The notes below the pieces were generated by a model. It did no database searches. It worked only from the letters and a program-made list of their open reading frames with translations, and was not told the origin of the DNA. Shown piece by piece: positions 1 through 64,000 of a DNA stretch of 64,000 nucleotides. The stretch is taken from the NCBI GenBank assembly GCA_028702495.1, contig JAQVOS010000001.1, positions 10,383-74,382 on the forward strand. Direction: 5' to 3'. The position numbers were made by a program, and so were the translations under genes. This DNA is from Bacilli bacterium. GTDB lineage: Bacteria; Bacillota_I; Bacilli_A; ML615J-28; CAG-698. Positions within the stretch are counted from its first letter, which is position 1; the number at the start of each line of letters is the position of its first letter.

Positions 1-123
1 TTGTTCGTAGTTGGAAATCGCTTGACGCGTCAAGGATAAAACCGTCGCAAGTTCACTTTGGGTCATGTCTTTGTTTTTACGCAATCGAGATAAAAAAGCA
101 CCCCATTTTTCGGTATTAAACAT
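1..123 (-). CDS. HTH XRE-family transcriptional regulator, N-terminal part only (gene continues beyond window start)
   Basis: Reverse-strand ATG at 123-121 preceded by GGAGGAA RBS; translation MFNTEKWGAFLSRLRKNKDMTQSELATVLSLTRQAISNYEQ is a typical helix-turn-helix (HTH_3-like) motif. Confidence 0.6.
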   Translation of the reverse strand, partial: MFNTEKWGAFLSRLRKNKDMTQSELATVLSLTRQAISNYEQ

Positions 124-201
124 CTTGTGTTCCTCCAATCATTTTTTATGCTTTCATTATATCAAGAATAAAAATAATTGTCACGCAAACCTTACTTGCT
201 A

Positions 202-954
202 TCATCCTTTAAGAGTCCACTGTTTCTTTAATATCGATATCAAAAATTCAATGACCATGATAAGAATCATCAGAATAAATGTCCAAGCAAACACTTTTCC
301 CATTTCAAACTGTTGTTTTAAGAACAATAATTCACGACCAATAGAGAGGGTTGGTTGGATGATAAATTCACTCATAATCATGACTTTTAATCCGAGTCCC
401 AATGATTGGATTAACCCCGTAAATAGAAAGGGGGAAATGAGTGGTAAATATACATGACGAATGATAGGAATGTTAATGGTGGATAACATTCGTACATCAT
501 CGAGAATATTGGGATCTATCGAACGATAGCCTTGATAGATGGCTTCATACAACAATGGCAAGACGACAAATCCCGTAATAAACAAGGGACTATATTCATG
601 ACCAATTAAAACGAGCAAAATGATAATAATTGAAGCAACAGGAATGGTTTTTAAAAGGGTGATTTGAGGACGAATGAACGATGCAAAATGAGGATATTTA
701 ATTGAAAGACTCGCAAAAATGAGGGCTAAAACAAACGAGATGAGAACAGCCATTAGAATTCGAAATAAAGTGGTCGCTAAAACAAGGTAGGTATGGGGAA
801 CTATAAGTATTTGTACTAAATCTCGAAGTGTAGACCAGGGCGTTGGAAAGATAATTTCTTGATGAATCGCGAGTGAAGCCACGATCCATATGATGAGAAT
901 CATGATAATCCCCATTCCAAAAGCAAAACGATGTTTACTGAATAAAGTTTTCAT
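202..954 (-). CDS. ABC transporter permease (binding-protein-dependent inner membrane component, nitrate/sulfonate/taurine-type)
   Basis: 250-aa polytopic membrane protein; overlaps downstream end of adjacent substrate-binding lipoprotein gene by 20 nt. Confidence 0.65.
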   Translation of the reverse strand: MKTLFSKHRFAFGMGIIMILIIWIVASLAIHQEIIFPTPWSTLRDLVQILIVPHTYLVLATTLFRILMAVLISFVLALIFASLSIKYPHFASFIRPQITLLKTIPVASIIIILLVLIGHEYSPLFITGFVVLPLLYEAIYQGYRSIDPNILDDVRMLSTINIPIIRHVYLPLISPFLFTGLIQSLGLGLKVMIMSEFIIQPTLSIGRELLFLKQQFEMGKVFAWTFILMILIMVIEFLISILKKQWTLKG

Positions 955-1867
955 CGGGAATATTACCTCCTAAAATTTTAGAATTATAGGTGTTGATCAT
1001 ATTCAAATATTGCGTTAGTTGGGGTTTTATGTTAATACTTCTTGCATAAAAGATTTCACTTCGAGGAATGCTTAAAGCAATCGTTTCTTCGCCTAAACTT
1101 TGAAATAAAGGATATTTGGCAGGATCCAGTTTCACAAGAAGACTCGCGTAACTAGTAGGGTCTTCATTAAGCGCAATCACGTTATCATCAATATCTTCAA
1201 GAAGAGCAAGAATATCCTCATTCAACTCTTTTACAAAAATTCCAGCTTGAGGGATGAAGGCAATATCGTTTTCTAAAACAGTTTGAAGATTGATGATGTT
1301 TAATTCAATTCCCATTTTGTTTTCCAAGTTGGATAACACAGGTTCTGCACATAAAATGTAATCAACTGGTTGTAAACTCATGAACCGGTTGGTTACAACA
1401 TCATTGATGCTTGCTTCATAAACGATGGTTGTATTTACCTCTTGACTTGAAAGCGCTGCTTTTAAAATAATATCAGGAGTATTTCCCTCCCCATAAGAAG
1501 CCACGACTTTACCTTCTAGATCTTCTAGACTTGAAAGCGGGGTTTCTTTACGGCTAACAATATAAGAATTACCTGTCGTGAGGACGGCAGCAAAATGGTA
1601 CTCGGAAGCTCCATTCATATAAAGCTTTGCTGCCGCAGTGATAGGAGCCACAATGACATCATAATGATCTTGGACAAGCTCGCTTGTTAATACGTCAGGA
1701 CCCGATACAATCCGAAACTCTAGATCTTCGCGATCATATAACCCTCCTAAAGCGATGGAAGGAATACCCTCTGGAAACAGGATTGTTAAGGGGGACTTCG
1801 TGTTTTCCTTACAACCACTAACACTAATTGTTAACAAAATTAAGATTAAAACAAGTAACTTTTTCAT
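935..1867 (-). CDS. ABC transporter substrate-binding lipoprotein (NMT1/SsuA-like)
   Basis: N-terminal signal peptide with lipobox (LTISVSGC); size and periplasmic-binding-protein-like composition; operonic with permease. Confidence 0.6.
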   Translation of the reverse strand: MKKLLVLILILLTISVSGCKENTKSPLTILFPEGIPSIALGGLYDREDLEFRIVSGPDVLTSELVQDHYDVIVAPITAAAKLYMNGASEYHFAAVLTTGNSYIVSRKETPLSSLEDLEGKVVASYGEGNTPDIILKAALSSQEVNTTIVYEASINDVVTNRFMSLQPVDYILCAEPVLSNLENKMGIELNIINLQTVLENDIAFIPQAGIFVKELNEDILALLEDIDDNVIALNEDPTSYASLLVKLDPAKYPLFQSLGEETIALSIPRSEIFYARSINIKPQLTQYLNMINTYNSKILGGNIPDENFIQ

Positions 1868-1913
1868 AATAATACCTCTTTATAGGTTTATTTTACATGA
1901 AAATAGTAATTTT

Positions 1914-1935
1914 TATCGTAACATATGTTACGATA
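1914..1935. promoter_or_regulatory. Perfect 22-bp palindrome TATCGTAACATATGTTACGATA (core GTAAC-N4-GTTAC); candidate Crp/Fnr-family operator in the divergent intergenic region
   Basis: Read directly; same 14-bp core recurs at 1994-2007; geometry resembles FNR-type boxes (5-N4-5). Confidence 0.5.
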
Positions 1936-1960
1936 AAACGTTTTACTTTTCTTACCTACA

Positions 1961-1989
1961 TTGAATAATCAAGAGCTTTGTGCTATAAT
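1961..1989 (+). promoter_or_regulatory. Sigma-A-type promoter for the Crp/Fnr gene: TTGAAT-17bp-TGcTATAAT (extended -10)
   Basis: TTGAAT at 1961-1966, TATAAT at 1984-1989 with TGn at 1981-1983; 17-bp spacer. Confidence 0.55.
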
Positions 1990-1993
1990 TTTG

Positions 1994-2007
1994 GTAACAT
2001 ATGTTAC
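1994..2007. promoter_or_regulatory. Second copy of palindrome GTAACATATGTTAC, immediately downstream of the -10 box (predicted to overlap the transcription start of the Crp/Fnr gene)
   Basis: Read directly; centre-to-centre about 75 bp from first copy. Confidence 0.5.
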
Positions 2008-2019
2008 AAGGGGGATTTT

Positions 2020-2637
2020 ATGAATCCATTATTTGATATGATTGAAGCGAATTTTCCCAATGTTATCACTTATAAAACGTATGAACGCCAGGAAGTGATT
2101 TTTTTAGAACAAGCTTCTTGTAAAGCAGTTGGGTTTATTATAAAGGGGAAAATGCACATTCAAACATTTGGGTGTGGCGAAGATCCTTATATCATCCAAA
2201 CTTTAAATACGGGGGACACCTTTGGCGAAACCCTTCTATTTTCAAATGAAGCCACCTATCTCGGAGTCGGAATTGCGCTCGATAAAATCAAAATTGCTTA
2301 TGTGGGGCGAGGCGATTTACTTCGGATTATGCAAGAGTCTTCTCTCTTTTTAAGAAACTATCTTTTAGTAATGGCTGAAAAAAGCATCCTTCATCAGATG
2401 CGCCTGAAAGTCTTGCTACAAAAAACAATTCGTGATAAAATCCTATTTTCCCTCCATGAGCAAGCAAAAACCCAAGGTTCCCTGACGGTGCGAACACCGA
2501 CAAAAGAAGCTTGGGCAGCTTATCTAAATATTCCTCGTCCATCACTATCCCGTGAATTAATAGTAATGCGAGATGAAGGACTTCTAAAGTTGGACCGATT
2601 CTATGTGACGCTTCTAAAAGAAGTCAGTAACATTTAA
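2020..2637 (+). CDS. Crp/Fnr-family transcriptional regulator (cNMP-binding domain + C-terminal HTH)
   Basis: ATG at 2020 preceded by GGGGGA RBS; beta-roll effector-domain-like N-terminus, C-terminal HTH (…RPSLSRELIVMRDEGLL…); ORF-track N-terminal extension from 1978 lacks RBS. Confidence 0.7.
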   Translation: MNPLFDMIEANFPNVITYKTYERQEVIFLEQASCKAVGFIIKGKMHIQTFGCGEDPYIIQTLNTGDTFGETLLFSNEATYLGVGIALDKIKIAYVGRGDLLRIMQESSLFLRNYLLVMAEKSILHQMRLKVLLQKTIRDKILFSLHEQAKTQGSLTVRTPTKEAWAAYLNIPRPSLSRELIVMRDEGLLKLDRFYVTLLKEVSNI

Positions 2638-4349
2638 ATGGTAATGCTTGTTCTATATAGTTTTTCGTAATAGCCGCCTTGATGAACCAAATCTTGATGA
2701 CGACCTCTTTCTAAAATTCCATTTTGTCCTAAGACAATGATTTCATCAGCATTTTTAACCGTTGATAGACGATGGGCAATGGTGATGGTGGTGCGCCCAG
2801 CCGATAATTCTTCAAGAGATTGCTGAATCAGATTTTCTGTAATATTATCCAGAGATGAAGTCGCTTCATCGAGTATTAATATCCGTGGATTTTTTAAGAA
2901 TAAGCGAGCAATGGCAATGCGTTGCTTCTGTCCTCCTGAAAGTTTAATTCCGCGTTCTCCTACCAACGTATGATAGCCTTCATCTTGACTCATTACAAAG
3001 TCGTGGATGCGGGCTTTTTTTGCAGCCTCGATGATTTCTTCATCTGTGGCATCCACTTTGCCATATAAAATATTTTCACGAATGGTTCCATAAAATATAA
3101 TGACATCTTGTTGAACATGGCCAATGGCGCTGCGAAGATCATCTAAATCATATTCTTTCACATTCACTCCATCGACTAAAATGGCGCCTTCATTGACATC
3201 ATAGAAGCGAGGAATCAGTTTTGAAATGGTTGATTTCCCCACTCCTGTTTCTCCAACTAAAGCCACTTTTTGTCCGGCCTTAATTTTTAAATTAAAGTGA
3301 TTTAAGATATGAGTTGCTTCGCTTTGTTCATATTGAAAACTGACATTCTTAAATTCGATATCACCCTTAAAATTCGTACAATGCTGAGGATTCAAGGGGG
3401 AAACAATTTGAGAATCGATTTCCATCACCTGATAAAACTTTTCTACGCCTGAGAATCCATTTTGTAACTGTTCCATTGAATTGGTAATACGAGCAATCGG
3501 ACGAGTAAGGAAGTGAATGTAGAGGAAGAAGGTGGTTAGTTCAATGATGGTGATATCACCACTAGCGACAAAGAAACTTCCAAAAACAAGCGTAGCCACA
3601 TGGGTAAGATTCATAAAGAAATCATTCCCCGTCGAGTAAAGACCAATCTCACGGAATGTTGTGGTTCTCGCTTTTTTGAATTGCTCATTTATATTTTCAA
3701 ATTTTTCAATTTCCATCTCTTCATTGTTGAAAGCTTTTGTGAGACGAATCCCACTGAGACTACTCTCAGTGATGCTATTGAGTTCTCCTTGAGCAGTACG
3801 AGCCAAACGAAAGCCTTTCAACATTTTACTTCGTCTTGATAATGAATAAATAATCACAAAAGAAACAAAGACAAAAACAATTAAAGTAAGGAGCCAACTC
3901 GTATTTAGGAGAATGAAAAAACTTCCAATGAACATGACAATGGAAATAAAGATATCTTCAGGAACGTGGTGACTCATTTCTGATACATCATGAAGATAAG
4001 TAGTTAGATGCGTCATGAGTTCTCCTGTTTTCTTATCATCATAATACTGATAATCTAGGGATTGAAACTTCTTATATAAATCGCGTCTCATATCGCTTTC
4101 AAGTCGAATCCCCATGATATGTCCATAATATCCAATGATATAGCCTAGGAAGAACTTCAGTCCAAATAAGACAAGCAAAAAGCCCCCTAAAAGCAACACT
4201 GTTTTAGTATCCCCTACAAATTTATATAAGATCTCTTGTGTGACCTGAGGGAAGACGAGGTCAATCCCTGCAACAATCAAAGCACAAAACAAATCGAGGG
4301 TTAACAGTGCCCAATGGGGGCGATAGTAACGAATGAACTTTTTAATCAT
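2634..4349 (-). CDS. ABC exporter, fused permease/ATPase (MsbA/multidrug-like)
   Basis: N-terminal 6-TM domain, Walker A GETGVGKST, ABC signature LSGGQKQR, Walker B ILILDEATS. Confidence 0.85.
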   Translation of the reverse strand: MIKKFIRYYRPHWALLTLDLFCALIVAGIDLVFPQVTQEILYKFVGDTKTVLLLGGFLLVLFGLKFFLGYIIGYYGHIMGIRLESDMRRDLYKKFQSLDYQYYDDKKTGELMTHLTTYLHDVSEMSHHVPEDIFISIVMFIGSFFILLNTSWLLTLIVFVFVSFVIIYSLSRRSKMLKGFRLARTAQGELNSITESSLSGIRLTKAFNNEEMEIEKFENINEQFKKARTTTFREIGLYSTGNDFFMNLTHVATLVFGSFFVASGDITIIELTTFFLYIHFLTRPIARITNSMEQLQNGFSGVEKFYQVMEIDSQIVSPLNPQHCTNFKGDIEFKNVSFQYEQSEATHILNHFNLKIKAGQKVALVGETGVGKSTISKLIPRFYDVNEGAILVDGVNVKEYDLDDLRSAIGHVQQDVIIFYGTIRENILYGKVDATDEEIIEAAKKARIHDFVMSQDEGYHTLVGERGIKLSGGQKQRIAIARLFLKNPRILILDEATSSLDNITENLIQQSLEELSAGRTTITIAHRLSTVKNADEIIVLGQNGILERGRHQDLVHQGGYYEKLYRTSITI

Positions 4350-5110
4350 AATGAATCTCTTTCTCCTAAGTAATCAAAAATAGCGTCTATTAATTTCTGG
4401 TTATTGGTTGACAATAACATGAGATGTGTAATGTCATCAAATATTATCTTTTTCTTTTCAGGGCTTAAACAAAATTGGTACACTTCTTCAACTGAACCAC
4501 GTGGAACCAATTGATCCAGTTCTCCCCATAAGATGAGTGTGGGAATATTGTAAGGCTCAATGGATGAGGTGACTCGTTTAATGATTTTTCGAAAAGCTAA
4601 AAAGTATTTAGGAAGAGCGGTAACGAGAAAAGCTCTAGCTCCAAAATGAAGCGATTTTTTATCATCTTCAAAAACAAAACTTAGCTTTTTAGCAAATTTA
4701 TTTTCTTTTGAAGTTTCATGTTCCTTTTTTGCTTTTTTCAATCCTTTGAGAATGCGCCAATATATGGCTGCTTTCACGATGGGAGCTTCCAAGTTGAAAT
4801 ACTTATAAGCTGGAGCAAGTAAAACAAGACGATGGATGGGGTATTTTGATGCCAAATAAGCCCCTAACGCTCCTCCCATCGAATATCCAATAACATCAAT
4901 CGTTTGATATTTTTTTGCTAATTCTTGATAGGTTTTATCTAATAAAGCGAAGGTAGCTTCTTCAGTAAATTTTTCTTTACCAAACGCGATCCCGTGCCCA
5001 GGAAAACAAATTCGATGAACATAATCGTATTGTTTATTCAAGTCTTCAATGATGGGTTCAAAATCGTGTTTATCACTTAGAAATCCATGGAGAAGGAGAA
5101 TACATTTCAT
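4346..5110 (-). CDS. alpha/beta-fold hydrolase (esterase/lipase-like)
   Basis: Nucleophile elbow GYSMGG; start HGFLSDKHDF typical of the fold; 4-nt overlaps with both neighbours. Confidence 0.7.
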   Translation of the reverse strand: MKCILLLHGFLSDKHDFEPIIEDLNKQYDYVHRICFPGHGIAFGKEKFTEEATFALLDKTYQELAKKYQTIDVIGYSMGGALGAYLASKYPIHRLVLLAPAYKYFNLEAPIVKAAIYWRILKGLKKAKKEHETSKENKFAKKLSFVFEDDKKSLHFGARAFLVTALPKYFLAFRKIIKRVTSSIEPYNIPTLILWGELDQLVPRGSVEEVYQFCLSPEKKKIIFDDITHLMLLSTNNQKLIDAIFDYLGERDSL

Positions 5111-6036
5111 AGAGCTTCTTCTTTCACAGGTTCTGGTTTTTTGGTGAATAATTTAATGATGCGGTTCGGAATAAAACTGACAACATCCTTCATAACAACT
5201 GGAAGAGTTTGCATCGATTCTTTAATGGCTTCGCGACGAATGGCTGTTTTTGTTGCATCTTTTACATCAGAGAATAAATATCGACGTGTAATAAACCCTA
5301 TTCGAAGTGTAAGTAGAGCATTTGATATTCCTTGAAGAATAGACGATGCAATGGGTTTCATCAAAGGAATATCAGCGAAGAAATTCACTGTTGATTGAGG
5401 AAAGATATCATTAAAATCAAGTCCTTCTAATGTTTCAGCAACAAGAGCTGTTCCAACAACATTCAAGGATAGTTTTCCCAGCCGAGCATACGAAGGACGA
5501 AACCCACACTTCAAGACGATTTCTTTAATCATCTTCAAATTGACGGATAAAACGGTGAACATATCTAGTTTCCCATTTTGCGAAATGGCAGTTGAAATCA
5601 TGACGGTGGTTGCGTTACGAATAATGATGTTACGAATCTCTTTTTTAATGGCTGTATTAAAGACGTTGTTTAAAGCCACTCTTAATTCTTCTTTGTCCTT
5701 AAAACTATTATTGAGAGTTGTGGCTTCTTCTGTCGTTAAGACATTATTTTCGATGATATTTTTCGCCACACGTTTATAAACTTGAGTTCGTTTTTGATTG
5801 TTTTCTTCCATGGTGGTCGTAATGGAAAATGTTGGGGCGAAGAGTATGATACGAACGGGGTTAATAATTAAGAAATACACTAAGATGGTATAAAGTGCAT
5901 AAAAACCATACTCTACATATGGATGAAGAGTTCGTAGTTTTTCCCCAAGTGATATCGCTGAACTAATCATCATGAGAAGAACAATGATACCAACACCGAT
6001 TAAAATTAAAATCCAAAAACGATTGCGCTTATTCAT
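5107..6036 (-). CDS. YcjF/DUF697-family membrane protein
   Basis: Two N-terminal TM helices followed by a region resembling E. coli YcjF (…RNATTVMISTAISQNGKLDMFTVLSVNLKMIKEI… / …LTLRIGFIT…). Confidence 0.5.
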   Translation of the reverse strand: MNKRNRFWILILIGVGIIVLLMMISSAISLGEKLRTLHPYVEYGFYALYTILVYFLIINPVRIILFAPTFSITTTMEENNQKRTQVYKRVAKNIIENNVLTTEEATTLNNSFKDKEELRVALNNVFNTAIKKEIRNIIIRNATTVMISTAISQNGKLDMFTVLSVNLKMIKEIVLKCGFRPSYARLGKLSLNVVGTALVAETLEGLDFNDIFPQSTVNFFADIPLMKPIASSILQGISNALLTLRIGFITRRYLFSDVKDATKTAIRREAIKESMQTLPVVMKDVVSFIPNRIIKLFTKKPEPVKEEAL

Positions 6037-6045
6037 TTTGATCTC

Positions 6046-7671
6046 CTATTTTTTGCTATTTTTTTCCATCCAACCACTAATATCACTAGGATGCATTGGT
6101 CGTGCAAAGTAATACCCCTGTCCATAATCACATCCCATTTCAATAAGTGTATTAAGGATTTCCTTGGTTTCAATTCCTTCTGCTACGACTGCATATCCCA
6201 TATCATGGGCTAAGTCAATGATGGCTTTCACTAAGATTCTTGTATTGTTATTATTTACAATGTTCATGGTAAAACCACGATCAATTTTTATCTTTTTAAT
6301 TGGTAAATCACGAAGATACGCAAGGGATGAATACTCATTTCCAAAATCATCTAGTACGATGGATATTTTTTCAAGGGATAACGTTTTTAGCATGTTTTCT
6401 GCTGCTTGTTTGTTTAGCATTAGAGTGGATTCGGTAATCTCTACTTCAATCGCATAGTCTGGAAGAGCGGCCATTCTAATTTTTTCAACGATGGATTCAA
6501 TTAGGAGTGGCTCATATAAATTCCGCTGTGATATATTAACAGATATCACAAAATTGCTTCCTGTGAAATCATAAGTTTTGTAATCAGATATGACTTTCAT
6601 GCAAACCCATTCTGTGATTTGGTTAATGAGGCGTGTTTTTTCAGCGAGAGGTATAAACCCTCCTGGATAAAGGATGTTATTTTTATGTTGCCATCGTACT
6701 AAAGCTTCCATGCCTTGACAAGTATTTGTTTTCAAATCAACAATGGGTTGATATGTCATAAATAGTTGATTTTCTTTAATGGCTTGTGGTAGTTCCCCCA
6801 ATAATATAAAAGAACTTTGATCTTTTTCATGTGATTGATTATATATGGCATGTTTTAAAAAATGTTTTTTTGCATACATAGATGCAACATCGCTTTCATG
6901 AAAGCGATCCACAATATCATCTGGATTACCCGTTAAACTGACGCCAATAGAATAGTCAATATAAAGGGGAATGGTTCCACTCACAAGATTCATTTGTTCA
7001 AGATAAGCCATGAAAGGTTCAATCACGTGGTGGTATTCTTCGTGTGATAGTTCAATCCAAAAGCGTCGTTCATCAACAAAGACAGCATAAGCTTCGGGGC
7101 TTAGAAAGTTACAAATCAGTTGATGCATTTTTGCAAGAATGGCTCCATAAGCTTCATTTCCAATTAAGACAATTAATTCTTCATGATTATTAATTTGGAG
7201 CGTTAAAGCAACAAAAGGATTTGGATTATCGTTGTCTCGTTTTGCTTCTAAATAATAATTAACATTGGGAATGTTTGTTAAAACATCATGGGTATGATGT
7301 AAATGAAGGATTGCTAATTGCTTCTTCAGAAATAACAATAGATCCCCCATGGTGATTCCTATCAAAACAAAATAAAATGTTCGATATAATGAACTAGAAA
7401 ATTCTTCCCCATGACCTGGTAAAAGAACATACGTCATGAGGGGACCTATCAATAAGCCCGCAATAATTCCCGTAACACCAGCAACCCATGGACCCAAAAA
7501 TACAGCAGCAATTAACACTGTAAGATACATAGTATGTGCGAAAGCGCTTGGAATACCACCTGTAATATACACAAGAAAAGTGTTTAAAATAAGAGAAAAA
7601 GCAATGATTGCAATCGAGACGCGTTTGGCTTTTCGACCAGGATTCATAATAAACTTCAATATTTTGTTCAT
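6046..7671 (-). CDS. Membrane-anchored c-di-GMP phosphodiesterase: N-terminal TM domain, degenerate GGDEF-like middle domain, C-terminal EAL domain
   Basis: EALVRW motif and downstream EAL-domain blocks (…EITES…, …DDFGNEYSSLAYL…, …IKIDRGF…); no intact GG(D/E)EF motif in the middle domain. Confidence 0.8.
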   Translation of the reverse strand: MNKILKFIMNPGRKAKRVSIAIIAFSLILNTFLVYITGGIPSAFAHTMYLTVLIAAVFLGPWVAGVTGIIAGLLIGPLMTYVLLPGHGEEFSSSLYRTFYFVLIGITMGDLLLFLKKQLAILHLHHTHDVLTNIPNVNYYLEAKRDNDNPNPFVALTLQINNHEELIVLIGNEAYGAILAKMHQLICNFLSPEAYAVFVDERRFWIELSHEEYHHVIEPFMAYLEQMNLVSGTIPLYIDYSIGVSLTGNPDDIVDRFHESDVASMYAKKHFLKHAIYNQSHEKDQSSFILLGELPQAIKENQLFMTYQPIVDLKTNTCQGMEALVRWQHKNNILYPGGFIPLAEKTRLINQITEWVCMKVISDYKTYDFTGSNFVISVNISQRNLYEPLLIESIVEKIRMAALPDYAIEVEITESTLMLNKQAAENMLKTLSLEKISIVLDDFGNEYSSLAYLRDLPIKKIKIDRGFTMNIVNNNNTRILVKAIIDLAHDMGYAVVAEGIETKEILNTLIEMGCDYGQGYYFARPMHPSDISGWMEKNSKK

Positions 7672-7870
7672 ACTGTATAATCTCCTACTCCAAAAATGGA
7701 TTCTTGAGCGTATATCTTAATCTTATCATATCAAGAAATGCGCTTCTTGTCAATTCAAAACTATGCCTAATATATACTTTTTCATCAATCAATAGTCATA
7801 TAGAATTACAATTTTATTGTCGATTTCTTCGTAAGATGTCTCTTCATACAAACTTTTTATACACTGTCAT

Positions 7871-7898
7871 ATAAAAAGTAGGCCGTTGACGCCTACTT
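7871..7898 (-). terminator. Rho-independent terminator for lipoprotein gene (stem AAGTAGGC/GCCTACTT, U-run on minus strand)
   Basis: 8-bp stem, 7-nt loop, A-run 7871-7877 on plus strand (= T-run on minus). Confidence 0.55.
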
Positions 7899-7943
7899 GT
7901 GAAATGTTTTTATAATAATGGTATTGAATGAACTTTCATGAAC

Positions 7944-8816
7944 TTATTCAATGGAGAAATTTCTAATATAGATACCGATGGACTGAATATCAGGATCACT
8001 TAAAACACTAAAATACTGATTGATTTCTTCCATGGTACATATTTCATAGGTTATAATAAGAATATATACTCCAATAGAAGTGGTAATTCCTTCTTCTTCC
8101 ACCCCATATAAATCATATTTTTCTTGCATATAAGCATCACGCGTGTTGTTATCATACCCTTTAGGATCCATTAAGAGAACAACTTCGACATTCACAAAGG
8201 GATGAGAGAGCCTCTCTTCTACTTTAGTTATATCAGCTGGAAAGTTAAAATACTCAACGACTGCAACTTGAGTCGTTTCACCAACCACGGACTCTAGTCC
8301 TTTAATTAGATCATATTGAATAGCAAAGTAATACTCCCTTGGAGCATATAGACATATAGCTACTTCTGGTCTTTGCATATTTGCATGAACCGTGAGGATC
8401 CCATCTTCATGAAACAGGTGATGAATAACAACTTTGGTCCCCACAACGTGATCAAACTCAATGAAGAGAATTAAACCCTTTTTTTCAAAATAAGCTTCGT
8501 TATAAAAGGTGTTATCATATCCCGATTCAATAAATTCTTCATAGGATTCAAAGTGGATTAGGATGGGATAATCTATTCCTGGTTCAACCTGATGAGGTGA
8601 AGATTGAGCGAGTCGAGGATATGTCCCCATAGTAAAGGGAATCACTCCTTCCGTATCACTATGAACGAAATGTTCTTCTGAATCTATGGCCGTCTCTTCT
8701 TTTGAATATTGATTTTTATCATCATTGATAAGCGAATCTTGTGCCGGAAGTGTGCATCCTGTTAGTATTCCTAATGCAACGATAACCATCAATATTTTCC
8801 TAATTACTTGTTTCAT
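7944..8816 (-). CDS. Hypothetical lipoprotein
   Basis: Signal peptide with lipobox LTGC; no recognisable catalytic motif. Confidence 0.5.
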   Translation of the reverse strand: MKQVIRKILMVIVALGILTGCTLPAQDSLINDDKNQYSKEETAIDSEEHFVHSDTEGVIPFTMGTYPRLAQSSPHQVEPGIDYPILIHFESYEEFIESGYDNTFYNEAYFEKKGLILFIEFDHVVGTKVVIHHLFHEDGILTVHANMQRPEVAICLYAPREYYFAIQYDLIKGLESVVGETTQVAVVEYFNFPADITKVEERLSHPFVNVEVVLLMDPKGYDNNTRDAYMQEKYDLYGVEEEGITTSIGVYILIITYEICTMEEINQYFSVLSDPDIQSIGIYIRNFSIE

Positions 8817-8899
8817 CAGTCTAGCCTTCTTTCATTTGATAATACGAAGAAGACCTTTTGATTATTGGAAAAATGTTTAATGTTGTTGTTTTTTCATCT

Positions 8900-9682
8900 T
8901 CAATGAGTCGTTTCTTTAAAGAAGGCTTGTGTAAGAATTGGCAAAGTGATATCTTCTTTTACATTTTTAATAAATGTTGCCAATTCTTCTACATCAAAAT
9001 CTTGTAATGTTTTCCCCTTTTTTGAAGTTGCTGCCTTTGCATTACCCACATAATGATGAGGATAATTGGCATACCAACTAAGCCCTGTGAATAAGTTGGG
9101 AATGTGAGATAGACGCATTAAGGGCGTTACTTCTCCATCAGAGATCTCATTCATATGGATGAGATGTGGGTGATTCGCAAGAGAGATGCTGGTTTCGCAC
9201 TCACAAGCATGACCATGCCATTTCGTTGTCCTTACACTTTGATATAATTTGGTACGTGCTTCCGAACCTGGCTGATATAAATATAGCTGATAATCACGTT
9301 CTTTATCGAGTTGAGATTGGGCAAGGAATGTTAAAAAGGCGTTGTTGCCCCCATGGCCATTCACAAGAATGATTTTTTTGATACCATTACGACCCATCTC
9401 ATCAAGAAGCGATTGGACGAGTTCCATCAAAAGAGAACTTTTTATTGCAATGGTTCCTGGAAAACAGCGTGCTTCTAAAATCTGCCCGAAATAAAAGGGA
9501 GGAAAAACAAGAACCTCTTCTTTTTCACTGGCAAGTACCGCTAAGCGATGAACATTTAAAAAATCAGTTCCCAAAGGAAGATGATCTCCATGTTTTTCTA
9601 ATACTCCAAAGGTTAGAACACAAACAGGATTTCGTGTAACAACTTCATGAAATTGCTTTGATGTTAATTCTTCCCATTTCAT
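8900..9682 (-). CDS. Creatininase-family (creatinine amidohydrolase-like) metal-dependent amidase
   Basis: Family-typical blocks …LEKHGDHLPLGTD… and …VNGHGGN…; about 260 aa. Confidence 0.7.
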   Translation of the reverse strand: MKWEELTSKQFHEVVTRNPVCVLTFGVLEKHGDHLPLGTDFLNVHRLAVLASEKEEVLVFPPFYFGQILEARCFPGTIAIKSSLLMELVQSLLDEMGRNGIKKIILVNGHGGNNAFLTFLAQSQLDKERDYQLYLYQPGSEARTKLYQSVRTTKWHGHACECETSISLANHPHLIHMNEISDGEVTPLMRLSHIPNLFTGLSWYANYPHHYVGNAKAATSKKGKTLQDFDVEELATFIKNVKEDITLPILTQAFFKETTH

Positions 9683-9723
9683 ATATTATACTTCCTTTCA
9701 ATCAATTGATTCAATACAAAAAT

Positions 9724-10782
9724 TTATGAGTTAAGCAATATCTTTCTTACATAGTGTGAACTCATGCATTGTAATAGGCTTGCATAATCTAAAGAAAACG
9801 AAACAATGTCTCCGAGATGATATGTGTTGTCTTCTAATTGAATGATGAGATAATCACTATTTGACTCGAGCGATTTGATTGTCGAATCATGAGGTGTTAA
9901 ATGATTGTGATCAACATCTTGCTTTCCAATCGCAAGAATTGCACGATTCATTTCCCCACTGTTGCGAAGGATTGGCGTTTCGCCAAATGCATTTATCGAG
10001 AGGGTCCCAATCGGATGGGATGGTTTTCTTTGTATCTCCACAATCTCTGCTTCTAGTGTAAAAGCATCCTGAAACATGCCTGGAATCAAGTTACCAAAAG
10101 CTGTTTCTCGTCCCAAAAAAATCGCTTCACCAATGCGAAGATTATTAATTTGGCTAGGTAGATTATCAAGCATATAAAGGGTGGATGAATTCCCTCCTGA
10201 CACAAGATCAAGATGAATTTCAAATGCATTTTCAATTTTGTTTTTGATATCAACTAGGATTCCCATGTTCACTTGATCGGGAATAACTCCCTCTAGGCAA
10301 GTTAAATTTGTTCCGATTCCTTTTAAATGGATATTAGGGAGATGAAGAATGGCCTTAATAAGCGGCATATAATCTTCTTTATAAAACACGCCTTCACGTA
10401 AATCGCCCAAGTCAAACATGAGGATAACGTCATAATTTTTCTCTTGGCGGAATGCTTCTTGCGAAAGGGCTTCGATTGTCTTTATTTCCGATACCAAAGC
10501 AAGTGAAGAATACTTTATAACATCTTTGATTTCACTCAACATCGGAATTCTTGTGAGAGCTTTTGGTATCGAAAATTCTTGAAATTTTTTTAAATTGTCC
10601 ATCCGGGAATCAGCTAAATAGGTAAAACCTAGTGGGGCTAAAGCCCCTAGAACTTCTTTATATCCTGCTAACACTTTTCCCACCAAAAAGATTGAAGATA
10701 CGCCGTGACGTTTACACAATGATAAAATTGTTTGTGCGTTTGATATCAATTTAGGTAAAGATATCATGATTCGTGGAAACAT
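9724..10782 (-). CDS. orr: Ornithine racemase (PLP-dependent, alanine-racemase fold)
   Basis: Start ATG (MFPRIMISLPKL…) with GGGAGGA RBS embedded in the 3' end of the upstream gene; alanine-racemase-like size (352 aa); last gene of the ornithine cluster as in Clostridium sticklandii. Confidence 0.65.
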   Translation of the reverse strand: MFPRIMISLPKLISNAQTILSLCKRHGVSSIFLVGKVLAGYKEVLGALAPLGFTYLADSRMDNLKKFQEFSIPKALTRIPMLSEIKDVIKYSSLALVSEIKTIEALSQEAFRQEKNYDVILMFDLGDLREGVFYKEDYMPLIKAILHLPNIHLKGIGTNLTCLEGVIPDQVNMGILVDIKNKIENAFEIHLDLVSGGNSSTLYMLDNLPSQINNLRIGEAIFLGRETAFGNLIPGMFQDAFTLEAEIVEIQRKPSHPIGTLSINAFGETPILRNSGEMNRAILAIGKQDVDHNHLTPHDSTIKSLESNSDYLIIQLEDNTYHLGDIVSFSLDYASLLQCMSSHYVRKILLNS

Positions 10783-10784
10783 TC

Positions 10785-12146
10785 CTATTCCTCCCATCCA
10801 ATACTCTTTAACATCAAGATAAGACTTGCTTTGGGATTGACTTTCGCAAGCACACCGCATGAAGCCAAAATATAGTCTTGATCAATCCAAATGGTGGTTC
10901 CTTCTTCTGGTTTTAGGCTGCTCCCATCTTTTTGCATTAAATAGTTTTTAATAAGACTCATCCGATTAGGAAGTTGTGTGAGAGCCCCTCCTGTTGCAAC
11001 AAAGTTTTTAATTCTACGTAAATCTTTGCCTTCGATGAGATTGGAGTAATGCTTTCCTTGATAAGAGTAACGCATAAATCCTGCATGACGACGAATCCCT
11101 ACCTTTAGAGCCTCGTAAGTAAGACGCTCCGTCAAAGCAATTTGATTTTGATCGGGAATCGGCAAATAGTTTTCTAATAAACTATTTAATTCTTTTTGAT
11201 CGATATGAAGTGCTCGACAAAGGACATCTTCTCCAATGAGTTTTACCAAATGATATCGATTAATATATACTCCCAAATCCCCTTCAACCGTTCTTTTCGC
11301 AAAGGGTTCTGGTGTAATTGAAACATTGGTATCGGTATTTTTGGCTTCACCAATCGAAACGACATCTGTAGTAGCTCCTCCGATATCACAACAAATAATT
11401 TCTCCAATTTGATCGTGTAATAAGCGACAAGCTTCATACACAGCTCCTGGTGTCGGAATAATGATTCCATCTACCATTTGTCGGATGTGACTCATTCCTT
11501 TTGCTTCGGTAATATGTTCCTCAAAAATTCGATGAATGATTTGACGAACACCTTCAATATTAATTTCATCAATTTTAGGATATACATTCTCCCCAATCAA
11601 TAAATGGGATTCTTCTCCTGCCAATCGAAATGCTTCCCGAACGGCGATATGATTTACACAATTTCCCGCATAGAGAACAGGTATTCCTAATTTTAAATTT
11701 GCGATGCGTTTTGCGTTTTCTAAGGCTGTCTCATTTTCACCATAATCAACTCCACCCGCAATCATAATGATGTTTAATTGGAGCTTTTTGATTTCTTCGA
11801 GCTCCGAATCGTTCAATATCCCTGAGGTGACCATTTTAACATTTGCCCCAGCTCCTAAAGCAGCTTCCTTCGCAGCTTTGACGGTCATGTCATAGACAAG
11901 ACCATGAACACTCATTTTAAGTCCTCCAGCAGCAGAGGAAGAAGCTAGAACAAGACGTGCTTCTATTTTGTTTTTAGTTTTAATTTCATAATCTAGAATC
12001 GCATTTTGAAGCCCAATCCGAACATCTTCGATGGTTGTTGGGGCTATACCCTGACCTAAAAAAATTGGATTATGATCAAGATGATCAAAAACATTAACGG
12101 TTGTTGTCGTACTTCCAATTTCTGCAATCAAACAATCGACTTTCAT
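10785..12146 (-). CDS. MutL/GlmL-like protein (glutamate-mutase accessory/reactivase-like; actin/hexokinase-fold ATPase) of the ornithine aminomutase cluster
   Basis: 453 aa, ATGA overlap with oraE; position between oraE and orr matches the C. sticklandii cluster. Confidence 0.55.
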   Translation of the reverse strand: MKVDCLIAEIGSTTTTVNVFDHLDHNPIFLGQGIAPTTIEDVRIGLQNAILDYEIKTKNKIEARLVLASSSAAGGLKMSVHGLVYDMTVKAAKEAALGAGANVKMVTSGILNDSELEEIKKLQLNIIMIAGGVDYGENETALENAKRIANLKLGIPVLYAGNCVNHIAVREAFRLAGEESHLLIGENVYPKIDEINIEGVRQIIHRIFEEHITEAKGMSHIRQMVDGIIIPTPGAVYEACRLLHDQIGEIICCDIGGATTDVVSIGEAKNTDTNVSITPEPFAKRTVEGDLGVYINRYHLVKLIGEDVLCRALHIDQKELNSLLENYLPIPDQNQIALTERLTYEALKVGIRRHAGFMRYSYQGKHYSNLIEGKDLRRIKNFVATGGALTQLPNRMSLIKNYLMQKDGSSLKPEEGTTIWIDQDYILASCGVLAKVNPKASLILMLKSIGWEE

Positions 12147-14326
12147 AAAACTTCTTCCATTTTTTTCATTAAGAAAGTCGCAACATGGGCTCCTTTGGTT
12201 CCACGACCAAAACCAGCGTCGACTCCTTGCTTAATGGCAAGGTCATGAGTCACTTGGGTTCCACCCACAACGAAAATCAAACTTTTACGAACCCCTCGTT
12301 CAATGGCATACTCATGTAGTTTCTTCATATTCAAGTAGTGAACATCATTATGCGAAATAATGGTTGACATGAGAATGGCTTGAGATTTGGTTTCAATGGC
12401 AGCATCAATGAATTTTTGAATGGGAACAGATGTTCCAAGATATTCTACTTCAATTCCATATTTTTCGATACCACCATGTTTGATATCGATGATTTCTCTT
12501 AAGCCAACAGAATGCTCATCTTCTCCTGCGGTACCAGCAACAATCTTACAATGGTGTGTTTTAAAAAAACTTGTTAACTCTTCATCACTTGCAACATAGG
12601 GTTCTTCACGAAGCGTGAGGGTTGATGTATCTATACTAAAACTCACACGTCCTTTGATTTGAATCCGCGTTCCTTCGGATGGATGAAGGATTTCTTTATG
12701 AATAATTTCAACATCAAGCAAGTTCATTTTCTTTCCAATTTCAAGACTTGCTGCTTCTGCTAGTCTTAAACTGGTTGGAAGTGTGATATCAACGACCACA
12801 ATTCCATCGCCACACCACTGGACTTCTGGTATAATCTCGGAAGTGTTGCGATAGGGAGCCACTTCTTCAAGCCGATGATGAACATTATCCTCATCGAGTT
12901 CATCGATGAATATAATCTTATTGGGGTCTTCAAAAGTAGAACCCCCAATTAAATCCGAAGGATTCTTGACGCCATATAGTTCATAATGATTGACCCCAAA
13001 ATGAGCGGTAACAGGGGCTAAATAATCTGGATCACGTTTATAAATGGTATTTGCACCCACGCCGCTCTGTTCACGTCTTACGATGCCATCCCCATTTCTT
13101 TCAGGATAAAATCCTGAATCCACGAAGAACCCTGCTTCAACAGCCGCAAAGTATCCACCCGCTTCAAGAAGTTCTTCTAAAAAGAGAACCGCTCTTTCTT
13201 TTAATTCGCGAACACGAATCTTCATGATGCCTTCATGACGAACTTCAACCAACTCCTTTAATCCATCAAGACCTGCAAATGCTTGTTTTGCGGTATCACA
13301 TGCTTCAATATTGTACATATGCCATGGAACATTTCGTCCCTCATCAGGCGTTATCGTCGATTGAATATCTGCAGATGTTAGGGTAGAAATAAGAAGATTC
13401 ATGACATGGGTCACGGTTGCTTCACGAGTTGAAGACTCCATGTATTTTGTATTCATTTGAGCACGAATTTTAAATGCATCAAAAAACTCTCTTAATGCCA
13501 CCGCATAAGGTAAGTTAATTCGTAAATCAGGTGCAGGAGGTGCAATCGGTGGCACTGAAGACAGGGCTATTAAATCAGATTTCATGCCAACTTTTAATGA
13601 GAATGCGCAATTTATCGCATGCTGAACGAGAAGTTCAGGCATGACTTTCCATGCAATCTTGGCGGTAGCATTCGCATTATGGGCTCCATCAATCTGAAGC
13701 ATATTTGCCCACGCCATAATGTGTTTTGACTCTGCAGCATCAACAAATGAACGAACCATATTAATATTTCGATATAAGACATTATATTGAGGGTCCTGGT
13801 GAGCTCCATTAACGCCTTCTTCAGCAAACATGACAGCAATCTCAGGACCTGCAACACCCGATACATAGGAGTGATAATTGATCGGACGACCCACTTCATC
13901 TTCAATCAAATCGAGTGCTTTTCTCTGCGCTCGGACTTGTTTTCTTGTAATGGGAATACCTCCAACTCCTTGCGGTGTTCCTTCAATGAGTCCGTCAAAA
14001 TGAGATTGGCCTGCGGTACGAATGACCATCATATGATCGGCTCCATGCCACGCTGCCATCCTCATGCGTCGAATATCATCTTCGAAACGTCCTGAAGCAA
14101 TTTCGGTTGTAATGGTTTGAATGGGCTGAGGATCAATGGACCCTACATATTTGGCTGCAGGAAGAGGGATACTTTCCTTTAAATTTTTTGAAGTGTTGTA
14201 ATAAATATAATCATTTAATTTTTGATGTTTGACCGCTTCACGCCATACCCACCCTCTTCTTCGGGGGCGATAGTTCTCAAGATTGGCGAGAATCTTTTCA
14301 ATATTAATGGGGGTATCTTTATTCAT
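12143..14326 (-). CDS. oraE: D-ornithine 4,5-aminomutase subunit E (PLP- and adenosylcobalamin-binding)
   Basis: 727 aa from ATG at 14326 (GGAGGT RBS); C-terminal Rossmann-type B12-binding domain (…LIFVVGGTQVTHD…); upstream small oraS. Confidence 0.75.
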   Translation of the reverse strand: MNKDTPINIEKILANLENYRPRRRGWVWREAVKHQKLNDYIYYNTSKNLKESIPLPAAKYVGSIDPQPIQTITTEIASGRFEDDIRRMRMAAWHGADHMMVIRTAGQSHFDGLIEGTPQGVGGIPITRKQVRAQRKALDLIEDEVGRPINYHSYVSGVAGPEIAVMFAEEGVNGAHQDPQYNVLYRNINMVRSFVDAAESKHIMAWANMLQIDGAHNANATAKIAWKVMPELLVQHAINCAFSLKVGMKSDLIALSSVPPIAPPAPDLRINLPYAVALREFFDAFKIRAQMNTKYMESSTREATVTHVMNLLISTLTSADIQSTITPDEGRNVPWHMYNIEACDTAKQAFAGLDGLKELVEVRHEGIMKIRVRELKERAVLFLEELLEAGGYFAAVEAGFFVDSGFYPERNGDGIVRREQSGVGANTIYKRDPDYLAPVTAHFGVNHYELYGVKNPSDLIGGSTFEDPNKIIFIDELDEDNVHHRLEEVAPYRNTSEIIPEVQWCGDGIVVVDITLPTSLRLAEAASLEIGKKMNLLDVEIIHKEILHPSEGTRIQIKGRVSFSIDTSTLTLREEPYVASDEELTSFFKTHHCKIVAGTAGEDEHSVGLREIIDIKHGGIEKYGIEVEYLGTSVPIQKFIDAAIETKSQAILMSTIISHNDVHYLNMKKLHEYAIERGVRKSLIFVVGGTQVTHDLAIKQGVDAGFGRGTKGAHVATFLMKKMEEVL

Positions 14327-14693
14327 GATGACCTCCAAAACTTTTGATAACTTTATCCCAACCTTCTCCATTGATAAGAGCAAGCCCCGCTTCGCGAATC
14401 GGTAGGGAGGCTAGTTGATGATATCGAAAAACAACATGACCGGCTCCCTTTCCCATCAGTTCATGAGCCATCACTTTTTCAACGAGGGCTTTGGCCTCAA
14501 GGGAGGAGAATCCCATTCGTAGTAAAACACTGCGTTCGAGAGAAGGACTGGTATGTGTTTTTGCAAGATCAACTAAGGGTTCTACTGCTTGATTGGCTAA
14601 GCACCAAAAAGTGGCCTTTAATTCTTCATCGGATAAAGAGGCCAGATGTTTACGTCTTGCCTCAAAATCATCGCTTCTAGCTATTATTTTCAT
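14319..14693 (-). CDS. oraS: D-ornithine 4,5-aminomutase subunit S
   Basis: 124-aa protein; ATG at 14693 overlaps ortB stop (ATGA); size/position as OraS. Confidence 0.65.
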   Translation of the reverse strand: MKIIARSDDFEARRKHLASLSDEELKATFWCLANQAVEPLVDLAKTHTSPSLERSVLLRMGFSSLEAKALVEKVMAHELMGKGAGHVVFRYHQLASLPIREAGLALINGEGWDKVIKSFGGHHE

Positions 14694-16099
14694 ACCTTCC
14701 ACCTCAATTCTTTTTCTTGTAATAGCGAGAAGAGTTCTACTTCGCTTACTTTTAATTCTTCTTGTAAATACACTAAATCATCGCTTGTTAAAACAATCTC
14801 TTTTGTCACATTCGCTCCTAAATATGAGAGTCGTACACGATGTAAATCTACATCTTGAACATGAATAAGACTTGGATGTTCTGGAAGAATGATAGACTGT
14901 CCTGGAACTTCTGTTCTAGGATTTCCAAATTCAAGTTTAATTCCTTGTTTTCTAGCGAATGATAACTGGGCTTGATGATGTTTTCCTGCACCCGTATATT
15001 CGGTTTCTTGAACGACGATTACTTGATCTTGACGCAGTTCTTGAGCCAAAGAGAAAGCACAAGCGAGTGAGACATTCCCTGCAGGACCTCGTTCAATCCC
15101 TTCTAAAAGGGCCAAGGTTTCTGTCATAAAGAACACTTCTCCTTGAGTCATCGTAACATAACGATCAATATAACGTAGGGGACGTGCAGCAGAACGTGGC
15201 ACATCACTTCGATCAGGTTGCATCATAAAAGGAAGACCAAAACCCGTGTGGCCTGTTGTAAAGGATTTTCGATTAAAATCATAGTCGCTTGCCATATGTA
15301 AGCCAACAAGATTGACACTAGCACCCACAATCTCGACAGGGTCTGTCGTTGCTCGTTTGATTCCACGTGCGGTTCCGGTTAGGTTTCCCCCTCCAGCATT
15401 GGTACATACAACCATATCGGGTGAACGCCCGATTTGCTTCATACAATCTTCGATAACTTCTATTCCTAAAGTTTCAATTCCTAGGATTCCATAGGGGGTG
15501 TATAAAGAAGCATTAAAATAACCAGTCTCTTCTAATAATTGTAAGAATACATAAAAAAGTTCGGGACCAACCGATAGCTGAACGACCTCAGCTCCATACG
15601 CTTCACATGCTCGTGCTTTTTCTATAATTTCTGGTTGACCAATGCCGCGAGAATCATAGCACTCCTGAACAATGATGCAGGGAAGATTTAGTTTAGCAGC
15701 TTGCGAAGCCACTGCTGCTCCATAGTTTCCACTTGTAGCAGCAATCACACCAGGATAACCAAGCCGTTTTGCATGGTAACAGGAGATGGCAGCACGTCTG
15801 GCTTTAAAACTTCCCGAGTCATTGAGGGCTTCATCTTTGATAAAGATTCTAGCACCTTTCCCAGGTTGACTACAACGTCTTGCTAAAGCGGTGATATTTT
15901 TTAGTTCTTTTAGGGGAGTTTTTCCAACTCCATGCTCTAATTGAATTTTTTTCACCATGTTAATCGGATATCCATGGTCCTTCATTAAGGATTCGTATTG
16001 AAATCCAATTTGAGATCTTTCATACTGAGAATAATCAATCCCAATAGCTTTTTTCATAATCTCGTTCTTACGAGCCATGACACGATCGTATTTATTCAT
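14690..16099 (-). CDS. ortB: 2-amino-4-ketopentanoate thiolase beta subunit (PLP-dependent, Trp-synthase-beta fold)
   Basis: 469 aa with PLP-fold motifs; follows ortA. Confidence 0.7.
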   Translation of the reverse strand: MNKYDRVMARKNEIMKKAIGIDYSQYERSQIGFQYESLMKDHGYPINMVKKIQLEHGVGKTPLKELKNITALARRCSQPGKGARIFIKDEALNDSGSFKARRAAISCYHAKRLGYPGVIAATSGNYGAAVASQAAKLNLPCIIVQECYDSRGIGQPEIIEKARACEAYGAEVVQLSVGPELFYVFLQLLEETGYFNASLYTPYGILGIETLGIEVIEDCMKQIGRSPDMVVCTNAGGGNLTGTARGIKRATTDPVEIVGASVNLVGLHMASDYDFNRKSFTTGHTGFGLPFMMQPDRSDVPRSAARPLRYIDRYVTMTQGEVFFMTETLALLEGIERGPAGNVSLACAFSLAQELRQDQVIVVQETEYTGAGKHHQAQLSFARKQGIKLEFGNPRTEVPGQSIILPEHPSLIHVQDVDLHRVRLSYLGANVTKEIVLTSDDLVYLQEELKVSEVELFSLLQEKELRWKV

Positions 16100-16379
16100 G
16101 AGAAGACCTCACAAGCGTTTCAATGCGTAAAAGTTCAGGAACAAATTCACCATAACTATGACGATATGTTGGATTGACTTCAATCAATTTACCTTCTTCT
16201 AAACGATGCGTTTTGGTTTTGATATGAACCCAATCAAACATCTCTGCATCTTCTAAAAGGGTTCCTTTGACCCACATTTTAAGAGGAGTCTTTTTCGTAT
16301 CTTCGGGTATATGAGAACTTCGCTCTTGAGGCTCTAAAACAATGCGCTCAATGAGAACCCAACTTCCTTTTTGAATCAT
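16092..16379 (-). CDS. ortA: 2-amino-4-ketopentanoate thiolase alpha subunit
   Basis: 95 aa from ATG at 16379 (MIQKGSW…), ATGA overlap with ord stop, GAGGAAAAG RBS. Confidence 0.6.
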   Translation of the reverse strand: MIQKGSWVLIERIVLEPQERSSHIPEDTKKTPLKMWVKGTLLEDAEMFDWVHIKTKTHRLEEGKLIEVNPTYRHSYGEFVPELLRIETLVRSSHE

Positions 16380-17419
16380 ATCTTTTCCTCCACAAGAGCT
16401 CGTACATCCCCACAAATGGCGCGAGGAACGGGAAGATCTAGCATCGTTTTTAAGCCTGGAGTCGCATTCAGGAGGAGAGGAATCATATTAACACAAATGG
16501 CAATCGTTCCCATGCCACCTTCCACTTCAGGACTAATCGACATTTTAATATTGGGACTCCCTGCTAGGGTGATATAGTCTCCGGTTGTGATACCTCCAAG
16601 ATGAGGTTCAATTTGTTGGGGGTGATGTAAATGAAAGAATGTTTTACCATCTTTCACCCCTTCAGCTTCCATATCAATTCCGCATACATGTCCTGCTTTC
16701 GCAAACCCATGTGGGGAGGTTCGATCCACATCGGTGATAATGGGTTTCATGGTTTGACTAACGACTACATCCTTTAATCCAAGACCCTCACTCATCATCG
16801 AAATCGACTCCCAAAAACCAATGTGACCAGAAATCTGTGTGCATTTGGCATCATATTCTTCGATTGACAAGCCTACTCCTTGTTCTTCCATCACCGCCTT
16901 GCCAAAAGGGGATAAAGAGTTCACACGGGATACCTCAATATTTTTCACATCACTCATGACTCCTGTTAAAAACAACACGAGTAAATCCATCATCATTCCC
17001 GGATTGACCCCTGTTCCGAGAATCCGAACATGATAAGCTTTTGCAAGTTCATCCATTTTTTTAGATAGCTCAGGGTTTGCTGCATAAGGATAAGCCATTT
17101 GTTCAGCCGTTGATATGACATTAATTCCATGTTTTACAAGCCACTCAATTTTAGGGTAAGCTTTCTCAGTAAAAGAATCTGTTGCAAGTAAACAAATATC
17201 AGCCCTTTCCCAATGGGGAATATCAGTCACTGAAGATGCAATCCGTGCATCCTCAGCATAATCACTTATTAATTCCTTGATGGATTTTCCAATGAGAGCA
17301 GGATTCATATCCACTGCTCCAAGAATTTGAAAACCCTGCTTATGGGCAATCATCTGGGCCATTCCTTTACCCATAGCTCCAAAGCCCCAAATCATCACTT
17401 TAATCTTTTCTTGTCTCAT
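16376..17419 (-). CDS. ord: 2,4-diaminopentanoate dehydrogenase (DapB-like NAD(P) oxidoreductase)
   Basis: N-terminal Rossmann motif IWGFGAMGKG; 347 aa; context between arcC and ortA. Confidence 0.7.
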   Translation of the reverse strand: MRQEKIKVMIWGFGAMGKGMAQMIAHKQGFQILGAVDMNPALIGKSIKELISDYAEDARIASSVTDIPHWERADICLLATDSFTEKAYPKIEWLVKHGINVISTAEQMAYPYAANPELSKKMDELAKAYHVRILGTGVNPGMMMDLLVLFLTGVMSDVKNIEVSRVNSLSPFGKAVMEEQGVGLSIEEYDAKCTQISGHIGFWESISMMSEGLGLKDVVVSQTMKPIITDVDRTSPHGFAKAGHVCGIDMEAEGVKDGKTFFHLHHPQQIEPHLGGITTGDYITLAGSPNIKMSISPEVEGGMGTIAICVNMIPLLLNATPGLKTMLDLPVPRAICGDVRALVEEKI

Positions 17420-18348
17420 ATATCCTCCTCAGTAATTATCGTTCCACATCTTCCTTTTAAAGCCTCGTTAGCTTCTTCAAGGGAAGTAATAATAGCCATG
17501 CGATGGGAATTTCCACGAACAAATTCAACGCTTGCTTCTACCTTAGGAAGCATACTTCCCTTCGCAAAATGTCCTTCTTCGATATAGCGAAGCGCCTCAC
17601 TCACTGATAAATGGCGAAGCGCACATTCCTTAGGTGTTCTATAATGAAGGACCACATAAGGAACGGTTGTTAAAATGAGTAAAATGTCAGCATCAATTCT
17701 GCGTGCTAAAAAACTGCTCACATAATCCTTATCAATGACAGCATCGACCCCAACCCATTCATTGCTTTTCAAGACAACAGGAATGCCTCCACCCCCACAA
17801 CAAATAAGGGTGACCTTTTCTTTTAACAATGCTGTAATCACGTCTTCTTCAAGAATCCCAATCGGAAGCGGTGAAGGGACAACTCTTCGATATCCGCGCT
17901 TTGCATCTTCAATAAATGTATAACCTCGCGCGCGTTCTAAATTACGCGCTTCTTCTTCGGTATAAAAACCACCAATGGGCTTTGTTGGAGTGAGAAAATG
18001 AGGGTCGTTTTCATCAACTTCCACTTGAGTTAAGAGGGTTGCCACGGAATGCTCTTCTTTTAAACAATTTTTTAAAGCTTTTTGTAAATGATACCCAATA
18101 TACCCCTGACTCATTGCTCCACATTCAGGAAAAGGCATCGTGAATAGTTTATCATTCACACGACTAGACTCGGAAAAGGCAAGATGAATGGCACCCACTT
18201 GGGGACCATTTCCATGCGTGATCACGAGTTCATGACCCACAAGAATCATTTCTTTTAAAATCGCAACTGTTTTATAAACATTCTTACTTTGCTCCTCTGG
18301 GGTTTGCCCTAAAGCATTGCCCCCTAGGGCAACCACAATGCGACTCAT
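17416..18348 (-). CDS. arcC: Carbamate kinase
   Basis: N-terminal [10 protein letters not shown] motif of amino-acid-kinase family; 310 aa. Confidence 0.85.
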
Positions 18349-19346
18349 ACCTCACCACCAAGAGATGCTACCATCACCGCTTTAATTGTATGTAGACGAT
18401 TCTCAGCTTCATCAAATACCACAGATTGGCTAGATTCAAAGACTTCATCAGTCACTTCCAAACCAACGAGTCCATATTCTTCGAAAACTTCTTTGCCCAT
18501 CGTTGTTTCAAGATTGTGAAAACTAGGTAAACAATGTAAGAAAATCGCATTTTTATCAGCAAGTTGCATTACATCTTTCCTCACTTGATAGGGTTTAAGG
18601 AGAGCGATTCGCTCGCCCCATACGCTATGATCTTCGCCCATTGAAACCCAGACATCCGTGGTAATAACATCTACTCCTTTTACCCCTATAGCGATATCTT
18701 CTGTAAAGAGAAGATGAGCTCCCGTTTCATGTGCTATTTCTCTTGCCTTCTCGATGAGAGTTTCTTCTGGCCATAACACGCGAGGTGCAACAAGACGAAA
18801 ATCAAGTCCCATTTTAGCAGCTCCAATTAAGAGTGAGTTTCCCATGTTATAACGAGCATCGCCCAAGTAAGCCATTTTAATTCCTTTTAAGGCTCCTTTA
18901 TGTTCTAGGATGGTGAGGAAATCAGCGAGTATTTGGGTGGGATGATAACGATCAGTTAATCCATTCCATACCGGAACCCCTGAATACTTAGCCAATATTT
19001 CTACAGATTCTTGATGATATCCTCGAAATTCAATACCATCAAACATCCGACCTAAAACACGAGCAGTATCTTTGATGCTTTCTTTCTTTCCCATTTGAGA
19101 CCCACTAGGGCCCAGATAAGTCGCATGCATTCCTTGATCATACGCTGCCACTTCGAAAGCACAACGTGTTCTCGTCGAATCTTTCTCAAAAATAAGGGCA
19201 ATATTTTTCCCCACACAACGCTTCTTTTCAATCCCTTGTTGTTTTTCGAATTTCAGTTGTTGGGCTAGGTTTAGTAGATATAATATCTCTTCTGGTGCAT
19301 AATCAAGTAGTGTTAGTAAACTCCTGTTTTTTAGATTCATAGTCAT
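18345..19346 (-). CDS. arcB: Ornithine carbamoyltransferase (catabolic)
   Basis: STRTR carbamoyl-phosphate motif and HCLP ornithine-binding motif; 333 aa. Confidence 0.9.
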
Positions 19347-19355
19347 TTCCTCAAT

Positions 19356-20585
19356 CTATTCAATGTCATCACGGATAAAGGGCATACTCATACAACGAGG
19401 TCCACCTCTTCCGCGTGATAATTCACTCGATGGAATGGGATAAATCTTGATTCCATGTTCTTCAAGTAGATGGTTGGTGATGTGATTTCGCTCATACACA
19501 ATCACTTCTCCTGGAGCAATCGCCATCGTGTTAACTCCATCATTCCATTGCTCACGATCTGATGCAATGGCATCGCCACCCCCACAAGGGATAAGCGTCA
19601 CAGGTCGCTTTAAGTAATGCGATAAGATCGCGTCTAGCTTTTTCTCAATTGGTTTGACAAATAGTTTCAAATCCCGTTTTGGATCTTTCATTAATTCGAA
19701 AACGCGCATCGACTGATTGATATCACTATGGATGGTGAACTTGTCATAATCAACCTGGGTAAAAACTGTATCTAGGTGCATAAAAGCTCTTGTTTTAGGA
19801 ATGTCAAAGGCGAGTACTTTTTCAAAAGTTGTATTGTTGAAATAGAGAAGTTGTTTGGCAAGACGTTCAATTGAAGCAGGGTGTGTTCTTTGGGAGACTC
19901 CCACAGCTACAATTTTATCGTTTAGCACCATGATGTCTCCTCCTTCAATCGAAGTCGAAGCATCTCTTTTATAATAAATCGAAGGCATTGGATTTCCATA
20001 ATGAGGATGATACCTGAAAATATATTCTCCAAAAATACTCTCACGACTACGACTAGAGGCATACATTTTCCCGAGCATAACTCCTTTACCAATAATGGTA
20101 AAGGGATCTCTCGTAAAATATAGATTAGGCATAGGATCTGTGACAAATGGATAATCACGAATATAATCGGATAACGTTCTTTTAGTGAAATTGGGGATAT
20201 CCACTTTTCTAATTCCAGCCATCATTTTCGCAATCATATCACGGGTTGGAAGTGCCTCTAAATAAGTGCGCAAAATGGAACTCAATGTTTCACTGGTCAC
20301 ATTCGATTCTTTAATAAATTGATTAATAAAGGCTTCTTTCACATTCAGCCCTGAATCAAGGGTCTCTTCAATTAAATCCACCAAATATAGAACTTCAATT
20401 CCTTTGCTTTGGTAAAAGCAAGATAAGGCTTGATGTTCTTCTTTGGCTCGTTCTAACCATGGGATGTCATCGAACAATAATTGTTCTAACATCTTGGGCG
20501 TTAAATGTTCTAATTCTTGTCCTGGTTCATGCAATAGGACACATTTTAAGCGACCAATCTCCGAATTAATTCGTAAAGAATCCAT
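19356..20585 (-). CDS. arcA: Arginine deiminase
   Basis: 409 aa; C-terminal GGGPRCMSMP catalytic-Cys region typical of ADI. Confidence 0.85.
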   Translation of the reverse strand: MDSLRINSEIGRLKCVLLHEPGQELEHLTPKMLEQLLFDDIPWLERAKEEHQALSCFYQSKGIEVLYLVDLIEETLDSGLNVKEAFINQFIKESNVTSETLSSILRTYLEALPTRDMIAKMMAGIRKVDIPNFTKRTLSDYIRDYPFVTDPMPNLYFTRDPFTIIGKGVMLGKMYASSRSRESIFGEYIFRYHPHYGNPMPSIYYKRDASTSIEGGDIMVLNDKIVAVGVSQRTHPASIERLAKQLLYFNNTTFEKVLAFDIPKTRAFMHLDTVFTQVDYDKFTIHSDINQSMRVFELMKDPKRDLKLFVKPIEKKLDAILSHYLKRPVTLIPCGGGDAIASDREQWNDGVNTMAIAPGEVIVYERNHITNHLLEEHGIKIYPIPSSELSRGRGGPRCMSMPFIRDDIE

Positions 20586-20658
20586 AATTCCTCCTCATTA
20601 TGCTTTTATTATAACATAAAAACGTTTTCAATTAAAGGGGGAATCGTGAGTGACACCT

Positions 20659-20696
20659 AAAATAAAAGGGATAGAAAGTAAAATTACTTTCTATCC
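20659..20696 (-). terminator. Rho-independent terminator after crtO-like gene (GGATAGAAAGTA/TACTTTCTATCC stem, U-run on minus strand)
   Basis: 12-bp perfect stem, 4-nt loop, followed on the minus strand by TTTTATTTT. Confidence 0.65.
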
Positions 20697-21200
20697 GACT
20701 TGTTTGTATTGACGATTGGGGTGTTTTTCAAGCAAGTGTTTGATGCGTGGACGATTATAGCGCTGCACAATAATGCAGGGCATATTGACGATAAGACTAT
20801 ACACGAGCATCATCCAACCAACATAGAATGGCGTGAATAAGAAGAAGATCCAAAATAAGAGAATGGGTCCAATATGGGTTGCTTCCCCACGACAAGACTC
20901 AACAAGAAATTTTTCCAGATTTTCATCACGATAATCTTCTAAATGCTTCTTTTGATATCCTTTTTTTCGCCAAACAGCACCTCCATCTGGCAGAAGATGC
21001 TTCCACGATTTCACTTTAAAAAGAGTTTGATACAACTCACCCTCTTTTTCAAATGCATGACTTCGATAAACCCAATGATCGGGGTGAAACAAGCGTTTCG
21101 GTAGATTCAACATGAGTAGGGCACACCCTGATTGAATAATAGGCCATACAATAAAACATAGAAGAATGGTCAGTTCATCACTTAAAAAGAGAACTCTCAT
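20691..21200 (-). CDS. crtO: Glycosyl-4,4'-diaponeurosporenoate acyltransferase-like membrane protein
   Basis: 169 aa; C-terminal …IIVQRYNRPRI… matches the conserved IIVQRYNRPRL block of S. aureus CrtO; ATGA overlap with upstream GT2. Confidence 0.65.
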   Translation of the reverse strand: MRVLFLSDELTILLCFIVWPIIQSGCALLMLNLPKRLFHPDHWVYRSHAFEKEGELYQTLFKVKSWKHLLPDGGAVWRKKGYQKKHLEDYRDENLEKFLVESCRGEATHIGPILLFWIFFLFTPFYVGWMMLVYSLIVNMPCIIVQRYNRPRIKHLLEKHPNRQYKQVG

Positions 21201-22306
21201 GATGGATTCCTCGAACGAATGGTTCTATCTTTCCAAATGACAGGTCGTTTAAATATTTTCTTCACCAGAGATAAGGTGAATAAAACAACAAAAAAGGTAA
21301 ATATGATGGGATATAATACAAGACCCCCCCATTGATTGTGTCCTATTTGATGCGATATTTTTCGTAATATTGGTATCCACAAACGAGTGCCAATTCCGAA
21401 AACAAGAGCCCACCACTCAAGTCCTAAAAGACTATAACGAACAATTTGAATAGGTCCTGATAGGATGGATGCAATGAAGAAGAATACCCCGAGCGAAAGC
21501 ATGAAAGGTGTTTTCATCGCACCAGCAGCCATATTCTTCGTCCAGCCTTGAATTAGCGTCTTAATTCCCAAAGGATACATACGAAAATTTAGCCCAACAT
21601 CTCCGACATAAGTTTGAAAAGAAAGCCCTTTGCGTCGCAACACTTGGCCTAAACTCATGTCTTCAACAATGCTATCTTTAACGCTTTCGTGTCCGCCAAT
21701 CGCAAAATAATCCTTTTTTGATATGAGAATGATGGGGCCATAACAACCAATTGGTTTTTGTTTAGGAATTGCAGTTTGATTGGCAGCAATTTGAATAAGA
21801 TTAAACGGAAGTGATAATTGTTCATATGCGCGTTGTGTTGCATGATAGGGTTGTACTGAAATCGTACATTTCTCTTTTTGATAGAGAGAAGCAAGTCTCA
21901 TAATTGCTTCATGATCAAGACGAACATCACTATCCAAAAACAAATAGACTTCTCCAGTTGCTATCTGACTTCCTTGCCATAAAGCCCAGGACTTACCAAT
22001 CCAACCTTTCGCTTTTTCTTTAATTTCAAGGATTCGAATTGGGTATTCTTTCGCAATAGCGACCGTTTTATCAGTTGAGTCATCATCCACAACAATCACC
22101 TCATGAGGAATGAGAGTTTGCTGCATGAGATCTTGAAGCAATAGTCCAATGGTATGTTCTTCATTCCGACAAGGAATGATGACTGACACTCGTAAAGATG
22201 GATCGTTTAGAGTAACATGAGGAATTTTGGGAATTTTATAAAATAAAATTCCTGCAGCCACGAGTCCGACAAAAACAATAACAAGACGAAGGATGAGAAG
22301 AAACAT
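21197..22306 (-). CDS. crtQ: Family-2 glycosyltransferase (CrtQ-like, 4,4'-diaponeurosporenoate glycosyltransferase)
   Basis: GT2 motifs VSVIIPCRNEE…VVDDDSTD; N-terminal TM helix plus C-terminal TM bundle. Confidence 0.65.
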   Translation of the reverse strand: MFLLILRLVIVFVGLVAAGILFYKIPKIPHVTLNDPSLRVSVIIPCRNEEHTIGLLLQDLMQQTLIPHEVIVVDDDSTDKTVAIAKEYPIRILEIKEKAKGWIGKSWALWQGSQIATGEVYLFLDSDVRLDHEAIMRLASLYQKEKCTISVQPYHATQRAYEQLSLPFNLIQIAANQTAIPKQKPIGCYGPIILISKKDYFAIGGHESVKDSIVEDMSLGQVLRRKGLSFQTYVGDVGLNFRMYPLGIKTLIQGWTKNMAAGAMKTPFMLSLGVFFFIASILSGPIQIVRYSLLGLEWWALVFGIGTRLWIPILRKISHQIGHNQWGGLVLYPIIFTFFVVLFTLSLVKKIFKRPVIWKDRTIRSRNPS

Positions 22307-22310
22307 ATCA

Positions 22311-23864
22311 TCACTTCCTTTTCTTGATAATCTTGTCAGCAGCTAATTTTCCTGTCAAAATCGAAACAGGCATTCCAGCAGGACTAAAAGTCCATTGACC
22401 GCATTGATAGATGTGGGGGATGGTTGTTCGAATGGATTTTCTAATTTGGGGAAAACGATGTTCTGAAGGGATGACCTCATTCGCAAATGACCACCCTGTG
22501 ATGGCTCCATCTGCATTAGAAGTTAATGATTCAATCGTAAGCGGTGTCGAACAACTTTCAAAAACAATCAAGTTTGATAAATCTGGAAGAACACTTTTTT
22601 CTAGAACATCTTTCACTTTTTTAAGAATAAACTTTTTAAATTCTTCCATTTGACGATGATCACTAAAACGTGCTGTCAAATCATAATCAAATAGTGTGCT
22701 AACAATCAAGCTCGATTGCCCATCGGGAGCAAGAGATGGATCCCTTAGTGAGGGACAAGAAATTTCATAAGTTGTATAATCCAAATATTGACTCACCCAT
22801 GTAGATAGATTAGGTGCATCTTTCCAAGTAGAAAGGTTGTGTAGTCCTCGCGAATCAGGAGTATAAAAGCTGTGGATTCCCACATACTTTAATAGCTTTT
22901 CACTATTCATGCGAATGCCAAAATAACAGGTTAGAATCGAATCACTACCATGGCTTTTATTCATTAAAGCACTTAACTTTCTTCCTTTTCTTGAAGGAAG
23001 ATGAGCGAGATTGCGATAAAGAGTCTTAATATTCGCAGCCCACACCAAATCATGATATCCAATGACTTCTTTTGCCTCGGTTGTAATGGTTTTTTGTTTT
23101 TGATCGACTGCTATCACACGTGTTTTACAAGCGATCTCGCCACCATATTTTAGGATCACTTCTTCTAATTTTTTTGTAAGCGTTCCTGTTCCTCCTAAAG
23201 GATAGCGATAATCCGTATAAAACCCAAAATAACTCAGAGCAAAGAAAGCAGGCGTGTTTTTAAAAAAGTGCTGAGTAATCATATCGATTAAAGATTGGTT
23301 CTGAGTAAATTGTTTAAGATAAGTTACGACATCTCCGTGAAAGGCTTTCACCTTTTTCATACTACGATTATATTTGATAAGCCATGGAAGAAGGGTGTGA
23401 AGCAGATACTTAGAATCTAGCTTTCCTTCTAAAAACAAGGGGTTTTCGATTCCATATAAAACATCCATATACATCATGACTTGTCGTATTTTTTCAGTAA
23501 TAATGTCAATGGCATTTTTTTCATCAGGAAAATGCGATTTCAAAAGTTTGGCATAGTCATTCAATGATTCTTTATTGTCAATGGAAATCATATCATTTTT
23601 GATTCCAATCTGAACAGGATTCGAAATAAATGTCATATCAATTCCTAAGGACTTAATCATTGGTAATAGAATTCCTGAATCTTCAAACGCACGAATCCCC
23701 TGATCAAAAGAAAATCCTTCGCGTTCAAATGTTCCGACAAGCCCACCTACTTTTTCTTGTTGTTCACATAAGAGAACACGTACACCCGCCTTGGCAAGAT
23801 AGGCAGTGGCAGTTAATCCAGCAATGCCACCCCCTACAACAATCACATCATAGGAACGCATCAT
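22311..23864 (-). CDS. FAD-dependent desaturase/oxidase of the phytoene-desaturase (CrtI/CrtN/CrtP) family
   Basis: N-terminal dinucleotide fold VIVVGGGIAGLTA; about 517 aa as for CrtN/CrtP. Confidence 0.7.
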   Translation of the reverse strand: MMRSYDVIVVGGGIAGLTATAYLAKAGVRVLLCEQQEKVGGLVGTFEREGFSFDQGIRAFEDSGILLPMIKSLGIDMTFISNPVQIGIKNDMISIDNKESLNDYAKLLKSHFPDEKNAIDIITEKIRQVMMYMDVLYGIENPLFLEGKLDSKYLLHTLLPWLIKYNRSMKKVKAFHGDVVTYLKQFTQNQSLIDMITQHFFKNTPAFFALSYFGFYTDYRYPLGGTGTLTKKLEEVILKYGGEIACKTRVIAVDQKQKTITTEAKEVIGYHDLVWAANIKTLYRNLAHLPSRKGRKLSALMNKSHGSDSILTCYFGIRMNSEKLLKYVGIHSFYTPDSRGLHNLSTWKDAPNLSTWVSQYLDYTTYEISCPSLRDPSLAPDGQSSLIVSTLFDYDLTARFSDHRQMEEFKKFILKKVKDVLEKSVLPDLSNLIVFESCSTPLTIESLTSNADGAITGWSFANEVIPSEHRFPQIRKSIRTTIPHIYQCGQWTFSPAGMPVSILTGKLAADKIIKKRK

Positions 23865-25708
23865 TATGACTCCTCCTTTTTGATATATTTCATAATCTTC
23901 TCTATTTGAATTCCAACTCCGCCTTCACGACACCAAATACAACGTTCTTCGAACGTATGTATTGCATCAAAAGAAACCTTGCTTTTAGCAAGAGCTTTTT
24001 TAGCTCCCTGCCAATTACCGAGGACGACTCGACGCATGATGCCACGAGCATCGAGGTCATGCACTCTAACACATGTTGGATGTTCACATAGGCGACAACG
24101 ATTGGCTTCTTCACGAATCGTGCGTTCTTCTTTTGAAGATTCACGGAATAACTCGCTTTTTTTAAAAGGGGGAGCAACAAGATGTACTTGTTCTTTGATA
24201 TTGGAATCAAACACAAAAGGCACCATTTTATATTTTCTCAAAATCACATTGGCTGCAGTTAATCCTGAGGTAGTAACCGTAGGCGTCCCTGTCCCCATGA
24301 CAGTGGATTCTCCAGAACAAAAAACATTACTCCATTTTGTTCTAATATGTTGACGATGGAACATATGTTGTCCTAACATTTGTTTTGGTCCCGCCACCGC
24401 TCCCTTATTTTTAAGGCAATAACGTTCAATGGTTCTTGGGGTTGCAAGTTCTGTATAGCGTACTTCCTTTTTGAAGCCTGGAAAACGACGTTCAATCACA
24501 TCAAGAAGTCGTTTAACTTCTTTATCTTTTTGAGTGCGATAAGTTTCTTTATTATGTGACCACTCTTCAAATGAAGGTCCAACAGCGATGACAATGTGCT
24601 CATCCTCTTGACATAATGTTTTATCATCAATCGACATAATATACAAGGTAACTTCACTTTCATCGAGTTGTTTAGGATTTCCAACTACCATTTCAATGGC
24701 GGCAGTATCATCAGGTATAACACTTTTAGAAACAGCGGTATATAAGACGACACTTGGGTACGTTGGCACTTGCTTTCTAAAAGTTTCACGAATTTTTAGG
24801 CTTGTTAAAGAAGGGTCTATTAATTTATCATAGAAATTCCAAACAGTTCCTGTATAAACGATATCGCGAGCAGACAAAGTGGTGCCATCATCTAAAAGAA
24901 CACCTGTGGCTTCGTTTTTCTCAAATAAAATCTTTTCGACTTCATGAGAATAGATCATATCTCCCCCGTGTTCTTCAATGACTTTCTCGAGTTTTCCAGG
25001 TAGATAAAGGGTTGAGCCTGCAGGGTAGTAACTACCTCCTACATGATTATCAACAAACATGACTGCTGCTAAAACAGCAGGAGCTTCTTCCACAGTTGCA
25101 TAACAGTAAGTAGAGGTTAGTTTATCGAAAAAATTAAAAATCTCTGGATTTTTAAAATATTGCTTCAGTAAACTTTTGGCACTTTGATTGAGTAAACTTA
25201 AAAATTTAATATAGGAAAAGGGATGTTTTAACATGCTTTTTAAAGCCAGCCTCGGGTTCGTTTCCTCAGGACTTGTATAGGTGGGATTCTCAACCATAAC
25301 ATGGGTGTACATCCTCATCATATCGCGATAAAACCGATGAATGTTTCCCGCTTCATCGGGAAATACACCGGCTAGTTCATCTGCAAATTTTTCTACATCA
25401 GCCCAAAAACGAATTCTTTTGCCTTCATAATTGACAACATATAATAAATCATGTTTGATGATATCGATGGGTTCTTCTAACACGTTGAAGACAAAACGAT
25501 GAGCATTAAATCCGCGTTCACCAAATCCATACAACATCGTTGATCCTTGATCAAAGATTCGATTTCCCCTTTTAAAGATTCCACAAGATCCTCCAGGGTT
25601 ATAGTTGTTATCAATCACTCCAACTTTCAGTCCTCTTTTTGCTAATAAACTTCCGGCGGTCAATCCTGAAAGTCCGCCACCAATGATTAGTACATCATAA
25701 TTTATCAT
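23864..25708 (-). CDS. Phytoene-desaturase-family FAD oxidoreductase with C-terminal cysteine-rich (putative Fe-S, GltD/NfnB-N-terminal-like) extension
   Basis: N-terminal VLIIGGGLSGLTA FAD fold; about 500-aa desaturase core plus a roughly 110-aa tail containing CRLCEHPTC…GNWQGAKKAL…CIWC. Confidence 0.6.
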   Translation of the reverse strand: MINYDVLIIGGGLSGLTAGSLLAKRGLKVGVIDNNYNPGGSCGIFKRGNRIFDQGSTMLYGFGERGFNAHRFVFNVLEEPIDIIKHDLLYVVNYEGKRIRFWADVEKFADELAGVFPDEAGNIHRFYRDMMRMYTHVMVENPTYTSPEETNPRLALKSMLKHPFSYIKFLSLLNQSAKSLLKQYFKNPEIFNFFDKLTSTYCYATVEEAPAVLAAVMFVDNHVGGSYYPAGSTLYLPGKLEKVIEEHGGDMIYSHEVEKILFEKNEATGVLLDDGTTLSARDIVYTGTVWNFYDKLIDPSLTSLKIRETFRKQVPTYPSVVLYTAVSKSVIPDDTAAIEMVVGNPKQLDESEVTLYIMSIDDKTLCQEDEHIVIAVGPSFEEWSHNKETYRTQKDKEVKRLLDVIERRFPGFKKEVRYTELATPRTIERYCLKNKGAVAGPKQMLGQHMFHRQHIRTKWSNVFCSGESTVMGTGTPTVTTSGLTAANVILRKYKMVPFVFDSNIKEQVHLVAPPFKKSELFRESSKEERTIREEANRCRLCEHPTCVRVHDLDARGIMRRVVLGNWQGAKKALAKSKVSFDAIHTFEERCIWCREGGVGIQIEKIMKYIKKEES

Positions 25709-25881
25709 ATGTATATCCTTTGCCTTTAATGTCTCATTATAACATGGTTTTTAAAAGTTTTCTATCAAAATGCGTAGAAAACAACTCTTCATACTCATTT
25801 TAATCAGATAATAAAAAAGGCATATCATTTGCACTATTTTGTAAAGTAAGGCATAATAGAATCAATGATCGAGGTGATGAT

Positions 25882-26856
25882 GTGTTTCAATTACATATTG
25901 ATAAAAAGCCACCAACAACAGTTACTAAAGTAACAGTTTATGATCTCATCATTATTGGGGGTGGCCCTGCTGGTCTTAATGCAGCCCTTTATGCCAAGCG
26001 TAAAGGATTAAACGTCCTTCTTCTCGCAAAAGAAATTGGCGGACAACTTCATAACACAAGCATTGTTGATAACTATTTGGGATTTAAGGAAATAGAAGGA
26101 AAAGACTTGTCCAATACTTTTTTGCATCATCTCGAAACCTTATCTGTTCCAATAATGACTAATATAACTGTGAAGAATCTAGCATATCAAAAGGATATCT
26201 TTACCATTCAAGTTTCTGCAAGCCAATCCTATCAAGCTAGAACTGTTCTCCTTACAACGGGAGGTGCTCCAAGAAAGCTCAATATCCCTGGCGAAAAAGA
26301 GTATCAAAACAAAGGGGTCTCATATTGTACGACATGTGATGCTCCATTCTTCAAAGGAAAACATGTTATTGTTGCTGGGGGTGGAAATAGCGCTGCTGAA
26401 GCCATTATAGATCTTGCTGCTTGGGCTAGTAAAACAACACTTGTTCATCGAAGCGAATGGCGAGCCGATGATATCATTTTGCAAAAAGTAAAAACAATTC
26501 CTAATTTAACCATTCATCTACAAACACAAATCACAAGGATTTATGGAGATGACTTCATGAAAGGAATCAATGTTTTTGATAAAGTAACCGGTAAGGAAAG
26601 TTCCATTCTTGCTGATGGCATCTTCATCGAAATTGGGACCATTCCGAATAGTGATTTAGTAAAGGGTTTAGCAACCCTCAATGAAATTGGAGAAGTCATC
26701 GTTGACTCCAATCAAATGACGTCTTTCCCTGGATTATTTGCTGCAGGAGATGTCACAGCATCCCCTCATAAACAAATTGTTACCTCGATCGCCCAAGGAG
26801 CCATTGCTGCTTTAGGTGTGACACAATATTTAAATTTAAAGGAGAATAAAATATGA
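25882..26856 (+). CDS. Thioredoxin-reductase-like FAD/NAD(P) pyridine nucleotide-disulfide oxidoreductase
   Basis: GTG start with GAGGTGA RBS; IIIGGGPAGLNAA FAD motif, redox-active CTTC, second Rossmann VAGGGNSA. Confidence 0.75.
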   Translation: MFQLHIDKKPPTTVTKVTVYDLIIIGGGPAGLNAALYAKRKGLNVLLLAKEIGGQLHNTSIVDNYLGFKEIEGKDLSNTFLHHLETLSVPIMTNITVKNLAYQKDIFTIQVSASQSYQARTVLLTTGGAPRKLNIPGEKEYQNKGVSYCTTCDAPFFKGKHVIVAGGGNSAAEAIIDLAAWASKTTLVHRSEWRADDIILQKVKTIPNLTIHLQTQITRIYGDDFMKGINVFDKVTGKESSILADGIFIEIGTIPNSDLVKGLATLNEIGEVIVDSNQMTSFPGLFAAGDVTASPHKQIVTSIAQGAIAALGVTQYLNLKENKI

Positions 26857-27491
26857 ACCTATTACCAGAAGATATCCAACAACAAATTCAAGAATATTTA
26901 AACTTTATGAAAGATAAAGTAACCATCGTCCTTTTTACAAAGGAAGAACCTTGTGAAACTTGCGAAGAAACCACCGATCTTCTTCGTCAAATTGCATCCT
27001 TATCCACTCAACTCGAACTCGTAGAAAAGTCTTTTACGAAAGACACTGATGATGTTAAAAAATATCACATTGAGCGCGTTCCAAGTTTTGTGTTACTGGA
27101 TGCAAAAGGGGAATACCATGGAGTGAAATTTAGTGGAATTCCTGGAGGACATGAAATCAATTCCTTTTTAGGGGCCTTGATTGACATGTCTGGGATGGAT
27201 TATGGTTTTGATGACGAAACCATCAAACGTATTCAAGCAATTAAGACACCTACCAACATTAAAGTCTTTGTGACTTTATCGTGCCCTCATTGCCCTGGAG
27301 CTGTTCAAACCGCTCATCGTATGGCGATGCTAAATAAGAACATTGAAAGTGAAATGATTGAAGCCCAAACCTTCTATGATTTGGCCATGCAATATAAGGT
27401 TTCGGGTGTTCCTAAAATCGTTATTAATGAAACTCAAGAACTGGTTGGAAATCAACCTATTGAATCATTCCTTGAACAACTAGAAAAGTAA
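26853..27491 (+). CDS. Double-thioredoxin-fold protein disulfide oxidoreductase-like protein (AhpF-N-terminal/PDO-like; CETC and CPHC motifs)
   Basis: Two CxxC motifs in separate halves; ATGA overlap with upstream reductase. Confidence 0.55.
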   Translation: MNLLPEDIQQQIQEYLNFMKDKVTIVLFTKEEPCETCEETTDLLRQIASLSTQLELVEKSFTKDTDDVKKYHIERVPSFVLLDAKGEYHGVKFSGIPGGHEINSFLGALIDMSGMDYGFDDETIKRIQAIKTPTNIKVFVTLSCPHCPGAVQTAHRMAMLNKNIESEMIEAQTFYDLAMQYKVSGVPKIVINETQELVGNQPIESFLEQLEK

Positions 27492-27513
27492 CCATAAATC
27501 ATTTTTCGATGAT

Positions 27514-27546
27514 AAAAGGTACTCTGCTGCACAGAGTACCTTTTTA
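27514..27546. terminator. Bidirectional rho-independent terminator between convergent genes (GGTACTCTG/CAGAGTACC stem flanked by A-run and T-run)
   Basis: 9-bp stem, 5-nt loop, TTTTT downstream and AAAA upstream. Confidence 0.65.
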
Positions 27547-27548
27547 CA

Positions 27549-29330
27549 TTATTTATTCTTTTGATATAAGTTTTTTTGAGTGTTAAACATATTGGCATAT
27601 AATCCATTAATCATTAACATCTCTTCATGAGTTCCTTGTTCAGCAATTTTACCTTTATCAATGAGATAAATGTAATCTGCATCTACAACAGTGGATAAGC
27701 GATGAGCAATGATAATCATTGTTTTGTCGGTTGCTTTAAGAATGAGTTTATTAATTCTTTCTTCTGATAATGGATCAAGCGAACTGGTTGGTTCATCTAA
27801 GATGTAGATATCTGCTTTACTCGCAAAGACACGTGAGATGGCGATGCGTTGAACTTCACCTCCGCTGAATACAGCTCCATCACGATTAAATTCTCGTGTG
27901 ACAGGTGTATGGATCCCCATTGGAAGTGTTTCCACTTTTTTCTTCATGCCAACCTTATCCAAAGCTTCCCAAACAATGGCCTCATCCTCAGGAGTTTCTA
28001 CTTTTCTCATGAGCACATTTTCACCAATTGTTAATGCATAGATTTGGAAATCCTGGAAGACTACCGAATACTTCTCACGAATGGATGTTGCATCCATTTC
28101 TTTATACTCGATATCATTCATTAGAAGGGTTCCCATCGTTGGACGATAGAAATGGAGGAGGAGTTTTGTAAGCGTGGTTTTTCCACCCCCATTGGGTCCA
28201 ACAATCGCGATTTTTGAACCTCGTTTTAAATTAAAACGAATTTGATTTAAACTAAAGAAATCAACACCTGCATATTGGAATGATAAATTGTCAAGTTTGA
28301 GATCACGGAATGTTTCAATTGATTGCCCTTTTTGAGTTTCCAAAACGGGTTGATATTCAATAAACCACAAGAAGTCACCAATGTAGAAGGAGTTTTCTCT
28401 TAATGAATTGAGGAAGTTGACAGAATCGACAAAATGAGAGAAGAATTGCAAAGCAGCATTGATTGTTGAAGCAAAAACGCTGACTTTCATTCCTTCAAAG
28501 AATAGTTGATAGGTAAGATAGGCATAAGTTGATCCTTGCTCAATCAGTCCTTTGGAGACATTATTAATCGAGCGAAGGGCAACAACAGTTCGATGGGTTT
28601 TTGCATATTTTTGGTTGATAATATTTGCACTTTCGCGATATCGTTTGATGAGTAATTCACTGATGGGAGTGGTTTTAATTTCTCCCGCGAATTTTTGACG
28701 ATAAAAGGTTCGATTGATGTAATTATACATCCGTCGATCTGTTTCTGTTTCTTTACTCCACAAATACCATTTCTTATTAATCGAGCTTACAATGACTAAA
28801 TTGATAATCGATGATATCAAAATAATGACAATTAAAATAGGATCTGTGACAATAATGAGGGTCCCAATGGCGATAGTAGACGTAACCGATGTTGCGAATT
28901 TTATGAGTTCTTCAAAGACACGAATCCCTCTAAATACACTTTCTCGCAAGGCACGAGAATAGTTATCATAGAACTCTGGATTATCAAATGATTCCATATC
29001 GATGTATTTGACTTTTTTGAAGATGAAATTTTGCATCTTTTTCACAAATACAGCCCGATATCGTGGACTAATATAAGCGTTATAACTGGTTCGAACGAGA
29101 ATTGTAATCGTAACGACCACCAAATACCATAAGAGAGATGTAAATAAGAGTCCGATGGCTTCGCCACTCATAACCGATTCAATGGCGCGCTTGATGATAA
29201 GAATCTTACTTACCGACAGAACCACCGAGGCAGCGATATGAAGGATAGATGCAATCACATAGATAGGACAAAAGCGGAAGACATAACCCAAGACCTGAGT
29301 AATATTCTTAACGATCTTCATGATTTTCAC
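27549..29330 (-). CDS. ABC exporter, fused permease/ATPase (heterodimer partner B)
   Basis: TM domain, Walker A GPNGGGKTT, signature FSGGEVQR, Walker B IYILDEPTS. Confidence 0.85.
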   Translation of the reverse strand: MKIMKIVKNITQVLGYVFRFCPIYVIASILHIAASVVLSVSKILIIKRAIESVMSGEAIGLLFTSLLWYLVVVTITILVRTSYNAYISPRYRAVFVKKMQNFIFKKVKYIDMESFDNPEFYDNYSRALRESVFRGIRVFEELIKFATSVTSTIAIGTLIIVTDPILIVIILISSIINLVIVSSINKKWYLWSKETETDRRMYNYINRTFYRQKFAGEIKTTPISELLIKRYRESANIINQKYAKTHRTVVALRSINNVSKGLIEQGSTYAYLTYQLFFEGMKVSVFASTINAALQFFSHFVDSVNFLNSLRENSFYIGDFLWFIEYQPVLETQKGQSIETFRDLKLDNLSFQYAGVDFFSLNQIRFNLKRGSKIAIVGPNGGGKTTLTKLLLHFYRPTMGTLLMNDIEYKEMDATSIREKYSVVFQDFQIYALTIGENVLMRKVETPEDEAIVWEALDKVGMKKKVETLPMGIHTPVTREFNRDGAVFSGGEVQRIAISRVFASKADIYILDEPTSSLDPLSEERINKLILKATDKTMIIIAHRLSTVVDADYIYLIDKGKIAEQGTHEEMLMINGLYANMFNTQKNLYQKNK

Positions 29331-31098
29331 CTAAATACTTACTGGCTTGAGAAATAAACATTTCTTTATATTTTCCATTTAAAGCAAGAAGTTCATCGTG
29401 TCTTCCATGTTCGATGATTTCTCCTTCTTCAAAGAGATAGATATGATCCGCATTCACAGTGGTTGTGAGACGATGGGAAATAAAGACAATCGTACGATCG
29501 CGTCCTAATGCAAGCATGTTTTGATAGACTTGAGCTTCGGCTAAAGGATCAAGAGCACTGCTCGGTTCATCGAGAATAAAGAGGTTATAATTTTGGGCAT
29601 ATCCTCTGGCAATGGCAAGACGTTGCATTTGTCCTCCCGAGAATATTGCACCTGTTTTATTGAATTCACGCGTCACTTGCGTATTTATTCCTTCAGGCAA
29701 TTGATTCACATACGTATCAAGGCCACTAAAGGCCAAGGCTCGACGAACCAAATCGATATCTTCATCGGTTTCTGGTTTTCGGAAGATGACATTTTCAGCG
29801 ATCGATACGGCATAAACTTCCACGTTTTGAAACACCGCTCCGACTTGTTTTCGTAAGGAGGTGGCATTGGTTTCTTTGTAATCTTGACCATTGATGAGAA
29901 TTGTTCCCTCTTCAACATCGTAAAGGCGTAAAAGAAGTTTCACTAAGGTCGTTTTACCCGCTCCATTGGAGCCAACGATGGCAATCTTTTCACCCTTTTT
30001 AATTTCCATATGAATGTTTTTTAAGACAGGGTGTCGCCCATCGTAGGAGAATGTTGCTCCTTTTACTTCCAAGTGTTGAAAGGGGGTAGCAAGCGGGGTA
30101 AAGGGAAGACCTTCAATTTTTGATTCCATTTGTAAGACTTCATAAGGAATCTTACATTCAACCGCACTATTTTGTAAGTCACCAATCGAGGAAACAAACG
30201 AAGATACCAAGGTGGATAGTGTGGTTGCAGCAACCGTCAGGGAAGCAAAAGCAGCATTGCTGAAGTTTTCAATGGTGACAAAAGCAAGAACCCCTAAGGT
30301 GATGGGATAAATGGAGGTTATTAGTAAGTCCCCAATATAGTGAAGAATGGTCTTCTTTTTAGTGATATCATCAATGACTGCAATGATTTCATCACTTGCT
30401 TTTAAATTGTTTTCAAGAAGAATTCCTTCAATTTGTGTGGTCTTTAAATCTGCCATTGCATCTTTAATAAAGAAGGTCCGATTAATGTATCCTCGTTCGC
30501 GATAGAATGGACGTTGACGATTGAGGGTTTCATGATTCATCTTCCCAATTTTGATGCGAAGAATCATGTAAATAGCACCAATTAAAACTGCATAAACGAC
30601 GGCTAAATAATGCATTGTAAAAATGACAATAAAGACACTGACACTTTGTACAATAATACGAGCAACATTATTAATGCCCATGGCGCTTTGATAGATGTAT
30701 TGTGTTCCATCTTCTAATGCTCGAGTATAGTCATTTAAAAACTTGGGATTCTCATGAAAATCATAATCAATAGAATCGAGTTTTTGAAAAAACATAATGG
30801 ATAAATCTGCTTTAAAATTACGCTCAACATAACTGTTGTAGTAAGCAATGATGATATCTAAAAAGTTACAAGCAACATAAATAAGTCCCATCACTACAAT
30901 CACAATGATTGCTTCTTTGAAACGATTCTCATCGGATCCCTGAGATTCAAAAATAACCACTAATCGGTCAATGATTCGGATCGGAATAAGGGTGGTAATT
31001 GTTGCAACCGCAATACTTAAAAGTTGAATGAGAATATCATAAGGATATTTACTAATTAATAAATGATACGATTTTAGGGCATTTTTCACTTTTGGCAA
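29308..31098 (-). CDS. ABC exporter, fused permease/ATPase (heterodimer partner A)
   Basis: TM domain, Walker A GSNGAGKTT, signature FSGGQMQR, Walker B LFILDEPSS; overlaps partner gene. Confidence 0.85.
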   Translation of the reverse strand: MPKVKNALKSYHLLISKYPYDILIQLLSIAVATITTLIPIRIIDRLVVIFESQGSDENRFKEAIIVIVVMGLIYVACNFLDIIIAYYNSYVERNFKADLSIMFFQKLDSIDYDFHENPKFLNDYTRALEDGTQYIYQSAMGINNVARIIVQSVSVFIVIFTMHYLAVVYAVLIGAIYMILRIKIGKMNHETLNRQRPFYRERGYINRTFFIKDAMADLKTTQIEGILLENNLKASDEIIAVIDDITKKKTILHYIGDLLITSIYPITLGVLAFVTIENFSNAAFASLTVAATTLSTLVSSFVSSIGDLQNSAVECKIPYEVLQMESKIEGLPFTPLATPFQHLEVKGATFSYDGRHPVLKNIHMEIKKGEKIAIVGSNGAGKTTLVKLLLRLYDVEEGTILINGQDYKETNATSLRKQVGAVFQNVEVYAVSIAENVIFRKPETDEDIDLVRRALAFSGLDTYVNQLPEGINTQVTREFNKTGAIFSGGQMQRLAIARGYAQNYNLFILDEPSSALDPLAEAQVYQNMLALGRDRTIVFISHRLTTTVNADHIYLFEEGEIIEHGRHDELLALNGKYKEMFISQASKYLGENHEDR

Positions 31099-31177
31099 CT
31101 CCTAAATAAATGATAACCAATTATAGCATATAAAACCATTGTTTGCAAACTGTAATTCATGAAAAAAAGGTGATTTC

Positions 31178-31885
31178 TCACCCAATCAAACGAATTAAAT
31201 AGTAGAGGATAACGATGAATAAACTTGGAATCATATTCGCAATTTTCAGTTTTTCTCCTCTTAAAAAATTGAGTCCAATACAAGCCACAATGGTATAACC
31301 AACCGCATTAAAAGAATCCATAAATGCTTGACTCATAAAATCCCCTAAAGCCCAGGATAGTAAGGTAATGCTTCCTTGATAGAGAAGGACGAGAATGCTT
31401 GAAAATAAAACCCCGATTCCTAAAGTAGAAGCAAGTATCATCGCTGTAATCCCGTCAATGGCCGCTTTGAGATATAATACATTTTGATCTCCACTAGCAG
31501 CATTAATAGAACCAATAATTGCCATAGCTCCGACACAGAAAATTAATGAAGCAGTAATAAACCCTTCAGAGAACGCTCCTTTATTCATTTTCTTTTCAAT
31601 GACTTTCCCAAACCGAAAAAGGCGATCATCAATTTTTAACATTTCGCCAATAAAAACTCCCACTACTAAACTTACAAGTAATAGTAGTTCATCATGAGAA
31701 GTAAGACGTCCTCCTTCCATTGTGACCATGGATTTTAACACCCCGATAATTCCGAAGATTAAAACGACAATTCCGACGACTTTTAAGATGGATTCTAATA
31801 TGTCTTTTTTAATCCATTTTCGAAAAACAATTCCAAGTAATCCACCGACAATGATGGATCCAAAATTTGCTAAATTACCTAGCAT
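31178..31885 (-). CDS. DUF554-family membrane protein
   Basis: Glycine-rich polytopic membrane protein MLGNLANFGSIIVGGLLG…; start chosen at internal ATG to avoid 40-nt overlap. Confidence 0.5.
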   Translation of the reverse strand: MLGNLANFGSIIVGGLLGIVFRKWIKKDILESILKVVGIVVLIFGIIGVLKSMVTMEGGRLTSHDELLLLVSLVVGVFIGEMLKIDDRLFRFGKVIEKKMNKGAFSEGFITASLIFCVGAMAIIGSINAASGDQNVLYLKAAIDGITAMILASTLGIGVLFSSILVLLYQGSITLLSWALGDFMSQAFMDSFNAVGYTIVACIGLNFLRGEKLKIANMIPSLFIVILYYLIRLIG

Positions 31886-33015
31886 ATTAACTCCTTTTCG
31901 TAACGGGTTTCGCGACACTGGGCAAATTTTTGATATCGAATAATTGCCCTTTGAATGTCGTTGATATAGGCACGATACTCATCCTTTTCAAACCAAATGT
32001 TCTTAACGATTAAAACACCTTCTCCTTTAGGAGTCGAGAGTTCAATCCGCCCGATAAAGGTTGTTCCTCGTAAGATGGGTAAAGTATAATATCCAAATTG
32101 GCGCTTTGCTTCAGGTGTATAAATTTCCCAAGTGTAAGAAAAATCAAATAAAGCTTTAATCCATTTACGATCCCAAATAAAACTGTCCAAGGGAGCAATA
32201 AATTCTACTCTTACCTCAGCCTCATCACCCAGTTCATTCCAATAATGGGCATCTTCTTTCACATAGAGACAACGTTCTTTTATGCATTCTACTTCACAAG
32301 TACAGATTCGACCTTCTTCTAGTAATTCCCCGATGAGGTCTTTTCTATCTTTTGTAAGGAAAGATAATCCTAAATAGGCATCTGATGGCCGATCCCATAG
32401 AAGGCCTATCGCTTTAATTCGGCGATAGATAAGATGCTTATAAATCGTATGAAGATCATATTCTTTAAGTTCGAGAAACCCCAATTCACTAGCCAGTGAA
32501 AAATAGCGAATATTTCGATTTCGATGATGGATTAAAATTTGACCTCGCTGATAGAGCGAATCTAGGGAGGCTCTTACCTCTTTCGTTTTTCCCCAAAAAT
32601 GCATAATATAGTTTTTGTTATCAAAGTCTTGCGAAGAAATAGGACCTTGGGTACGAACGATATCAAGGGTTTCTTCATCCATGTGGGATACTTTGAAATA
32701 AGTATCGACCGTTTTCTCAAATACTTGGCGAATCGGGAAGAAATAGGGCCACTCACTGGTCTCATAGATGCAGAGGTTTTTATCATATTGTTCTAGTAAG
32801 GTTCGCTTTTCATATAGTTCATCCAATAGCATGGACTTTTGATATCCCAAAATTCGACTATTAAGTAAAATATCGGGATTTCTTCCACAAACATCGACTG
32901 GATCAAACTGAATCGAAGTGAGGGCGTGAACTACCTCTACAACATTCTTAAAATAATCACCTATGAGGTGATGCTTTTTAAGCATGAACAATTTAGCCCT
33001 TTCTTTTGATATCAT
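31879..33015 (-). CDS. YcaQ/AlkZ-family winged-helix DNA glycosylase-like protein (interstrand crosslink repair family)
   Basis: 378 aa; Q36-F-D38 matches the YcaQ-type QxD catalytic motif near the N-terminus; overall similarity in spacing to E. coli YcaQ. Confidence 0.5.
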   Translation of the reverse strand: MISKERAKLFMLKKHHLIGDYFKNVVEVVHALTSIQFDPVDVCGRNPDILLNSRILGYQKSMLLDELYEKRTLLEQYDKNLCIYETSEWPYFFPIRQVFEKTVDTYFKVSHMDEETLDIVRTQGPISSQDFDNKNYIMHFWGKTKEVRASLDSLYQRGQILIHHRNRNIRYFSLASELGFLELKEYDLHTIYKHLIYRRIKAIGLLWDRPSDAYLGLSFLTKDRKDLIGELLEEGRICTCEVECIKERCLYVKEDAHYWNELGDEAEVRVEFIAPLDSFIWDRKWIKALFDFSYTWEIYTPEAKRQFGYYTLPILRGTTFIGRIELSTPKGEGVLIVKNIWFEKDEYRAYINDIQRAIIRYQKFAQCRETRYEKELIC

Positions 33016-33154
33016 ACTTCTTCTCCGTTTTGATTATTATAAACGAATTTATTGATTTATACAATGATTATATCAAAAAAGGTCCCCAAGTGAAGGAATA
33101 CCTCTTTACTAGAGAGCCCAAACCGCAAAGGACCTTTTTTTATAACCACTACAT

Positions 33155-33367
33155 TTATTCTTTAACTTCAACAATTTTCTTTACTTTCTTTTTGAGTTCG
33201 ATTCGAGGAACGATGATAACTCTTCCACATCCACAACATTCTAATTTATAATCAACTCCTGTTTTTAAGACTTTCCAATTTTTAGAACCACAAGGATGGA
33301 CTTTCTTAAATTCGAGGATTTCATCTAATTGATATAGATTAGCGTTCATCATGAGGGGGCACTTCAT
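33155..33367 (-). CDS. DUF951-family small protein (Bacillus YyzM-like) with Cys-rich zinc-ribbon-like motif
   Basis: 70 aa; HPCGSKNW…CCGCGR pattern; location next to mscS/parA/rsmG as in Bacillus ori region. Confidence 0.5.
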   Translation of the reverse strand: MKCPLMMNANLYQLDEILEFKKVHPCGSKNWKVLKTGVDYKLECCGCGRVIIVPRIELKKKVKKIVEVKE

Positions 33368-34139
33368 CTTGGGAAAGATGATATCCTTTTTCGAGAATAA
33401 CTTCTAGAACCACTCTTTTGATGGCTCGTTCTACTTCAGATTGCTGTTCACTCAACGTTTTGGCGGTGATGGTAATGACAATGCCTGTTTGTGTCAAATC
33501 GGTCATACCAATTACATTGGGGCCTTCTACGATTTGCGGGAAAGAATCTACCAATAAAGGAAGTCGTTCCTGAAGAATCGCAATCATCTCATCAATTGGA
33601 GTATTGTGATTAACCGTAATCGAACAACTGGCCAGAGAATAGTGACGTGAGTAATTGATTACTTCTGAGACTTCTCCGTGGGCAAAAATCTTAAGTTCCC
33701 CTTGTTGATTTAAAAGATGAGTTGAACGCGTTCTAATGGCGATGACTTTGCCTTTAAATCCCTTTATTTCAACAATGTCATCCACTTCATAATAGTTTCC
33801 GAAAATGATGACAATGCCTGATAGAATATCATGGATGAGTTTATGTGCTGATATTCCGATGATGATGGCAATAATTCCGAGTCCCCACAAGAGGGCAGTG
33901 ATGTTAAAACCCCAAACACCCAAAATAGCAAGAATGATCACTAATATGATGAAATAGGTAAGGATTTTTTTGAGTAAGAGAGCGACTGATGAAGCCCTTT
34001 TATTGGCTGCTTTAAGTCGGGCTTGGTGCGTGACAATATGAAGAAAAATCAATAAAATGGCGGCAACCAAACCAATAATGATGGTAATAATAATCGATCT
34101 TTGATATTCATTGAAAAAATTTTTAATCCATTCAATCAT
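33339..34139 (-). CDS. Small-conductance mechanosensitive channel (MscS family)
   Basis: 266 aa, three N-terminal TM helices then MscS beta-domain-like region. Confidence 0.7.
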   Translation of the reverse strand: MIEWIKNFFNEYQRSIIITIIIGLVAAILLIFLHIVTHQARLKAANKRASSVALLLKKILTYFIILVIILAILGVWGFNITALLWGLGIIAIIIGISAHKLIHDILSGIVIIFGNYYEVDDIVEIKGFKGKVIAIRTRSTHLLNQQGELKIFAHGEVSEVINYSRHYSLASCSITVNHNTPIDEMIAILQERLPLLVDSFPQIVEGPNVIGMTDLTQTGIVITITAKTLSEQQSEVERAIKRVVLEVILEKGYHLSQDEVPPHDER

Positions 34140-34169
34140 TTTAATACCTCCTCAAATAAACTAGTATTT

Positions 34170-34946
34170 TCAAGCACGATGGTTGGCAATAATTTCTAAT
34201 GCGAGTTCGCGATACTCTTTGCTACCTCGTGAGTTGTAGGCAAACTTTAAAACACTTTTTCCATACATCGGAGCTTCCTGTAAATGGCTTGAGCGATTGA
34301 TGATGGTTTTGAATGTTTTTTCGGGAAACAACTCATGTACTTTATCAGCAATTTTATATCCAAAAACATTGCGATTATCTAATTTTGTAAGAAGGATTCC
34401 TTCAACAGTGAGGGTTCCTTTTATCTTTTTCTTTTCACTTTGGATTTGATTGATTTTTTGAACCATTTGTGTCAGGGCATCATAAGCAAAAAAATCACAT
34501 TCAACGGGGATGATGACGGAGTCACTTGCGAACAAAGCATTATCAACAATCACCCCAAGAGATGGGGGACAATCGAGAAGGATGTAGTCATAATCATCTT
34601 CAACTTGAGTGAGTTTCCGAGCAAGAATAAGAGACTTATTTGTCTCATTCGCGAGACTCCCTTCCATACGAGATAAATGGATTGAAGCTGGAATAATATG
34701 AAAGTTGCGATCGATGGTTTCATAAATGGTTTCGCGAATGTCTATTTCGGTCGCGAGCAATTCATAAGAGGTAGCTTCTACCAATTCTCTTGAAAGCCCT
34801 AATCCAATCGTTGCATTAGCTTGTTCATCGAGATCAATTAAAAGGACGGTTTTATTCTCGTTGGCAAGAGCTGCCCCTAAATTGATGGCGGTCGTTGTTT
34901 TGCCAACCCCACCCTTTTGATTGGCAATGGCAATGATTTTCCCCAT
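34170..34946 (-). CDS. parA: ParA/Soj-family chromosome partitioning ATPase
   Basis: Deviant Walker A KGGVGKTT; 258 aa. Confidence 0.85.
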   Translation of the reverse strand: MGKIIAIANQKGGVGKTTTAINLGAALANENKTVLLIDLDEQANATIGLGLSRELVEATSYELLATEIDIRETIYETIDRNFHIIPASIHLSRMEGSLANETNKSLILARKLTQVEDDYDYILLDCPPSLGVIVDNALFASDSVIIPVECDFFAYDALTQMVQKINQIQSEKKKIKGTLTVEGILLTKLDNRNVFGYKIADKVHELFPEKTFKTIINRSSHLQEAPMYGKSVLKFAYNSRGSKEYRELALEIIANHRA

Positions 34947-34963
34947 AAAAACTCCCTCTCTTC

Positions 34964-35605
34964 TTATAAAGGTTTCTTTTTCATCGTCGCAAAAGGACGC
35001 GGATATTCTTTGGCTGTTGCTTCATTTTTACGAATGGTGATGAGGGTTCTTTTACCCATACCACTGCTTAATTCATAAGGAGTGATACGAACAACACTCG
35101 CATGAAGACAATTTAGAGCATGAGTTATGCCTTTTAACTCTTCTTCAAAATCGGGCCCTTTCATCGCAACGAGGACTCCATTTACTTTTAGTAACGGAAT
35201 GCATAATTCAAGGAGCATGGATAAGGATCCCACAGCTCGTGAAGTTGCAACATCGAATGTTTCTCGTAATGAAGAGCAATTCTCTGCTCGGTCATTTACT
35301 ATTATAACATCTTTTAAATCGCATTTCAAAACCAATTGGTTTAAAAAAACACATTTTTTTCCTGTAGGCTCAATTAAGGTCACTTTTAGATGAGGATAGA
35401 CAATCTTGAGTGGGACGCCTGGAAAGCCTGCTCCCGTTCCTACATCTACTAAAGTTGTAACTTTTGATAAATTGATGGCTTTTCCAAGAGCTAGAGAATC
35501 TTCAAAATGTTTGATGGTAACTTCATTGTAATCTGTAATGGAGGTTAGATTATACTTCTCATTTTCACTGACTAAAAAATCATAATATGTTTTAAAGCAA
35601 TCCAT
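34964..35605 (-). CDS. rsmG: 16S rRNA (guanine527-N7)-methyltransferase
   Basis: SAM motif DVGTGAGFPG; 213 aa; downstream of mnmG. Confidence 0.85.
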   Translation of the reverse strand: MDCFKTYYDFLVSENEKYNLTSITDYNEVTIKHFEDSLALGKAINLSKVTTLVDVGTGAGFPGVPLKIVYPHLKVTLIEPTGKKCVFLNQLVLKCDLKDVIIVNDRAENCSSLRETFDVATSRAVGSLSMLLELCIPLLKVNGVLVAMKGPDFEEELKGITHALNCLHASVVRITPYELSSGMGKRTLITIRKNEATAKEYPRPFATMKKKPL

Positions 35606-37466
35606 TTCTTTTCACACTTTCTAAATAGACGAGAAGAATGGAAATATCACTGGGATTAACACCACTAATGCGTGATGCTTGACCAATGGTTTCAGGATGA
35701 ACTTTTTTCAGTTTATCTTTTGCTTCTTTCGCAATGTTGAGAATGGCATCATAGTTGATATTATCAGGAATTTTCTTTGATTCCATAATGGCCATACTTT
35801 TAGCAGCTTTTAATTCTTTTTGAATGTATCCTTCATATTTTATGGCTATTAGAATTTCTTCTTCTAGATGATGATCGATATCAAAAAAGATACCACTTAA
35901 GATTCGAACATCATTTAAATCAATATCAGGACGACGAAGTAGTTCGTAAGCACTCATCTTATCGTGAATGATGGCTTTCTCATGTTCTTCAAGATAAGCA
36001 ATGGTGTCTTCTTTAGGCGTCAGTTTTAAATCTTTTAGTAAAGCAATGGTGTCTTCTTTTAAAGCCTTCTTTGCTTGATAGCGTTGATATCGTTCCTCTG
36101 AGATGAGTCCCATTTCATATCCTTTTGAAAGCAAGCGTTCTTCCGCGTTGTCATGACGCAAGAGAAGACGAAATTCCGCCCGAGAAGTGAGCATCCGATA
36201 AGGATCTCTCACGCCCTTGGTAATGAGATCATCAATTAGAACGCCAATGTATGCTTCATCCCGCTTTAGAATGAGTGGAGATAGATTCGATAATTTACGA
36301 CTCGCATTGATTCCAGCAATGAGCCCTTGGCAAGCAGCTTCTTCATATCCGCTGGTTCCATTTACTTGTCCAGCAAAGAACAGATTGTCAATTTTCTTTG
36401 TTTCAAGTGTATTTTTGAGTTCAAGAGGATTGATGGCGTCATACTCAATGGCATAAGCATATTTACGAATTATGGCGTCTTCTAGACCTGGAATCGTCCG
36501 CACAATGATGTCTTGCACTTCATGAGGAAGACTTGTTGAAAAACCTTGAACATATACTTCATCAAGCTCTAAACTTTCTGGTTCGATAAATATTTGGTGT
36601 CGTTCTTTATCAGCAAAACGAACAATTTTATCTTCAATGGAAGGGCAATATCGTGGTCCTACTCCAGTGACAAGCCCTGAATACATACTCGATTTATGAA
36701 TATTTTCGCGAATAATGCGATGGGTTTCTGGACTTGTGTATGTTAAGTAACATGGAACATGGTTAGAAAAAGGAATGACATCTGTGGTTTCTTCAGAAAA
36801 ACGCCAAGGAGTCTTATCTCCTTCTTGAATCGTCATGGCTTCATAATGAAGAGAATCTTTCGCTAGTCGTGGGGGGGTCCCCGTTTTTAAGCGAATGAGC
36901 TCAAGTCCAAGACTACGGAGAGAAGCACTCAGTTTTGTCGTTGTTCTTTCATTATCGGGTCCTGATGGATGAGCGTGTGATCCACATAATATTTGACTTG
37001 ATAAATAGGTGCCAGAGGCAATAATAATACTTTTTGTTTTGATGGTTACACCATTTTCAACTTTAATTCCAATCGCATGACCATCTTCAACAATAATCTC
37101 TTCAACAAGACCTTCACGAACTTCGAGATTAGGAGTCGATAAAACAATTTCACGCATGGTTCGCGAATAGGCTAACTTATCTGATTGACAGCGAAGGGCT
37201 CGAACAGCGGGGCCTTTTGATCCGTTGAGCATCTTAATTTGGAGAAGAGTTTGATCCGCTACTTTTGCCATTTCTCCCCCAAGAGCATCAATTTCTCGAA
37301 CGATGATGCCTTTGGCAGGTCCGCCAATCGAGGGGTTACAAGGCATGCTAGCAATATAGTTGATGGAACCTACCATCATGAGGGTATGATATTGTAATCG
37401 GCTACAGGCCAAGGCTGCTTCACATCCCGCATGTCCTCCACCAATAACGATGATATCGTATTCCAT
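35592..37466 (-). CDS. mnmG: tRNA uridine 5-carboxymethylaminomethyl modification enzyme MnmG (GidA)
   Basis: YDIIVIGGGHAGCEAA FAD motif; 624 aa. Confidence 0.9.
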   Translation of the reverse strand: MEYDIIVIGGGHAGCEAALACSRLQYHTLMMVGSINYIASMPCNPSIGGPAKGIIVREIDALGGEMAKVADQTLLQIKMLNGSKGPAVRALRCQSDKLAYSRTMREIVLSTPNLEVREGLVEEIIVEDGHAIGIKVENGVTIKTKSIIIASGTYLSSQILCGSHAHPSGPDNERTTTKLSASLRSLGLELIRLKTGTPPRLAKDSLHYEAMTIQEGDKTPWRFSEETTDVIPFSNHVPCYLTYTSPETHRIIRENIHKSSMYSGLVTGVGPRYCPSIEDKIVRFADKERHQIFIEPESLELDEVYVQGFSTSLPHEVQDIIVRTIPGLEDAIIRKYAYAIEYDAINPLELKNTLETKKIDNLFFAGQVNGTSGYEEAACQGLIAGINASRKLSNLSPLILKRDEAYIGVLIDDLITKGVRDPYRMLTSRAEFRLLLRHDNAEERLLSKGYEMGLISEERYQRYQAKKALKEDTIALLKDLKLTPKEDTIAYLEEHEKAIIHDKMSAYELLRRPDIDLNDVRILSGIFFDIDHHLEEEILIAIKYEGYIQKELKAAKSMAIMESKKIPDNINYDAILNIAKEAKDKLKKVHPETIGQASRISGVNPSDISILLVYLESVKRNGLL

Positions 37467-37570
37467 TTAATCACCTGTTTCTTCTCGTTTATTCTACCAC
37501 ATCTTGTCCTATTTGTCATGAGTTCATCGATTATTTTTTAAGGAGAGATTCTATCCCAACCCTTTTTTCA

Positions 37571-37601
37571 ATATCAAAAAAGATGTGATTTCTCACATCT
37601 T
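37571..37601 (-). terminator. Rho-independent terminator downstream of lipoprotein gene (AAGATGTGA/TCACATCTT stem)
   Basis: 9-bp stem, loop TTTC, A-run on plus strand 37571-37580 (= U-run on minus). Confidence 0.6.
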
Positions 37602-37610
37602 CCTGTTTAG

Positions 37611-38324
37611 TTATCTTGTAAAATATCCCATAGACCATATTTCATAAACCATTGAATCCGCTGTATAGAAACGATTGTTGAAGGCTTCGTTCAAGGTGAA
37701 ATTACCATGTTTTTCATTCGACTGATATCGAATACTAAAGACGGCTGCCTTGTGGTTGCTAGGAAATGGTTGACTATAAGTGATGGTGATTAGCCCTTCT
37801 ACAACATTGCTAACAAATGAACCCGTCAATCCTTCTGCTTTTACAACTTCTACATTGGTTACTTCATCGGGATTAAACTGATATTGAAGTTGAAAACTAG
37901 CAAAAGATCCATCTCCTGTGGTGCAATAAATAGCTTCGTATGTTCCTTCGTTTTCCTCAACCACATTATAGAGCACAAGATTAGGTAAATGATTATTAAC
38001 TGCTGTTGGCGCAGTTAAAGTGATTTCTGCAAGTAGTTTTCTCCCTTCACAAGTGATTTCGATATAATGTTCACCTGTTGTTAATAAGAGATCAAAATCA
38101 TAATCTGAGAGCATGTCTCTCGTTAGTGGAACTTCCTTGGTTGTGTTATCACTATATTCAATGGTTAATTTGATATCTTCTAACAAAAAACCATCGAATG
38201 AATATTCATATACTCCATTATTTTCGCTAAATATGAGACCAGTCATAGTGACTTCTGGAGGTTTTTTACAGGCAGTAAGCATAAGTAAGGCACTAAGCAG
38301 AATAAGAACTATTAGTTTTTTCAT
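37611..38324 (-). CDS. Hypothetical lipoprotein
   Basis: Signal peptide/lipobox LTAC; 13-nt gap to upstream large surface protein gene. Confidence 0.5.
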   Translation of the reverse strand: MKKLIVLILLSALLMLTACKKPPEVTMTGLIFSENNGVYEYSFDGFLLEDIKLTIEYSDNTTKEVPLTRDMLSDYDFDLLLTTGEHYIEITCEGRKLLAEITLTAPTAVNNHLPNLVLYNVVEENEGTYEAIYCTTGDGSFASFQLQYQFNPDEVTNVEVVKAEGLTGSFVSNVVEGLITITYSQPFPSNHKAAVFSIRYQSNEKHGNFTLNEAFNNRFYTADSMVYEIWSMGYFTR

Positions 38325-38336
38325 ACTGATTTCCTC

Positions 38337-41300
38337 CTATCTTACTTCCACAGTAATGGTTGTTACTTTATTAATAAGTTCAGTTAATGTATGCCCAATG
38401 AGAATGAGATTTCCTGATCCGGTTGTAAAGCGAATGATGTGATCGGTTGCGGTTCCAAACGTATTGTTGGCAATGGTAGCACTTCCATTGGTTCCCATTT
38501 CTAAATTACAATTTCCAAAAATACTACCAGTTGTTACATTGTTACTGATAAGAAGATTCTTAAGGGTTGTTCTGAAGCGGATGCTTTCAGCTGCCTGACC
38601 TATATCACGATAACGATTACTGATAACAGAATTTGTACTAATAGATGTAAATTTATTATAGGAGATGACAAAGTTCTCAAGGGTTGTGTCTGCAATACTA
38701 TTCCCGAGTCGAATGATTCCAGTGTGACTTGCAAGTCCACGTGAAGTAATAATGTTGTAACTGATTTCAACATTCGATATATTAGCTCCACCTGTCACAT
38801 AAACCAAGCCTGTGTAGTTTCCAGATTGCGAGGTGTCATACTTAAATTCCAATCCACGTATGGTAACATCGCTTGCAGTAATACCAACTGTCCCTGTAAG
38901 GATGGCTTCTTCGCTTCTCGCAAGTGTACCATTAGGATCAATATCATCATTTAATCCAACAAGGTTGATGGCTTTATTAATCATGCAGTCCCCATTGTAC
39001 GTTCCAGGAAGAATGGTAATGGTTCCCCCGGCTACAGTTGCATCAATGGCTGCTTGAATGGTGGAATAAATGGTTCCACCAATTCGATAATCAATGCCAT
39101 CAATGGTGATTGACGTGGCTTGAGTATCACTATAAACAAAGACATTTCCTTCTAAAGTTGTTAAATCATGAATAAGTATTTCAAAGGTATCTATGATTGA
39201 TGTATCAATTTTAGAAGTCGCTGTAACAATGAGTGTTCCAGCCTTTTTACAAGTAATAACACCCTCGTCAATATCCGCTAACTCTAAGTCATTGACGCTC
39301 CAGGTTACTTCTTGTAGTGTTTGAATAGGGTCAAGTTTGACGGTTAAATTGACTATTTTCCCAATTTGAGATGTATTCTCACCTTGAATCGTAAGTTTAG
39401 TTGGTAATGCTTCAACAATCATGGTAACAGTTAAATCACTTGTGATATAACTTAAGTCCTTATCCCACTTTACAAATTGAAATCCTGGAAGGATCCCAAT
39501 CGTTGGTGGCTCAACCGATGATCCTGATAGAACATCTTCTTCAGCGAGTGTGATTCCGTCATAGTCAACAAATGTGACAGTCACTTTCTTTTTGGTAATG
39601 GTTTCATAGTATTCACTGAAATACAAATGAACATAGGTAGCATCCTTCATATCTACCACTCCATCTTGAGTGATATCAGCAAGGCGGAGGGCACCACTTT
39701 CAAGGAGTGTAATCCCTGTAACATGTTTTTGAATCGCTTCAACATCACTAACATTCACGACTCCATCGAAATTGACATCTCCAAAAGTTTCATATTGGGC
39801 GTAATACCTTGAAGATGGGCTATTATTTGAATCTCTTATGTCAATGATACTTTCATTCGTTACCCCTGTTAACACACATTCAAGATCGCTTGCTGATACT
39901 TCTTGGAACGGAACCCCATCAACATATACCCATACGTTGAGTGCAAGGTCCGAACCACTGTAATCCCAGGTTACTTTGTAAGTTCCCACATCGTTTTCTA
40001 CTCTTACATTGGCGATTAAATCAAATTTTTCGGATGATATTGGAATGGGGATCGTGACTGTCGTTGCATCCTTATAATAGATTTTAACACTCACAGCGGA
40101 CATTCCGCTTATATTAGATAATCCAAAACTAGTTTGATTTTTCTTCTTCAAAGGATTGGTTGCAAGAATGTTATTCTCTTCATCTAAATATTCAATACGA
40201 TAAACATAACCCACTCCTACTTTTGAACAACTGATCATTCCAGCATCATCAAGAAGAGTACTATGATGAAACGCGAAACTTTTTTCAAATGCTTCTTTAT
40301 CTAAGTTTTCCATTGGAATAACAGAACGTTTCGCAGGAATCTCTGTCGTATCCAAAATGGTGCCCGTTCTGTCAAGAAGTCTTGTGGTGACCTTCTGTCC
40401 ATTCACTGTGACAAGAATGGCTCCGACTGTGCTTCCACCCTCAGTAAACCGATAAGCAATTTTATCGGTATTATAGGAGAGGGTAGCATCCATCGCTTGC
40501 CCTCGCTCGTTATCAGCTGATGGGGCTTGCATATAGACCGTTCCTTTAGTCGAATCCGTGGAAACGACACCTTGATATAATGGATAGCTTCTCACATAAA
40601 TATGATTATTCCCAGCCATCGCTAAATCAACACCATACTGATCAAAGAGTGCTTTCCAACGATCATATCCTGATGACTTGGAAGCTCCATTTATTCCATT
40701 AAACCATTCATAATGTTGGGCAACAAAAATGTATTGGGAGGGATTACTCTCAACCACTTGACAGAACCACTCTTGCGCTTTAATCACTTCAGCGGGGTCG
40801 GACAAGCTTTCCGTATTAAAATTGATGAATAATACATTATTATATTTGAAGTAGTAACATACTCCTTCTTCGCCATTATATCCATTTAAAGGAAAGTTAT
40901 TGACTGATTTAAAAAATTGGTTGCTGTTTTTGGAGTTGGTTCGATCCATATTATCATGGTTGCCATTCACACTAGCCCATAGGTAATTTCCGTAATGGTC
41001 ATTCGTATACATATCTTTCCAGAACGAATAACTACCACCCCAAGCAGCCACATCACCAGTAGAGTACATCATATCAACACTAGGGTCAATTCCAAGAGCT
41101 GTATCAATCATCCCCATCGCATTGATGAGTCGCCCTGGCAATGGTAAATAAGCATGCCAATCGCTTATCCATACGAAACTGAATTCTTCAGCTCCTGCCG
41201 TTTTAAAATAATGAGTACTACTCATCGTAGAAGAACCGACTTGATACATATATTCGGTATCACTTTCCAAATCGGTTAAATTAGCGGTACATGTCTGAAT

Positions 41301-41615
41301 ATTTGGATTTTCAGTAACATCTGCTCCGCTCGCAGTTTTAGATGACATTCCATCAAAGACGCTACTTGCTTTACAGACACCTGGAGAGGTCGTCGCTTCT
41401 GCCCATTCGGTATCACTTTTCTCGGTGTAGATAATTTGACCGCCACTGATTCCCTGATCCATATGCCAACTGATATTCATCTCAGTCGATGCATCTTCAC
41501 CGGGATTTGTAATGATGGTATAAGCATCAGATTCAATAGCGTTGAGTTTGAATGGATTAACAATGAGTAAAAGTGTTAAGGCCAAAAACAAAATTAAAAC
41601 CTTTTTCATATGCAT
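38337..41615 (-). CDS. Large secreted multi-domain protein: purple-acid-phosphatase-like metallophosphoesterase, Listeria-Bacteroides repeat, type-I dockerin-like segment, Ig-like (Big_2-like) domain, C-terminal parallel beta-helix
   Basis: Signal peptide MHMKKVLILFLALTLLLIV; GNHDNMD metallophos motif; dockerin-like DVNFDGVVNVSDVEAIQKHV…ADITQDGVVDMKDATYVHLY; PbH1-like NxxxN repeats in the C-terminus. Confidence 0.6.
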   Translation of the reverse strand: MHMKKVLILFLALTLLLIVNPFKLNAIESDAYTIITNPGEDASTEMNISWHMDQGISGGQIIYTEKSDTEWAEATTSPGVCKASSVFDGMSSKTASGADVTENPNIQTCTANLTDLESDTEYMYQVGSSTMSSTHYFKTAGAEEFSFVWISDWHAYLPLPGRLINAMGMIDTALGIDPSVDMMYSTGDVAAWGGSYSFWKDMYTNDHYGNYLWASVNGNHDNMDRTNSKNSNQFFKSVNNFPLNGYNGEEGVCYYFKYNNVLFINFNTESLSDPAEVIKAQEWFCQVVESNPSQYIFVAQHYEWFNGINGASKSSGYDRWKALFDQYGVDLAMAGNNHIYVRSYPLYQGVVSTDSTKGTVYMQAPSADNERGQAMDATLSYNTDKIAYRFTEGGSTVGAILVTVNGQKVTTRLLDRTGTILDTTEIPAKRSVIPMENLDKEAFEKSFAFHHSTLLDDAGMISCSKVGVGYVYRIEYLDEENNILATNPLKKKNQTSFGLSNISGMSAVSVKIYYKDATTVTIPIPISSEKFDLIANVRVENDVGTYKVTWDYSGSDLALNVWVYVDGVPFQEVSASDLECVLTGVTNESIIDIRDSNNSPSSRYYAQYETFGDVNFDGVVNVSDVEAIQKHVTGITLLESGALRLADITQDGVVDMKDATYVHLYFSEYYETITKKKVTVTFVDYDGITLAEEDVLSGSSVEPPTIGILPGFQFVKWDKDLSYITSDLTVTMIVEALPTKLTIQGENTSQIGKIVNLTVKLDPIQTLQEVTWSVNDLELADIDEGVITCKKAGTLIVTATSKIDTSIIDTFEILIHDLTTLEGNVFVYSDTQATSITIDGIDYRIGGTIYSTIQAAIDATVAGGTITILPGTYNGDCMINKAINLVGLNDDIDPNGTLARSEEAILTGTVGITASDVTIRGLEFKYDTSQSGNYTGLVYVTGGANISNVEISYNIITSRGLASHTGIIRLGNSIADTTLENFVISYNKFTSISTNSVISNRYRDIGQAAESIRFRTTLKNLLISNNVTTGSIFGNCNLEMGTNGSATIANNTFGTATDHIIRFTTGSGNLILIGHTLTELINKVTTITVEVR

Positions 41616-41723
41616 TCATCCTTTCTAAATACACACCATTATAACACGGGCGTATTTACATGACAATACCTTACCAAAAAATTGGTTTAATTATTTGTTT
41701 ATTTTCTTGTTTCATTCAATTTC

Positions 41724-41752
41724 TTGACAGACCCAATTGATTTGATTATAAT
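41724..41752 (+). promoter_or_regulatory. Consensus sigma-A promoter TTGACA-17-TATAAT for pepF
   Basis: TTGACA 41724-41729, TATAAT 41747-41752. Confidence 0.6.
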
Positions 41753-41784
41753 AGGAACAAACTATCAAAGAAAGGATATTTACT

Positions 41785-43539
41785 ATGTATACTTGGAATT
41801 TAAATCGTCTTTATCAGGGACTTGATGATCCTAAATGGATCGAAGATTTATCTCGGGCGGATGCACTGATTGAAAAGCAACGCACACTCATGGAAAATTC
41901 CCATGATGTTCCCCCTCTTCAATTTTTAAAAGAAGCACTACTCCTAGATGAAGAATTGAGTTCTCTTTTTGCAATGCTTTTTCAATACGTGAGCCTCACG
42001 CTTGCAACCGATGTTGCCAACACTACTTTCAACAATGCAATGATGATGCTTCGCAAAAAAGCAATTCAGACAACTCTTCCTGAAACTCAATTTAAAAAAT
42101 ACGTTTCTTCGCTCGATGGTTTAGAAACCATCATTGAGGAAGACCCCTTTTTTCAAGAATATCGCTTTGCTCTCTTAGAAATCAAAGATGAAGCTCGTCA
42201 TTTGATGTCAAATGAAGAAGAAGTTTTAGCCTCTGAACTTGCTCAAAGTGGAGGATCTCTCCATGGTAAAATGCAAGGTGATTTAACATCAACTTTAGAA
42301 GTCGCTTATCAAGATAAAAAGGTGAATCTCTCCCATATCCGTAATCTCGCATATGATGCAGATCCAACCGTTCGTAAAGCGGCTTATTTATCTGAAATGA
42401 AGAGTTATGATGCCATTGCAAAGCCCATGAGTTATGCCCTTCATGGAATCAAAAAAGAAGTACTAACACTATCTAAAAAACGTGGCTTCGCTTCTCCTTT
42501 AGATGAAACACTTTATAAGAGTCGCCTAACACCCAAAGCTTTAGACGCCCTCATCCAAGCGATGGAAGAATCACTCCCTGCTTTTCGGCATTATCTTAAG
42601 CGTAAAGGAACCTTGTTAGGACATGCAAACGGGCTTCCTTTCTATGACCTATTTGCCCCCATGGGGAACCTGACCTCCACTTATACCATTCCTGAAGCTC
42701 AAGCATTTATCTCAAAACATTTTGCGACTTTTTCTTCAGACTTAGAAGCTATGGCAAATCGTGCCTTCACTGAGGATTGGGTGGATTATCTTCCTAAAGA
42801 GGGAAAACGCGGTGGTGCTTTTTGTAGTTCCATCTATCCCCTTCACGAAAGTCGAATCCTAACCAATTTTGGTGGTACCATGGGTGATATCTCTACCCTC
42901 GCTCATGAACTAGGTCATGCTTATCATAATGTTCACATTGGAAAAGAACGCATCCTCAATACTTCTTATCCCATGCCAATCGCTGAAACAGCTTCAATTT
43001 TCTGTGAAACCTTAGTCAAACGAGCTGCTTTCAATGAAGCAAAAACCAAAGAAGAAAAAATCGGTATGATTGAACAAGAGCTGCAAGATTCAACCCAAGT
43101 CATTGTTGATATCTTGAGTCGTTATTACTTTGAATCAGCAGTCTTTAAACGAAGCGAAAATGAATTCTTAAATGAGAAAACTCTCGATACCATCATGAAA
43201 GAAGCGCAACTTGCAACCTATGGTGACGGTCTAGACCCTAATGCATTACATCCTAAAATGTGGATTAATAAGGGTCACTACTATTCTACAGGACGCAGTT
43301 TCTATAATTTTCCTTATGCTTTTGGCTTGTTATTTGCGAAAGGTATTTATGCCCAATATCAAAAGAAAGGTCCTACTTTTGTTAAATCAATTCAGGAATT
43401 ACTTCGTGTAACTGGAAAAGCAACACTTGTTGATGTAGCAAAATCAATTGATATCGATATCGAACAAATCGACTATTGGCGCAGTGCTTTAGGTGTTATT
43501 AAAGAAGACGTTGATCTTTTCTTAGAACTCACAAAATAG
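41785..43539 (+). CDS. pepF: Oligoendopeptidase F (M3B family zinc metallopeptidase)
   Basis: HELGHAYH zinc-binding motif; 584 aa; N-terminus MYTWNLNRLY typical of PepF. Confidence 0.85.
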   Translation: MYTWNLNRLYQGLDDPKWIEDLSRADALIEKQRTLMENSHDVPPLQFLKEALLLDEELSSLFAMLFQYVSLTLATDVANTTFNNAMMMLRKKAIQTTLPETQFKKYVSSLDGLETIIEEDPFFQEYRFALLEIKDEARHLMSNEEEVLASELAQSGGSLHGKMQGDLTSTLEVAYQDKKVNLSHIRNLAYDADPTVRKAAYLSEMKSYDAIAKPMSYALHGIKKEVLTLSKKRGFASPLDETLYKSRLTPKALDALIQAMEESLPAFRHYLKRKGTLLGHANGLPFYDLFAPMGNLTSTYTIPEAQAFISKHFATFSSDLEAMANRAFTEDWVDYLPKEGKRGGAFCSSIYPLHESRILTNFGGTMGDISTLAHELGHAYHNVHIGKERILNTSYPMPIAETASIFCETLVKRAAFNEAKTKEEKIGMIEQELQDSTQVIVDILSRYYFESAVFKRSENEFLNEKTLDTIMKEAQLATYGDGLDPNALHPKMWINKGHYYSTGRSFYNFPYAFGLLFAKGIYAQYQKKGPTFVKSIQELLRVTGKATLVDVAKSIDIDIEQIDYWRSALGVIKEDVDLFLELTK

Positions 43540-43542
43540 TTG

Positions 43543-43570
43543 AAAAACTCCACCATCGAGGTGGAGTTTT
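43543..43570. terminator. Bidirectional rho-independent terminator (AAAACTCCACC/GGTGGAGTTTT)
   Basis: 11-bp stem incorporating A/T runs on both sides, loop ATCG. Confidence 0.7.
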
Positions 43571-43573
43571 ATC

Positions 43574-44101
43574 TTATAATTTATAGTTCGATAGCTGATA
43601 TTTTTCTTCAAATCCAGGAACTAAAGCATTGACTTTTTCTTTGAGTTCAGTAATAATTTCTACGTTTGAATGTAATGAATACTTCACAACAGCAGCACTA
43701 AATGCTTCTGCATCGACTTCTATCCCCCACCTGAAATCATCTGTTAATTTATCATTAATGGATGTTTTTTGATTGATTTCTTGATTCCACTTAAGATAAG
43801 TGGCTTCATCAATCTCACACTTTTTATTGTGAGTTCGATACCATTTTAATTGCATGAATTGATAAAGGTGACGCGCTTCGTGACATAAAACACCAATAAG
43901 TTCGGTGGCAGATGCTCTTTGCAGCCATTTGCTAGAAGCATAAATCAAACTCGGTTCATTGACGCGCGTGTATGCACGAACGAGTCCTTTTGTATCATTT
44001 TCAATTTCAATAATTTGAATTTTCGGTGGTTTATAACCAAAGCAAGAAGCACATAACAAAGTCGCAAAAGTAGCATGTTTTTCAATTAATTCAAATGTCA
44101 T
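43574..44101 (-). CDS. Hypothetical small protein with HExxH (HEARH) putative zinc-metallopeptidase motif
   Basis: 175 aa; single HEARH motif; no TM segments. Confidence 0.35.
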   Translation of the reverse strand: MTFELIEKHATFATLLCASCFGYKPPKIQIIEIENDTKGLVRAYTRVNEPSLIYASSKWLQRASATELIGVLCHEARHLYQFMQLKWYRTHNKKCEIDEATYLKWNQEINQKTSINDKLTDDFRWGIEVDAEAFSAAVVKYSLHSNVEIITELKEKVNALVPGFEEKYQLSNYKL

Positions 44102-44113
44102 AATATTCCTTTC

Positions 44114-44554
44114 TTATTGTGGTAATTTCCCTCGCTTTGGGATTATCCATACTCCCAAAGCGGCAATAGTTGCCCCAATCATATCAATTCCAACATCATC
44201 GATGAGGCCAGCTCTTCCTGGAATGGCGGTTTGAATCACTTCATCCGCAATAGCAACCGTCAAGGTGTATATGAAAATACGAACAAAACGATTGAATTGA
44301 GTGGGGGCATTTGGTATTTCTTGAAAGACTAAAAGACTAGCCAAAATAAAAAACTCTCCTACATGGGCTCCTTTACGTACAAAAAGCGAAACGGTCTCAG
44401 GATTTGGCTCCATTCCTAACCATTCGAGAAAGGAGATTATGAGTTGAGCTACACGTCCACTGGTAGCACTAGAGACAACTCCTGATTGAAGGGAATTGAA
44501 AAAGATAAAAGCAATCCAAAGTCCAATACAAATCCATAGAATGGTTTTTTTCAT
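44114..44554 (-). CDS. VanZ-like family membrane protein
   Basis: 146 aa, four TM helices, composition typical of the VanZ family. Confidence 0.5.
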   Translation of the reverse strand: MKKTILWICIGLWIAFIFFNSLQSGVVSSATSGRVAQLIISFLEWLGMEPNPETVSLFVRKGAHVGEFFILASLLVFQEIPNAPTQFNRFVRIFIYTLTVAIADEVIQTAIPGRAGLIDDVGIDMIGATIAALGVWIIPKRGKLPQ

Positions 44555-44677
44555 GATTGTCCTCCTAATCTCTAGATGTTATTATTATACTTTATAATTG
44601 ACAGTTATTCAATCTCAAAACCGAATTTTTTTGCTTCTAAGATAATATTATGTTATAATGTTTCTCGTATTCTTTTC

Positions 44678-44706
44678 TTGACAAATTTTTAATCTCATGA
44701 TAAAAT
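44678..44706 (+). promoter_or_regulatory. Sigma-A promoter TTGACA-17-TAAAAT upstream of degV
   Basis: TTGACA 44678-44683, TAAAAT 44701-44706. Confidence 0.5.
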
Positions 44707-44755
44707 GTTTCTCATATCAATCACTTTGATATTCAAACTATTATAAAGGAGAAAT

Positions 44756-45616
44756 ATGATGAATCAAAAAATTGCCATTTTAACGGACTCTTCCTCTGCC
44801 ATTTATTCGTATCCCCATTCCTATAAAAACTTATTCATGATTGATTTACCCTGTTTTTTAGGAGAAGTTATGTTTACCGATTTTGCACATAATCAGAATG
44901 ATCAATTCTTTCAAGCCCTCGAAGGAGCTACAGATATCCCCAAAACTTCACAACCCTCCGTTGGAGAAATGCTCGTTCAATATGAAGCGATTCGTGATGC
45001 GGGCTATACCCATATCATTTTTTTGCCCATCTCGCGTGAACTCAGTGGAACCTACCAAAATGCTCACCTTGCAAAAGAGATTGTGAAAGGAATCGAAGTC
45101 ATCATTATTGACACTCTAACCACAACCTCTATCCTCCTCGAAATGTCCTTATTTGCTGCTAAATGGTCTAATGAAGGAAAAACCGTCGAAGAAATCGTCA
45201 CACAAATCGAAGATTTGAAAACTCGCTGGGGATATTATGTCACTGTCTCTGATCTCACCGCCCTCGTGAAAAACGGAAGATTATCCAATGCGAAAAGCTT
45301 TATCGCCAATCTCTTTCATATCAAACCCATCATTCGCTTTACCAAGGAAGGAAAACTCGTAGGTCTTCAAAATGTAAGAACATTTAAAAGGGCTTTAAAA
45401 GTTGTTGTTGACTTGCTCAAACAAGAAGCCTCGCCCACTGCAAAAATTCATTTGGTTTATGCAAAGGAATCACCCGAAGTTCGCTTTGCTTATGATTTAT
45501 TACAAGATTCTTTTCCTCATCAACCAATATACAAGTATTCCCTACCCGCAACCATTGTTGCTCATGTCGGCTTAGGAGCGATTGGTATTGGTTATTTAGA
45601 TACATCTCTTTCTTGA
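44756..45616 (+). CDS. DegV-family fatty-acid-binding protein
   Basis: N-terminal KIAILTDSSS motif; 286 aa. Confidence 0.8.
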   Translation: MMNQKIAILTDSSSAIYSYPHSYKNLFMIDLPCFLGEVMFTDFAHNQNDQFFQALEGATDIPKTSQPSVGEMLVQYEAIRDAGYTHIIFLPISRELSGTYQNAHLAKEIVKGIEVIIIDTLTTTSILLEMSLFAAKWSNEGKTVEEIVTQIEDLKTRWGYYVTVSDLTALVKNGRLSNAKSFIANLFHIKPIIRFTKEGKLVGLQNVRTFKRALKVVVDLLKQEASPTAKIHLVYAKESPEVRFAYDLLQDSFPHQPIYKYSLPATIVAHVGLGAIGIGYLDTSLS

Positions 45617-45626
45617 AAGGAAATTT

Positions 45627-46151
45627 ATGAAACTCCTGAGAATGTCAAAAATTGCCCTTTTCACTAGTATTTTATCCATTGGAACAGTATTAATTCCTCC
45701 GATACCCATCGGTGAAATTAATATTACCCTCCAAACTCTCATCATCATGATATGTGGACTCTTATTATCACCTCTTGATGCCTTTATTGCGGTGGTATTG
45801 TATCTTCTTTTAGGGATAATAGGGCTTCCTGTTTTCAGTGGATTTAAAAGTGGCTTGGGTGTATTACTTGGACCATCAGGAGGATATCTCTTCTCATTTC
45901 CCATTGCTAGTTTCCTAATCAGTCTCTTTACAAAATCCCAAAAGTTTGTTCCTTCTTTAATCATCACCTTTGTTTTTGGAGTTTTGTTTGTTCATCTCAT
46001 TGGAGCCATTTTCATGGGACTTTATCTAGAAAAAAGTTTCTTATTAGTGTTCCCCATGGTTGCTATTTTCATCCCTTTCGATATCGTAAAGTGTTTTATT
46101 GCTTCCATGCTCTCCCATCGGCTTCGCCTCATACCTTATTTTAAACGCTAA
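45627..46151 (+). CDS. bioY: Biotin ECF-transporter S component BioY
   Basis: 174 aa, five to six TM helices; conserved BioY-like blocks (…GLPVFSG…, …LGPSGGYL…). Confidence 0.7.
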   Translation: MKLLRMSKIALFTSILSIGTVLIPPIPIGEINITLQTLIIMICGLLLSPLDAFIAVVLYLLLGIIGLPVFSGFKSGLGVLLGPSGGYLFSFPIASFLISLFTKSQKFVPSLIITFVFGVLFVHLIGAIFMGLYLEKSFLLVFPMVAIFIPFDIVKCFIASMLSHRLRLIPYFKR

Positions 46152-46155
46152 AAGT

Positions 46156-46182
46156 AAAATCATTGGTACATCCAATGATTTT
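46156..46182 (+). terminator. Hairpin AAAATCATTGG/CCAATGATTTT after bioY (weak terminator)
   Basis: 11-bp stem, 5-nt loop, short T-run. Confidence 0.45.
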
Positions 46183-46183
46183 C

Positions 46184-46212
46184 TTGATTTAAAACGCTAC
46201 TTTTGCTATAAT
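46184..46212 (+). promoter_or_regulatory. Sigma-A promoter TTGATT-17-TATAAT for LRR lipoprotein gene
   Basis: TTGATT 46184-46189, TATAAT 46207-46212. Confidence 0.5.
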
Positions 46213-46233
46213 AAGTCACGTTGAGGTATGATT

Positions 46234-47277
46234 ATGAAAAAATTATTATGGATGATACTAGCTATTCTTTTAGTAGGATGTACTGATACAACGTCTATTA
46301 CCATCTCATTTCAATCAAATGGGGGCGAACAATTAGTGCCCATAATTGCCCTTCCCAATGAAGTTATTTCTCTTCCCACACCCGTAAAAATTGGACATAC
46401 TTTTGATGGGTGGCAACTTGGAAGTGACATTTTCACGACAGAAGCTTCCTTTGCCTCAGATACCACTTTGTATGCACGATGGACAAAAAACACATACATC
46501 GTAACTTTTATAGATTATAACAGCGATATACTGTCCACCCAATCCGTACGTTACCAAGAAAATGCAACACCACCAACTAGCCCTAATCGTAGTGGATATA
46601 CGTTTATCGGCTGGGATGGTTCCTTTAAGAACATCCTCACGAATACAACACTTCAAGCCATCTATCAAGAAGCAACCGAAGGCCTCATTTTTGAAGAACG
46701 TGATGAAGGATATATCGTGACAAGTTACGAAGGAAGTGCGACTTCGATTGCAATTCCAAGCATTTACAACGGACGAGATGTTGTTGCCATTGGGGTCGAT
46801 GCTTTCTTAGAAAATAAGACCCTTGTATCGGTTCATTTACCAGAGTCTTTGAAGGATATTGGCAATCGTGCTTTTTATGAATGCACCCTCTTATCCACCA
46901 TCAACATCCCATCATCCGTACTTCGCATTGGTCGTGCAGCCTTCTATAACTGTGAATCTTTGATTTCCATCACCATTCCTTCTCCTTTAGTGGATGAGAG
47001 CGCCTTCCATTATTGCTCAAATTTGAAAAATATTACCCTCCTCAATACCGTCACTACCCTTGCGAATTCTTGCTTTTATGGATGCAGTGATCTCGTTTCA
47101 ATTTATATTCCCAGCAGTGTTACTTCAATCGATAATCATCTCTTTAGTTGGTGCCCCTCACTTGTAAATGTGTATACCGATGCAGAAAATGTTAGTAACC
47201 TCCAAGCCATGAGAGATGAGATTGAACTTGTTTACCTTAATGCTAATTTTCACATTTTAGCCCTTCCACCTCAATAA
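46234..47277 (+). CDS. Surface lipoprotein with Listeria-Bacteroides (flg_new) repeats and BspA-type leucine-rich repeats
   Basis: Lipobox LLVGCTD; GYTFIGWDG repeat signature; repeated …AFYxCxxLxSIxIPSSV… LRR_5-like units; second ATG chosen for RBS spacing. Confidence 0.6.
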   Translation: MKKLLWMILAILLVGCTDTTSITISFQSNGGEQLVPIIALPNEVISLPTPVKIGHTFDGWQLGSDIFTTEASFASDTTLYARWTKNTYIVTFIDYNSDILSTQSVRYQENATPPTSPNRSGYTFIGWDGSFKNILTNTTLQAIYQEATEGLIFEERDEGYIVTSYEGSATSIAIPSIYNGRDVVAIGVDAFLENKTLVSVHLPESLKDIGNRAFYECTLLSTINIPSSVLRIGRAAFYNCESLISITIPSPLVDESAFHYCSNLKNITLLNTVTTLANSCFYGCSDLVSIYIPSSVTSIDNHLFSWCPSLVNVYTDAENVSNLQAMRDEIELVYLNANFHILALPPQ

Positions 47278-47295
47278 CCCGAGGTGGTTTTTTTA
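47266..47295 (+). terminator. Rho-independent terminator (CCACCTC/GAGGTGG + TTTTTTT)
   Basis: 7-bp GC-rich stem followed by T7. Confidence 0.7.
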
Positions 47296-47375
47296 TAAAA
47301 ACAACTAGTACCCCTTTGAATTTACTTTAATAATTCAATTAGTCATGATATAATATAACAAACTAGAGGTGTTCC

Positions 47376-48209
47376 ATGTATAAAATTCTTGAAAAACAGC
47401 GTCTTCATCCAACGGTCACTTATATGAAAATTGATGCTCCCTTGGTGAGTCGCAATGCTAAAGCGGGACAGTTTGTCATTTTACGATCTCGTCCTGAAGG
47501 CGAACGCATTCCCTTAACCATTTATGAAGCGAAAGACCAAACCATTTCAATTATATATCAAGTCGTCGGTGCATCCACTCGTTATCTTGATCAACTTGAG
47601 GTGGGTGATTCCCTAGTGGATGTTGCTGGTCCACTAGGCGTTGCAACCAAACTTGATTATGGAAATCGTATCGTGGTTGTGGGGGGTGGCTTAGGCTGTG
47701 CCATAGCTTACCCAATCGTACGTGCTTTAAAAGAAGCAGGAAAAGATGTTACTTCCATCATTGGTTTTAGATCTGGTGATCTCGTGATTCTAGAAAAGGA
47801 ATTTTCGTCCTCTTCAAAGACCATTGTTGTCACGGATGATGGCAGTTATGGTGAAAAGGGCGTGGTTACGATGCCTCTCGAACGCCTCTTAAAAAAAGAG
47901 TCCATTGATGTTGTCTATGCCGTCGGGCCCCTCGTGATGATGAAATATGTATCTCTTCTTACAAAACAGTATCAAGTAAAAACCATCGTATCGATGAATT
48001 CCATTATGGTAGATGGAACAGGCATGTGTGGCGGCTGTCGTTTAACCATCGATGGAAAGGTAAAATTTGCTTGTGTGGATGGTCCTGATTTTGATGGTCA
48101 TCTTGTCGATTTCGATGAAGCCATTGCCCGCTCAACGCTATACGCAAAACAAGAAAAGAGACGGGATGAGGCGATGTGTAATCTCTTACGGAAGGTGCCC
48201 CATGAATAA
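47376..48209 (+). CDS. nfnA: NADH-dependent reduced ferredoxin:NADP+ oxidoreductase subunit A (FAD/[2Fe-2S]; DHODH electron-transfer-subunit-like)
   Basis: C-terminal CGGC…C 2Fe-2S pattern (…MCGGCRLTIDGKVKFACVDGP…); 277 aa; immediately followed by GltD-like subunit. Confidence 0.7.
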   Translation: MYKILEKQRLHPTVTYMKIDAPLVSRNAKAGQFVILRSRPEGERIPLTIYEAKDQTISIIYQVVGASTRYLDQLEVGDSLVDVAGPLGVATKLDYGNRIVVVGGGLGCAIAYPIVRALKEAGKDVTSIIGFRSGDLVILEKEFSSSSKTIVVTDDGSYGEKGVVTMPLERLLKKESIDVVYAVGPLVMMKYVSLLTKQYQVKTIVSMNSIMVDGTGMCGGCRLTIDGKVKFACVDGPDFDGHLVDFDEAIARSTLYAKQEKRRDEAMCNLLRKVPHE

Positions 48210-49569
48210 TCGTCAACCTATGCAATCTCAAAACCCTAAAACAAGACGAGCCAATTTTGATGAAGTGAATTTAGGCTATACCCAGGAAATGGCCGTTCTT
48301 GAAGCAACACGTTGCCTTCAATGTAAACATAAACCTTGTGTTGCAGGTTGTCCTGTGAACATACAAATTCCTGCCTTTATTCATGAAATCATCCAAGGAA
48401 ATATCCAAGGCGCTTACAACATTATTACTGAAGATAACCTCTTCCCTGGAATTTGTGGGAGAGTTTGTCCTCAAGAAAGCCAATGCGAGCATTTATGTGT
48501 CCGCGGAATCAAGGGACTAAGTGTTGCAATTGGTCATCTTGAACGATTTGTTGCCGATCATGTCCCTACATGTGAGGTCGTAATACCTCTAAAGAATTTA
48601 TCTAAGGTGGCCATTGTTGGATCAGGTCCTGCGGGACTCACCTGTGCCAATGAACTTGCAAAAGCTGGCTACCAAGTGACAATTTTTGAAGCCCTTCATG
48701 CTCCTGGTGGCGTCTTAATGTATGGAATTCCTGAATTCAGACTTCCAAAAGCCATTGTGATTAATGAAATTCAAAAGCTAAGAGCCATGGGAGTTGATAT
48801 CATCACCAATGCGATCATTGGAAAAACTCTGACCATTCCTCAATTATTTGAAGATGGATATCAAGCCATCTTCCTTGGAAGTGGGGCTGGATTACCTAAG
48901 TTTATGGACATTCCTGGTGAGCAATATAAAGGAGTCTTTTCAGCAAATGAATATCTAACCCGAATCAATCTCATGAAAGCTTATGACCCAAAAAGTGATA
49001 CTCCTCTATACCCGGCCAAAAAAGTTTGTATCATCGGTGGAGGAAATGTAGCGATGGATGCCGCACGATGTGCCCTTCGTTTGGGCTCAGAGCAAGTCAT
49101 GATTGTCTACAGGCGGACAGAAGAAGAAATGCCAGCAAGAATTGAAGAAATTGCTCATGCAAAAGAAGAAGGTATTGATTTCAAGTTTCTTACAAATCCA
49201 GTTGCAATTCACGCAAGTAATACGCAAGAAGTGACAGCCCTTGAATGCATCCAAATGGTTTTAGGAGAAGCTGATGCTTCTGGAAGAAGAAAACCCATTC
49301 CCGTTCCAAATTCTAATTTTTCAATTCCTTGTGATGAAGTGATTATGGCATTAGGAAATCATCCCAATCCTCTTCTTACAAAAGAAACAAAAGGATTAAT
49401 GACTGACAAATATGGATGTTTTGTTGTAAATGAACACTTAATGACTTCTATACCTGGTGTTTTTGCGGGAGGAGATGCCGTCACGGGTGCTGCAACTGTC
49501 ATTTTAGCAATGGAAGCAGGAAAAATTGCTAGTCAATCAATTAAAAAATACTTAAAGGCCAAAGAATAA
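48202..49569 (+). CDS. nfnB: NfnB / glutamate-synthase-small-subunit-like NADPH oxidoreductase ([4Fe-4S] + FAD + NADPH)
   Basis: N-terminal CLQCKHKPCVAGCP and CPQESQCEHLC cluster motifs; GSGPAGL and GGGNVAMD dinucleotide folds; ATG at 48202 overlaps nfnA stop. Confidence 0.7.
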   Translation: MNNRQPMQSQNPKTRRANFDEVNLGYTQEMAVLEATRCLQCKHKPCVAGCPVNIQIPAFIHEIIQGNIQGAYNIITEDNLFPGICGRVCPQESQCEHLCVRGIKGLSVAIGHLERFVADHVPTCEVVIPLKNLSKVAIVGSGPAGLTCANELAKAGYQVTIFEALHAPGGVLMYGIPEFRLPKAIVINEIQKLRAMGVDIITNAIIGKTLTIPQLFEDGYQAIFLGSGAGLPKFMDIPGEQYKGVFSANEYLTRINLMKAYDPKSDTPLYPAKKVCIIGGGNVAMDAARCALRLGSEQVMIVYRRTEEEMPARIEEIAHAKEEGIDFKFLTNPVAIHASNTQEVTALECIQMVLGEADASGRRKPIPVPNSNFSIPCDEVIMALGNHPNPLLTKETKGLMTDKYGCFVVNEHLMTSIPGVFAGGDAVTGAATVILAMEAGKIASQSIKKYLKAKE

Positions 49570-49586
49570 TATTAATCAAATCCAAA

Positions 49587-49838
49587 CAAAAAAGTCTATA
49601 TTTTGATATAGACTTCAGCCTGTTGACAAACTCCTTTTTTGAAAAGAGTAAAAAAAGGAGTTTTTGATTTTTCCCACATTAGCTTTATTTGGATTACTTA
49701 TTAATATTCAATTCCAATATTTAATTACAAAAGGCAACATATTTTCCCACTTTATTAAAAGTTGTAACAAAAATGAAATGAGCGTTGACTTTGTCAACGC
49801 TCTGAAGTCTATATTTTGATATAGACTTTTTTTATAGT
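49587..49838. repeat. About 250-bp element bounded by inverted roughly 40-bp repeats, each containing the palindrome AGTCTATATTTTGATATAGACT (49593-49614 and 49805-49826); internal hairpin terminators
   Basis: Left AAAAAAGTCTATATTTTGATATAGACTTCAGCCTGTTGACAAA is the near-reverse-complement of right …TTGTCAACGCTCTGAAGTCTATATTTTGATATAGACTTTTTT; lies between convergent genes. Confidence 0.5.
49631..49672 (+). terminator. Rho-independent terminator for nfnB (CTCCTTTTTT/AAAAAAGGAG stem + T-run)
   Basis: 10-bp stem, 10-nt loop, followed by TTTTTGATTTTT. Confidence 0.6.
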
Positions 49839-49860
49839 AATAGTAGTAGTGATACTATTA

Positions 49861-50388
49861 TTATTGATATTGTTGTTGCTCTTGTTGTTCAAGACCTAAA
49901 TGTTCGGTTAAACGAGCATAAATGGCATCATATCCAGCTGCTTGAAAGGTCGCTTTAGTTGCTCCTTCGAGGGTTGTGCCAATACTAATTAAAGCCGCTG
50001 TTTCGCCAATGTATAACATATCGAAATCTTCAACGCCATCCACCCAGAATGTTCCACTGTCTCCCTGACCAGGTCCCCACCCTTTACGAGCTTCGCTATA
50101 GGTCCGATAAATACCTTCATTGGCCGGATCTGATAAGTTGACCGCATAAATTGTTGATTTCCCTTCGTATTCTTTGGGTTCATCGCGTAAGAGTTCCAAA
50201 TAAGTAATGACGAGGGGTTTTACACTTTCGCAATCAGGACAATCATCGCGATAGAACACGACAAAATAGGTCCCTCCTTGCGTAAAAATGTCTTGACCGG
50301 ATAAAAATGTAACTTTTGTTTCTTTTTTACAACCACCTAAGGTGAGGGCTAGTATCGAAACGAGGACTAGCATAATGAGTTTTTTCAT
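49861..50388 (-). CDS. Thioredoxin-fold lipoprotein with CPDC motif (bacteriocin-transport-accessory-protein-like)
   Basis: Lipobox LTLGGC; …VVFYRDDCPDCESVKP… thioredoxin-like motif; Q/E-rich C-terminal tail. Confidence 0.5.
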   Translation of the reverse strand: MKKLIMLVLVSILALTLGGCKKETKVTFLSGQDIFTQGGTYFVVFYRDDCPDCESVKPLVITYLELLRDEPKEYEGKSTIYAVNLSDPANEGIYRTYSEARKGWGPGQGDSGTFWVDGVEDFDMLYIGETAALISIGTTLEGATKATFQAAGYDAIYARLTEHLGLEQQEQQQYQ

Positions 50389-51461
50389 GAGTTTTCTTTC
50401 CTTTCCTCTAATATGTAACTTATGATATTTTTTTCTTCTTCATGGATCATCATCTTGGTATCGCGATGCGGGTCTCGAATAAACCCACAATGGATTAATA
50501 CCTTTCCTGAGGCAACATTTTCCTGAACGTGGGACGCATAGATAGTCGTTTTTCCCATATCCTTTAATCGCTCGATGAAGCCGATAACTGCTTCTTTGGC
50601 ATATCCTTTACCCCAATATGCTTCAGAAATCGCATAGACAATTTGACAAGTCGTTTGACTTAAATCATATCGTGATAATCCAATATAACCAATTACCTTA
50701 TTTTCTAACTTATCTTCAATTGCTAAGCGATAAATCAAGCCTTTTGCGTATTCAGCTCGCGTTTTTTGAATTAAATCAATGGATTCTTGAATATTCTTAT
50801 GAGCTTCCCACCCCATGTATTTTGCAACATGGATGTTTGAAGCCATTTCATAATAATCAAGGGCATCAAATTCTATTAATTCACGGATGATTATGCGCGA
50901 AAGGGTGATTTTTGCAAAGAAAATAGACTCTTTTGCTTCGTGAAGTTTGAACAGTTTCATCATGCGCGTATACTCACTCCTTGAAAGGGTCAAATACCCT
51001 CTTCCTCCATGACAGTTTGTATAATAACATTTTTGCTTTAAAACAACACTTTTAATGAAAAGAACAACTCCTAATCCTGCGAATAAAATCGCGAGTAAAA
51101 GATAGAATCCTCTCATCATGTCATTTTCAAAAGCGAACGCGAAATTTCGGTTAATTTGATAACTTGTTATCCCAAGAAAAACTATAAGCGAAAGTGTTGA
51201 AAACACAATACAGGGCAAAATAAGGGCTGAAAAACTACTCTTTAGAATGTTTTTAGAAAACATAGTCCGAATATAGGCGGTAGAATGAAATTCACCCCTA
51301 ATTTTTAGTTTACACTGATTTTCATCTAAAACAGCAAAGTTACTGAGACGACAAAACCAATCTTTTTCGGAGTATTTTTGGTCACGATAAACATAACCAT
51401 TTCCTTTTTGATAAAGGATTTGTTTTTCACTAGAACGTTTCCAACCATTTCGTGTTTTCAT
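50385..51461 (-). CDS. Membrane-anchored GNAT-family N-acetyltransferase (N-terminal PH-like region + TM helices, C-terminal RimL-like GNAT domain)
   Basis: C-terminal …GYIGLSRY…AISEAYWGKGYAKEAV… acetyl-CoA-binding motif; two central hydrophobic helices; ATGA overlap with downstream lipoprotein. Confidence 0.6.
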   Translation of the reverse strand: MKTRNGWKRSSEKQILYQKGNGYVYRDQKYSEKDWFCRLSNFAVLDENQCKLKIRGEFHSTAYIRTMFSKNILKSSFSALILPCIVFSTLSLIVFLGITSYQINRNFAFAFENDMMRGFYLLLAILFAGLGVVLFIKSVVLKQKCYYTNCHGGRGYLTLSRSEYTRMMKLFKLHEAKESIFFAKITLSRIIIRELIEFDALDYYEMASNIHVAKYMGWEAHKNIQESIDLIQKTRAEYAKGLIYRLAIEDKLENKVIGYIGLSRYDLSQTTCQIVYAISEAYWGKGYAKEAVIGFIERLKDMGKTTIYASHVQENVASGKVLIHCGFIRDPHRDTKMMIHEEEKNIISYILEERKENS

Positions 51462-51512
51462 ATGATTTATTATACCCTAAAAGTATTTTTTTTGGAAGAG
51501 ATTTTCAAAAGT

Positions 51513-53930
51513 TCATCTCTTTATATGAAGATTGCGGAGCCTAAGAGCATTGAGTACCACTGAAACAGAGCTAAATGCCATCGCAAAAGCTGCAATCATG
51601 GGGTTTAAAAGTAGCCCAAAGAAGGGATATAAGATTCCTGCAGCGATTGGAATCCCAATTATGTTGTATCCAAATGCCCAAAAGAGGTTTTCTTTGATGT
51701 TTTTAATCGTTTTTTTACTAAGATAAATAGCAAGAGCAACATCGCGTAAGTCCGATTTCATGAGGACAATATCTGCACTCGACATCGCAATTTGGGCTCC
51801 GCTAGCCATCGCAATGCCAATATCACTTTTTGAGAGGGCAACAGAATCATTGATTCCATCCCCAACCATGGCAACTTTCCCGAATTCATCATGGAGTTTA
51901 TCTAAAATAGTTCCTTTTTCTTCGGGTAATACTCCATAAAAATAGTGATTTATTCCTACTTCACGAGCGACATGACGTGTTGCTTCTTCGTGATCGCCAC
52001 TAATGAGCGCAACTATTAGCCCCATTTGCTTTAGTAGTTTCACGCCTTCATAGCTTGACTCTTTGATGGTGTCTGATAAACTGACAAAACCGATGACTTC
52101 TTCTCCTTGACTACATAAAATGAGGGCTCGTCCCTGTTTTTCTTCTTCATTAATGGCTTCTTGAATCTCTTGAGATATCCTCTTTTCTTTCATAAAGGAA
52201 GCATTTCCCACTAAAATGGGGGTCTTATTCACAATTCCAGCAAGACCAAGTCCCTGATAAACGGTGAACTCCTCTACATTCAAGATCTTCACTTCTTTTA
52301 AAGTAGCATCTTTCATAATCGCTTTGGCTAAGGGATGATGTGACTTTGCTTCAAGTGAGGCCATTAAGGTAAGAAGTTCGTTTTCACCCACCACTGGACT
52401 CACAATCCGACATACTTCGACGCTGCCACTGGTAATGGTTCCGGTTTTATCCAAAGCAACCGCTTTTACACGATGCGTTTCCTCAAGAATTTGGGCATTC
52501 TTTATGAGAATACCCTGGCTAGCTCCAAGGCCTGTTCCAACAATGATGGCAATTGGAGTGGCAAGTCCTAGACTGCAAGGACATGCAATAACAAGGACTG
52601 ATACCATAATCTGTAGCCCGAATCCAAGATCTTTTGCAACAATCCACCACACAATTCCTGCAAGAATGCTGATTCCTAAAACGATGGGAACAAAAACTCC
52701 CGACACTTCATCGGCTAAACGAGCAATAGGAGCTTTAGAATTTTGAGCTTCTTCAACAAGTTTAATCATTTTCGATAAAATGGTTTCATTATCAATCGTA
52801 GTGACTTCTACTTTTAAGTATCCTGATAAGCAAATGCTAGCACCCACCACTTGACTGCCTATTCCTTTATCAATGGGTAAACTCTCCCCTGTTAACATCG
52901 CTTCATCGACCGAGGCTGCTCCTTCAATCACAATCCCATCGGTTGGAATTGGACTCCCTGCAGCCACAAGAATGATGTCTCCGATACGAAGGGTTTCAAC
53001 ACCTACTTCATGATGCCCACCTTCATCCACTAAAATGGCTGTTTGTGGAGCCAGATCAGATAGTTTTTGTAGAGCATCTTTTGCTTTTCCTTTAGAAATG
53101 TTTTCCAAAGTTTTTCCAAGCATGACTAGAGTAATAATGACAGCTACAGCTTCATAATATAAATGCATAGAGCTCTCTTGGTTACCTCGTATCAAAGTGA
53201 TTGTTGAGGCAAGACTAAACAAGAAGGCAGCAGTGGTTCCTAATGTGACTAGTGAGTCCATATTCGGATGCCACTTTATGAGATTTTTAAAGCCTCTTAT
53301 AAAAATATGTCGTCCTAAAATCATTACTATGAGAGTAAGTCCTAATTGAATGAGAGCTCCTATCCATCCATGTTCTTCTATTGTCATCCACGAAAATATG
53401 GGAAGTCCTATCATTGGACCCATGGCAATATAAAGTAGTAACAAGGAAAGACCGATATTAATCCACAAACGCAAAGGAAAAGAATATTTTTTTCCCTTAT
53501 AATCCTTCTTTTGGATTTCTAAAATTTCATATCCCAAGTCAACAATCATGTCTTTAATGGTATCAAAACTTATTTCTTCGGGGTTGCAAGAAAGACTCGC
53601 TTCTTCACTAGCATAATTCACTGTTGCACTCATGATTCCTGGCATTTTAAGTAGGGCATCTTCAATTGTTTTGCTACAAACAACACAACTCATCCCACTG
53701 ATTTTTAGTCTCATTTCTTTTGACTTGGATACGACTTCATAGCCTGCTTCATGAATGGTCTTTTTGAAGACTACTTCATCAAAGGTATCCTCAATCGTCA
53801 TCATAAGTGTTTCACTCGCAAAATTGAGATTTGCTTCCACAACACCAGGAAACTCTTTTGTTATGTCAAGAATGGTATTGCTACAAACAACACAACTCAT
53901 TCCTAATACTTGATAGGTCTTTTTTATCAT
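51513..53930 (-). CDS. copA: Copper-translocating P1B-type ATPase with two N-terminal HMA domains
   Basis: Two GMSCVVCS metal-binding motifs, CPC transmembrane motif, DKTGT phosphorylation site, GDGINDS hinge. Confidence 0.9.
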   Translation of the reverse strand: MIKKTYQVLGMSCVVCSNTILDITKEFPGVVEANLNFASETLMMTIEDTFDEVVFKKTIHEAGYEVVSKSKEMRLKISGMSCVVCSKTIEDALLKMPGIMSATVNYASEEASLSCNPEEISFDTIKDMIVDLGYEILEIQKKDYKGKKYSFPLRLWINIGLSLLLLYIAMGPMIGLPIFSWMTIEEHGWIGALIQLGLTLIVMILGRHIFIRGFKNLIKWHPNMDSLVTLGTTAAFLFSLASTITLIRGNQESSMHLYYEAVAVIITLVMLGKTLENISKGKAKDALQKLSDLAPQTAILVDEGGHHEVGVETLRIGDIILVAAGSPIPTDGIVIEGAASVDEAMLTGESLPIDKGIGSQVVGASICLSGYLKVEVTTIDNETILSKMIKLVEEAQNSKAPIARLADEVSGVFVPIVLGISILAGIVWWIVAKDLGFGLQIMVSVLVIACPCSLGLATPIAIIVGTGLGASQGILIKNAQILEETHRVKAVALDKTGTITSGSVEVCRIVSPVVGENELLTLMASLEAKSHHPLAKAIMKDATLKEVKILNVEEFTVYQGLGLAGIVNKTPILVGNASFMKEKRISQEIQEAINEEEKQGRALILCSQGEEVIGFVSLSDTIKESSYEGVKLLKQMGLIVALISGDHEEATRHVAREVGINHYFYGVLPEEKGTILDKLHDEFGKVAMVGDGINDSVALSKSDIGIAMASGAQIAMSSADIVLMKSDLRDVALAIYLSKKTIKNIKENLFWAFGYNIIGIPIAAGILYPFFGLLLNPMIAAFAMAFSSVSVVLNALRLRNLHIKR

Positions 53931-54223
53931 GATTCTAATCGACCAAATAATGCGATGACTTCTTCAATAATGGCATCATTTCCTCGTAAGAGTTCTTCTT
54001 TAATACAAGTTTTTAAGTGGTTTTTCAAAACAAACCGTCCCAAACTCTTGATGGAGTGTTCTACTGCTGAGATTTGAATCAAAATGTCGTCACAATATAC
54101 ATCCTTTTCAATCATTTGCTGAATTCCTTTGAGTTGTCCTTCGATACGATTTAATCGATTGTTCATTTGTCGCTTTTCGTTCACATCTCGATGTTTTATT
54201 TTACAGTTTTCCATATTATTCAC
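53927..54223 (-). CDS. csoR: CsoR-family copper-sensing transcriptional repressor
   Basis: 98 aa; conserved Cys…His…Cys arrangement (YCDDIL…AVEHS…KTC); ATGA overlap with copA. Confidence 0.75.
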   Translation of the reverse strand: MNNMENCKIKHRDVNEKRQMNNRLNRIEGQLKGIQQMIEKDVYCDDILIQISAVEHSIKSLGRFVLKNHLKTCIKEELLRGNDAIIEEVIALFGRLES

Positions 54224-54232
54224 CTCATCACA

Positions 54233-54262
54233 AGTATATACCCAACGGGGTATATTGTCAAA
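54233..54262 (-). promoter_or_regulatory. csoR-copA promoter (TTGACA-17-TATACT on minus strand) with CsoR-type operator ATATACCC-AACG-GGGTATAT (54236-54255) in the spacer
   Basis: Inverted repeat read directly; closely resembles the B. subtilis copZA operator (…ATACCC…GGGGTAT…). Confidence 0.6.
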
Positions 54263-54338
54263 TGAATTGCTTCAAGCCATTTTGCAATAAAAAACAACCT
54301 TTTTAAGAAGGTTGTTTTAATCGGTTGAATCAACCTCG

Positions 54339-54941
54339 TTATTCCTTAGGCGATTCAATTCGGGATTCCCATTCTAAATAGTATGCAAGGATATCTTCAA
54401 AAGTTCCTTGGTTATGGTGCTGTAATTGAAAAGCATCAAGATATTCTTTGAAGAGAATATTATAGTAGTTTTTTCGTTCATCAATTGATTGATGGTTTAT
54501 CAAGACTTCATAGTTTTCTGAAAAAATTATGATATTAAACGCTAAAGAAGCCGCCTGTTTTTTAAGACTAGTTCCTTTTTTGGCGAGTTCTTCATTCAGA
54601 GCAAATTCATTATCCCACTCTTTTTTCACAATCAAAAATGTTTTTCGTGTTGTGAAATACCGCCAAATCATGAGTCCTATACAAAGAAGGTAAAAACAAA
54701 AAAATAGATCAACAAATATATTCCCCAAATTTTGATACAAGAATAAGAAGGCAAGTAAGAGACCAATACCTGCATACAATGTTTGATGAAGATGATCATC
54801 ACACTTTTTCTTCGCCTCGCGATATCGCCCTTCAAATTGGAGGGAAGTGTCTTCTGTCCTTTTTGCAAGTTCTTTTGTCGTAAGGTCGAGTTCATGCATG
54901 GTATTCAAATACCCATTTCTAGCTCGTAGAAGGATTCTCAT
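54339..54941 (-). CDS. Hypothetical membrane protein (two central TM helices)
   Basis: 200 aa; ATGA overlap with upstream zinc-ribbon membrane protein gene. Confidence 0.4.
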   Translation of the reverse strand: MRILLRARNGYLNTMHELDLTTKELAKRTEDTSLQFEGRYREAKKKCDDHLHQTLYAGIGLLLAFLFLYQNLGNIFVDLFFCFYLLCIGLMIWRYFTTRKTFLIVKKEWDNEFALNEELAKKGTSLKKQAASLAFNIIIFSENYEVLINHQSIDERKNYYNILFKEYLDAFQLQHHNQGTFEDILAYYLEWESRIESPKE

Positions 54942-55774
54942 ATGATAAAGCCCTCCTGAATATACATGATGAAATCATATCCTGACGTGAGAATGCGTAA
55001 GCAGTGTTTGGCAAAGTTAGCTGATTCTGGCAAGAGTACAACATAAGTGGTAAGGAGTAAGATGATAAAACCGACGATGAGAATAAAGGGGAACTTCACC
55101 TTTTTATAAAGTAAAAACGAAGTCGATACAGCTAGTAAGTAAGAAGGAATTATGAAGATAAAAACGAACCCAAAATAGCGGACTTCTAAGCCAAAACTAA
55201 AGAGTCCAATTAAAAAGGTAAGAATAAAAAGCACCCCAGCTAATATCCCAAAAATCACGGCATTTCGCCTATAAACAATGGGACGAACCTCATCGCTAAA
55301 TACCATAGGAATCGCAAGACTAGAGAATAGTTCTTCATCTTTTACACGTTCAGAATTTGAATAACTATCTTCCCTAAATAAAGTATGAATGATTTTCAAA
55401 TAAGGCTCTTCATCCATTTTTTGACGTATCAAAAAACGCTCCAAGGCTCCCACTTTTTTTGCTTTCGTGTGATGAATGATATGAATTGCAACTTCGTGAA
55501 GAAGATTAGGAGTCGTATCAAGAATCAAATCATAACGATTGGGATCTCCTTGGGCATAAAACAAATAGTATTTTACAACATCATTTTTTGGGTTTTCATT
55601 TAGGTATTCGCGTGCATATTCTTGAATTATTTCAAGATTATCAAGTCTTACACCACACATCATCATGCGATACGCATAACTGAGGGTATCACCCTCACTC
55701 ACGCGATTTCCACAGTGACAACAAACTTCAGTTATCGTCAAGCGATTACAAAAAGGACATAGTTTTTCTTCCAT
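54938..55774 (-). CDS. Hypothetical membrane protein with N-terminal zinc-ribbon (CPFC…CCHC) and C-terminal 4-TM region
   Basis: Start at MEEKLCPFCN (GGGGG RBS); the ORF-track N-terminal extension is the translation of an upstream promoter. Confidence 0.45.
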   Translation of the reverse strand: MEEKLCPFCNRLTITEVCCHCGNRVSEGDTLSYAYRMMMCGVRLDNLEIIQEYAREYLNENPKNDVVKYYLFYAQGDPNRYDLILDTTPNLLHEVAIHIIHHTKAKKVGALERFLIRQKMDEEPYLKIIHTLFREDSYSNSERVKDEELFSSLAIPMVFSDEVRPIVYRRNAVIFGILAGVLFILTFLIGLFSFGLEVRYFGFVFIFIIPSYLLAVSTSFLLYKKVKFPFILIVGFIILLLTTYVVLLPESANFAKHCLRILTSGYDFIMYIQEGFII

Positions 55775-55799
55775 AGAAAGAACCCCCAATGATGTTATT

Positions 55800-55828
55800 A
55801 TTATAACACCAAACGGGGGTTCTTTCAA
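55800..55828 (-). promoter_or_regulatory. Consensus sigma-A promoter TTGAAA-17-TATAAT (minus strand) between ABC pair and zinc-ribbon membrane protein gene
   Basis: Minus-strand TTGAAA at 55828-55823 and TATAAT at 55805-55800. Confidence 0.55.
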
Positions 55829-55834
55829 GAAAAA

Positions 55835-57646
55835 TCAAGCGAAAGACTCAGGACTATCCTCTGATTTTGCTTGCAGTCGATAGTTTTTAGCCTGGGAAGT
55901 AAACAAGCGATAATAGAGGCTATCTTTCTTCTTCATCAGTTCTTTATGAGGAGCATAGTCAGCAACTTTGCCACCATCTATGATGAGTATTTTATCACAA
56001 AAGACAGAACTTGACATTCGATGGGAAATATAGATGGCTGTTTTATTTGTGACTAGTTCATTGAATTGTTGATAAATTTCAGCTTCAGCGATGGGATCTA
56101 GAGCACTCGTTGGTTCATCAAGAATCACAAGATCACTGTTTTTATAAAGAGCCCTAGCAATCGCAAGTTTTTGTTGCTGCCCACCCGATAATTCTAGCCC
56201 ATCAGGATCATAGGCTTTGTTTAAAACGGAGTCGAGTTTTTGAGGAAGGGAGGCTACTTTTTCTTCTAAACCTACCTCGCGAATGACTTCTTCTAAACGA
56301 GAAGAATCCATTTCTTTGTCCCCAGCAATGTTGTTGGCTAGTGAATAAGCAAAAAGACGATAATCTTGAAACACCGCTGAAATGTGGGTCAAGTAGTCGA
56401 GATAATCATATTCTTCAATTGGGCATCCATTGACTAGAATCGCCCCACTGGTAGGTGCATAAAAACGACACAAGATCTTAATGAGCGTGGTTTTACCAGC
56501 TCCATTCAGTCCAACAATTGATATCTTTTCGCCCCGATGAATCACAGCATTAATGGATGATAACACAAAGACTTCACTCTTGGGGTATTTAAAAGAGAGG
56601 TCACGAAATTCAATTGTCTCAATCACACCCACTTTTTTGTCTGTTGCGTGAGTTAATGCTTCAGGTAGCTCCATAAATTCAACCAGCGGTGAAAGGTAAC
56701 TTAGCATTTGTCCAATCACCATGAGATTGTCTACGAGATCAGAAAACGCCTGTGAAAAAGAAAGAGCAGATGTTGTGTACATCGTAAAATCTCCAATGGA
56801 GATTTTGGCTCCCCAAGAAGCGCTAAAGACACGAAAGCCAACATATAAATAAACGAGCCCCATTTGAATATAATTGATGAATTTAAAGACCCCTGTTACA
56901 AGTCCAGCTTTCTTAAAAAAAACGCCAAACTCCTCATTGATTTCCTTGTTAAAACGTCTGACTTTATCTAAAAAAATAGGGGACATTTGATCAAGTCGCA
57001 TCTCTTTTGATAAGGTAAAATTAAAGGTTTGCTGTAAGTAATACCCATATTTACGATTGATGGGAAGAAGATTTTCATAAAAACGGACTTGATATTTTTT
57101 AAATAAATGATTAATGAACATGGCGCAAATGATTCCAATAAAGAGAACCAAAACCAAAACATAACTAAGGGTAAACATAATCACGACTAATCCGATTAAT
57201 GTGAAAACATTGGATACGGTTTTAGAAAAAGCGTTGATAATGTTAACGAGAGCACCTTGATTCGTACAGGCGAATAAGGCTCGCTCTTTTAAGTCTAAAT
57301 AATAAGGGTCTTCTAAATATTGATAATCCACAGCCATGATTTTTTCAGCCATGATTTCATGAATACGACGTTCAATATAGGCATTTTTTACATCTAATAA
57401 TCGTTTATAAATTCGATCTAAAAAATTGAACAAAAGATTCGCTCCAACGATGAGACAAAACCATTGAATTAAAAGGGCTGTGTCTTGATTTCCTAGTAAT
57501 TCTTCAATTAGATATTTGGGTAAAATGACATTAAGCAAGATGCGAATACTTGAAAATAAAGACCCAAGGATAATCATCCAAACATAACTTTTGGATGCCT
57601 TTTGCATGATGGAAAAAAGAATTTTCAGTTTTTTAGTTACCTTCAT
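55835..57646 (-). CDS. ABC exporter, fused permease/ATPase (heterodimer partner B)
   Basis: Walker A GLNGAGKTT, signature LSGGQQQK, Walker B LVILDEPTS; start MKVTKK with GGAAGGTGA RBS. Confidence 0.85.
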   Translation of the reverse strand: MKVTKKLKILFSIMQKASKSYVWMIILGSLFSSIRILLNVILPKYLIEELLGNQDTALLIQWFCLIVGANLLFNFLDRIYKRLLDVKNAYIERRIHEIMAEKIMAVDYQYLEDPYYLDLKERALFACTNQGALVNIINAFSKTVSNVFTLIGLVVIMFTLSYVLVLVLFIGIICAMFINHLFKKYQVRFYENLLPINRKYGYYLQQTFNFTLSKEMRLDQMSPIFLDKVRRFNKEINEEFGVFFKKAGLVTGVFKFINYIQMGLVYLYVGFRVFSASWGAKISIGDFTMYTTSALSFSQAFSDLVDNLMVIGQMLSYLSPLVEFMELPEALTHATDKKVGVIETIEFRDLSFKYPKSEVFVLSSINAVIHRGEKISIVGLNGAGKTTLIKILCRFYAPTSGAILVNGCPIEEYDYLDYLTHISAVFQDYRLFAYSLANNIAGDKEMDSSRLEEVIREVGLEEKVASLPQKLDSVLNKAYDPDGLELSGGQQQKLAIARALYKNSDLVILDEPTSALDPIAEAEIYQQFNELVTNKTAIYISHRMSSSVFCDKILIIDGGKVADYAPHKELMKKKDSLYYRLFTSQAKNYRLQAKSEDSPESFA

Positions 57647-59432
57647 GCGCTTCACCTTCCTGATAGTATTTTCCTTGAACAACAAACATGTGATAGTATT
57701 CTTTTTTTAATCCCATGAGTTCATCATGGGTTCCATATTCTGCTAACTCTCCATGAGAGAAAAGGGCTATATGATCACAAAACTTGGTACTAGCCAAACG
57801 ATGGGAAATATAGATGGCTGTTTTATGGCTAACGAGTTCATTAAAGTTTTGATAAATTTCAGCTTCTGCCAAGGCATCAAGAGCGGCGGTTGGCTCATCT
57901 AAAATGATGGCGTTTCCATTTTTATAAAGCGCTCTTGCAATCAACAGTTTTTGATTCTCACCCCCGCTAAAAATAGCTCCATTTTCATCAATCACTTTTA
58001 ACATCATTGTGTCTAGTTTTTTAGGAAAGGCTTCCACTTTTTCCTTTAAACCAACTCGTTCTAAACAATCCCAAATTCGCACCTCATCATTGGAATGCTG
58101 GAGGGTAATGTTTTCACGAATGGTAAAGGCTAAAACATTGATGTCTTGAAATACAACCGAAAACATTTTATAATACTCTTCTTGATTAAAAGAATTGATA
58201 TCTACTCCATTAATGAGAATACGTCCTTCGGTTGGACGAAATAGTCTTGTAATGAGCTTCACAAGGGTTGTTTTTCCTGCTCCATTAATTCCAACAAAAG
58301 CAACCTTTTCTTTCGCATGGATGGTGAGATTTAAATCCTTGATGATCCATTGATCGGACTTTGGATATTTAAAACTGACTTGGTCAAATTGAATGGAAAA
58401 TGTCTCATCGATTAAGTGTGGTAATTCTCCAGTTTTTGTATTAAATTCTTTGGCCATAAATTCATAATAATCATTGACATATTGTCCTTCACCGACGATA
58501 AAAGAAAAATTTGTACTAACACTTTTAAACACGGTTGTGAGGGCTAAAGAAGCCCCGATATAGAGTGAGAAATCAGCAATGCTCATACCATCAATTACTT
58601 TTGTGATCAGAATATAATAGAGGAGAGCGTCCGCAATGAGGACAAACAACAAGTCGACAAGTGCAAGTAAAAATTCTTTGTTTTTAATCTTTCGGAAAAC
58701 CGTAATATAGCTTTTAATTTCTCCTAAGTAACTAGCAGCGATTTTATCTTGAAAGCGATATAAGCGAATATCTTTTCCATACGCGAAATCATGGGTCATA
58801 TTCGTAAAATAGTTTATTTTACGTCTTGCGTGTGCAAGAGGTTCTTTATGCTTATACTCGAACTTACGAGCGATAATCGAGCCCATTAATCCAATGGCAA
58901 CACTTGCGATAATGGCAACAAATACGAGCCAGTCAAGTTTTAAAATAATCACGGTATAAAAAATGATGGATATCATGTTCGCGAATAGAGGAAACAGTTG
59001 CATCATAATGGCTTCAAATCCTTCACTCGATCCATTAACAGCTCGTAGAGCATCTTCATTCGAATCAAGAAAAGCAGAGTCTTCCATATAGGGATAATCT
59101 AATAAATTAAATTTATGAAAAATATCTGTTAATAGATTAATTCGTACCGCAATGATATCTCCTCGTGCCACACTATTGATGTACTCCACAATGACGCTTA
59201 GAATGGCAATTCCAACAACAATCAGTCCAACCTTTAAAGCTAAATCGACATATCGTAGGGCGGGATCTAAAAGACCCGATATTACAATTTTTGGAATGTA
59301 AACCGCAATGACTGGTAAAAATCCCGCAATGAGGGTATAAATTGCGAAATAAATGAAAACTTGGGGTTTTGCTTTTTTGACCTCAAGAATAATTCTATTC
59401 ATTGTTTTATAAAAGGGATACTTTTTTTGCAT
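57633..59432 (-). CDS. ABC exporter, fused permease/ATPase (heterodimer partner A)
   Basis: Walker A GINGAGKTT, signature FSGGENQK, Walker B AIILDEPTA. Confidence 0.85.
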   Translation of the reverse strand: MQKKYPFYKTMNRIILEVKKAKPQVFIYFAIYTLIAGFLPVIAVYIPKIVISGLLDPALRYVDLALKVGLIVVGIAILSVIVEYINSVARGDIIAVRINLLTDIFHKFNLLDYPYMEDSAFLDSNEDALRAVNGSSEGFEAIMMQLFPLFANMISIIFYTVIILKLDWLVFVAIIASVAIGLMGSIIARKFEYKHKEPLAHARRKINYFTNMTHDFAYGKDIRLYRFQDKIAASYLGEIKSYITVFRKIKNKEFLLALVDLLFVLIADALLYYILITKVIDGMSIADFSLYIGASLALTTVFKSVSTNFSFIVGEGQYVNDYYEFMAKEFNTKTGELPHLIDETFSIQFDQVSFKYPKSDQWIIKDLNLTIHAKEKVAFVGINGAGKTTLVKLITRLFRPTEGRILINGVDINSFNQEEYYKMFSVVFQDINVLAFTIRENITLQHSNDEVRIWDCLERVGLKEKVEAFPKKLDTMMLKVIDENGAIFSGGENQKLLIARALYKNGNAIILDEPTAALDALAEAEIYQNFNELVSHKTAIYISHRLASTKFCDHIALFSHGELAEYGTHDELMGLKKEYYHMFVVQGKYYQEGEAHEGN

Positions 59433-59529
59433 GATTAAGAAGTCCTTCCAAATGATTCGTTTTCTTTTTTAGTTAGTTTAACACGATTTGTATATACATG
59501 TCAATCTATTTTTAATTACAAAAAAGTTA

Positions 59530-59565
59530 GATAATGCACTTATCTAACTCTTTTGTAATATTTAC
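59530..59565 (-). terminator. Rho-independent terminator (GTTAGATAA/TTATCTAAC stem + U-run on minus strand)
   Basis: 9-bp stem, 5-nt loop, plus-strand A-run upstream. Confidence 0.6.
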
Positions 59566-59855
59566 CTATTTCTTTTTCTTGTACTTAGCGAGTCGTTCTT
59601 GTTCAAGAGCTTTTTGTTCCTCTAGTTTGGCTTGCTTTACTTCAGATATTTTCATGATGGGAATAATGGCAACAAGCATGAGTAAACTAATGCCAAGAAA
59701 GACGAGTCCAAAGATATCTAAGGTCTGATATGCTGCGGTGATGTTGTCAGGATCGACTGATTGAACAATAAAACGAATGATGTAGTATAAGATGGCGACG
59801 AGGGCGAAACTCCCTGCAACCATATACCATACTTTTAAAAATTTGGTCTTCACAT
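59566..59855 (-). CDS. Small membrane protein (two TM helices, lysine-rich coiled C-terminal tail)
   Basis: GTG start 6 nt after AGGAGG RBS; the longer ORF-track version would overlap degV by 58 nt. Confidence 0.45.
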
Positions 59856-59863
59856 TATGCCTC

Positions 59864-60724
59864 CTATTTTTGTAATTTGTAATAACCAATTCCAAGGATT
59901 CCACATCCAATATGAGCTCCAACAGCTGGAGTAATCATATGAACTTCAATGGTTTTTTTGATGGTAATTTTTTCTTCTAATTCTTTTGCAAGTGCTTTTG
60001 CATCTTCTTCACGAACGGTGTGGAATACAAAGACTTTTAATTCTTTCGCATCTTTGATTTCATCTAAAATTAAGTTCTTAATCCGTTCAATGGCTGCATG
60101 ATGCGTTCTTACTTTTTCGAAACTGATGATTTTACCTTCTTTATTCATTTCAAGAACGGGTTTAATTCGCATAAGTCCGCCTAAAAAGCCAGCGGCACCA
60201 CTGATGCGGCCATTTTTCACAAGGTAACTAAGATCATCTACCACAAAATAAGCATGGCTATTATCGATGAGTTCGTAACTTCTTTTTAGAATTTCATCTA
60301 CGCTTGCATGTGATGCGGCCATTTCTTTTGCTGTGACAGCTAAAAAGCCTTGAAGGTATGTTGCTGTTTTGGTATCAACAACATGAATTTTTAATTTTCC
60401 TTCAAATTCATCCCGAAGTGTTTCGACCATTTGTCCGATGGAACTTAGCTGATAAGAGATTGAATACATAATCACATCGGTGTAGCCTTCACTAACTAGT
60501 TTTTCTAATAACTCCATGGCTTCCCCAACGGTTGGGGCTGATGTCGATGGAATGAAAGAATCTTGTTGTAAACGACGATAGAATTCCTCAGCGCGAATAT
60601 CAATACCGTCAACTAGGTGTTCGTGTTCGAAATTTATAATGGATCGAAGGACGGGAATTTCAGGATCCCGGCCAAGATAATCAAGACCCGCATTAACATC
60701 GGATATGATTGCTATTTTTTCCAT
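59864..60724 (-). CDS. DegV-family fatty-acid-binding protein (second paralogue)
   Basis: 286 aa; N-terminal KIAIISDVNAG. Confidence 0.8.
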   Translation of the reverse strand: MEKIAIISDVNAGLDYLGRDPEIPVLRSIINFEHEHLVDGIDIRAEEFYRRLQQDSFIPSTSAPTVGEAMELLEKLVSEGYTDVIMYSISYQLSSIGQMVETLRDEFEGKLKIHVVDTKTATYLQGFLAVTAKEMAASHASVDEILKRSYELIDNSHAYFVVDDLSYLVKNGRISGAAGFLGGLMRIKPVLEMNKEGKIISFEKVRTHHAAIERIKNLILDEIKDAKELKVFVFHTVREEDAKALAKELEEKITIKKTIEVHMITPAVGAHIGCGILGIGYYKLQK

Positions 60725-60768
60725 GGTTTCCTCCTAATGTATTATTATTATATCACAATTTCCTAACT

Positions 60769-63700
60769 TTACAAGCCTTCATTATAAAAATACTCTGGGT
60801 GTTCCTTCATATCTTCAAATAATGTTATAAACGTCCCAATCCATTTTTGATCTTTTTGCCGTTTGGGAAGAATGATATGAATTTTTCGTCCACGATATTC
60901 AAATTTAAAGAGGGGGCTAAGTTGGTTTGCGCGCTGGAATAATTTTGCTCCATTCATGGTCTCAGAACGTTCGCGCAAGAAGTGAACACGTACTTCATGT
61001 GGAGATTCTTTCACATCTTCAATTCCACATTGACTCATGAGATAGTCGAGATACTTTTTTTCCATGTAAAAAGCAATCTCTGGCGTCAATTTCCCAAAAC
61101 GATCCAAGAGTTCTTCTTTCAAGTGTTCTTTATCTTCTTTCGTTTTAATGCTTGCAATAGCTTTGTGAATATAAATTTTTACTTCATCATCACCCACATA
61201 AATCTCGTCCACATGTTTTGAAACTTCGATGTCCCATGATTTGTCTTCACTTTCGGGTTTTTTAATTCCTTGAGCTTCACGCATTGCATCAGCAAGTAAT
61301 TTCATATACATATCAAGTCCGATAGAATCGATAAAACCTGATTGTTCGCGTCCTAAAATGTCTCCAGCTCCACGGATGGCCAGGTCTCGAAGCGCAATCT
61401 TATATCCACTTCCAAGCGTTGTAAATTCTTTAATGGCATTGAGGCGTTTTGACCCCGATTCCGTTAATACCTTATTTTCTTCAAACATAAAGTAAGCATA
61501 GGATACTCGATCACTTCTACCAACACGTCCTCGAATTTGATACATCTGAGCAAGACCCAATCTATCTGCCATATCCACAATCAAGGTATTGGTATTGGGA
61601 ATATCAATTCCTGTTTCAATGATGGTGGTACAAAGTAAGACATCGTATTCGCGATCGATAAAAGCAGAAATCGCATCTTCTAAAGCAGTTCGATCCATTT
61701 GTCCATGAGCAATCAAAATACGTGCTTCCGGGACCAATCGTTGAAGACGGCGAAGAACACGATCAAGATCACTAATGCGATTATGCAAATAGAAGACTTG
61801 TCCCTCTCGTCCTAATTCGCGATAAATGGCTTCACGAATGATGGTATCATTTTGTTCAAGAACATAAGTTTGAACGGGATAGCGATTTTGGGGAGGAGTT
61901 TCAATGAGGGATAATTGACGAACGCCCATGAGGGCCATCTGGAGAGTCCGAGGAATGGGGGTGGCGGTTAAAGTTAAGACATTCACATTATGTTTAAGTT
62001 GTTTAATTTTTTCTTTATGAACAACCCCAAAACGTTGTTCCTCATCAACGATGAGCAATCCTAATTTTTTGAATCTTATCTCTTCGCCTAATAGTTTATG
62101 AGTACCAATTACAATATCGAGAACACCACTTTTGAGTTGTGTGGTCACTTCCCGCTGAACACTAGGGTCAACCATGCGATTGAGAAGACCTACACTCACG
62201 CCATAGGAAGCAAAGCGTTCTTTGAAGTTTAAGTAATGTTGTCGCGTAAGAATGGTAGTGGGGGCAAGATAGGCGACTTGTTCACCCGCTAAGACGGTTT
62301 TTAAGGCAATACGCATCGCAACTTCAGTTTTACCGTAACCGACATCACCGCACACCAATCGATCAACAATAATACCTTCTTCCATATCAGTTTTAATGGC
62401 TTCAATACTTTTTAATTGATCGGGTGTTTCAACATAATCAAAGTCTTCTTCAAAACTTTTTTGGATTTCATCATCAGCTCCATATTGCGTGCCTTTGGCT
62501 TCTTCCCTTAATGCTTGTACTTTAATCAAATCACGAGCAATACTTTCAAGTTTTTCTTTGACTCTGGCTTTTCTTTGTTCCCATTCTTTCGTACCAATTG
62601 CACTGAGTCGTGGGGTGCTTCCTTCGGTTCCTTGATATCGTTCTAGAAGATTGATTTTTTCAACTGGAATATAAAGCTCCATGTTCGAATAACGAAGCAT
62701 GATATAATCGTTTTTCACATCTTGTAATTCGACCGTTTTAATACCCAAATATTCCCCAATTCCATAATCGAAATGAACAACAAAATCACCAGGTTTTAGT
62801 TCATCCACATCATGGAGCGGACTGGCTTCTTGATAAGCACTACGATACTTTGCTTTACGAGGACGATACTTCTTAAAAATACTCGATTCATGAATCACTT
62901 CAAAGCCATCGGTAAAACCAAAACTAACACCATTAGGAACATGAGCAATCATGATTTTTTTGGATGAATATCTTCCATCATAAGGACTCGATTCAAGACC
63001 TCGATCTTTTAAAATTTCCTCCAATAAAGCAACCGTTTCTTTTGTCGATCCCGTTAATATAATAGGACGTGTAATGGTCTTTAAATCTAAGGATAAATTC
63101 TGTAAATCATTGGCATAATCAATGATGCTATATCCATGTAAGTCAAACATAAAATCAAGCGAATATCCCACCAAACTACTGCGAAATTCCGAAAGGAATA
63201 TTTGAGTTGAATGAAGCGGAAACATCGATGCAAAATCATCATAATATAAACATTTTATGGAAGATTTATTAGGTTTGTTTTGAAGATAATCTGTCACTTC
63301 TAAAACGAGTTTTTGATAACTTTCCTCACATCGCTTTACTTCTTCATAGAGAATTATTTTTTGGTCTAAATAGTCGAGTAAACTGCTGATTTTAGGACTC
63401 ACATATCCAATCAAACGATGAAGTCGATCGAGGTGTTGGTAATTCCGAAAATCACTAAAATCCTCTTCCATCGCATCGGTTGCACCCGCTTCACGAAGGC
63501 GTGCAATGATGGCTTCCGGATCTGAATAGATGAGTTCATTCATGGGGTCAATCGTCACTTCTTGAAGGGGTGTTTTTGTCTTTTGGGTGATGGGGTCATA
63601 GGTCTTAATATATTCAATTTCGATATCGAATAAATCAACACGAATGGGTTCATCACGATTAATTGGAAAGATATCAATGATTTCTCCACGCACAGAAAAT

Positions 63701-63999
63701 TCACCCACAGCCTGAGTGATGCCTACTTTTCGATACCCACTCTCGACGAGTTTTCGAATGAATTCCTTGGGGTTGATGGTACTATTTTTTTGAAGCGTGA
63801 TGATGTGGTCGAGGATGACCTCAGGAGGTAAAAGGGGACGTACTAGAGCTCCGACATGAGTCACGATAATCTTTGCTTGATGAGACAAAATTGCGTTCAC
63901 TGTATGGAGACGCTCATAGCGAAATTCATTCGAAGCCGCTAGTAACTCCGTTGCAACAACATCATCAGTTGCATAAAAATGTACCGATTCATATCCCAT
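60769..63999 (-). CDS. mfd: Transcription-repair coupling factor Mfd (N-terminus probably extends beyond window end)
   Basis: Superfamily-2 helicase motifs (GDVGYGKTEV, DEEQRFG, TATPIPRT), CarD/TRCF domain, C-terminal TRCF domain; in-window ATG at the very edge is probably internal because Mfd normally carries about 70-100 further N-terminal residues. Confidence 0.85.
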   Translation of the reverse strand: MGYESVHFYATDDVVATELLAASNEFRYERLHTVNAILSHQAKIIVTHVGALVRPLLPPEVILDHIITLQKNSTINPKEFIRKLVESGYRKVGITQAVGEFSVRGEIIDIFPINRDEPIRVDLFDIEIEYIKTYDPITQKTKTPLQEVTIDPMNELIYSDPEAIIARLREAGATDAMEEDFSDFRNYQHLDRLHRLIGYVSPKISSLLDYLDQKIILYEEVKRCEESYQKLVLEVTDYLQNKPNKSSIKCLYYDDFASMFPLHSTQIFLSEFRSSLVGYSLDFMFDLHGYSIIDYANDLQNLSLDLKTITRPIILTGSTKETVALLEEILKDRGLESSPYDGRYSSKKIMIAHVPNGVSFGFTDGFEVIHESSIFKKYRPRKAKYRSAYQEASPLHDVDELKPGDFVVHFDYGIGEYLGIKTVELQDVKNDYIMLRYSNMELYIPVEKINLLERYQGTEGSTPRLSAIGTKEWEQRKARVKEKLESIARDLIKVQALREEAKGTQYGADDEIQKSFEEDFDYVETPDQLKSIEAIKTDMEEGIIVDRLVCGDVGYGKTEVAMRIALKTVLAGEQVAYLAPTTILTRQHYLNFKERFASYGVSVGLLNRMVDPSVQREVTTQLKSGVLDIVIGTHKLLGEEIRFKKLGLLIVDEEQRFGVVHKEKIKQLKHNVNVLTLTATPIPRTLQMALMGVRQLSLIETPPQNRYPVQTYVLEQNDTIIREAIYRELGREGQVFYLHNRISDLDRVLRRLQRLVPEARILIAHGQMDRTALEDAISAFIDREYDVLLCTTIIETGIDIPNTNTLIVDMADRLGLAQMYQIRGRVGRSDRVSYAYFMFEENKVLTESGSKRLNAIKEFTTLGSGYKIALRDLAIRGAGDILGREQSGFIDSIGLDMYMKLLADAMREAQGIKKPESEDKSWDIEVSKHVDEIYVGDDEVKIYIHKAIASIKTKEDKEHLKEELLDRFGKLTPEIAFYMEKKYLDYLMSQCGIEDVKESPHEVRVHFLRERSETMNGAKLFQRANQLSPLFKFEYRGRKIHIILPKRQKDQKWIGTFITLFEDMKEHPEYFYNEGL

Positions 64000-64000
64000 A

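Follow-up and report, generated by a model that had tools for sequence, protein, structure and literature searches.

Probable HcpR2-type operators between a Crp/Fnr-family regulator gene and a divergent SBP–permease operon lacking an ATPase gene in uncultured Bacilli

Within the 64-kb stretch of DNA analysed here (the window), which comes from an uncultured 'Bacilli bacterium' MAG, a gene for a Crp/Fnr-family regulator of 205 amino acids (2020-2637, plus strand) is divergent from an operon on the minus strand that encodes an SBP and a permease. The regulator was placed as HcpR2-like by Pfam, helix alignment, a structure profile match and a tree, and has the Crp/Fnr architecture of a cNMP-binding-fold sensor with a C-terminal HTH: cNMP_binding was matched with an E-value of 8e-10 and HTH_Crp_2 with 25.3 bits, slightly below its cut-off of 27. 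Only two cysteines, C34 and C53, occur in the sequence, without a CX2CX5C motif, and the N-terminal Cys cluster of FNR is absent. The ATG is preceded by the ribosome binding site AAGGGGGA. The first gene of the divergent operon (935-1867, minus strand) encodes a lipoprotein SBP of 310 amino acids with a signal peptide, the lipobox VSGC and an NMT1/SsuA/ThiY-like type II fold. It is overlapped by 20 nt by the gene for an ABC importer permease of 250 amino acids (202-954, minus strand), which Pfam assigned to BPD_transp_1 and which has weak matches to SaoP and SsuC. The next gene after the permease encodes an XRE-type regulator and has its own promoter, GTGACA-17-TATAAT, at 184-156. The flanking genes were as the original prediction had described them, a crp/fnr-like gene and a divergent operon of importer genes. 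Its description of the latter as an ABC importer operon stands for the SBP and the permease and fails for the ATPase. A tblastn search with importer-type ATPases found no such gene in the operon or elsewhere in the 64-kb window, the matches being solely NBDs of fused exporter proteins, and no ATPase gene lies next to the SBP–permease pair in any of the approximately 28 orthologous loci described below. SBP, permease and ATPase do not occur together at the locus as in a complete ABC importer, and the pair presumably relies on an ATPase whose gene lies at another locus. Neither hcp (Prismane) nor a frdX-like gene was found in the 64-kb window, whether by Pfam analysis of its ten largest ORFs or by tblastn using Hcp and FrdX-like queries from Clostridium.

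The regulator promoter had been predicted to be bracketed by a pair of palindromes, and reading of the sequence confirmed both: a perfect 22-bp palindrome, TATCGTAACATATGTTACGATA, at 1914-1935 and a copy of its 14-bp core, GTAACATATGTTAC, at 1994-2007. The core has exactly two copies in the window, box 1 at 1918-1931, inside the palindrome, and box 2 at 1994-2007. They lie 76 bp apart within the single 152-bp intergenic region that separates the SBP–permease operon from the regulator gene. Perfect matches to GTAAC-N4-GTTAC number two in the window against a mean of 0.02 in dinucleotide-preserving shuffles, none of 100 shuffles reaching two. With one mismatch tolerated there are five matches against 0.77 expected, and the three additional ones (28882, 38353 and 50309) are all intra-ORF. 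These three, together with the other weaker matches at 12423, 23314, 24358, 41314, 47739, 49734 and 50415, were not counted as part of a regulon, those that were mapped being within ORFs.

Each box has a characteristic position relative to one of the divergent promoters. The regulator promoter (1961-1989, plus strand) consists of TTGAAT (1961-1966), a 17-nt spacer and the extended -10 element TGcTATAAT (1981-1989); it reads as originally described and was also recovered by a consensus scan with 10 of 12 matches and the TG extension, giving a predicted start at approximately 1996. Box 2 begins 4 nt after the end of TGcTATAAT at 1989 and spans about -2 to +12, over this start. On the other side, the centre of box 1 (1924.5) and the SBP start codon are 57.5 bp apart, in agreement with the 50-70 bp upstream of the divergent operon that had been estimated for it. 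The putative -10 hexamer of the SBP–permease promoter, TAAAAT (1890-1895, minus strand), is 22 nt from the edge of box 1 and would direct transcription from approximately 1883, with the ribosome binding site AGAGGT inside a leader of about 16 nt. The -35 position of this promoter (1918-1913) reads CGATAA, which matches TTGACA at one of six bases, and there is no TG extension; the promoter therefore looks dependent on an activator.

The resemblance of the 5-N4-5 architecture to FNR-type boxes was borne out and could be made specific, as the boxes are identical, letter for letter, to GTAACnnnnGTTAC, the consensus published for HcpR2, one branch of the Crp/Fnr family (Rodionov et al. 2005, PLoS Comput Biol 1:e55; PMC1274295), and the matching recognition helix is encoded adjacent to them. 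We note that the original prediction had missed both that this motif was already named and published and that the distal copy has exact class II activator geometry. The HcpR2 motif has been tied to a Pro that replaces Glu at CRP position 181 in the recognition helix (PMC1274295). The helix of the window regulator is I-P-R-P-S-L-S-R-E-L, with Arg 180, Pro 181 and S-R at 184-185 in CRP numbering, the numbers being taken from an alignment onto CRP RETVGR by eye. The stretch I-P-R-P-S-L-S-R was invariant in 29 aligned homologs, which were obtained by a protein search that was itself biased by exact 5-residue words. It was also invariant in the SBP-linked and hcp/frdX-linked clades of the 80 loci considered below, where invariance is partly by construction because IPRPSLSREL was the peptide pattern used to retrieve them; the box and the gene linkage were not part of that pattern. 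The solved structure closest to the regulator-family profile was 1o5l, a crp-family protein of T. maritima with the helix R-P-A-L-S-R, which we take to be the hcp-adjacent TM1171; a literature search on TM1171 and 1O5L turned up nothing relevant. It was followed by Listeria Lmo0753 (T-R-P-S-L-S-R) and then by 9day (N-R-Q-S-L-A-R), which from the fit of Gln at position 181 is probably the HcpR of P. gingivalis. This protein (6np6/5v30; PMC12750200) is likewise a Crp/Fnr activator with a beta-barrel sensor and a palindromic box upstream of its target promoter, and is a detectable homolog (E of about 1e-10 for the family profile against the sensor domain and 7.6e-26 against 9day), but it has Gln at 181, a different DNA motif and hcp as its target.

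A scan of contigs from one genome per species returned no relatives with the single regulator sequence and 80 loci with the regulator alignment. The same divergent layout of SBP–permease and regulator genes was present at 22 of the 80 loci, each with a perfect GTAAC-N4-GTTAC in an intergenic region of 49-176 bp; all 22 are from MAGs, labelled Bacilli, Acholeplasmatales, Anaeroplasmataceae, 'Mollicutes', Coprobacillus and similar. An independent start from SBP homologs of 30-46% identity led to the same trio with one perfect box and no ATPase, here embedded in unrelated neighbourhoods that included a ribosomal protein operon, FtsX-type genes and ABC exporters. In total, the trio with a perfect box was found at approximately 28 loci in uncultured Bacilli and Mollicutes-like MAGs, and none of the SBP-linked orthologs has hcp or a frdX-like gene within about 5 kb. 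At Clostridium loci the order is regulator gene, box and Prismane-family gene (hcp), and at others the regulator gene and a 4Fe-4S ferredoxin-like gene (frdX-like) diverge with the box between; both arrangements were described in 2005 (PMC1274295). A neighbour-joining tree of 88 regulators, constructed without bootstrap or wider Crp/Fnr outgroups, joined the SBP-linked members in a single clade whose sister is the hcp/frdX-linked Clostridium clade. On this evidence the window regulator is probably a member of a sister clade to the HcpR2 regulators of hcp and has the same predicted DNA specificity, GTAAC-N4-GTTAC. It shares with the HcpR2 regulon of Clostridia, Thermotogales, Bacteroides and Treponema (PMC1274295) the motif, the helix signature, the domain architecture and the lack of an FNR-type Cys cluster; in the Clostridium loci the box is also 22 nt from the -10 upstream of hcp and frdX-like genes, as at box 1. 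Whereas HcpR2 targets hcp and frdX, the regulator studied here adjoins an SBP–permease pair, and unlike the HcpR2 regulon the window has a second box, for presumed autoregulation. The regulators of its clade come from uncultured Bacilli and Mollicutes-like MAGs, are 30-35% identical to Clostridium HcpR2 and are shorter, without the C-terminal extension of the latter. An HcpR2 with a transporter as its target is not described in the portion of the HcpR2 literature searched, and a literature search on HcpR in Mollicutes found nothing relevant.

The distance between box 1 and the -10 hexamer is a property of the whole set of loci. The gap between the box edge and a -10-like hexamer on the strand of the target gene is exactly 22 nt at 60 of the 72 perfect boxes, over a background of about four per offset, and this spacing holds for SBP, hcp (Prismane), frdX-like and other targets. 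Orthologous SBP loci have TATAAT at the offset at which the window has TAAAAT. If transcription starts 7 nt beyond the -10, the spacing places the centre of the box at -41.5, a value that derives from sequence geometry with starts predicted from -10 hexamers in AT-rich DNA. At the class II promoters of E. coli CRP and FNR the site is centred at -41.5. In such promoters too, a dimer palindrome at a constant distance from the -10 takes the place of the -35 element, which is poor or missing; they differ from the promoter discussed here in that this one belongs to a low-GC Gram-positive-type host, its start is a predicted one and its regulator has no characterised activating regions. HcpR proteins have been shown experimentally to activate hcp in P. 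gingivalis (PMC12750200) and C. difficile. Based on the 22-nt geometry, the missing -35 and this activation of hcp by HcpR in relatives, we infer that box 1 is a class II activator site for the SBP–permease operon. Box 1 is also at about -71.5 from the predicted start of the regulator gene, a class I position, and could act positively on that gene as well, with the caveat that the distance is not conserved, being about -90.5 in L002.

The orthologs of the window fall into a two-box and a one-box form. The two-box form comprises the window, L089 (90% identical) and L002 (64%), with intergenic regions of 152-173 bp and promoters about 113 bp apart. In an alignment of the three, the two 14-bp cores stay conserved together with the -10 elements, and the spacer diverges in sequence and length; the 22-bp extension of box 1 is not kept across orthologs, the 14-bp core alone being retained. 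The location of box 2 had been put forward as a classic position for autorepression. This is supported by its distance of 4 nt from the regulator -10 and by the retention of a box there in both L089 and L002, and box 2 is probably the autorepression operator of the regulator gene. The TGnTATAAT element is kept in these two loci and in most one-box orthologs. In the compact one-box form, represented by L091 (53% identity) and L092 (44%), just 7 bp separate the divergent -10 hexamers, and at about 17 of 21 one-box loci the box is 9 nt downstream of a plus-strand TGnTATAAT, where it covers about +4 to +17 of the regulator promoter. In L017 and L023 the intergenic region is long and has a box at the SBP promoter only, which indicates that autorepression is not universal in the clade. 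Many LysR-type regulators use one operator both to activate a target and to repress the divergent gene for the regulator. The one-box orthologs resemble these divergent pairs, with one site at -41.5 of the target and about +4 to +17 of the regulator promoter, although the protein family is another and the window lineage splits the two functions onto two boxes. The two copies in the window may have arisen as the promoters separated in this sub-lineage, each with its own box.

We consider it likely, given how rare and conserved the sites are, their constant geometry, the linkage of the genes and the recognition helix, that the two boxes are operators of the regulator encoded at 2020-2637, with box 1 activating the SBP–permease operon and box 2 repressing the regulator gene. 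That the regulator protein binds, where transcription starts and which way each box acts are deductions from the sequence. We propose that a dimer of the regulator in its DNA-binding form would occupy box 1, at -41.5 from the predicted SBP start, and recruit RNA polymerase to a promoter without a -35 by class II activation, so that the SBP and permease genes would be switched on by the active regulator. The same active regulator at box 2 would cover its own start site and bring about negative autoregulation. In the one-box genomes, a single dimer and the polymerase recruited to the SBP promoter would shut the back-to-back regulator promoter; in the sub-lineage of the window the promoters would have drifted to about 113 bp apart and the dual operator would have been split into two.

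The signal to which the regulator responds is suggested by homology with the hcp-linked HcpR2 regulators, and is the least certain part of this model. The sensor residues E30, C34, G43, F68-G69, F74 and Y80 are common to the SBP-linked and hcp/frdX-linked clades, C34 being present in 100% and 96% of their members respectively. These residues are absent from the FNT/Asr-linked paralogs, whose helix is CRP-like. T. maritima 1o5l also lacks the E and C residues, so these are not universal sensor residues. The HcpR of P. gingivalis is a heme-based NO sensor with heme ligation through Met68 (PMC12750200). The residues shared by the two clades favour a common sensing chemistry, which suggests NO or nitrosative stress as the signal.

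The cargo could be placed at the level of family only by NCBIfam, a PDB profile search and an AlphaFold2 model (pLDDT 94.6) searched with Foldseek. The best match in the PDB was 3hn0 (BDI_1369), an uncharacterised protein of Parabacteroides (profile E 1.7e-24; Foldseek E 4.5e-20; TM 0.77-0.86), followed in Foldseek by thiamin-, sulfonate-, HMP- and PQQ-binding SBPs. Compared with the NitT/TauT importers (SsuABC, TauABC and ThiXYZ), the SBP distantly matches SsuA, ThiY, a thiamin-binding SBP and PqqT, but its operon with the permease has no ATPase gene and no curated family cut-off was reached. The family is tiny, with 59 matches at E below 1e-5 among 5.8 billion proteins. D70, Y90 and Y102 are near-invariant and E175 is invariant; these residues would fit a polar or heteroaromatic ligand better than a simple oxyanion.

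One explanation that leaves the promoter architecture unchanged is that the sensor has been re-tuned, such that the effector is the transported substrate or a metabolite of it and uptake is induced by the substrate. The movement of the trio as a unit among unrelated neighbourhoods is typical of a dedicated transporter–regulator pair, and the lack of hcp near any SBP-linked locus would fit with this. The SBP fold is nearest to binders of heteroaromatic cofactors and sulfonates, and the clade, besides being without the C-terminal extension, differs from the hcp-linked HcpR2 at several sensor positions (F against A at 28, and differences at 54, at 65 and at 81-83, Y-L-G against Y-P-A-T). However, it is the most conserved sensor residues that are common to the hcp/frdX clade, and no ligand can be named; we regard a re-tuned sensor as possible but rather unlikely.

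Some Crp/Fnr members repress, and another possibility is that the regulator is a repressor at both boxes, occluding the -35 region of the SBP promoter from box 1 and the regulator start from box 2 until a ligand releases it from both. Box 1 does overlap the would-be -35 and box 2 is in a classical position for repression. However, the SBP promoter has no recognisable -35 or TG extension and so looks activator-dependent, the exact 22-nt spacing is shared with hcp promoters that HcpR activates in experiments, and repression does not need such rigid helical phasing. Repression at both sites is in our view improbable, and activation from box 1 with repression from box 2 remains the preferred reading.

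It is more doubtful still that the palindromes act as structural or RNA elements, with box 1 a bidirectional terminator or hairpin and box 2 a hairpin in the 5' UTR that affects mRNA stability or translation. The consensus scan did flag 1911-1938 as terminator-like on both strands; this segment folds at -12.6 kcal/mol (z -5.5) and the 5' UTR of the regulator gene at -8.7 kcal/mol (z -2.2). However, box 1 is upstream of both divergent genes and has no transcript to terminate, its stem contains just three G-C pairs, and conservation is confined to the 14-bp core, L089 breaking the pairing in the flanks. The ten specified bases are invariant at 27 of 27 sites, with a spacer that is nearly always A-T/A-A-T, and this retention of GTAAC/GTTAC identity without compensatory changes indicates recognition by a protein. 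A terminator or RNA hairpin at box 1 was rejected on its position and the absence of covariation. It is just as remote a prospect that the boxes serve another binder, such as the XRE-type protein whose gene follows the permease in the window and L002, or that they are a mobile-element remnant or restriction–modification target, since the XRE gene is missing from most of the orthologous loci that keep the box while the Crp/Fnr gene is in all, the same motif tracks the same helix beside hcp in Clostridium, and no repeats or transposase genes were seen flanking the box region.

As a cis-element the pair of boxes is of a known kind, a published HcpR2 box with the expected recognition helix in textbook positions for activation and autorepression. 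What is new is the SBP–permease target in a conserved module with the regulator, the lineage in which it occurs, and the transition from one box to two. The otherwise unannotated SBP–permease pair, which is restricted to little-known, uncultured Bacilli, Acholeplasmatales and Izemoplasmatales-like lineages, can now be assigned a regulator and an operator as well as a likely mode of control. Tentatively, we suggest that an HcpR2-like clade has become uncoupled from hcp and now forms a mobile three-gene module with an ATPase-less SBP and permease, serving either NO-induced uptake or uptake under a sensor re-tuned to the imported ligand, and that its dual operator has been split into two. If uptake is induced by NO, the cargo might be, for example, a cofactor or sulfur source for repairing NO damage, and the transported compound would point to a new side of the physiology of nitrosative stress in reduced-genome anaerobes of gut and rumen. 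The split itself would provide a natural example of how a dual-function operator is resolved into two when back-to-back promoters drift apart. The box and the 22-nt geometry were also present at one Izemoplasmatales locus, at HydE/HydG-like radical-SAM genes; the HcpR2 DNA code and its rigid spacing thus extend beyond hcp to transporter and HydE/HydG-like genes, which predicts a wider regulon.

The HcpR2-like regulators may control genes other than hcp, as suggested by locus L081 from an Izemoplasmatales MAG. Here (2387-4953), radical-SAM and radical-SAM+BATS genes, HydE/HydG-like by domain content, are divergent from an HcpR2-like regulator gene, and a perfect box (GTAACATACGTTAC) lies 22 nt from a TATAAT, the usual spacing at target promoters; this arrangement suggests that regulators of this type have the radical-SAM genes as another target besides hcp. 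Lmo0753, a Crp/Fnr protein of Listeria (PDB 7t8o), has a recognition helix (I-T-R-P-S-L-S-R-E-L) nearly identical to that of the window regulator and, as Pro at CRP position 181 is tied to the GTAAC-type motif (PMC1274295), may also read GTAAC-type boxes. In seven Clostridium loci (L024, L026, L032, L035, L037, L040 and L046; region about 4900-10000), a paralog whose helix is CRP-like (K-R-E-T-V-S-R) comes after the HcpR2-type gene, and downstream of this paralog are genes for a formate/nitrite-family channel and an AsrABC-like sulfite reductase. No GTAAC-N4-GTTAC box was seen at the paralog/channel/AsrABC-like region of these seven loci.

The inferred 5' UTR of the window regulator mRNA (1994-2030, plus strand) is predicted from the window sequence to fold with -8.7 kcal/mol (z -2.2) into a hairpin formed by box 2 (1994-2007) and a second hairpin, whose loop would contain the AUG and whose stem would take up part of the ribosome-binding site. 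At its 3' end, the regulator gene converges with a minus-strand gene (2634-4349) for an ABC exporter that NCBIfam places as MsbA-like; the stop ends overlap by 4 nt (2634-2637) and no terminator-like site was found between the two genes in the window. In L002, L082, L091 and L092, too, the regulator gene has a member of this exporter family downstream of it. Further along are an EAL-domain gene (c-di-GMP phosphodiesterase-type; 6046-7671) and a tandem pair of flavin amine-oxidase/phytoene-desaturase-like genes (22311-25708), all without relation to the boxes.

No ABC ATPase gene was found beside the divergent SBP-permease pair, either in the window (202-1867, minus strand) or in about 28 orthologous loci (L002-L023, L043, L058, L069, L078, L082, L085, L087, L089 and L091); L014, a Tissierellia locus, does carry an SBP-permease-ATPase gene set. 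The ATPase for this module is presumably encoded elsewhere. Past the permease, an XRE-type HTH gene (1-123, minus strand) runs beyond the left end of the window. Because it is preceded by a strong promoter-like match (GTGACA-17-TATAAT with TG, 11/12; 156-184, minus strand), the best within the first 4.5 kb of the window, the XRE-type gene would be transcribed separately from the permease.

Follow-up and report, generated by a model that had tools for sequence, protein, structure and literature searches.

A lineage-specific cluster of four separable genes for a predicted c-di-GMP phosphodiesterase, a DUF697 protein, an esterase and an ABC exporter in an uncultured Bacilli bacterium

Four genes, for a membrane-bound EAL protein, a DUF697 membrane protein, an alpha/beta-hydrolase and an ABC exporter, lie end to end in the genome of an uncultured Acholeplasmatales-related Bacilli bacterium. 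Does such tight packing betray a dedicated functional machine, as was supposed in a first-pass annotation that proposed a secretion or modification module controlled by c-di-GMP, or does it record the neighbourhood that these genes happen to share in one lineage? The DNA studied here, hereafter the window, is a stretch of 64,000 nt (Bacilli bacterium, assembly GCA_028702495.1, contig JAQVOS010000001.1, positions 10,383 to 74,382 of the forward strand). The reading that we favour, with moderate confidence, is that the four-gene operon is genuine and probably co-transcribed, and that it grew by accretion onto a conserved backbone near the origin, not as a machine dedicated to one function.

The transcription unit and its four products

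All four open reading frames occupy the minus strand. The EAL gene (gene 1, 6046-7671, 541 aa) ends in a TAG stop followed by a 9-bp junction (6037-6045), GAGATCAAA, and the ATG of the DUF697 gene (gene 2, 5107-6036, 309 aa), with a Shine-Dalgarno AGGAG overlapping the stop. ATGA overlaps then join gene 2 to the hydrolase gene (gene 3, 4346-5110, 254 aa) at 5110-5107, and gene 3 to the exporter gene (gene 4, 2634-4349, 571 aa, hereafter ABC571) at 4349-4346, exactly the packing first described for this locus. Since four-base ATGA overlaps are frequent in bacterial operons, these junctions are real yet unremarkable in themselves. The 5' boundary of the unit is a terminator-like hairpin (7898-7876, minus strand; 8-bp stem with four GC pairs and a T-run) that ends an upstream lipoprotein gene (7944-8816). 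Directly downstream of it lies a sigma-70-like promoter with an extended TG, TTGACA-17-(TG)TATGAT (7753-7725, minus strand), the top match within 1800-9000 at 11 of 12 positions. No convincing terminator was found between the four genes, and no compositional anomaly was detected. At the 3' boundary, outside the operon, stands a convergent gene for a Crp/Fnr-family regulator (1978-2637, plus strand), the 3' end of which shares 4 bp with the ABC gene; a Crp/Fnr-family neighbour is also found in the related loci L090, L082 and L087. Judged from these signals, the four genes are probably co-transcribed from the single promoter, and co-expression would place all of them under its control, while no sign was found that c-di-GMP controls the exporter.

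The assignment of gene 1 as a membrane EAL phosphodiesterase is well supported at the level of domains. Its EAL domain (aa 293-525; 6097-6795, minus strand) scores 232.8 bits against Pfam PF00563 (gathering threshold, GA, 31.3), and alignment with 4hjf, 8arv and 50 family members shows the complete, matching set of catalytic and metal-binding residues (EALxR, N, ExxE, DDFG, KxD, EGxE and QG motifs, here EALVRW at 322, SVNIS, EVEITES, DDFG at 441, KIKID, AEGIET and GQG). The domain thus appears catalytically intact by its motifs, with activity left unproven by loop 6, where the window and its close clade have DDFGNEYSS instead of the canonical DFG(T/A)GYSS; farther family members carry DDFGTGYSS. 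The preceding GGDEF domain (aa 127-269; 6865-7293, minus strand), recognised from a sub-threshold Pfam match (21.8 bits, GA 23.8) and alignment with canonical GGDEF-EAL proteins, is degenerate: DERRF occupies the GG(D/E)EF position and other residues stand at the Mg-binding Asp positions, so that a diguanylate cyclase could be rejected. At the N-terminus, hydropathy and Pfam mark a membrane module of about four TM helices (aa 1-120; 7312-7671, minus strand), which seems to resemble ECF S-component, 5TMR-LYT and DUF4118 modules distantly; it scores 15.6 bits at most itself, while the orthologs P0154 and P0158 exceed GA for ECF-ribofla_trS, and P0154 also for 5TM-5TMR_LYT. The enzyme would hydrolyse c-di-GMP to pGpG under the control of this ECF-S/5TMR-LYT-like module, with the dead GGDEF domain serving as a linker or allosteric domain. 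c-di-GMP signalling has precedent in Acholeplasma, as A. laidlawii has 14 GGDEF/EAL proteins (PMC2408644).

Gene 2 was originally named YcjF/DUF697. The second half of the name holds, as residues 116-258 match DUF697 (PF05128) at 47.7 bits against a GA of 27.7, and the protein begins with two TM helices, after which comes an all-helical domain. The first half does not: the score against TIGR01620 (UPF0283) is 25.5 bits where the cut-off is 160, phmmer gives no pairwise match to E. coli YcjF, tblastn finds weak C-terminal matches alone (E >= 0.05), and YcjF equivalence was accordingly discarded. A YcjX-type GTPase partner is indeed missing from what could be searched, since tblastn with E. coli YcjX found no homologue in the window and 127 related loci (1.39 Mb; best E = 0.32), a scope that leaves a copy elsewhere in the genome possible, and no match to Pfam DUF463 appeared among the large window ORFs scanned. 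The DUF697 protein would then act in the membrane independently of YcjX.

The remaining two assignments stand as well. Gene 3 encodes an alpha/beta-hydrolase, predicted to be cytoplasmic (Hydrolase_4, PF12146, 63.3 bits against 27; Abhydrolase_1, 63.0 bits), with a triad of S77 (in GYSMGG), D199 and H229 that is invariant across five orthologs; by sequence it is classed as an MGL/Est30-like serine esterase with the triad intact. Gene 4 encodes what its domains identify as a type IV (ABCB-like) half-transporter (ABC_membrane, PF00664, 155.4 bits; ABC_tran, PF00005, 111.5 bits) with Walker A GETGVGKST, signature LSGGQ and Walker B ILILDEATS, matching Sav1866 over its full length at 335 bits and presumably working as a homodimer. 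It falls below all NCBIfam equivalog cut-offs, and an MsbA lipid A flippase equivalog was rejected on that account (TIGR02203, 416.9 against 602 bits; NF008381, 356.8 against 867).

Gene order among relatives

Gene order was compared over about 130 related loci reached from four independent anchors (DUF697, EAL, ABH for the hydrolase gene, and ABC571); since sampling started from the cluster genes themselves and used draft MAG contigs, the numbers carry a bias and miss any partner encoded elsewhere in a genome. The complete order occurs in four related uncultured Bacilli lineages only (window/L081, L001/L090/L093, L082 and L092), and the genes are separable in many relatives; conservation of the four-gene synteny, on which the idea of a module had leaned, therefore largely failed.

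Each gene has its own history of neighbours. DUF697 relatives occur in 219 species, and none of the three partners is nearby in 74 of the 80 GTDB species loci with a DUF697 ortholog. Among these 80, an EAL gene lies upstream only in L001, ABH lies downstream in L001 and L002, and an ABC571 ortholog adjoins DUF697 or stands one gene off in five (L002, L003, L011, L022, L066). Instead, a RadC-like gene, assigned from the sequence with no HMM, directly precedes DUF697 in 43 of the 80, the usual order being valS-folC-radC-DUF697 followed by rplU-prp-rpmA-obg or a BMP nucleoside importer. ABC571 is found at >=62% identity in more than 100 protein clusters; three of its four anchored loci have the conserved origin-proximal order gidA-gidB-parA-mscS-DUF951-ABC571-...-SpoIIE without the partners, and the fourth has ABH upstream. 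The EAL orthologs (n = 7) are linked to partners in three cases (L081, L082, L085) and lie elsewhere in four (hut-EAL-MazG; GGDEF-EAL; TMEM164-EAL-NUDIX; ABC_tran/UPF0014-EAL-Glt_symporter). Of about 30 ABH loci, two hold the four-gene cluster (L090, L092), four have ABH-ABC571 alone (L094, L096, L101, L113) and about 20 have neither. DUF697 and ABC571 are thus widely conserved within this bacterial order, each normally in its own conserved context, while the EAL and esterase genes are patchy, with many and varied contexts.

The window itself carries traces of the backbone. Its ABC596/ABC593 exporter pair (27.5-31.1 kb) has its orthologs in the pair directly before DUF697 in L004, L014, L027, L065 and L087. 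In the window, a stretch of about 20 kb that holds arginine/ornithine catabolism genes and carotenoid-like genes and ends in the EAL gene separates this pair from DUF697. The four separable genes are juxtaposed only within particular lineages, an ordinary arrangement and not a conserved machine for signalling and secretion. Two loci nonetheless weigh against simple accretion. In L092 the order and overlapping junctions are kept despite substantial divergence (identities of 43% for EAL, 64% for DUF697, 52% for ABH and 74% for ABC), and in L085, which lacks DUF697, the EAL gene still adjoins ABH-ABC571; selection for co-expression, and not inheritance alone, could account for both.

Alternative readings of the cluster

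The esterase and ABC571 genes are the only recurrent tight accessory pair, and it is possible, though we hold it unlikely, that they form a two-gene unit for detoxification or lipid turnover with the other two genes merely co-transcribed. The pair is spaced by -8 to +2 bp in 11 loci (window, L002, L082, L085, L090, L092, L094, L096, L101, L113, L129) and persists even without DUF697 and EAL. The nearest relatives of the esterase are bacterial monoacylglycerol lipases, Est30 and S. aureus FphI, and those of ABC571 are Sav1866, TM288, MsbA and ABCB1/ABCB4; by analogy, the MGL-like enzyme would cleave membrane-toxic acyl esters and the Sav1866/MsbA-like pump would flip or export amphiphiles, and under the favoured reading, too, the two may act on one class of amphipathic esters or lipids. 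In L011 and L066, moreover, ABC571 is coupled (-8 bp) to a resistance-type partner, a streptomycin adenylyltransferase gene. Against such a unit, about 20 of 30 ABH orthologs are without ABC571, three of the four ABC571-anchored loci are without ABH, and the broad conservation of ABC571 within the backbone is consistent with a housekeeping function in which the esterase has no part.

It is improbable, in our estimate, that DUF697 is an accessory or partner membrane protein of the ABC exporters of this clade, with exporter and DUF697 as the unit and EAL and esterase as passengers. The observations behind the idea come from the 'Bacilli bacterium' clade nearest the window, where the DUF697 gene either overlaps type IV exporter genes of more than one kind or stands no more than 28 bp from them. 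It follows an ABC596/593-type pair at -17 (L014), -14 (L027), -8 (L065) and +11 bp (L087), and at 75 bp in L004, where a second ABC exporter pair begins 28 bp downstream. It also lies 11-14 bp after ABC571 (L011, L022, L066) or 11 bp before it (L003), and 40-62 bp after a gene for an ABC ATPase (237 aa) and a 540-aa multi-TM gene (L009, L012, L013, L015), or 81 bp after the TM gene only (L005). However, all these cases come from a single clade with the same syntenic backbone near the origin, and common descent explains the adjacency, and with at least five ABC exporter genes in the 64-kb window a chance adjacency is likely. In the Acholeplasmataceae loci among the 80, moreover, DUF697 follows radC, with a gap of 100-200 bp between it and either rplU or the operon of an ABC importer, and three ABC571-anchored loci have no DUF697 gene within 4 kb.

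The module first proposed, in which the membrane phosphodiesterase sets a local c-di-GMP level that gates the ABC exporter and/or the DUF697 protein and the esterase, with the exported lipid or peptide as its substrate, strikes us as quite improbable and found no support. It could draw on the tight or overlapping junctions in all four cluster-bearing lineages, on L085, where EAL stays next to ABH-ABC571 even without DUF697, and on the catalytic residues kept across the 50 EAL family members. Yet the three partner proteins showed no match to PilZ, GGDEF or any other domain known as a c-di-GMP receptor, no c-di-GMP riboswitch was found linked to the cluster, and no GGDEF diguanylate cyclase is encoded within the 64-kb window. 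EAL orthologs of <=53% identity lie in unrelated neighbourhoods, and DUF697 and ABC571 are broadly conserved without an adjoining EAL gene. The messenger that an EAL enzyme degrades is, besides, diffusible, and the enzyme therefore need not be linked genetically to its targets.

We give only a slight chance to a small-clade variant in which the four products make one membrane-homeostasis unit, the TM module of the phosphodiesterase sensing a membrane lipid or amphipathic ligand, ABC571, DUF697 or the flanking Crp/Fnr-family regulator reading the change in c-di-GMP or pGpG, the esterase and exporter remodelling or expelling lipid, and DUF697 working without YcjX. If true, DUF697 would gain its first functional context, and an ABC exporter regulated by c-di-GMP would become known from a lineage that is monoderm or wall-less.

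Comparison with known systems

To our knowledge, the LapD-LapG-LapEBC system, in which a Pseudomonas c-di-GMP receptor controls an adhesin secreted by an ABC/T1SS exporter, is the sole well-known precedent that joins c-di-GMP to ABC export. As in that system, an inner-membrane GGDEF*-EAL protein (the asterisk marking a degenerate GGDEF domain) is genetically associated with an ABC exporter. LapD, however, has a degenerate, c-di-GMP-binding EAL domain with periplasmic and HAMP domains and depends on the LapG protease together with a membrane fusion protein and a channel in the outer membrane, whereas in gene 1 the EAL motifs are intact and HAMP and periplasmic domains are absent. Gene 1 scores 65.1 bits against NCBIfam LapD NF045673 (cut-off 1020), and no LapG protease/C39, MFP or OMP partner genes were seen in the window; a LapD-type receptor with T1SS control was rejected.

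Gene 1 resembles membrane-anchored GGDEF*-EAL phosphodiesterases such as C. crescentus PdeA (CC3396), E. coli DosP and the EAL protein Lmo0131 of Listeria, in which a degenerate GGDEF domain precedes an EAL domain with every catalytic motif; its strong matches to solved EAL structures include 4hjf (156.7 bits), DosP (125 bits, over GGDEF and EAL) and Lmo0131 (122.7 bits). It differs from them in the loop 6 of the window clade and in its sensor, a short ECF S-component/5TMR-LYT-like module of about four TM helices in place of PAS, GAF, MASE or haem.

In E. coli, YcjX and YcjF pair a DUF463 P-loop NTPase with a DUF697 inner-membrane protein; they belong to the sigma-32 regulon and often lie near psp genes. 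Gene 2 shares with YcjF a helical membrane architecture and an above-GA DUF697 domain, but its two TM helices sit at the extreme N-terminus, while those of YcjF span residues 99-121 and 214-234. Nearly all proteobacterial ycjF genes adjoin ycjX (PMC3041696), unlike the window DUF697 gene, which has no neighbouring ycjX.

The esterase resembles the monoacylglycerol lipase of Bacillus sp. H257, Est30 and FphI in its length of about 250 aa, GxSMGG nucleophile elbow and Ser-Asp-His triad (E to 7e-13), with low identity and matches mostly to its N-terminal half; its family's own Lys-rich lid region (aa 105-170) sets it apart. Finally, gene 4 shares with Sav1866, BmrA, LmrA and MsbA a six-helix ABC_membrane domain and one NBD, and is distinguished from them by its sub-equivalog scores and by its conserved place in the origin-proximal backbone of Acholeplasmatales-like genomes.

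Gene arrangement and domain content

The four-gene cluster is an ordinary, clade-restricted operon of known families. It lies on the reverse strand, where the gene for an EAL protein (6046-7671, 541 aa) is followed by those for a DUF697 protein (5107-6036, 309 aa), an alpha/beta-hydrolase (ABH) esterase (4346-5110, 254 aa) and the half-transporter ABC571 (2634-4349, 571 aa). Nine base pairs separate the TAG stop of the EAL gene, overlapped by a Shine-Dalgarno AGGAG, from the ATG of the DUF697 gene, and the remaining junctions are ATGA stop/start overlaps (5110-5107 for DUF697/esterase and 4349-4346 for esterase/ABC571); the reading frames and junctions described in the first-pass annotation are thus borne out by reading of the sequence. 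Overlaps of the ATGA kind are commonplace in bacterial operons. The 272-bp intergenic region 5' of the EAL gene holds a terminator-like hairpin of the preceding lipoprotein gene (7898-7876, reverse strand) and a sigma-70-like promoter (7753-7725, reverse strand; TTGACA, 17 nt, TG-extended TATGAT) that is the top-scoring site in 1800-9000, and terminator-like sites within the four genes are weak and of chance level only. Judging from the sequence, such an arrangement would suit co-transcription and possibly translational coupling. Plus-strand reading frames antisense to the four genes (for example 3600-3839, 5087-5335 and 6164-6457) were set aside as presumably spurious.

HMM matches confirm all four domain calls (EAL, DUF697, hydrolase and ABC exporter). 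The EAL protein scores 232.8 bits against Pfam EAL and 21.8 bits against Pfam GGDEF, under the gathering score of 23.8; in alignment with canonical GGDEF-EAL proteins it has DERRF in place of GG(D/E)EF and lacks the metal-binding Asp residues upstream, and it therefore cannot be a cyclase. The catalytic residues of the EAL domain, checked by alignment, are all present: the motifs EALxR, N, ExxE, DDFG, KxD, EGxE and QG are complete, align with those of solved EAL domains and are kept in 50 full-length family members (496-589 aa). The protein carries the residues required for c-di-GMP hydrolysis, with the caveat that loop 6 of the window's clade reads DDFGNEYSS, as against DDFGTGYSS in remoter family members. 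Its N-terminal 120 residues make up about four transmembrane helices, with a weak match (15.6 bits) to 5TMR-LYT/ECF S-component models; among its orthologs, P0154 and P0158 exceed the ECF-ribofla_trS gathering score, and P0154 exceeds that of 5TM-5TMR_LYT as well. The phosphodiesterase may be regulated via this membrane module of its own.

The esterase, a cytoplasmic protein of the Hydrolase_4/Abhydrolase_1 type, is closest among solved structures to bacterial monoacylglycerol lipases, Est30 and S. aureus FphI, and its catalytic triad (Ser77, Asp199, His229) is present and invariant in five orthologs. ABC571 is a type IV half-transporter with complete ATP-binding motifs and full-length similarity to Sav1866, TM288 and MsbA; it scores highest against ABCB1 and ABCB4 and stays under every NCBIfam equivalog cut-off.

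The 3' end of the ABC571 gene overlaps by 4 bp a convergent Crp/Fnr-family gene (1978-2637, forward strand), the true start of which is probably ATG 2020 and not TTG 1978. At the position of this overlap, an IS element (11098-12671; rve integrase and HTH transposase ORFs) separates the ABC571 ortholog from the Crp/Fnr gene in the related locus L082. The divergent region between the regulator gene and NMT1-like lipoprotein/ABC importer genes contains the perfect 14-bp palindrome GTAACATATGTTAC in two copies 76 bp apart (1918-1931 and 1994-2007). The window has no further perfect copy, and 11 sites match with up to three mismatches against 2.9 expected; the identical 14-mer recurs 13-19 bp 5' of the orthologous Crp gene in L082 (13445-13458) and in a second related locus, L087 (10326-10339). 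It is probably the operator of the regulator. A link from the regulator to the EAL operon was considered and rejected, as the palindrome stands twice upstream of the regulator gene and is absent from the EAL promoter. These palindromes excepted, repeats in 1800-8100 amount to chance-level short matches.

Conservation and origin of the cluster

Neighbourhoods were sampled from four independent anchors, namely DUF697, EAL, esterase and ABC571. The complete gene order is found in four related lineages and its junctions are always tight, with spacings of 9, 6, -14 and -23 bp for EAL-DUF697, -4 bp in all four for DUF697-ABH, and -4, -4, +2 and -8 bp for ABH-ABC. From the DUF697 anchor, a profile of 20 orthologs reached 219 GTDB species representatives, the best 80 of these 219 loci being used (47-81% identity). 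Among these 80, the EAL gene adjoins DUF697 in L001 alone, the esterase gene does so in L001 and L002, and an ABC571 ortholog (67-73% identity) lies beside DUF697 or one gene off in L002, L003, L011, L022 and L066; all three are absent near DUF697 in 74. Most often, in Acholeplasmataceae, the gene stands in the order valS-folC-radC-DUF697 with rplU-prp-rpmA-obg or a BMP-lipoprotein nucleoside ABC importer after it, the neighbours being named from reading of representative sequences, not HMM searches. The ABC571 ortholog of L011 and L066 is preceded by a streptomycin ANT(6)-type adenylyltransferase gene (4366-5208 and 1357-2214, respectively; Pfam Adenyl_transf, E = 1.7e-90) that runs 8 bp into its start, in the order ANT(6)-ABC571-DUF697.

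The full-length EAL family forms some 45 clusters, with identities as low as 30%, from Bacilli, Izemoplasmataceae and Acholeplasmataceae MAGs. Seven orthologs were inspected: EAL-DUF697 is present in L081 (EAL 91% identity), the complete cluster, preceded by the genes that precede it in the window, in L082 (55%), and EAL-ABH-ABC571 with DUF697 missing in L085 (47%), and the contexts are unrelated in L083/84, L086, L088 and L089 (53-42%). A 309-aa GGDEF protein (97.7 bits, above threshold) is encoded directly 5' of the EAL ortholog in L086 (4880-5809; EAL 43% identity), so a diguanylate cyclase-type gene stands beside the EAL ortholog there and none in the 64-kb window. A metagenome scan from the esterase yielded about 30 full-length loci, including the four-gene cluster in L090 (identity EAL 59%, DUF697 81%, ABH 67%, ABC 86%) and L092 (43%, 64%, 52% and 74%, respectively) and ABH-ABC571 without EAL and DUF697 in L094, L096, L101 and L113; neither partner is present in about 20. 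ABC571 itself has more than 100 protein clusters at 62% identity or above. Three of the four orthologs inspected lie in gidA-gidB-parA-mscS-DUF951-ABC571-...-SpoIIE without the partners, and the fourth (L129) has the esterase upstream. In remoter relatives (L130-L132, gene 4001-5728 in each), ABC571 orthologs of 64-66% identity directly follow gidA-gidB-parA-mscS-DUF951, which marks ABC571 as an origin-proximal backbone gene and suggests a housekeeping role, e.g., as a lipid flippase, rather than that of an accessory drug pump.

In the window, 27.5-37.5 kb holds gidA, gidB, parA, mscS, DUF554 and the exporter pair ABC596/ABC593. The latter is orthologous (48-80% identity) to the pair directly before DUF697 in L004, L014, L027, L065 and L087, and a pair of this type precedes trxB and the EAL gene in L085. 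In the window, about 20 kb separates ABC593 from DUF697, filled in order by trxB, two CrtN-like oxidase genes with a GT2 gene, arcABC, an ornithine-fermentation set, a creatininase-family gene, a lipoprotein gene and the EAL gene. On this evidence, the operon is specific to its lineage and joins well-known domain families, their adjacency being explained by descent together with local insertions. In the simplest history, a vertically inherited, origin-proximal backbone would have carried the DUF697 and ABC571 membrane-protein genes, and the esterase gene, the EAL gene and the metabolic block would be later insertions in a subclade. Joint acquisition of the whole cluster by horizontal transfer was rejected: its GC content (0.34-0.39, the same as in the flanks) is not anomalous, and the flanking genes are syntenic with those of relatives.

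Several other gene sets of the window deserve mention. A contiguous arginine to ornithine to Stickland-type catabolic block (8900-20585, reverse strand) encodes arginine deiminase (19356-20585), OTCase (18345-19346), carbamate kinase (17416-18348), 2,4-diaminopentanoate dehydrogenase (16376-17419), a PLP enzyme (14690-16099), a B12-dependent ornithine/lysine aminomutase (12143-14383), a MutL-like reactivase (10785-12146), a racemase-fold protein (9724-10860) and a creatininase-family protein (8900-9682), all on the reverse strand; its aminomutase-to-creatininase section is also in L082, and the MutL-like and racemase-fold genes are in L081. Two amine-oxidase/phytoene-desaturase-family genes (517 and 614 aa), a family-2 glycosyltransferase gene (369 aa) and a 169-aa ORF (20691-25708, reverse strand) resemble a C30 carotenoid-glycoside (CrtN/CrtP/CrtQ-like) cluster of an Acholeplasma-like genome. 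A 1092-aa protein (38337-41615, reverse strand) combines purple-acid-phosphatase N-terminal, metallophosphatase and type I dockerin domains, the dockerin being unexpected for the lineage.

Proposed functional links among the gene products

The first-pass annotation had taken the cluster for a c-di-GMP-controlled secretion/modification module; the operon stands, the functional module does not, and the main value of the cluster analysis is this negative result. Compatible with an ordinary operon is a functional pairing of esterase and exporter, which may be proposed tentatively given that these two form the sole pair recurring without the other two genes (11 loci with the pairing in total); both might have the same amphipathic esters or lipids as substrates. 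A partnership of DUF697 with ABC exporters is unlikely. DUF697 does have tight junctions with two kinds of type IV exporter, the ABC596/ABC593-type pair and ABC571, and is linked less closely, at 40-62 bp, to an ABC-ATPase/TM540 gene pair, but every case sits on one syntenic backbone in one clade, and ABC exporters are abundant in the genome, with five in the window.

The proposed control of the exporter by c-di-GMP was not upheld. Family HMM scans found no c-di-GMP receptor domain in the DUF697 protein, esterase or ABC571; no riboswitch or other RNA matched Rfam at gathering thresholds in the whole window, nor at E <=1 in the promoter region 7500-8100; six GGDEF-containing queries run with phmmer matched the EAL gene alone in the window; Pfam scans of its large ORFs (39 in all) gave no GGDEF, PilZ or DUF463; and the EAL promoter has no Crp/Fnr operator. 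A c-di-GMP-controlled export module is quite improbable, keeping what likelihood it has because the genes keep their order at EAL identities as low as 43% and EAL remains with ABH-ABC571 in L085. The analogy with LapD/T1SS is ruled out by domain content and scores. It is equally doubtful that a ligand-sensing phosphodiesterase coordinates lipid/ester turnover and export with a YcjX-independent DUF697 protein, an idea that would be moderately interesting if true. Should the four genes form a functional unit, they would give access to DUF697/YcjF, a family of widespread membrane proteins for which no activity is known, and to c-di-GMP outputs in the Acholeplasma lineage. Signalling by c-di-GMP is not new to that lineage, since A. 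laidlawii encodes 14 GGDEF/EAL proteins (PMC2408644).

The DUF697 protein and YcjF

By-products of the analysis are the DUF697 relatives, usually after radC, and the ABC571 backbone after gidA-gidB-parA-mscS-DUF951. Such DUF697 relatives occur in 219 GTDB species of an Acholeplasmatales-like group, with no YcjX nearby. A RadC-like gene is immediately 5' of DUF697 in 43 of the 80 loci examined (within L021-L080, e.g., L035 7001-7894 and L075 7001-7903), on the backbone valS-folC-radC-DUF697-(rplU-prp-rpmA-obg), a position that corresponds roughly to the site of mreBCD-minCD-spoIVF in Bacillus; in L021 and L023 an M50/SpoIVFB-like protease gene lies between radC and DUF697. The DUF697 protein is a conserved membrane protein in a housekeeping context.

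Its family identity withstood the HMM check (47.7 bits against Pfam DUF697, threshold 27.7), and the protein has two N-terminal transmembrane helices, the remainder being helical. It reaches only 25.5 bits, however, against the YcjF family model TIGR01620 (cut-off 160), and a pairwise search detects no similarity to E. coli YcjF. The lack of a YcjX-type partner, remarked on at first pass, extends to 1.39 Mb of the window and related loci, where no YcjX was found, and the DUF697 protein would act without it. Adjacency of ycjX and ycjF, by contrast, is nearly universal in proteobacteria (PMC3041696).

What the first reader, a model, noticed from the sequence alone, without database searches (positions are those of the whole stretch)
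9724..20585. Single super-operon fusing the arginine deiminase pathway to the B12-dependent oxidative ornithine (Stickland) pathway
Ten co-directional genes (arcA, arcB, arcC, ord, ortA, ortB, oraS, oraE, mutL-like, orr) have gaps of 10 nt or less, several with ATGA stop/start overlaps. Together they would convert arginine to ornithine + carbamoyl-P (ATP), then to D-ornithine, 2,4-diaminopentanoate, 2-amino-4-oxopentanoate, and finally acetyl-CoA + alanine. In the organism where the ornithine genes were characterised (Clostridium sticklandii), the arc genes are not part of the same transcription unit as far as I recall. Here no arcD antiporter and no dedicated regulator are visible in the operon. 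A terminator-less junction between arcC and ord implies co-transcription.
Basis: partly seen in the sequence, partly recalled or inferred. Interest (0 to 1): 0.6.

Follow-up and report, generated by a model that had tools for sequence, protein, structure and literature searches.

The report
Arginine-to-acetate fermentation operon, no antiporter
Ten tightly packed genes really do join the arginine deiminase pathway to the vitamin-B12-dependent ornithine breakdown pathway in one operon, but the same layout is common in public genomes of related wall-less and low-GC Bacilli, so this is a tidy, little-described arrangement, not a one-off.

Summary
On the minus strand, 20585..9724 holds arcA, arcB, arcC, ord, ortA, ortB, oraS, oraE, a GlmL/MutL-like gene and orr. 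The junctions are +9, -4, -4, -4, -8, -4, -8, -4 and +2 nt, and each start has a Shine-Dalgarno sequence.

Gene identities hold:
- OraE scores 1315 bits against the OraE model and 157 against lysine 5,6-aminomutase. It scores 1152 bits against the C. sticklandii enzyme (3KOW).
- Orr and the GlmL-like protein fall just below NCBIfam cut-offs.

There is no room for a terminator between arcC and ord, because the two genes overlap in ATGA.

The layout is not unique:
- The nearest relative has the identical 10-gene block at the same chromosomal site.
- 36 of the 80 species-level genomes nearest by Ord similarity link arc genes to the ornithine cluster; 8 of them have the full arcABC-ord order.
- 24 others, mostly Clostridia, show no arc gene within the sequence held around the cluster (up to 10 kb each side).

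New points:
- Neither the operon nor the window contains an ArcD-like permease candidate (no ArcD/ArcE profile was run).
- A cre-like box overlaps the promoter and keeps that position in about 20 of 24 related promoters.
- In this window transcription probably runs on into two inserted genes, down to a terminator at 7898..7876.

Interest is about 0.3.

The parts
20669..20696 (-). Intrinsic terminator of the upstream carotenoid operon. It isolates the arcA promoter from read-through.
   Evidence: 12-bp stem followed by a T-run. Folds at -16 kcal/mol, z = -6.5.
20608..20636 (-). Putative arcA promoter. The -35 box is TTTAAT (20636..20631), followed by a 17-nt spacer and an extended -10, TGtTATAAT (20616..20608). 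A cre-like box, TGAAAACGTTTTTA, fills the spacer at 20630..20617.
   Evidence: Sequence read. The same -35 / cre-like / TGnTATAAT architecture is present in L083 and in about 20 of the 24 related operon promoters. 22 of 24 hold the motif with at most 2 mismatches, against 3.0 +/- 1.7 in shuffles. Within the window alone the motif count is at chance level. Function is inferred.
19356..20585 (-). arcA, arginine deiminase
   Evidence: TIGR01078, 516 bits against a cut-off of 489.1. Pfam ADI. The C-terminal GGPRCMS catalytic-Cys motif is present.
18345..19346 (-). arcB, ornithine carbamoyltransferase. It is read as catabolic from its context.
   Evidence: NF003286, 543.7 bits against a cut-off of 515. 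The putrescine carbamoyltransferase model scores only 263.6 against a cut-off of 500.
17416..18348 (-). arcC, carbamate kinase. Its start overlaps the arcB stop and its stop overlaps the ord start; both overlaps are ATGA.
   Evidence: TIGR00746, 361.3 bits against a cut-off of 358.25. Junctions.
16376..17419 (-). ord, 2,4-diaminopentanoate dehydrogenase
   Evidence: NF040740, 453 bits against a cut-off of 400. Pfam DAP_DH_C. Homologues with solved structures score 276-367 bits (7xdu, 6g1h, 6g1m).
16092..16379 (-). ortA, small subunit of 2-amino-4-oxopentanoate thiolase
   Evidence: NF040739, 122.9 bits against a cut-off of 70. Pfam OrtA.
14690..16099 (-). ortB, PLP-dependent subunit of 2-amino-4-oxopentanoate thiolase
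   Evidence: NF040741, 801 bits against a cut-off of 550. The SFK(99)AR PLP-lysine motif is present.
14319..14693 (-). oraS, small subunit of D-ornithine 4,5-aminomutase
   Evidence: Pfam OAM_alpha, 170.6 bits. 145 bits to C. sticklandii 3KOW_E. No NCBIfam model matched.
12143..14326 (-). oraE, large subunit of D-ornithine 4,5-aminomutase (dependent on B12 and PLP)
   Evidence: NF040743, 1315 bits against a cut-off of 800, compared with 157 bits for lysine 5,6-aminomutase alpha. 1152 bits over the full length of 3KOW_A. The DEHSVG...IDIKHGG cobalamin-His and PLP-Lys motif is conserved.
10785..12146 (-). GlmL/MutL-like 'Or-4' accessory protein. It is presumed to be a mutase chaperone or reactivase.
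   Evidence: NF040744, 544 bits, which is below the cut-off of 600 but well above the GlmL model (364). The TIGR01319 family model scores 250.8 against a cut-off of 204. Pfam MutL.
9724..10782 (-). orr, ornithine racemase
   Evidence: NF040742, 433 bits, below the cut-off of 480, but covering positions 1-350 of the 351-position profile. Lys36 and an N159-x-x-C162 motif correspond by position to the catalytic Lys-36, Asn-161 and Cys-164 of OrnR described in PMC13397332.
8900..9682 (-). Creatininase-family hydrolase of unknown substrate. It is probably co-transcribed as an 11th gene and is an insertion relative to the nearest relative.
   Evidence: Pfam Creatininase, 174.7 bits, but below every NCBIfam equivalog cut-off. 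The gap after orr is 41 nt with an SD sequence and no terminator. Absent from L083 and from all other loci examined.
7944..8816 (-). Predicted lipoprotein with no family match. It is possibly the last gene of the transcript.
   Evidence: Signal peptide with a Cys lipobox-like N-terminus. No Pfam or NCBIfam hit. Absent from L083.
7876..7898 (-). First convincing intrinsic terminator downstream of the operon
   Evidence: 8-bp stem followed by TTTTTAT. Fold z = -2.3. In L083 the equivalent terminator lies directly after orr.

Best explanation
This is one catabolic operon. It takes arginine all the way to acetyl-CoA, D-alanine, CO2 and ammonia inside the cell.

Pathway (enzyme chemistry is established knowledge; the enzyme identities are shown here by sequence):
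1. ArcA converts arginine to citrulline and NH3.
2. ArcB converts citrulline to ornithine and carbamoyl phosphate.
3. ArcC converts carbamoyl phosphate to ATP, CO2 and NH3.
4. Orr racemises L-ornithine to D-ornithine.
5. OraS/OraE, helped by the GlmL-like protein, shift the amino group to give 2,4-diaminopentanoate. This step needs adenosylcobalamin and PLP.
6. Ord oxidises 2,4-diaminopentanoate to 2-amino-4-oxopentanoate, yielding NAD(P)H.
7. OrtA/OrtB cleave that product with CoA to acetyl-CoA and D-alanine.

Transcription and translation (inferred from sequence):
- Transcription starts at an extended -10 promoter about 20 nt upstream of the arcA start codon.
- The genes are translationally coupled through overlapping stop and start codons.
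- The transcript probably continues through two inserted genes to the terminator at 7898..7876.
- A cre-like operator inside the promoter spacer suggests repression by a CcpA-type regulator when sugars are available.

Transport (inferred): ornithine is consumed inside the cell and not exported, so an arginine/ornithine antiporter would have little ornithine to exchange. This fits the lack of arcD or arcE. Arginine must enter by another transporter encoded elsewhere.

Energy yield (inferred): one ATP from carbamate kinase, plus potentially a second from acetyl-CoA through Pta and AckA. Those genes are not in this window.
For: - Gene identities.
- Junctions of -8 to +9 nt with an SD sequence before every start.
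- No excess of internal promoter-like or terminator-like sites, and none at arcC/ord.
- Strong terminator just upstream of the promoter, and none until 7898..7876.
- The same 10-gene block at the same locus in the nearest relative, flanked there by a divergent gene upstream and a terminator downstream.
- Arc genes are linked to the ornithine cluster in 36 of 80 species-level genomes, in three different layouts: arcABC upstream, arcBC upstream, and arc genes downstream of orr after alr. arcC-ord gaps are -1 to 57 nt in 27 of them. This argues for selection on co-expression.
- Related operons add genes that make sense only for the complete pathway: alanine racemase for the D-alanine product, and a PduO-type cobalamin adenosyltransferase for the mutase.
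- A cre-like box is conserved in 22 of 24 promoters, against 3.0 +/- 1.7 in shuffles.
- A survey of 124 arc gene clusters (PMC5300872) found that nearly all arc clusters carry arcD or arcE, so their absence here is meaningful.
Against: - There are no transcript or enzyme data. Co-transcription, the direction of the ArcB reaction, B12 dependence and cre function are all inferred.
- Orr and the GlmL-like protein score below their curated NCBIfam cut-offs.
- The window lacks an arginine transporter, Pta/AckA, an adenosyltransferase, an alanine racemase, and any obvious sink for the NAD(P)H made by Ord. Completeness of the pathway in this organism is therefore unverified.
- The cre-like motif alone is not significant within the window: 8 matches against 5.95 +/- 2.75 expected.
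- The related promoters are not phylogenetically independent.
Confidence: 0.8

Rival explanations
1. There are two functional units that merely abut. arcABC and ord-orr would be expressed separately, from an internal promoter inside arcC or by mRNA processing, and regulated independently.
For: In 24 of the 80 related genomes, mostly Clostridia, the ornithine cluster stands alone. In three Izemoplasmatales loci an fhs gene separates arcC from ord. In six loci the arc genes lie at the other end of the cluster. The two modules are therefore separable in evolution.
Against: arcC and ord overlap by 4 nt (ATGA). No minus-strand promoter-like hit lies between about 17420 and 18348, and no terminator lies there. 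The junction is tight, at -1 to 57 nt, in 27 related operons. The only conserved promoter-plus-operator architecture lies upstream of the first gene.
Confidence: 0.1
2. The mutase module acts on a different diamino acid, such as lysine or beta-lysine, so the operon would not be an ornithine pathway.
For: OraE shares domains with lysine 5,6-aminomutase (Pfam Lys-AminoMut_A). Lysine-aminomutase-like genes lie upstream of the cluster in L010 and L026.
Against: OraE scores 1315 bits to the OraE equivalog against 157 and 124 bits to the two lysine 5,6-aminomutase subunits. It scores 1152 bits to C. sticklandii OAM against 117 bits to lysine 5,6-aminomutase. OraS, Ord, OrtA and OrtB all match the ornithine-specific models.
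Confidence: 0.03
3. The block is a recent horizontally acquired island and not a resident trait of this lineage.
For: The operon has 41-42% G+C against 34-38% in its flanks. In this window it is bracketed by strain-specific insertions: the carotenoid operon upstream, and the creatininase and lipoprotein genes downstream.
Against: The same block lies between the same flanking genes in a relative whose proteins are only 59-88% identical, so it predates their divergence. Linked arc and ornithine clusters occur throughout the related orders. Higher G+C is usual for conserved enzyme genes in AT-rich genomes.
Confidence: 0.05

Closest known systems
Oxidative L-ornithine degradation cluster (orr, oraS, oraE, or-4, ord, ortA, ortB) of Clostridium/Acetoanaerobium sticklandii and C. 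difficile. Source: Fonknechten et al. 2009, J Bacteriol 191:3162, cited from reference lists because the full text was not available.
   Same: All seven gene families are present. OraE is about 70% identical by eye over its full length to the crystallised C. sticklandii enzyme, with the cofactor motifs intact. The chemistry is the same.
   Different: Here the cluster is fused in-frame-tight behind arcABC under one promoter. The host is a low-GC Bacilli lineage (relatives are labelled Izemoplasmatales, Haloplasmataceae or 'Tenericutes'), not a Clostridium. In the sampled Clostridia loci no arc gene lies within the sequence held around ord, up to 10 kb each side. C. sticklandii itself was not inspected.
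Classical arginine deiminase operons, arcABC with arcD or arcE and often arcR or argR. Source: a survey of 124 arc clusters, PMC5300872.
   Same: arcA, arcB and arcC occur in the common order and pass the curated family cut-offs. A cre-like element in the promoter recalls the CcpA control of arc operons described in other Firmicutes; that comparison is from my own knowledge.
   Different: There is no ArcD/ArcE-type exchanger and no regulator gene in the operon, whereas 'with few exceptions' all surveyed clusters had one exchanger. Ornithine is a pathway intermediate here and not the excreted end product.
Unnamed arc-ornithine operons in public genomes. Examples are Tenericutes bacterium HGW-Tenericutes-1 (PGXM01000013.1, L003), 'Inordinaticella fortuita' 4B (NSKI01000013.1, L026), a Haloplasmataceae MAG (L010), Mycoplasmatota bacterium zrk2 (CP076020.1, L014) and a 'Bacilli bacterium' MAG (L083).
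   Same: Gene order is identical to the window (arcA-arcB-arcC-ord-ortA-ortB-oraS-oraE-or4-orr) in L003, L004, L006, L010, L026, L032 and L083. The promoter and cre-like architecture is the same.
   Different: Many Izemoplasmatales lack arcA in the operon and begin with arcB. Some add alr, pduO or fhs. Acholeplasmataceae and Mariniplasma place the arc genes after orr-alr. The window uniquely has creatininase-family and lipoprotein genes appended.
Lysine fermentation cluster with D-lysine 5,6-aminomutase (kamDE)
   Same: The mutase is a homologous B12- and PLP-dependent enzyme, and the logic of amino-acid fermentation is similar.
   Different: It is only distantly similar, at 117-157 bits. The window genes are not members of this cluster.

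Membership tests
Arginine deiminase (ADI) pathway operon | Arginine deiminase ArcA | tested here: met
   TIGR01078, 516 bits against a cut-off of 489.1. The catalytic-Cys motif GGPRCMS is present.
Arginine deiminase (ADI) pathway operon | Ornithine carbamoyltransferase ArcB (not putrescine or aspartate carbamoyltransferase) | tested here: met
   NF003286, 543.7 bits against a cut-off of 515. Putrescine carbamoyltransferase scores 263.6 against a cut-off of 500.
Arginine deiminase (ADI) pathway operon | ArcB works in the catabolic direction (citrulline phosphorolysis) | not testable with these tools
   Inferred only from its position between arcA and arcC.
Arginine deiminase (ADI) pathway operon | Carbamate kinase ArcC | tested here: met
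   TIGR00746, 361.3 bits against a cut-off of 358.25, a marginal pass. NF009007, 323 bits against a cut-off of 266.
Arginine deiminase (ADI) pathway operon | Arginine/ornithine exchanger ArcD or ArcE in the cluster | tested here: not met
   The operon contains no membrane protein. No ORF in the 64-kb window has the size and transmembrane count of an ArcD-like permease. Only some of the membrane ORFs were put through Pfam, and those were an ABC permease, DUF554 and BioY; no ArcD/ArcE profile was run. The fused operons of relatives also lack one, with the possible exception of L081.
Arginine deiminase (ADI) pathway operon | Cluster-encoded regulator (ArcR or ArgR) | tested here: not met
   There is none within 20585..7944. 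A Crp/Fnr-family gene lies about 7 kb away at 1978-2637, and its link to the operon is untested.
Oxidative ornithine degradation cluster | D-ornithine 4,5-aminomutase OraE with the B12-binding DxHxxG motif and the PLP lysine | tested here: met
   NF040743, 1315 bits against a cut-off of 800. 1152 bits to 3KOW_A. DEHSVG...IDIKHGG is conserved.
Oxidative ornithine degradation cluster | OraS small subunit | tested here: met
   Pfam OAM_alpha, 170.6 bits against a cut-off of 29.7. 145 bits to 3KOW_E.
Oxidative ornithine degradation cluster | 2,4-diaminopentanoate dehydrogenase Ord | tested here: met
   NF040740, 453 bits against a cut-off of 400.
Oxidative ornithine degradation cluster | 2-amino-4-oxopentanoate thiolase OrtA and OrtB | tested here: met
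   NF040739, 122.9 bits against a cut-off of 70. NF040741, 801 bits against a cut-off of 550.
Oxidative ornithine degradation cluster | Ornithine racemase Orr with the Lys/Cys catalytic pair | tested here: inconclusive
   NF040742, 433 bits, below the cut-off of 480. Lys36 and N159-x-x-C162 match by position the Lys-36, Asn-161 and Cys-164 reported for OrnR, but no alignment to a characterised sequence was made.
Oxidative ornithine degradation cluster | GlmL-related Or-4 accessory protein | tested here: inconclusive
   NF040744, 544 bits, below the cut-off of 600. This is better than the GlmL model (364), and the TIGR01319 family model is passed.
Oxidative ornithine degradation cluster | B12-dependent conversion of ornithine to acetyl-CoA and alanine | not testable with these tools
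   This needs enzyme or growth assays.
Single transcription unit (operon) | No terminator or promoter between the genes, and bounded by a promoter and a terminator | tested here: met
   Junctions are -8 to +9 nt. Scans are at chance level, with nothing at arcC/ord. A terminator lies at 20696..20669 before the promoter and another at 7898..7876.
Single transcription unit (operon) | One mRNA spanning arcA to orr | not testable with these tools
   This needs RNA-seq or RT-PCR.
CcpA/cre-controlled promoter | Match to the cre consensus TGWAANCGNTNWCA, positioned over the promoter | tested here: met
   There is one mismatch, and the box lies between the -35 and -10 elements. 22 of 24 related promoters hold the motif with at most 2 mismatches, against 3.0 +/- 1.7 in shuffles, and about 20 of them hold it directly before the -10 box.
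CcpA/cre-controlled promoter | CcpA binding and glucose repression | not testable with these tools
   This needs EMSA or expression data. The presence of ccpA in this genome is unknown.

The most novel reading that the evidence does not exclude
The antiporter-less arc-ornithine operon would be a self-contained fermentation of arginine to acetate plus alanine, yielding up to 2 ATP per arginine. It would be a main, so far unrecognised energy module of free-living wall-less and low-GC Bacilli (Izemoplasmatales, Haloplasmatales, environmental Acholeplasmatales and relatives such as this organism). It would be switched by a conserved cre-type operator. The loss of arcD/arcE would be a direct consequence of consuming ornithine internally.
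Probability: 0.45. Interest if true: 0.45.

Novelty: new variant of a known kind. Interest (0 to 1): 0.3.

Why it matters
Both pathways and all the enzymes are textbook. Their sequential use, arginine to ornithine to Stickland oxidation, is known physiology in C. sticklandii.

What is modestly new:
- The two pathways are hard-wired into one translationally coupled operon.
- The arginine/ornithine exchanger that accompanies almost every other arc cluster has been dropped.
- The design recurs, in several layouts, across a large and mostly uncultured group of Bacilli that has so far been discussed mainly as sugar and nucleic-acid fermenters.

If the operon is functional, it doubles the ATP yield of the ADI pathway. 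It also makes arginine catabolism dependent on B12 and alters what is released: alanine, acetate and ammonia instead of ornithine. That matters for cross-feeding models of sediments and guts. It also gives annotation pipelines a clear context rule for naming OrtB, Ord and Orr, which are often mislabelled as threonine synthase, dihydrodipicolinate reductase and alanine racemase.

Tried and rejected
- Lysine 5,6-aminomutase or glutamate mutase identity for the 12143-14326 product: rejected on scores.
- Agmatine/putrescine pathway instead of ADI: rejected. The putrescine carbamoyltransferase model is far below its cut-off, and ArcA passes the arginine deiminase equivalog.
- An internal terminator or promoter at arcC/ord: none found.
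- A riboswitch or other known RNA, such as a cobalamin riboswitch: no Rfam hit in the whole window.
- An ArcD/ArcE candidate or an operon-linked regulator in the window: only an ABC permease, DUF554, BioY and a distant Crp/Fnr-type gene were found.
- The creatininase-family gene as a conserved pathway member: rejected. It is absent from L083 and from all 80 other loci, and it falls below every equivalog cut-off.
- A Crp/ArcR-type palindrome upstream of arcA: nothing convincing by eye, and nothing conserved in L083.
- Literature: Fonknechten 2009 (PMC2681807) and Skennerton 2016 (PMC5113845) are not held. Five full-text searches found no paper describing an arc-ornithine fused operon.
- Organism identity: the exact proteins occur only in two Logan assemblies (SRR22315503, SRR22315505). 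The best named relative is just 'Bacilli bacterium'. I ran no further search on taxonomy.

Full report
**Observation.** I refined the starts against family models.
- The coordinates are arcA 20585..19356, arcB 19346..18345, arcC 18348..17416, ord 17419..16376, ortA 16379..16092, ortB 16099..14690, oraS 14693..14319, oraE 14326..12143, GlmL/MutL-like 12146..10785 and orr 10782..9724.
- The nine junctions are +9, -4, -4, -4, -8, -4, -8, -4 and +2 nt. Five are ATGA overlaps.
- All starts are ATG and each has a GGAGG-like ribosome-binding site.

**Gene identities.**
- ArcA, ArcB, ArcC, Ord, OrtA, OrtB and OraE each pass the curated cut-off of the expected NCBIfam model.
  - It scores 1315 bits on the OraE equivalog, against 157 and 124 bits on the lysine 5,6-aminomutase subunits and 48 bits on methylaspartate mutase S.
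  - It aligns end to end with the crystallised C. sticklandii enzyme (3KOW_A, 1152 bits).
  - It keeps the DEHSVG cobalamin-histidine and IDIKHGG PLP-lysine motif.
- OraS matches Pfam OAM_alpha and 3KOW_E.
- Orr (433 bits against a cut-off of 480) and the GlmL-related protein (544 against 600) fall a little short of their cut-offs.
- Orr has Lys36 and an N-x-x-C162 motif at the positions of the Lys/Cys catalytic pair recently shown for ornithine racemase (PMC13397332).

**Boundaries.**
- Upstream lies a C30-carotenoid-type operon (CrtO-like acyltransferase, a GT2 glycosyltransferase and two amine-oxidase-family desaturases).
  - It ends in a strong terminator at 20696..20669, which folds at -16 kcal/mol with z = -6.5.
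- Between that terminator and arcA lies TTTAAT-N17-TGtTATAAT, followed by an SD sequence and the ATG.
- Inside the operon, promoter-like and terminator-like hits are no more frequent than in shuffled sequence, and none sits at arcC/ord. Those two genes overlap in any case.
- After orr there is no terminator.
  - A 41-nt unstructured spacer with an SD sequence leads into a creatininase-family gene (9682..8900).
  - An 83-nt spacer then leads into a lipoprotein gene (8816..7944).
  - Only after that comes a good terminator, at 7898..7876.
- The transcript in this organism is therefore probably 12 genes long.

**Comparative evidence: the nearest relative.** The exact Ord protein occurs only in two Logan assemblies that show the same local gene order. 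The nearest relative has 71% Ord identity and is labelled 'Bacilli bacterium' MAG (L083).
- It carries the identical ten-gene block between the same neighbours: DUF554, two ABC exporters and a thioredoxin/TrxB-like pair on one side, and EAL, DUF697 and an alpha/beta-hydrolase on the other.
- Those flanking proteins are 59-88% identical to the window's.
- In L083 a clean terminator follows orr.
- The carotenoid operon, the creatininase-family gene and the lipoprotein gene are absent there.

The ten genes are thus the conserved unit, and the window has gained insertions on both sides, or L083 has lost them.

**Comparative evidence: 80 species-level genomes.** I scanned one genome per GTDB species with an Ord profile. 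It matched at least 583 loci and I examined the best 80. I annotated them by tblastn with the window's proteins.
- 8 have arcA-arcB-arcC-ord-ortA-ortB-oraS-oraE-or4-orr, as in the window. They are labelled Tenericutes, Izemoplasmatales, Haloplasmataceae, 'Bacillales' and 'Inordinaticella fortuita'.
- 22 have arcB-arcC-ord... without a detectable arcA in front.
  - These are mostly Izemoplasmatales, including the complete genomes CP076020.1, CP134495.1 and NZ_CP168077.1.
  - Two are Defluviitaleaceae.
  - Three carry fhs inserted between arcC and ord.
- 6 place the arc genes after orr-alr (five have arcA-arcB and one has arcB-arcC). They are labelled Acholeplasmataceae, Mariniplasma, Izimaplasma, Bacillota or Tenericutes.
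- 24, mostly Clostridia, have no arc gene within the sequence held around the cluster (up to 10 kb each side).
- 20 are not fully evaluable.
- arcC-ord gaps are -1 to 57 nt in 27 operons.

**Accessory genes in the relatives' operons.**
- Alanine racemase fits the D-alanine product.
- A PduO-type cobalamin adenosyltransferase fits the mutase.
- No ArcD/ArcE-type permease was seen in these operons. One unclassified 10-TM ORF in L081 is a possible exception.

**Regulation.** The 17-nt promoter spacer contains TGAAAACGTTTTTA (20630..20617), one mismatch from the cre consensus TGWAANCGNTNWCA.
- On its own this is not significant in the window: 8 matches against 5.95 +/- 2.75 expected.
- The same -35 / cre-like / TGnTATAAT arrangement is present in L083 and in most of the related operons.
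- 22 of 24 upstream regions hold the motif with at most 2 mismatches, against 3.0 +/- 1.7 (maximum 8) in shuffles.
- These sequences are related to one another, so this is not a strict probability. However, the proteins in these loci are only 45-75% identical, and at that divergence unconstrained intergenic sequence would not be expected to stay alignable.
- I infer a repressor operator, most simply CcpA/cre, as known for arc operons of other Firmicutes (my own knowledge, not tested).

**Mechanism.**
- *Shown by sequence:* the ten enzyme families, their order and their coupling.
- *Established biochemistry:* the ADI pathway gives ornithine, 1 ATP, CO2 and 2 NH3. The oxidative ornithine pathway gives acetyl-CoA, D-alanine, NH3 and NAD(P)H (summarised in PMC13397332 and PMC3091704).
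- *Inferred:*
  - a single transcript;
  - intracellular channelling of ornithine, which makes an arginine/ornithine exchanger unnecessary;
  - a second ATP via acetyl phosphate;
  - catabolite control.
- *Not visible in this window:* an arginine importer, pta/ackA, an adenosyltransferase, alr and a sink for the reducing equivalents.

**Comparison with what is known, and novelty.**
- The enzymes are ordinary members of their families.
- A survey of 124 arc clusters reports that nearly all contain arcD or arcE (PMC5300872), so this operon is an exception to that rule.
- The C. sticklandii genome paper treats the ADI and ornithine pathways as separate gene sets used in sequence (PMC3091704).
- Five full-text searches found no description of a fused operon. 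The original cluster paper (Fonknechten 2009) and the first Izimaplasma paper could not be read.
- The layout is already present in dozens of public genomes annotated with the same NCBIfam names.

I therefore file it as a small new variant of known systems: real, coherent and widespread, but not surprising to a specialist. Interest is 0.3.

**Limitations.**
- Only the 80 Ord loci most similar to the window were examined, so the frequencies describe that neighbourhood and not all carriers.
- C. sticklandii itself was not inspected.
- The organism is placed only as a Bacilli-class relative of the Izemoplasmatales/Haloplasmatales-like groups.
- All statements about expression and activity are inferences.

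Noticed in passing
window 20691-25708 (minus strand): A four-gene C30-carotenoid/staphyloxanthin-type operon lies directly upstream of arcA. It holds two amine-oxidase-family desaturases, a GT2 glycosyltransferase and a CrtO-like acyltransferase. It is absent from the otherwise syntenic relative L083, so it is an insertion or a differential loss.
   Followed up: partly
window 7944-9682 (minus strand): A creatininase-family hydrolase, below every NCBIfam equivalog cut-off, and an unclassified lipoprotein are appended to the operon with no intervening terminator. They are absent from L083 and from 80 other loci. Their substrate and their relevance to arginine or ornithine metabolism are unknown.
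   Followed up: partly
window 25882-27491 (plus strand); L083 5026-6632: A split AhpF-like pair is present: a TrxB/AhpF-C-like flavoprotein and a two-thioredoxin-fold protein disulfide oxidoreductase (TIGR02187, 245 bits). In L083 this pair is divergently transcribed from the arcA promoter region. A redox link to the pathway is possible but untested.
   Followed up: no
window 1978-2637 (plus strand): A Crp/Fnr-family regulator (cNMP-binding domain plus HTH_Crp_2) lies about 7 kb beyond orr. ArcR regulators of arc operons belong to this family, but no Crp-type palindrome was seen at the arcA promoter.
   Followed up: partly
L003 175-1362; L004 and L006 upstream of arcA; L035, L038, L039, L045, L051 and L052 between orr and arcA/arcB; L022 and L071 after orr: An alanine racemase gene is repeatedly built into the arc-ornithine operons of relatives. 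This fits the D-alanine produced by OrtAB. The window's operon lacks it.
   Followed up: partly
L035 9485-9985 (also L036, L038, L043, L046, L052): A PduO-type cob(I)alamin adenosyltransferase is the first gene of the ornithine operon in Acholeplasmataceae/Mariniplasma-type loci. No such gene is in the window.
   Followed up: partly
L023 8207-9955; also L019 and L031: Formate-tetrahydrofolate ligase (fhs) is inserted between arcC and ord in three Izemoplasmatales genomes. No explanation was found.
   Followed up: no
L005, L007, L008, L011, L014, L024, L025, L027, L040 and others: Many Izemoplasmatales operons start with arcB and have no arcA in front; upstream are divergent OsmC-like genes. 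Either arcA lies elsewhere in those genomes or these organisms feed on citrulline.
   Followed up: partly
L010 1782-6675; L026 1832-6682: Lysine 5,6-aminomutase-like genes and a CoA-transferase subunit lie directly upstream of the arc-ornithine operon. This suggests a combined island for lysine, arginine and ornithine fermentation.
   Followed up: no
Literature: PMC8397711: [quoted passage not shown] OrtB hits threonine-synthase and cysteine-synthase models weakly, so those genes may in fact be this operon. This was not checked.
   Followed up: no
window 34170-37466 (minus strand): ORFs of MnmG-like size and N-terminus (624 aa), RsmG-like size (213 aa) and ParA/Soj-like N-terminus (258 aa) lie together, which hints that the window is near the chromosomal origin. 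These identities were judged by eye only, with no family search. Cumulative GC skew falls across most of the window, with no clear switch.
   Followed up: no
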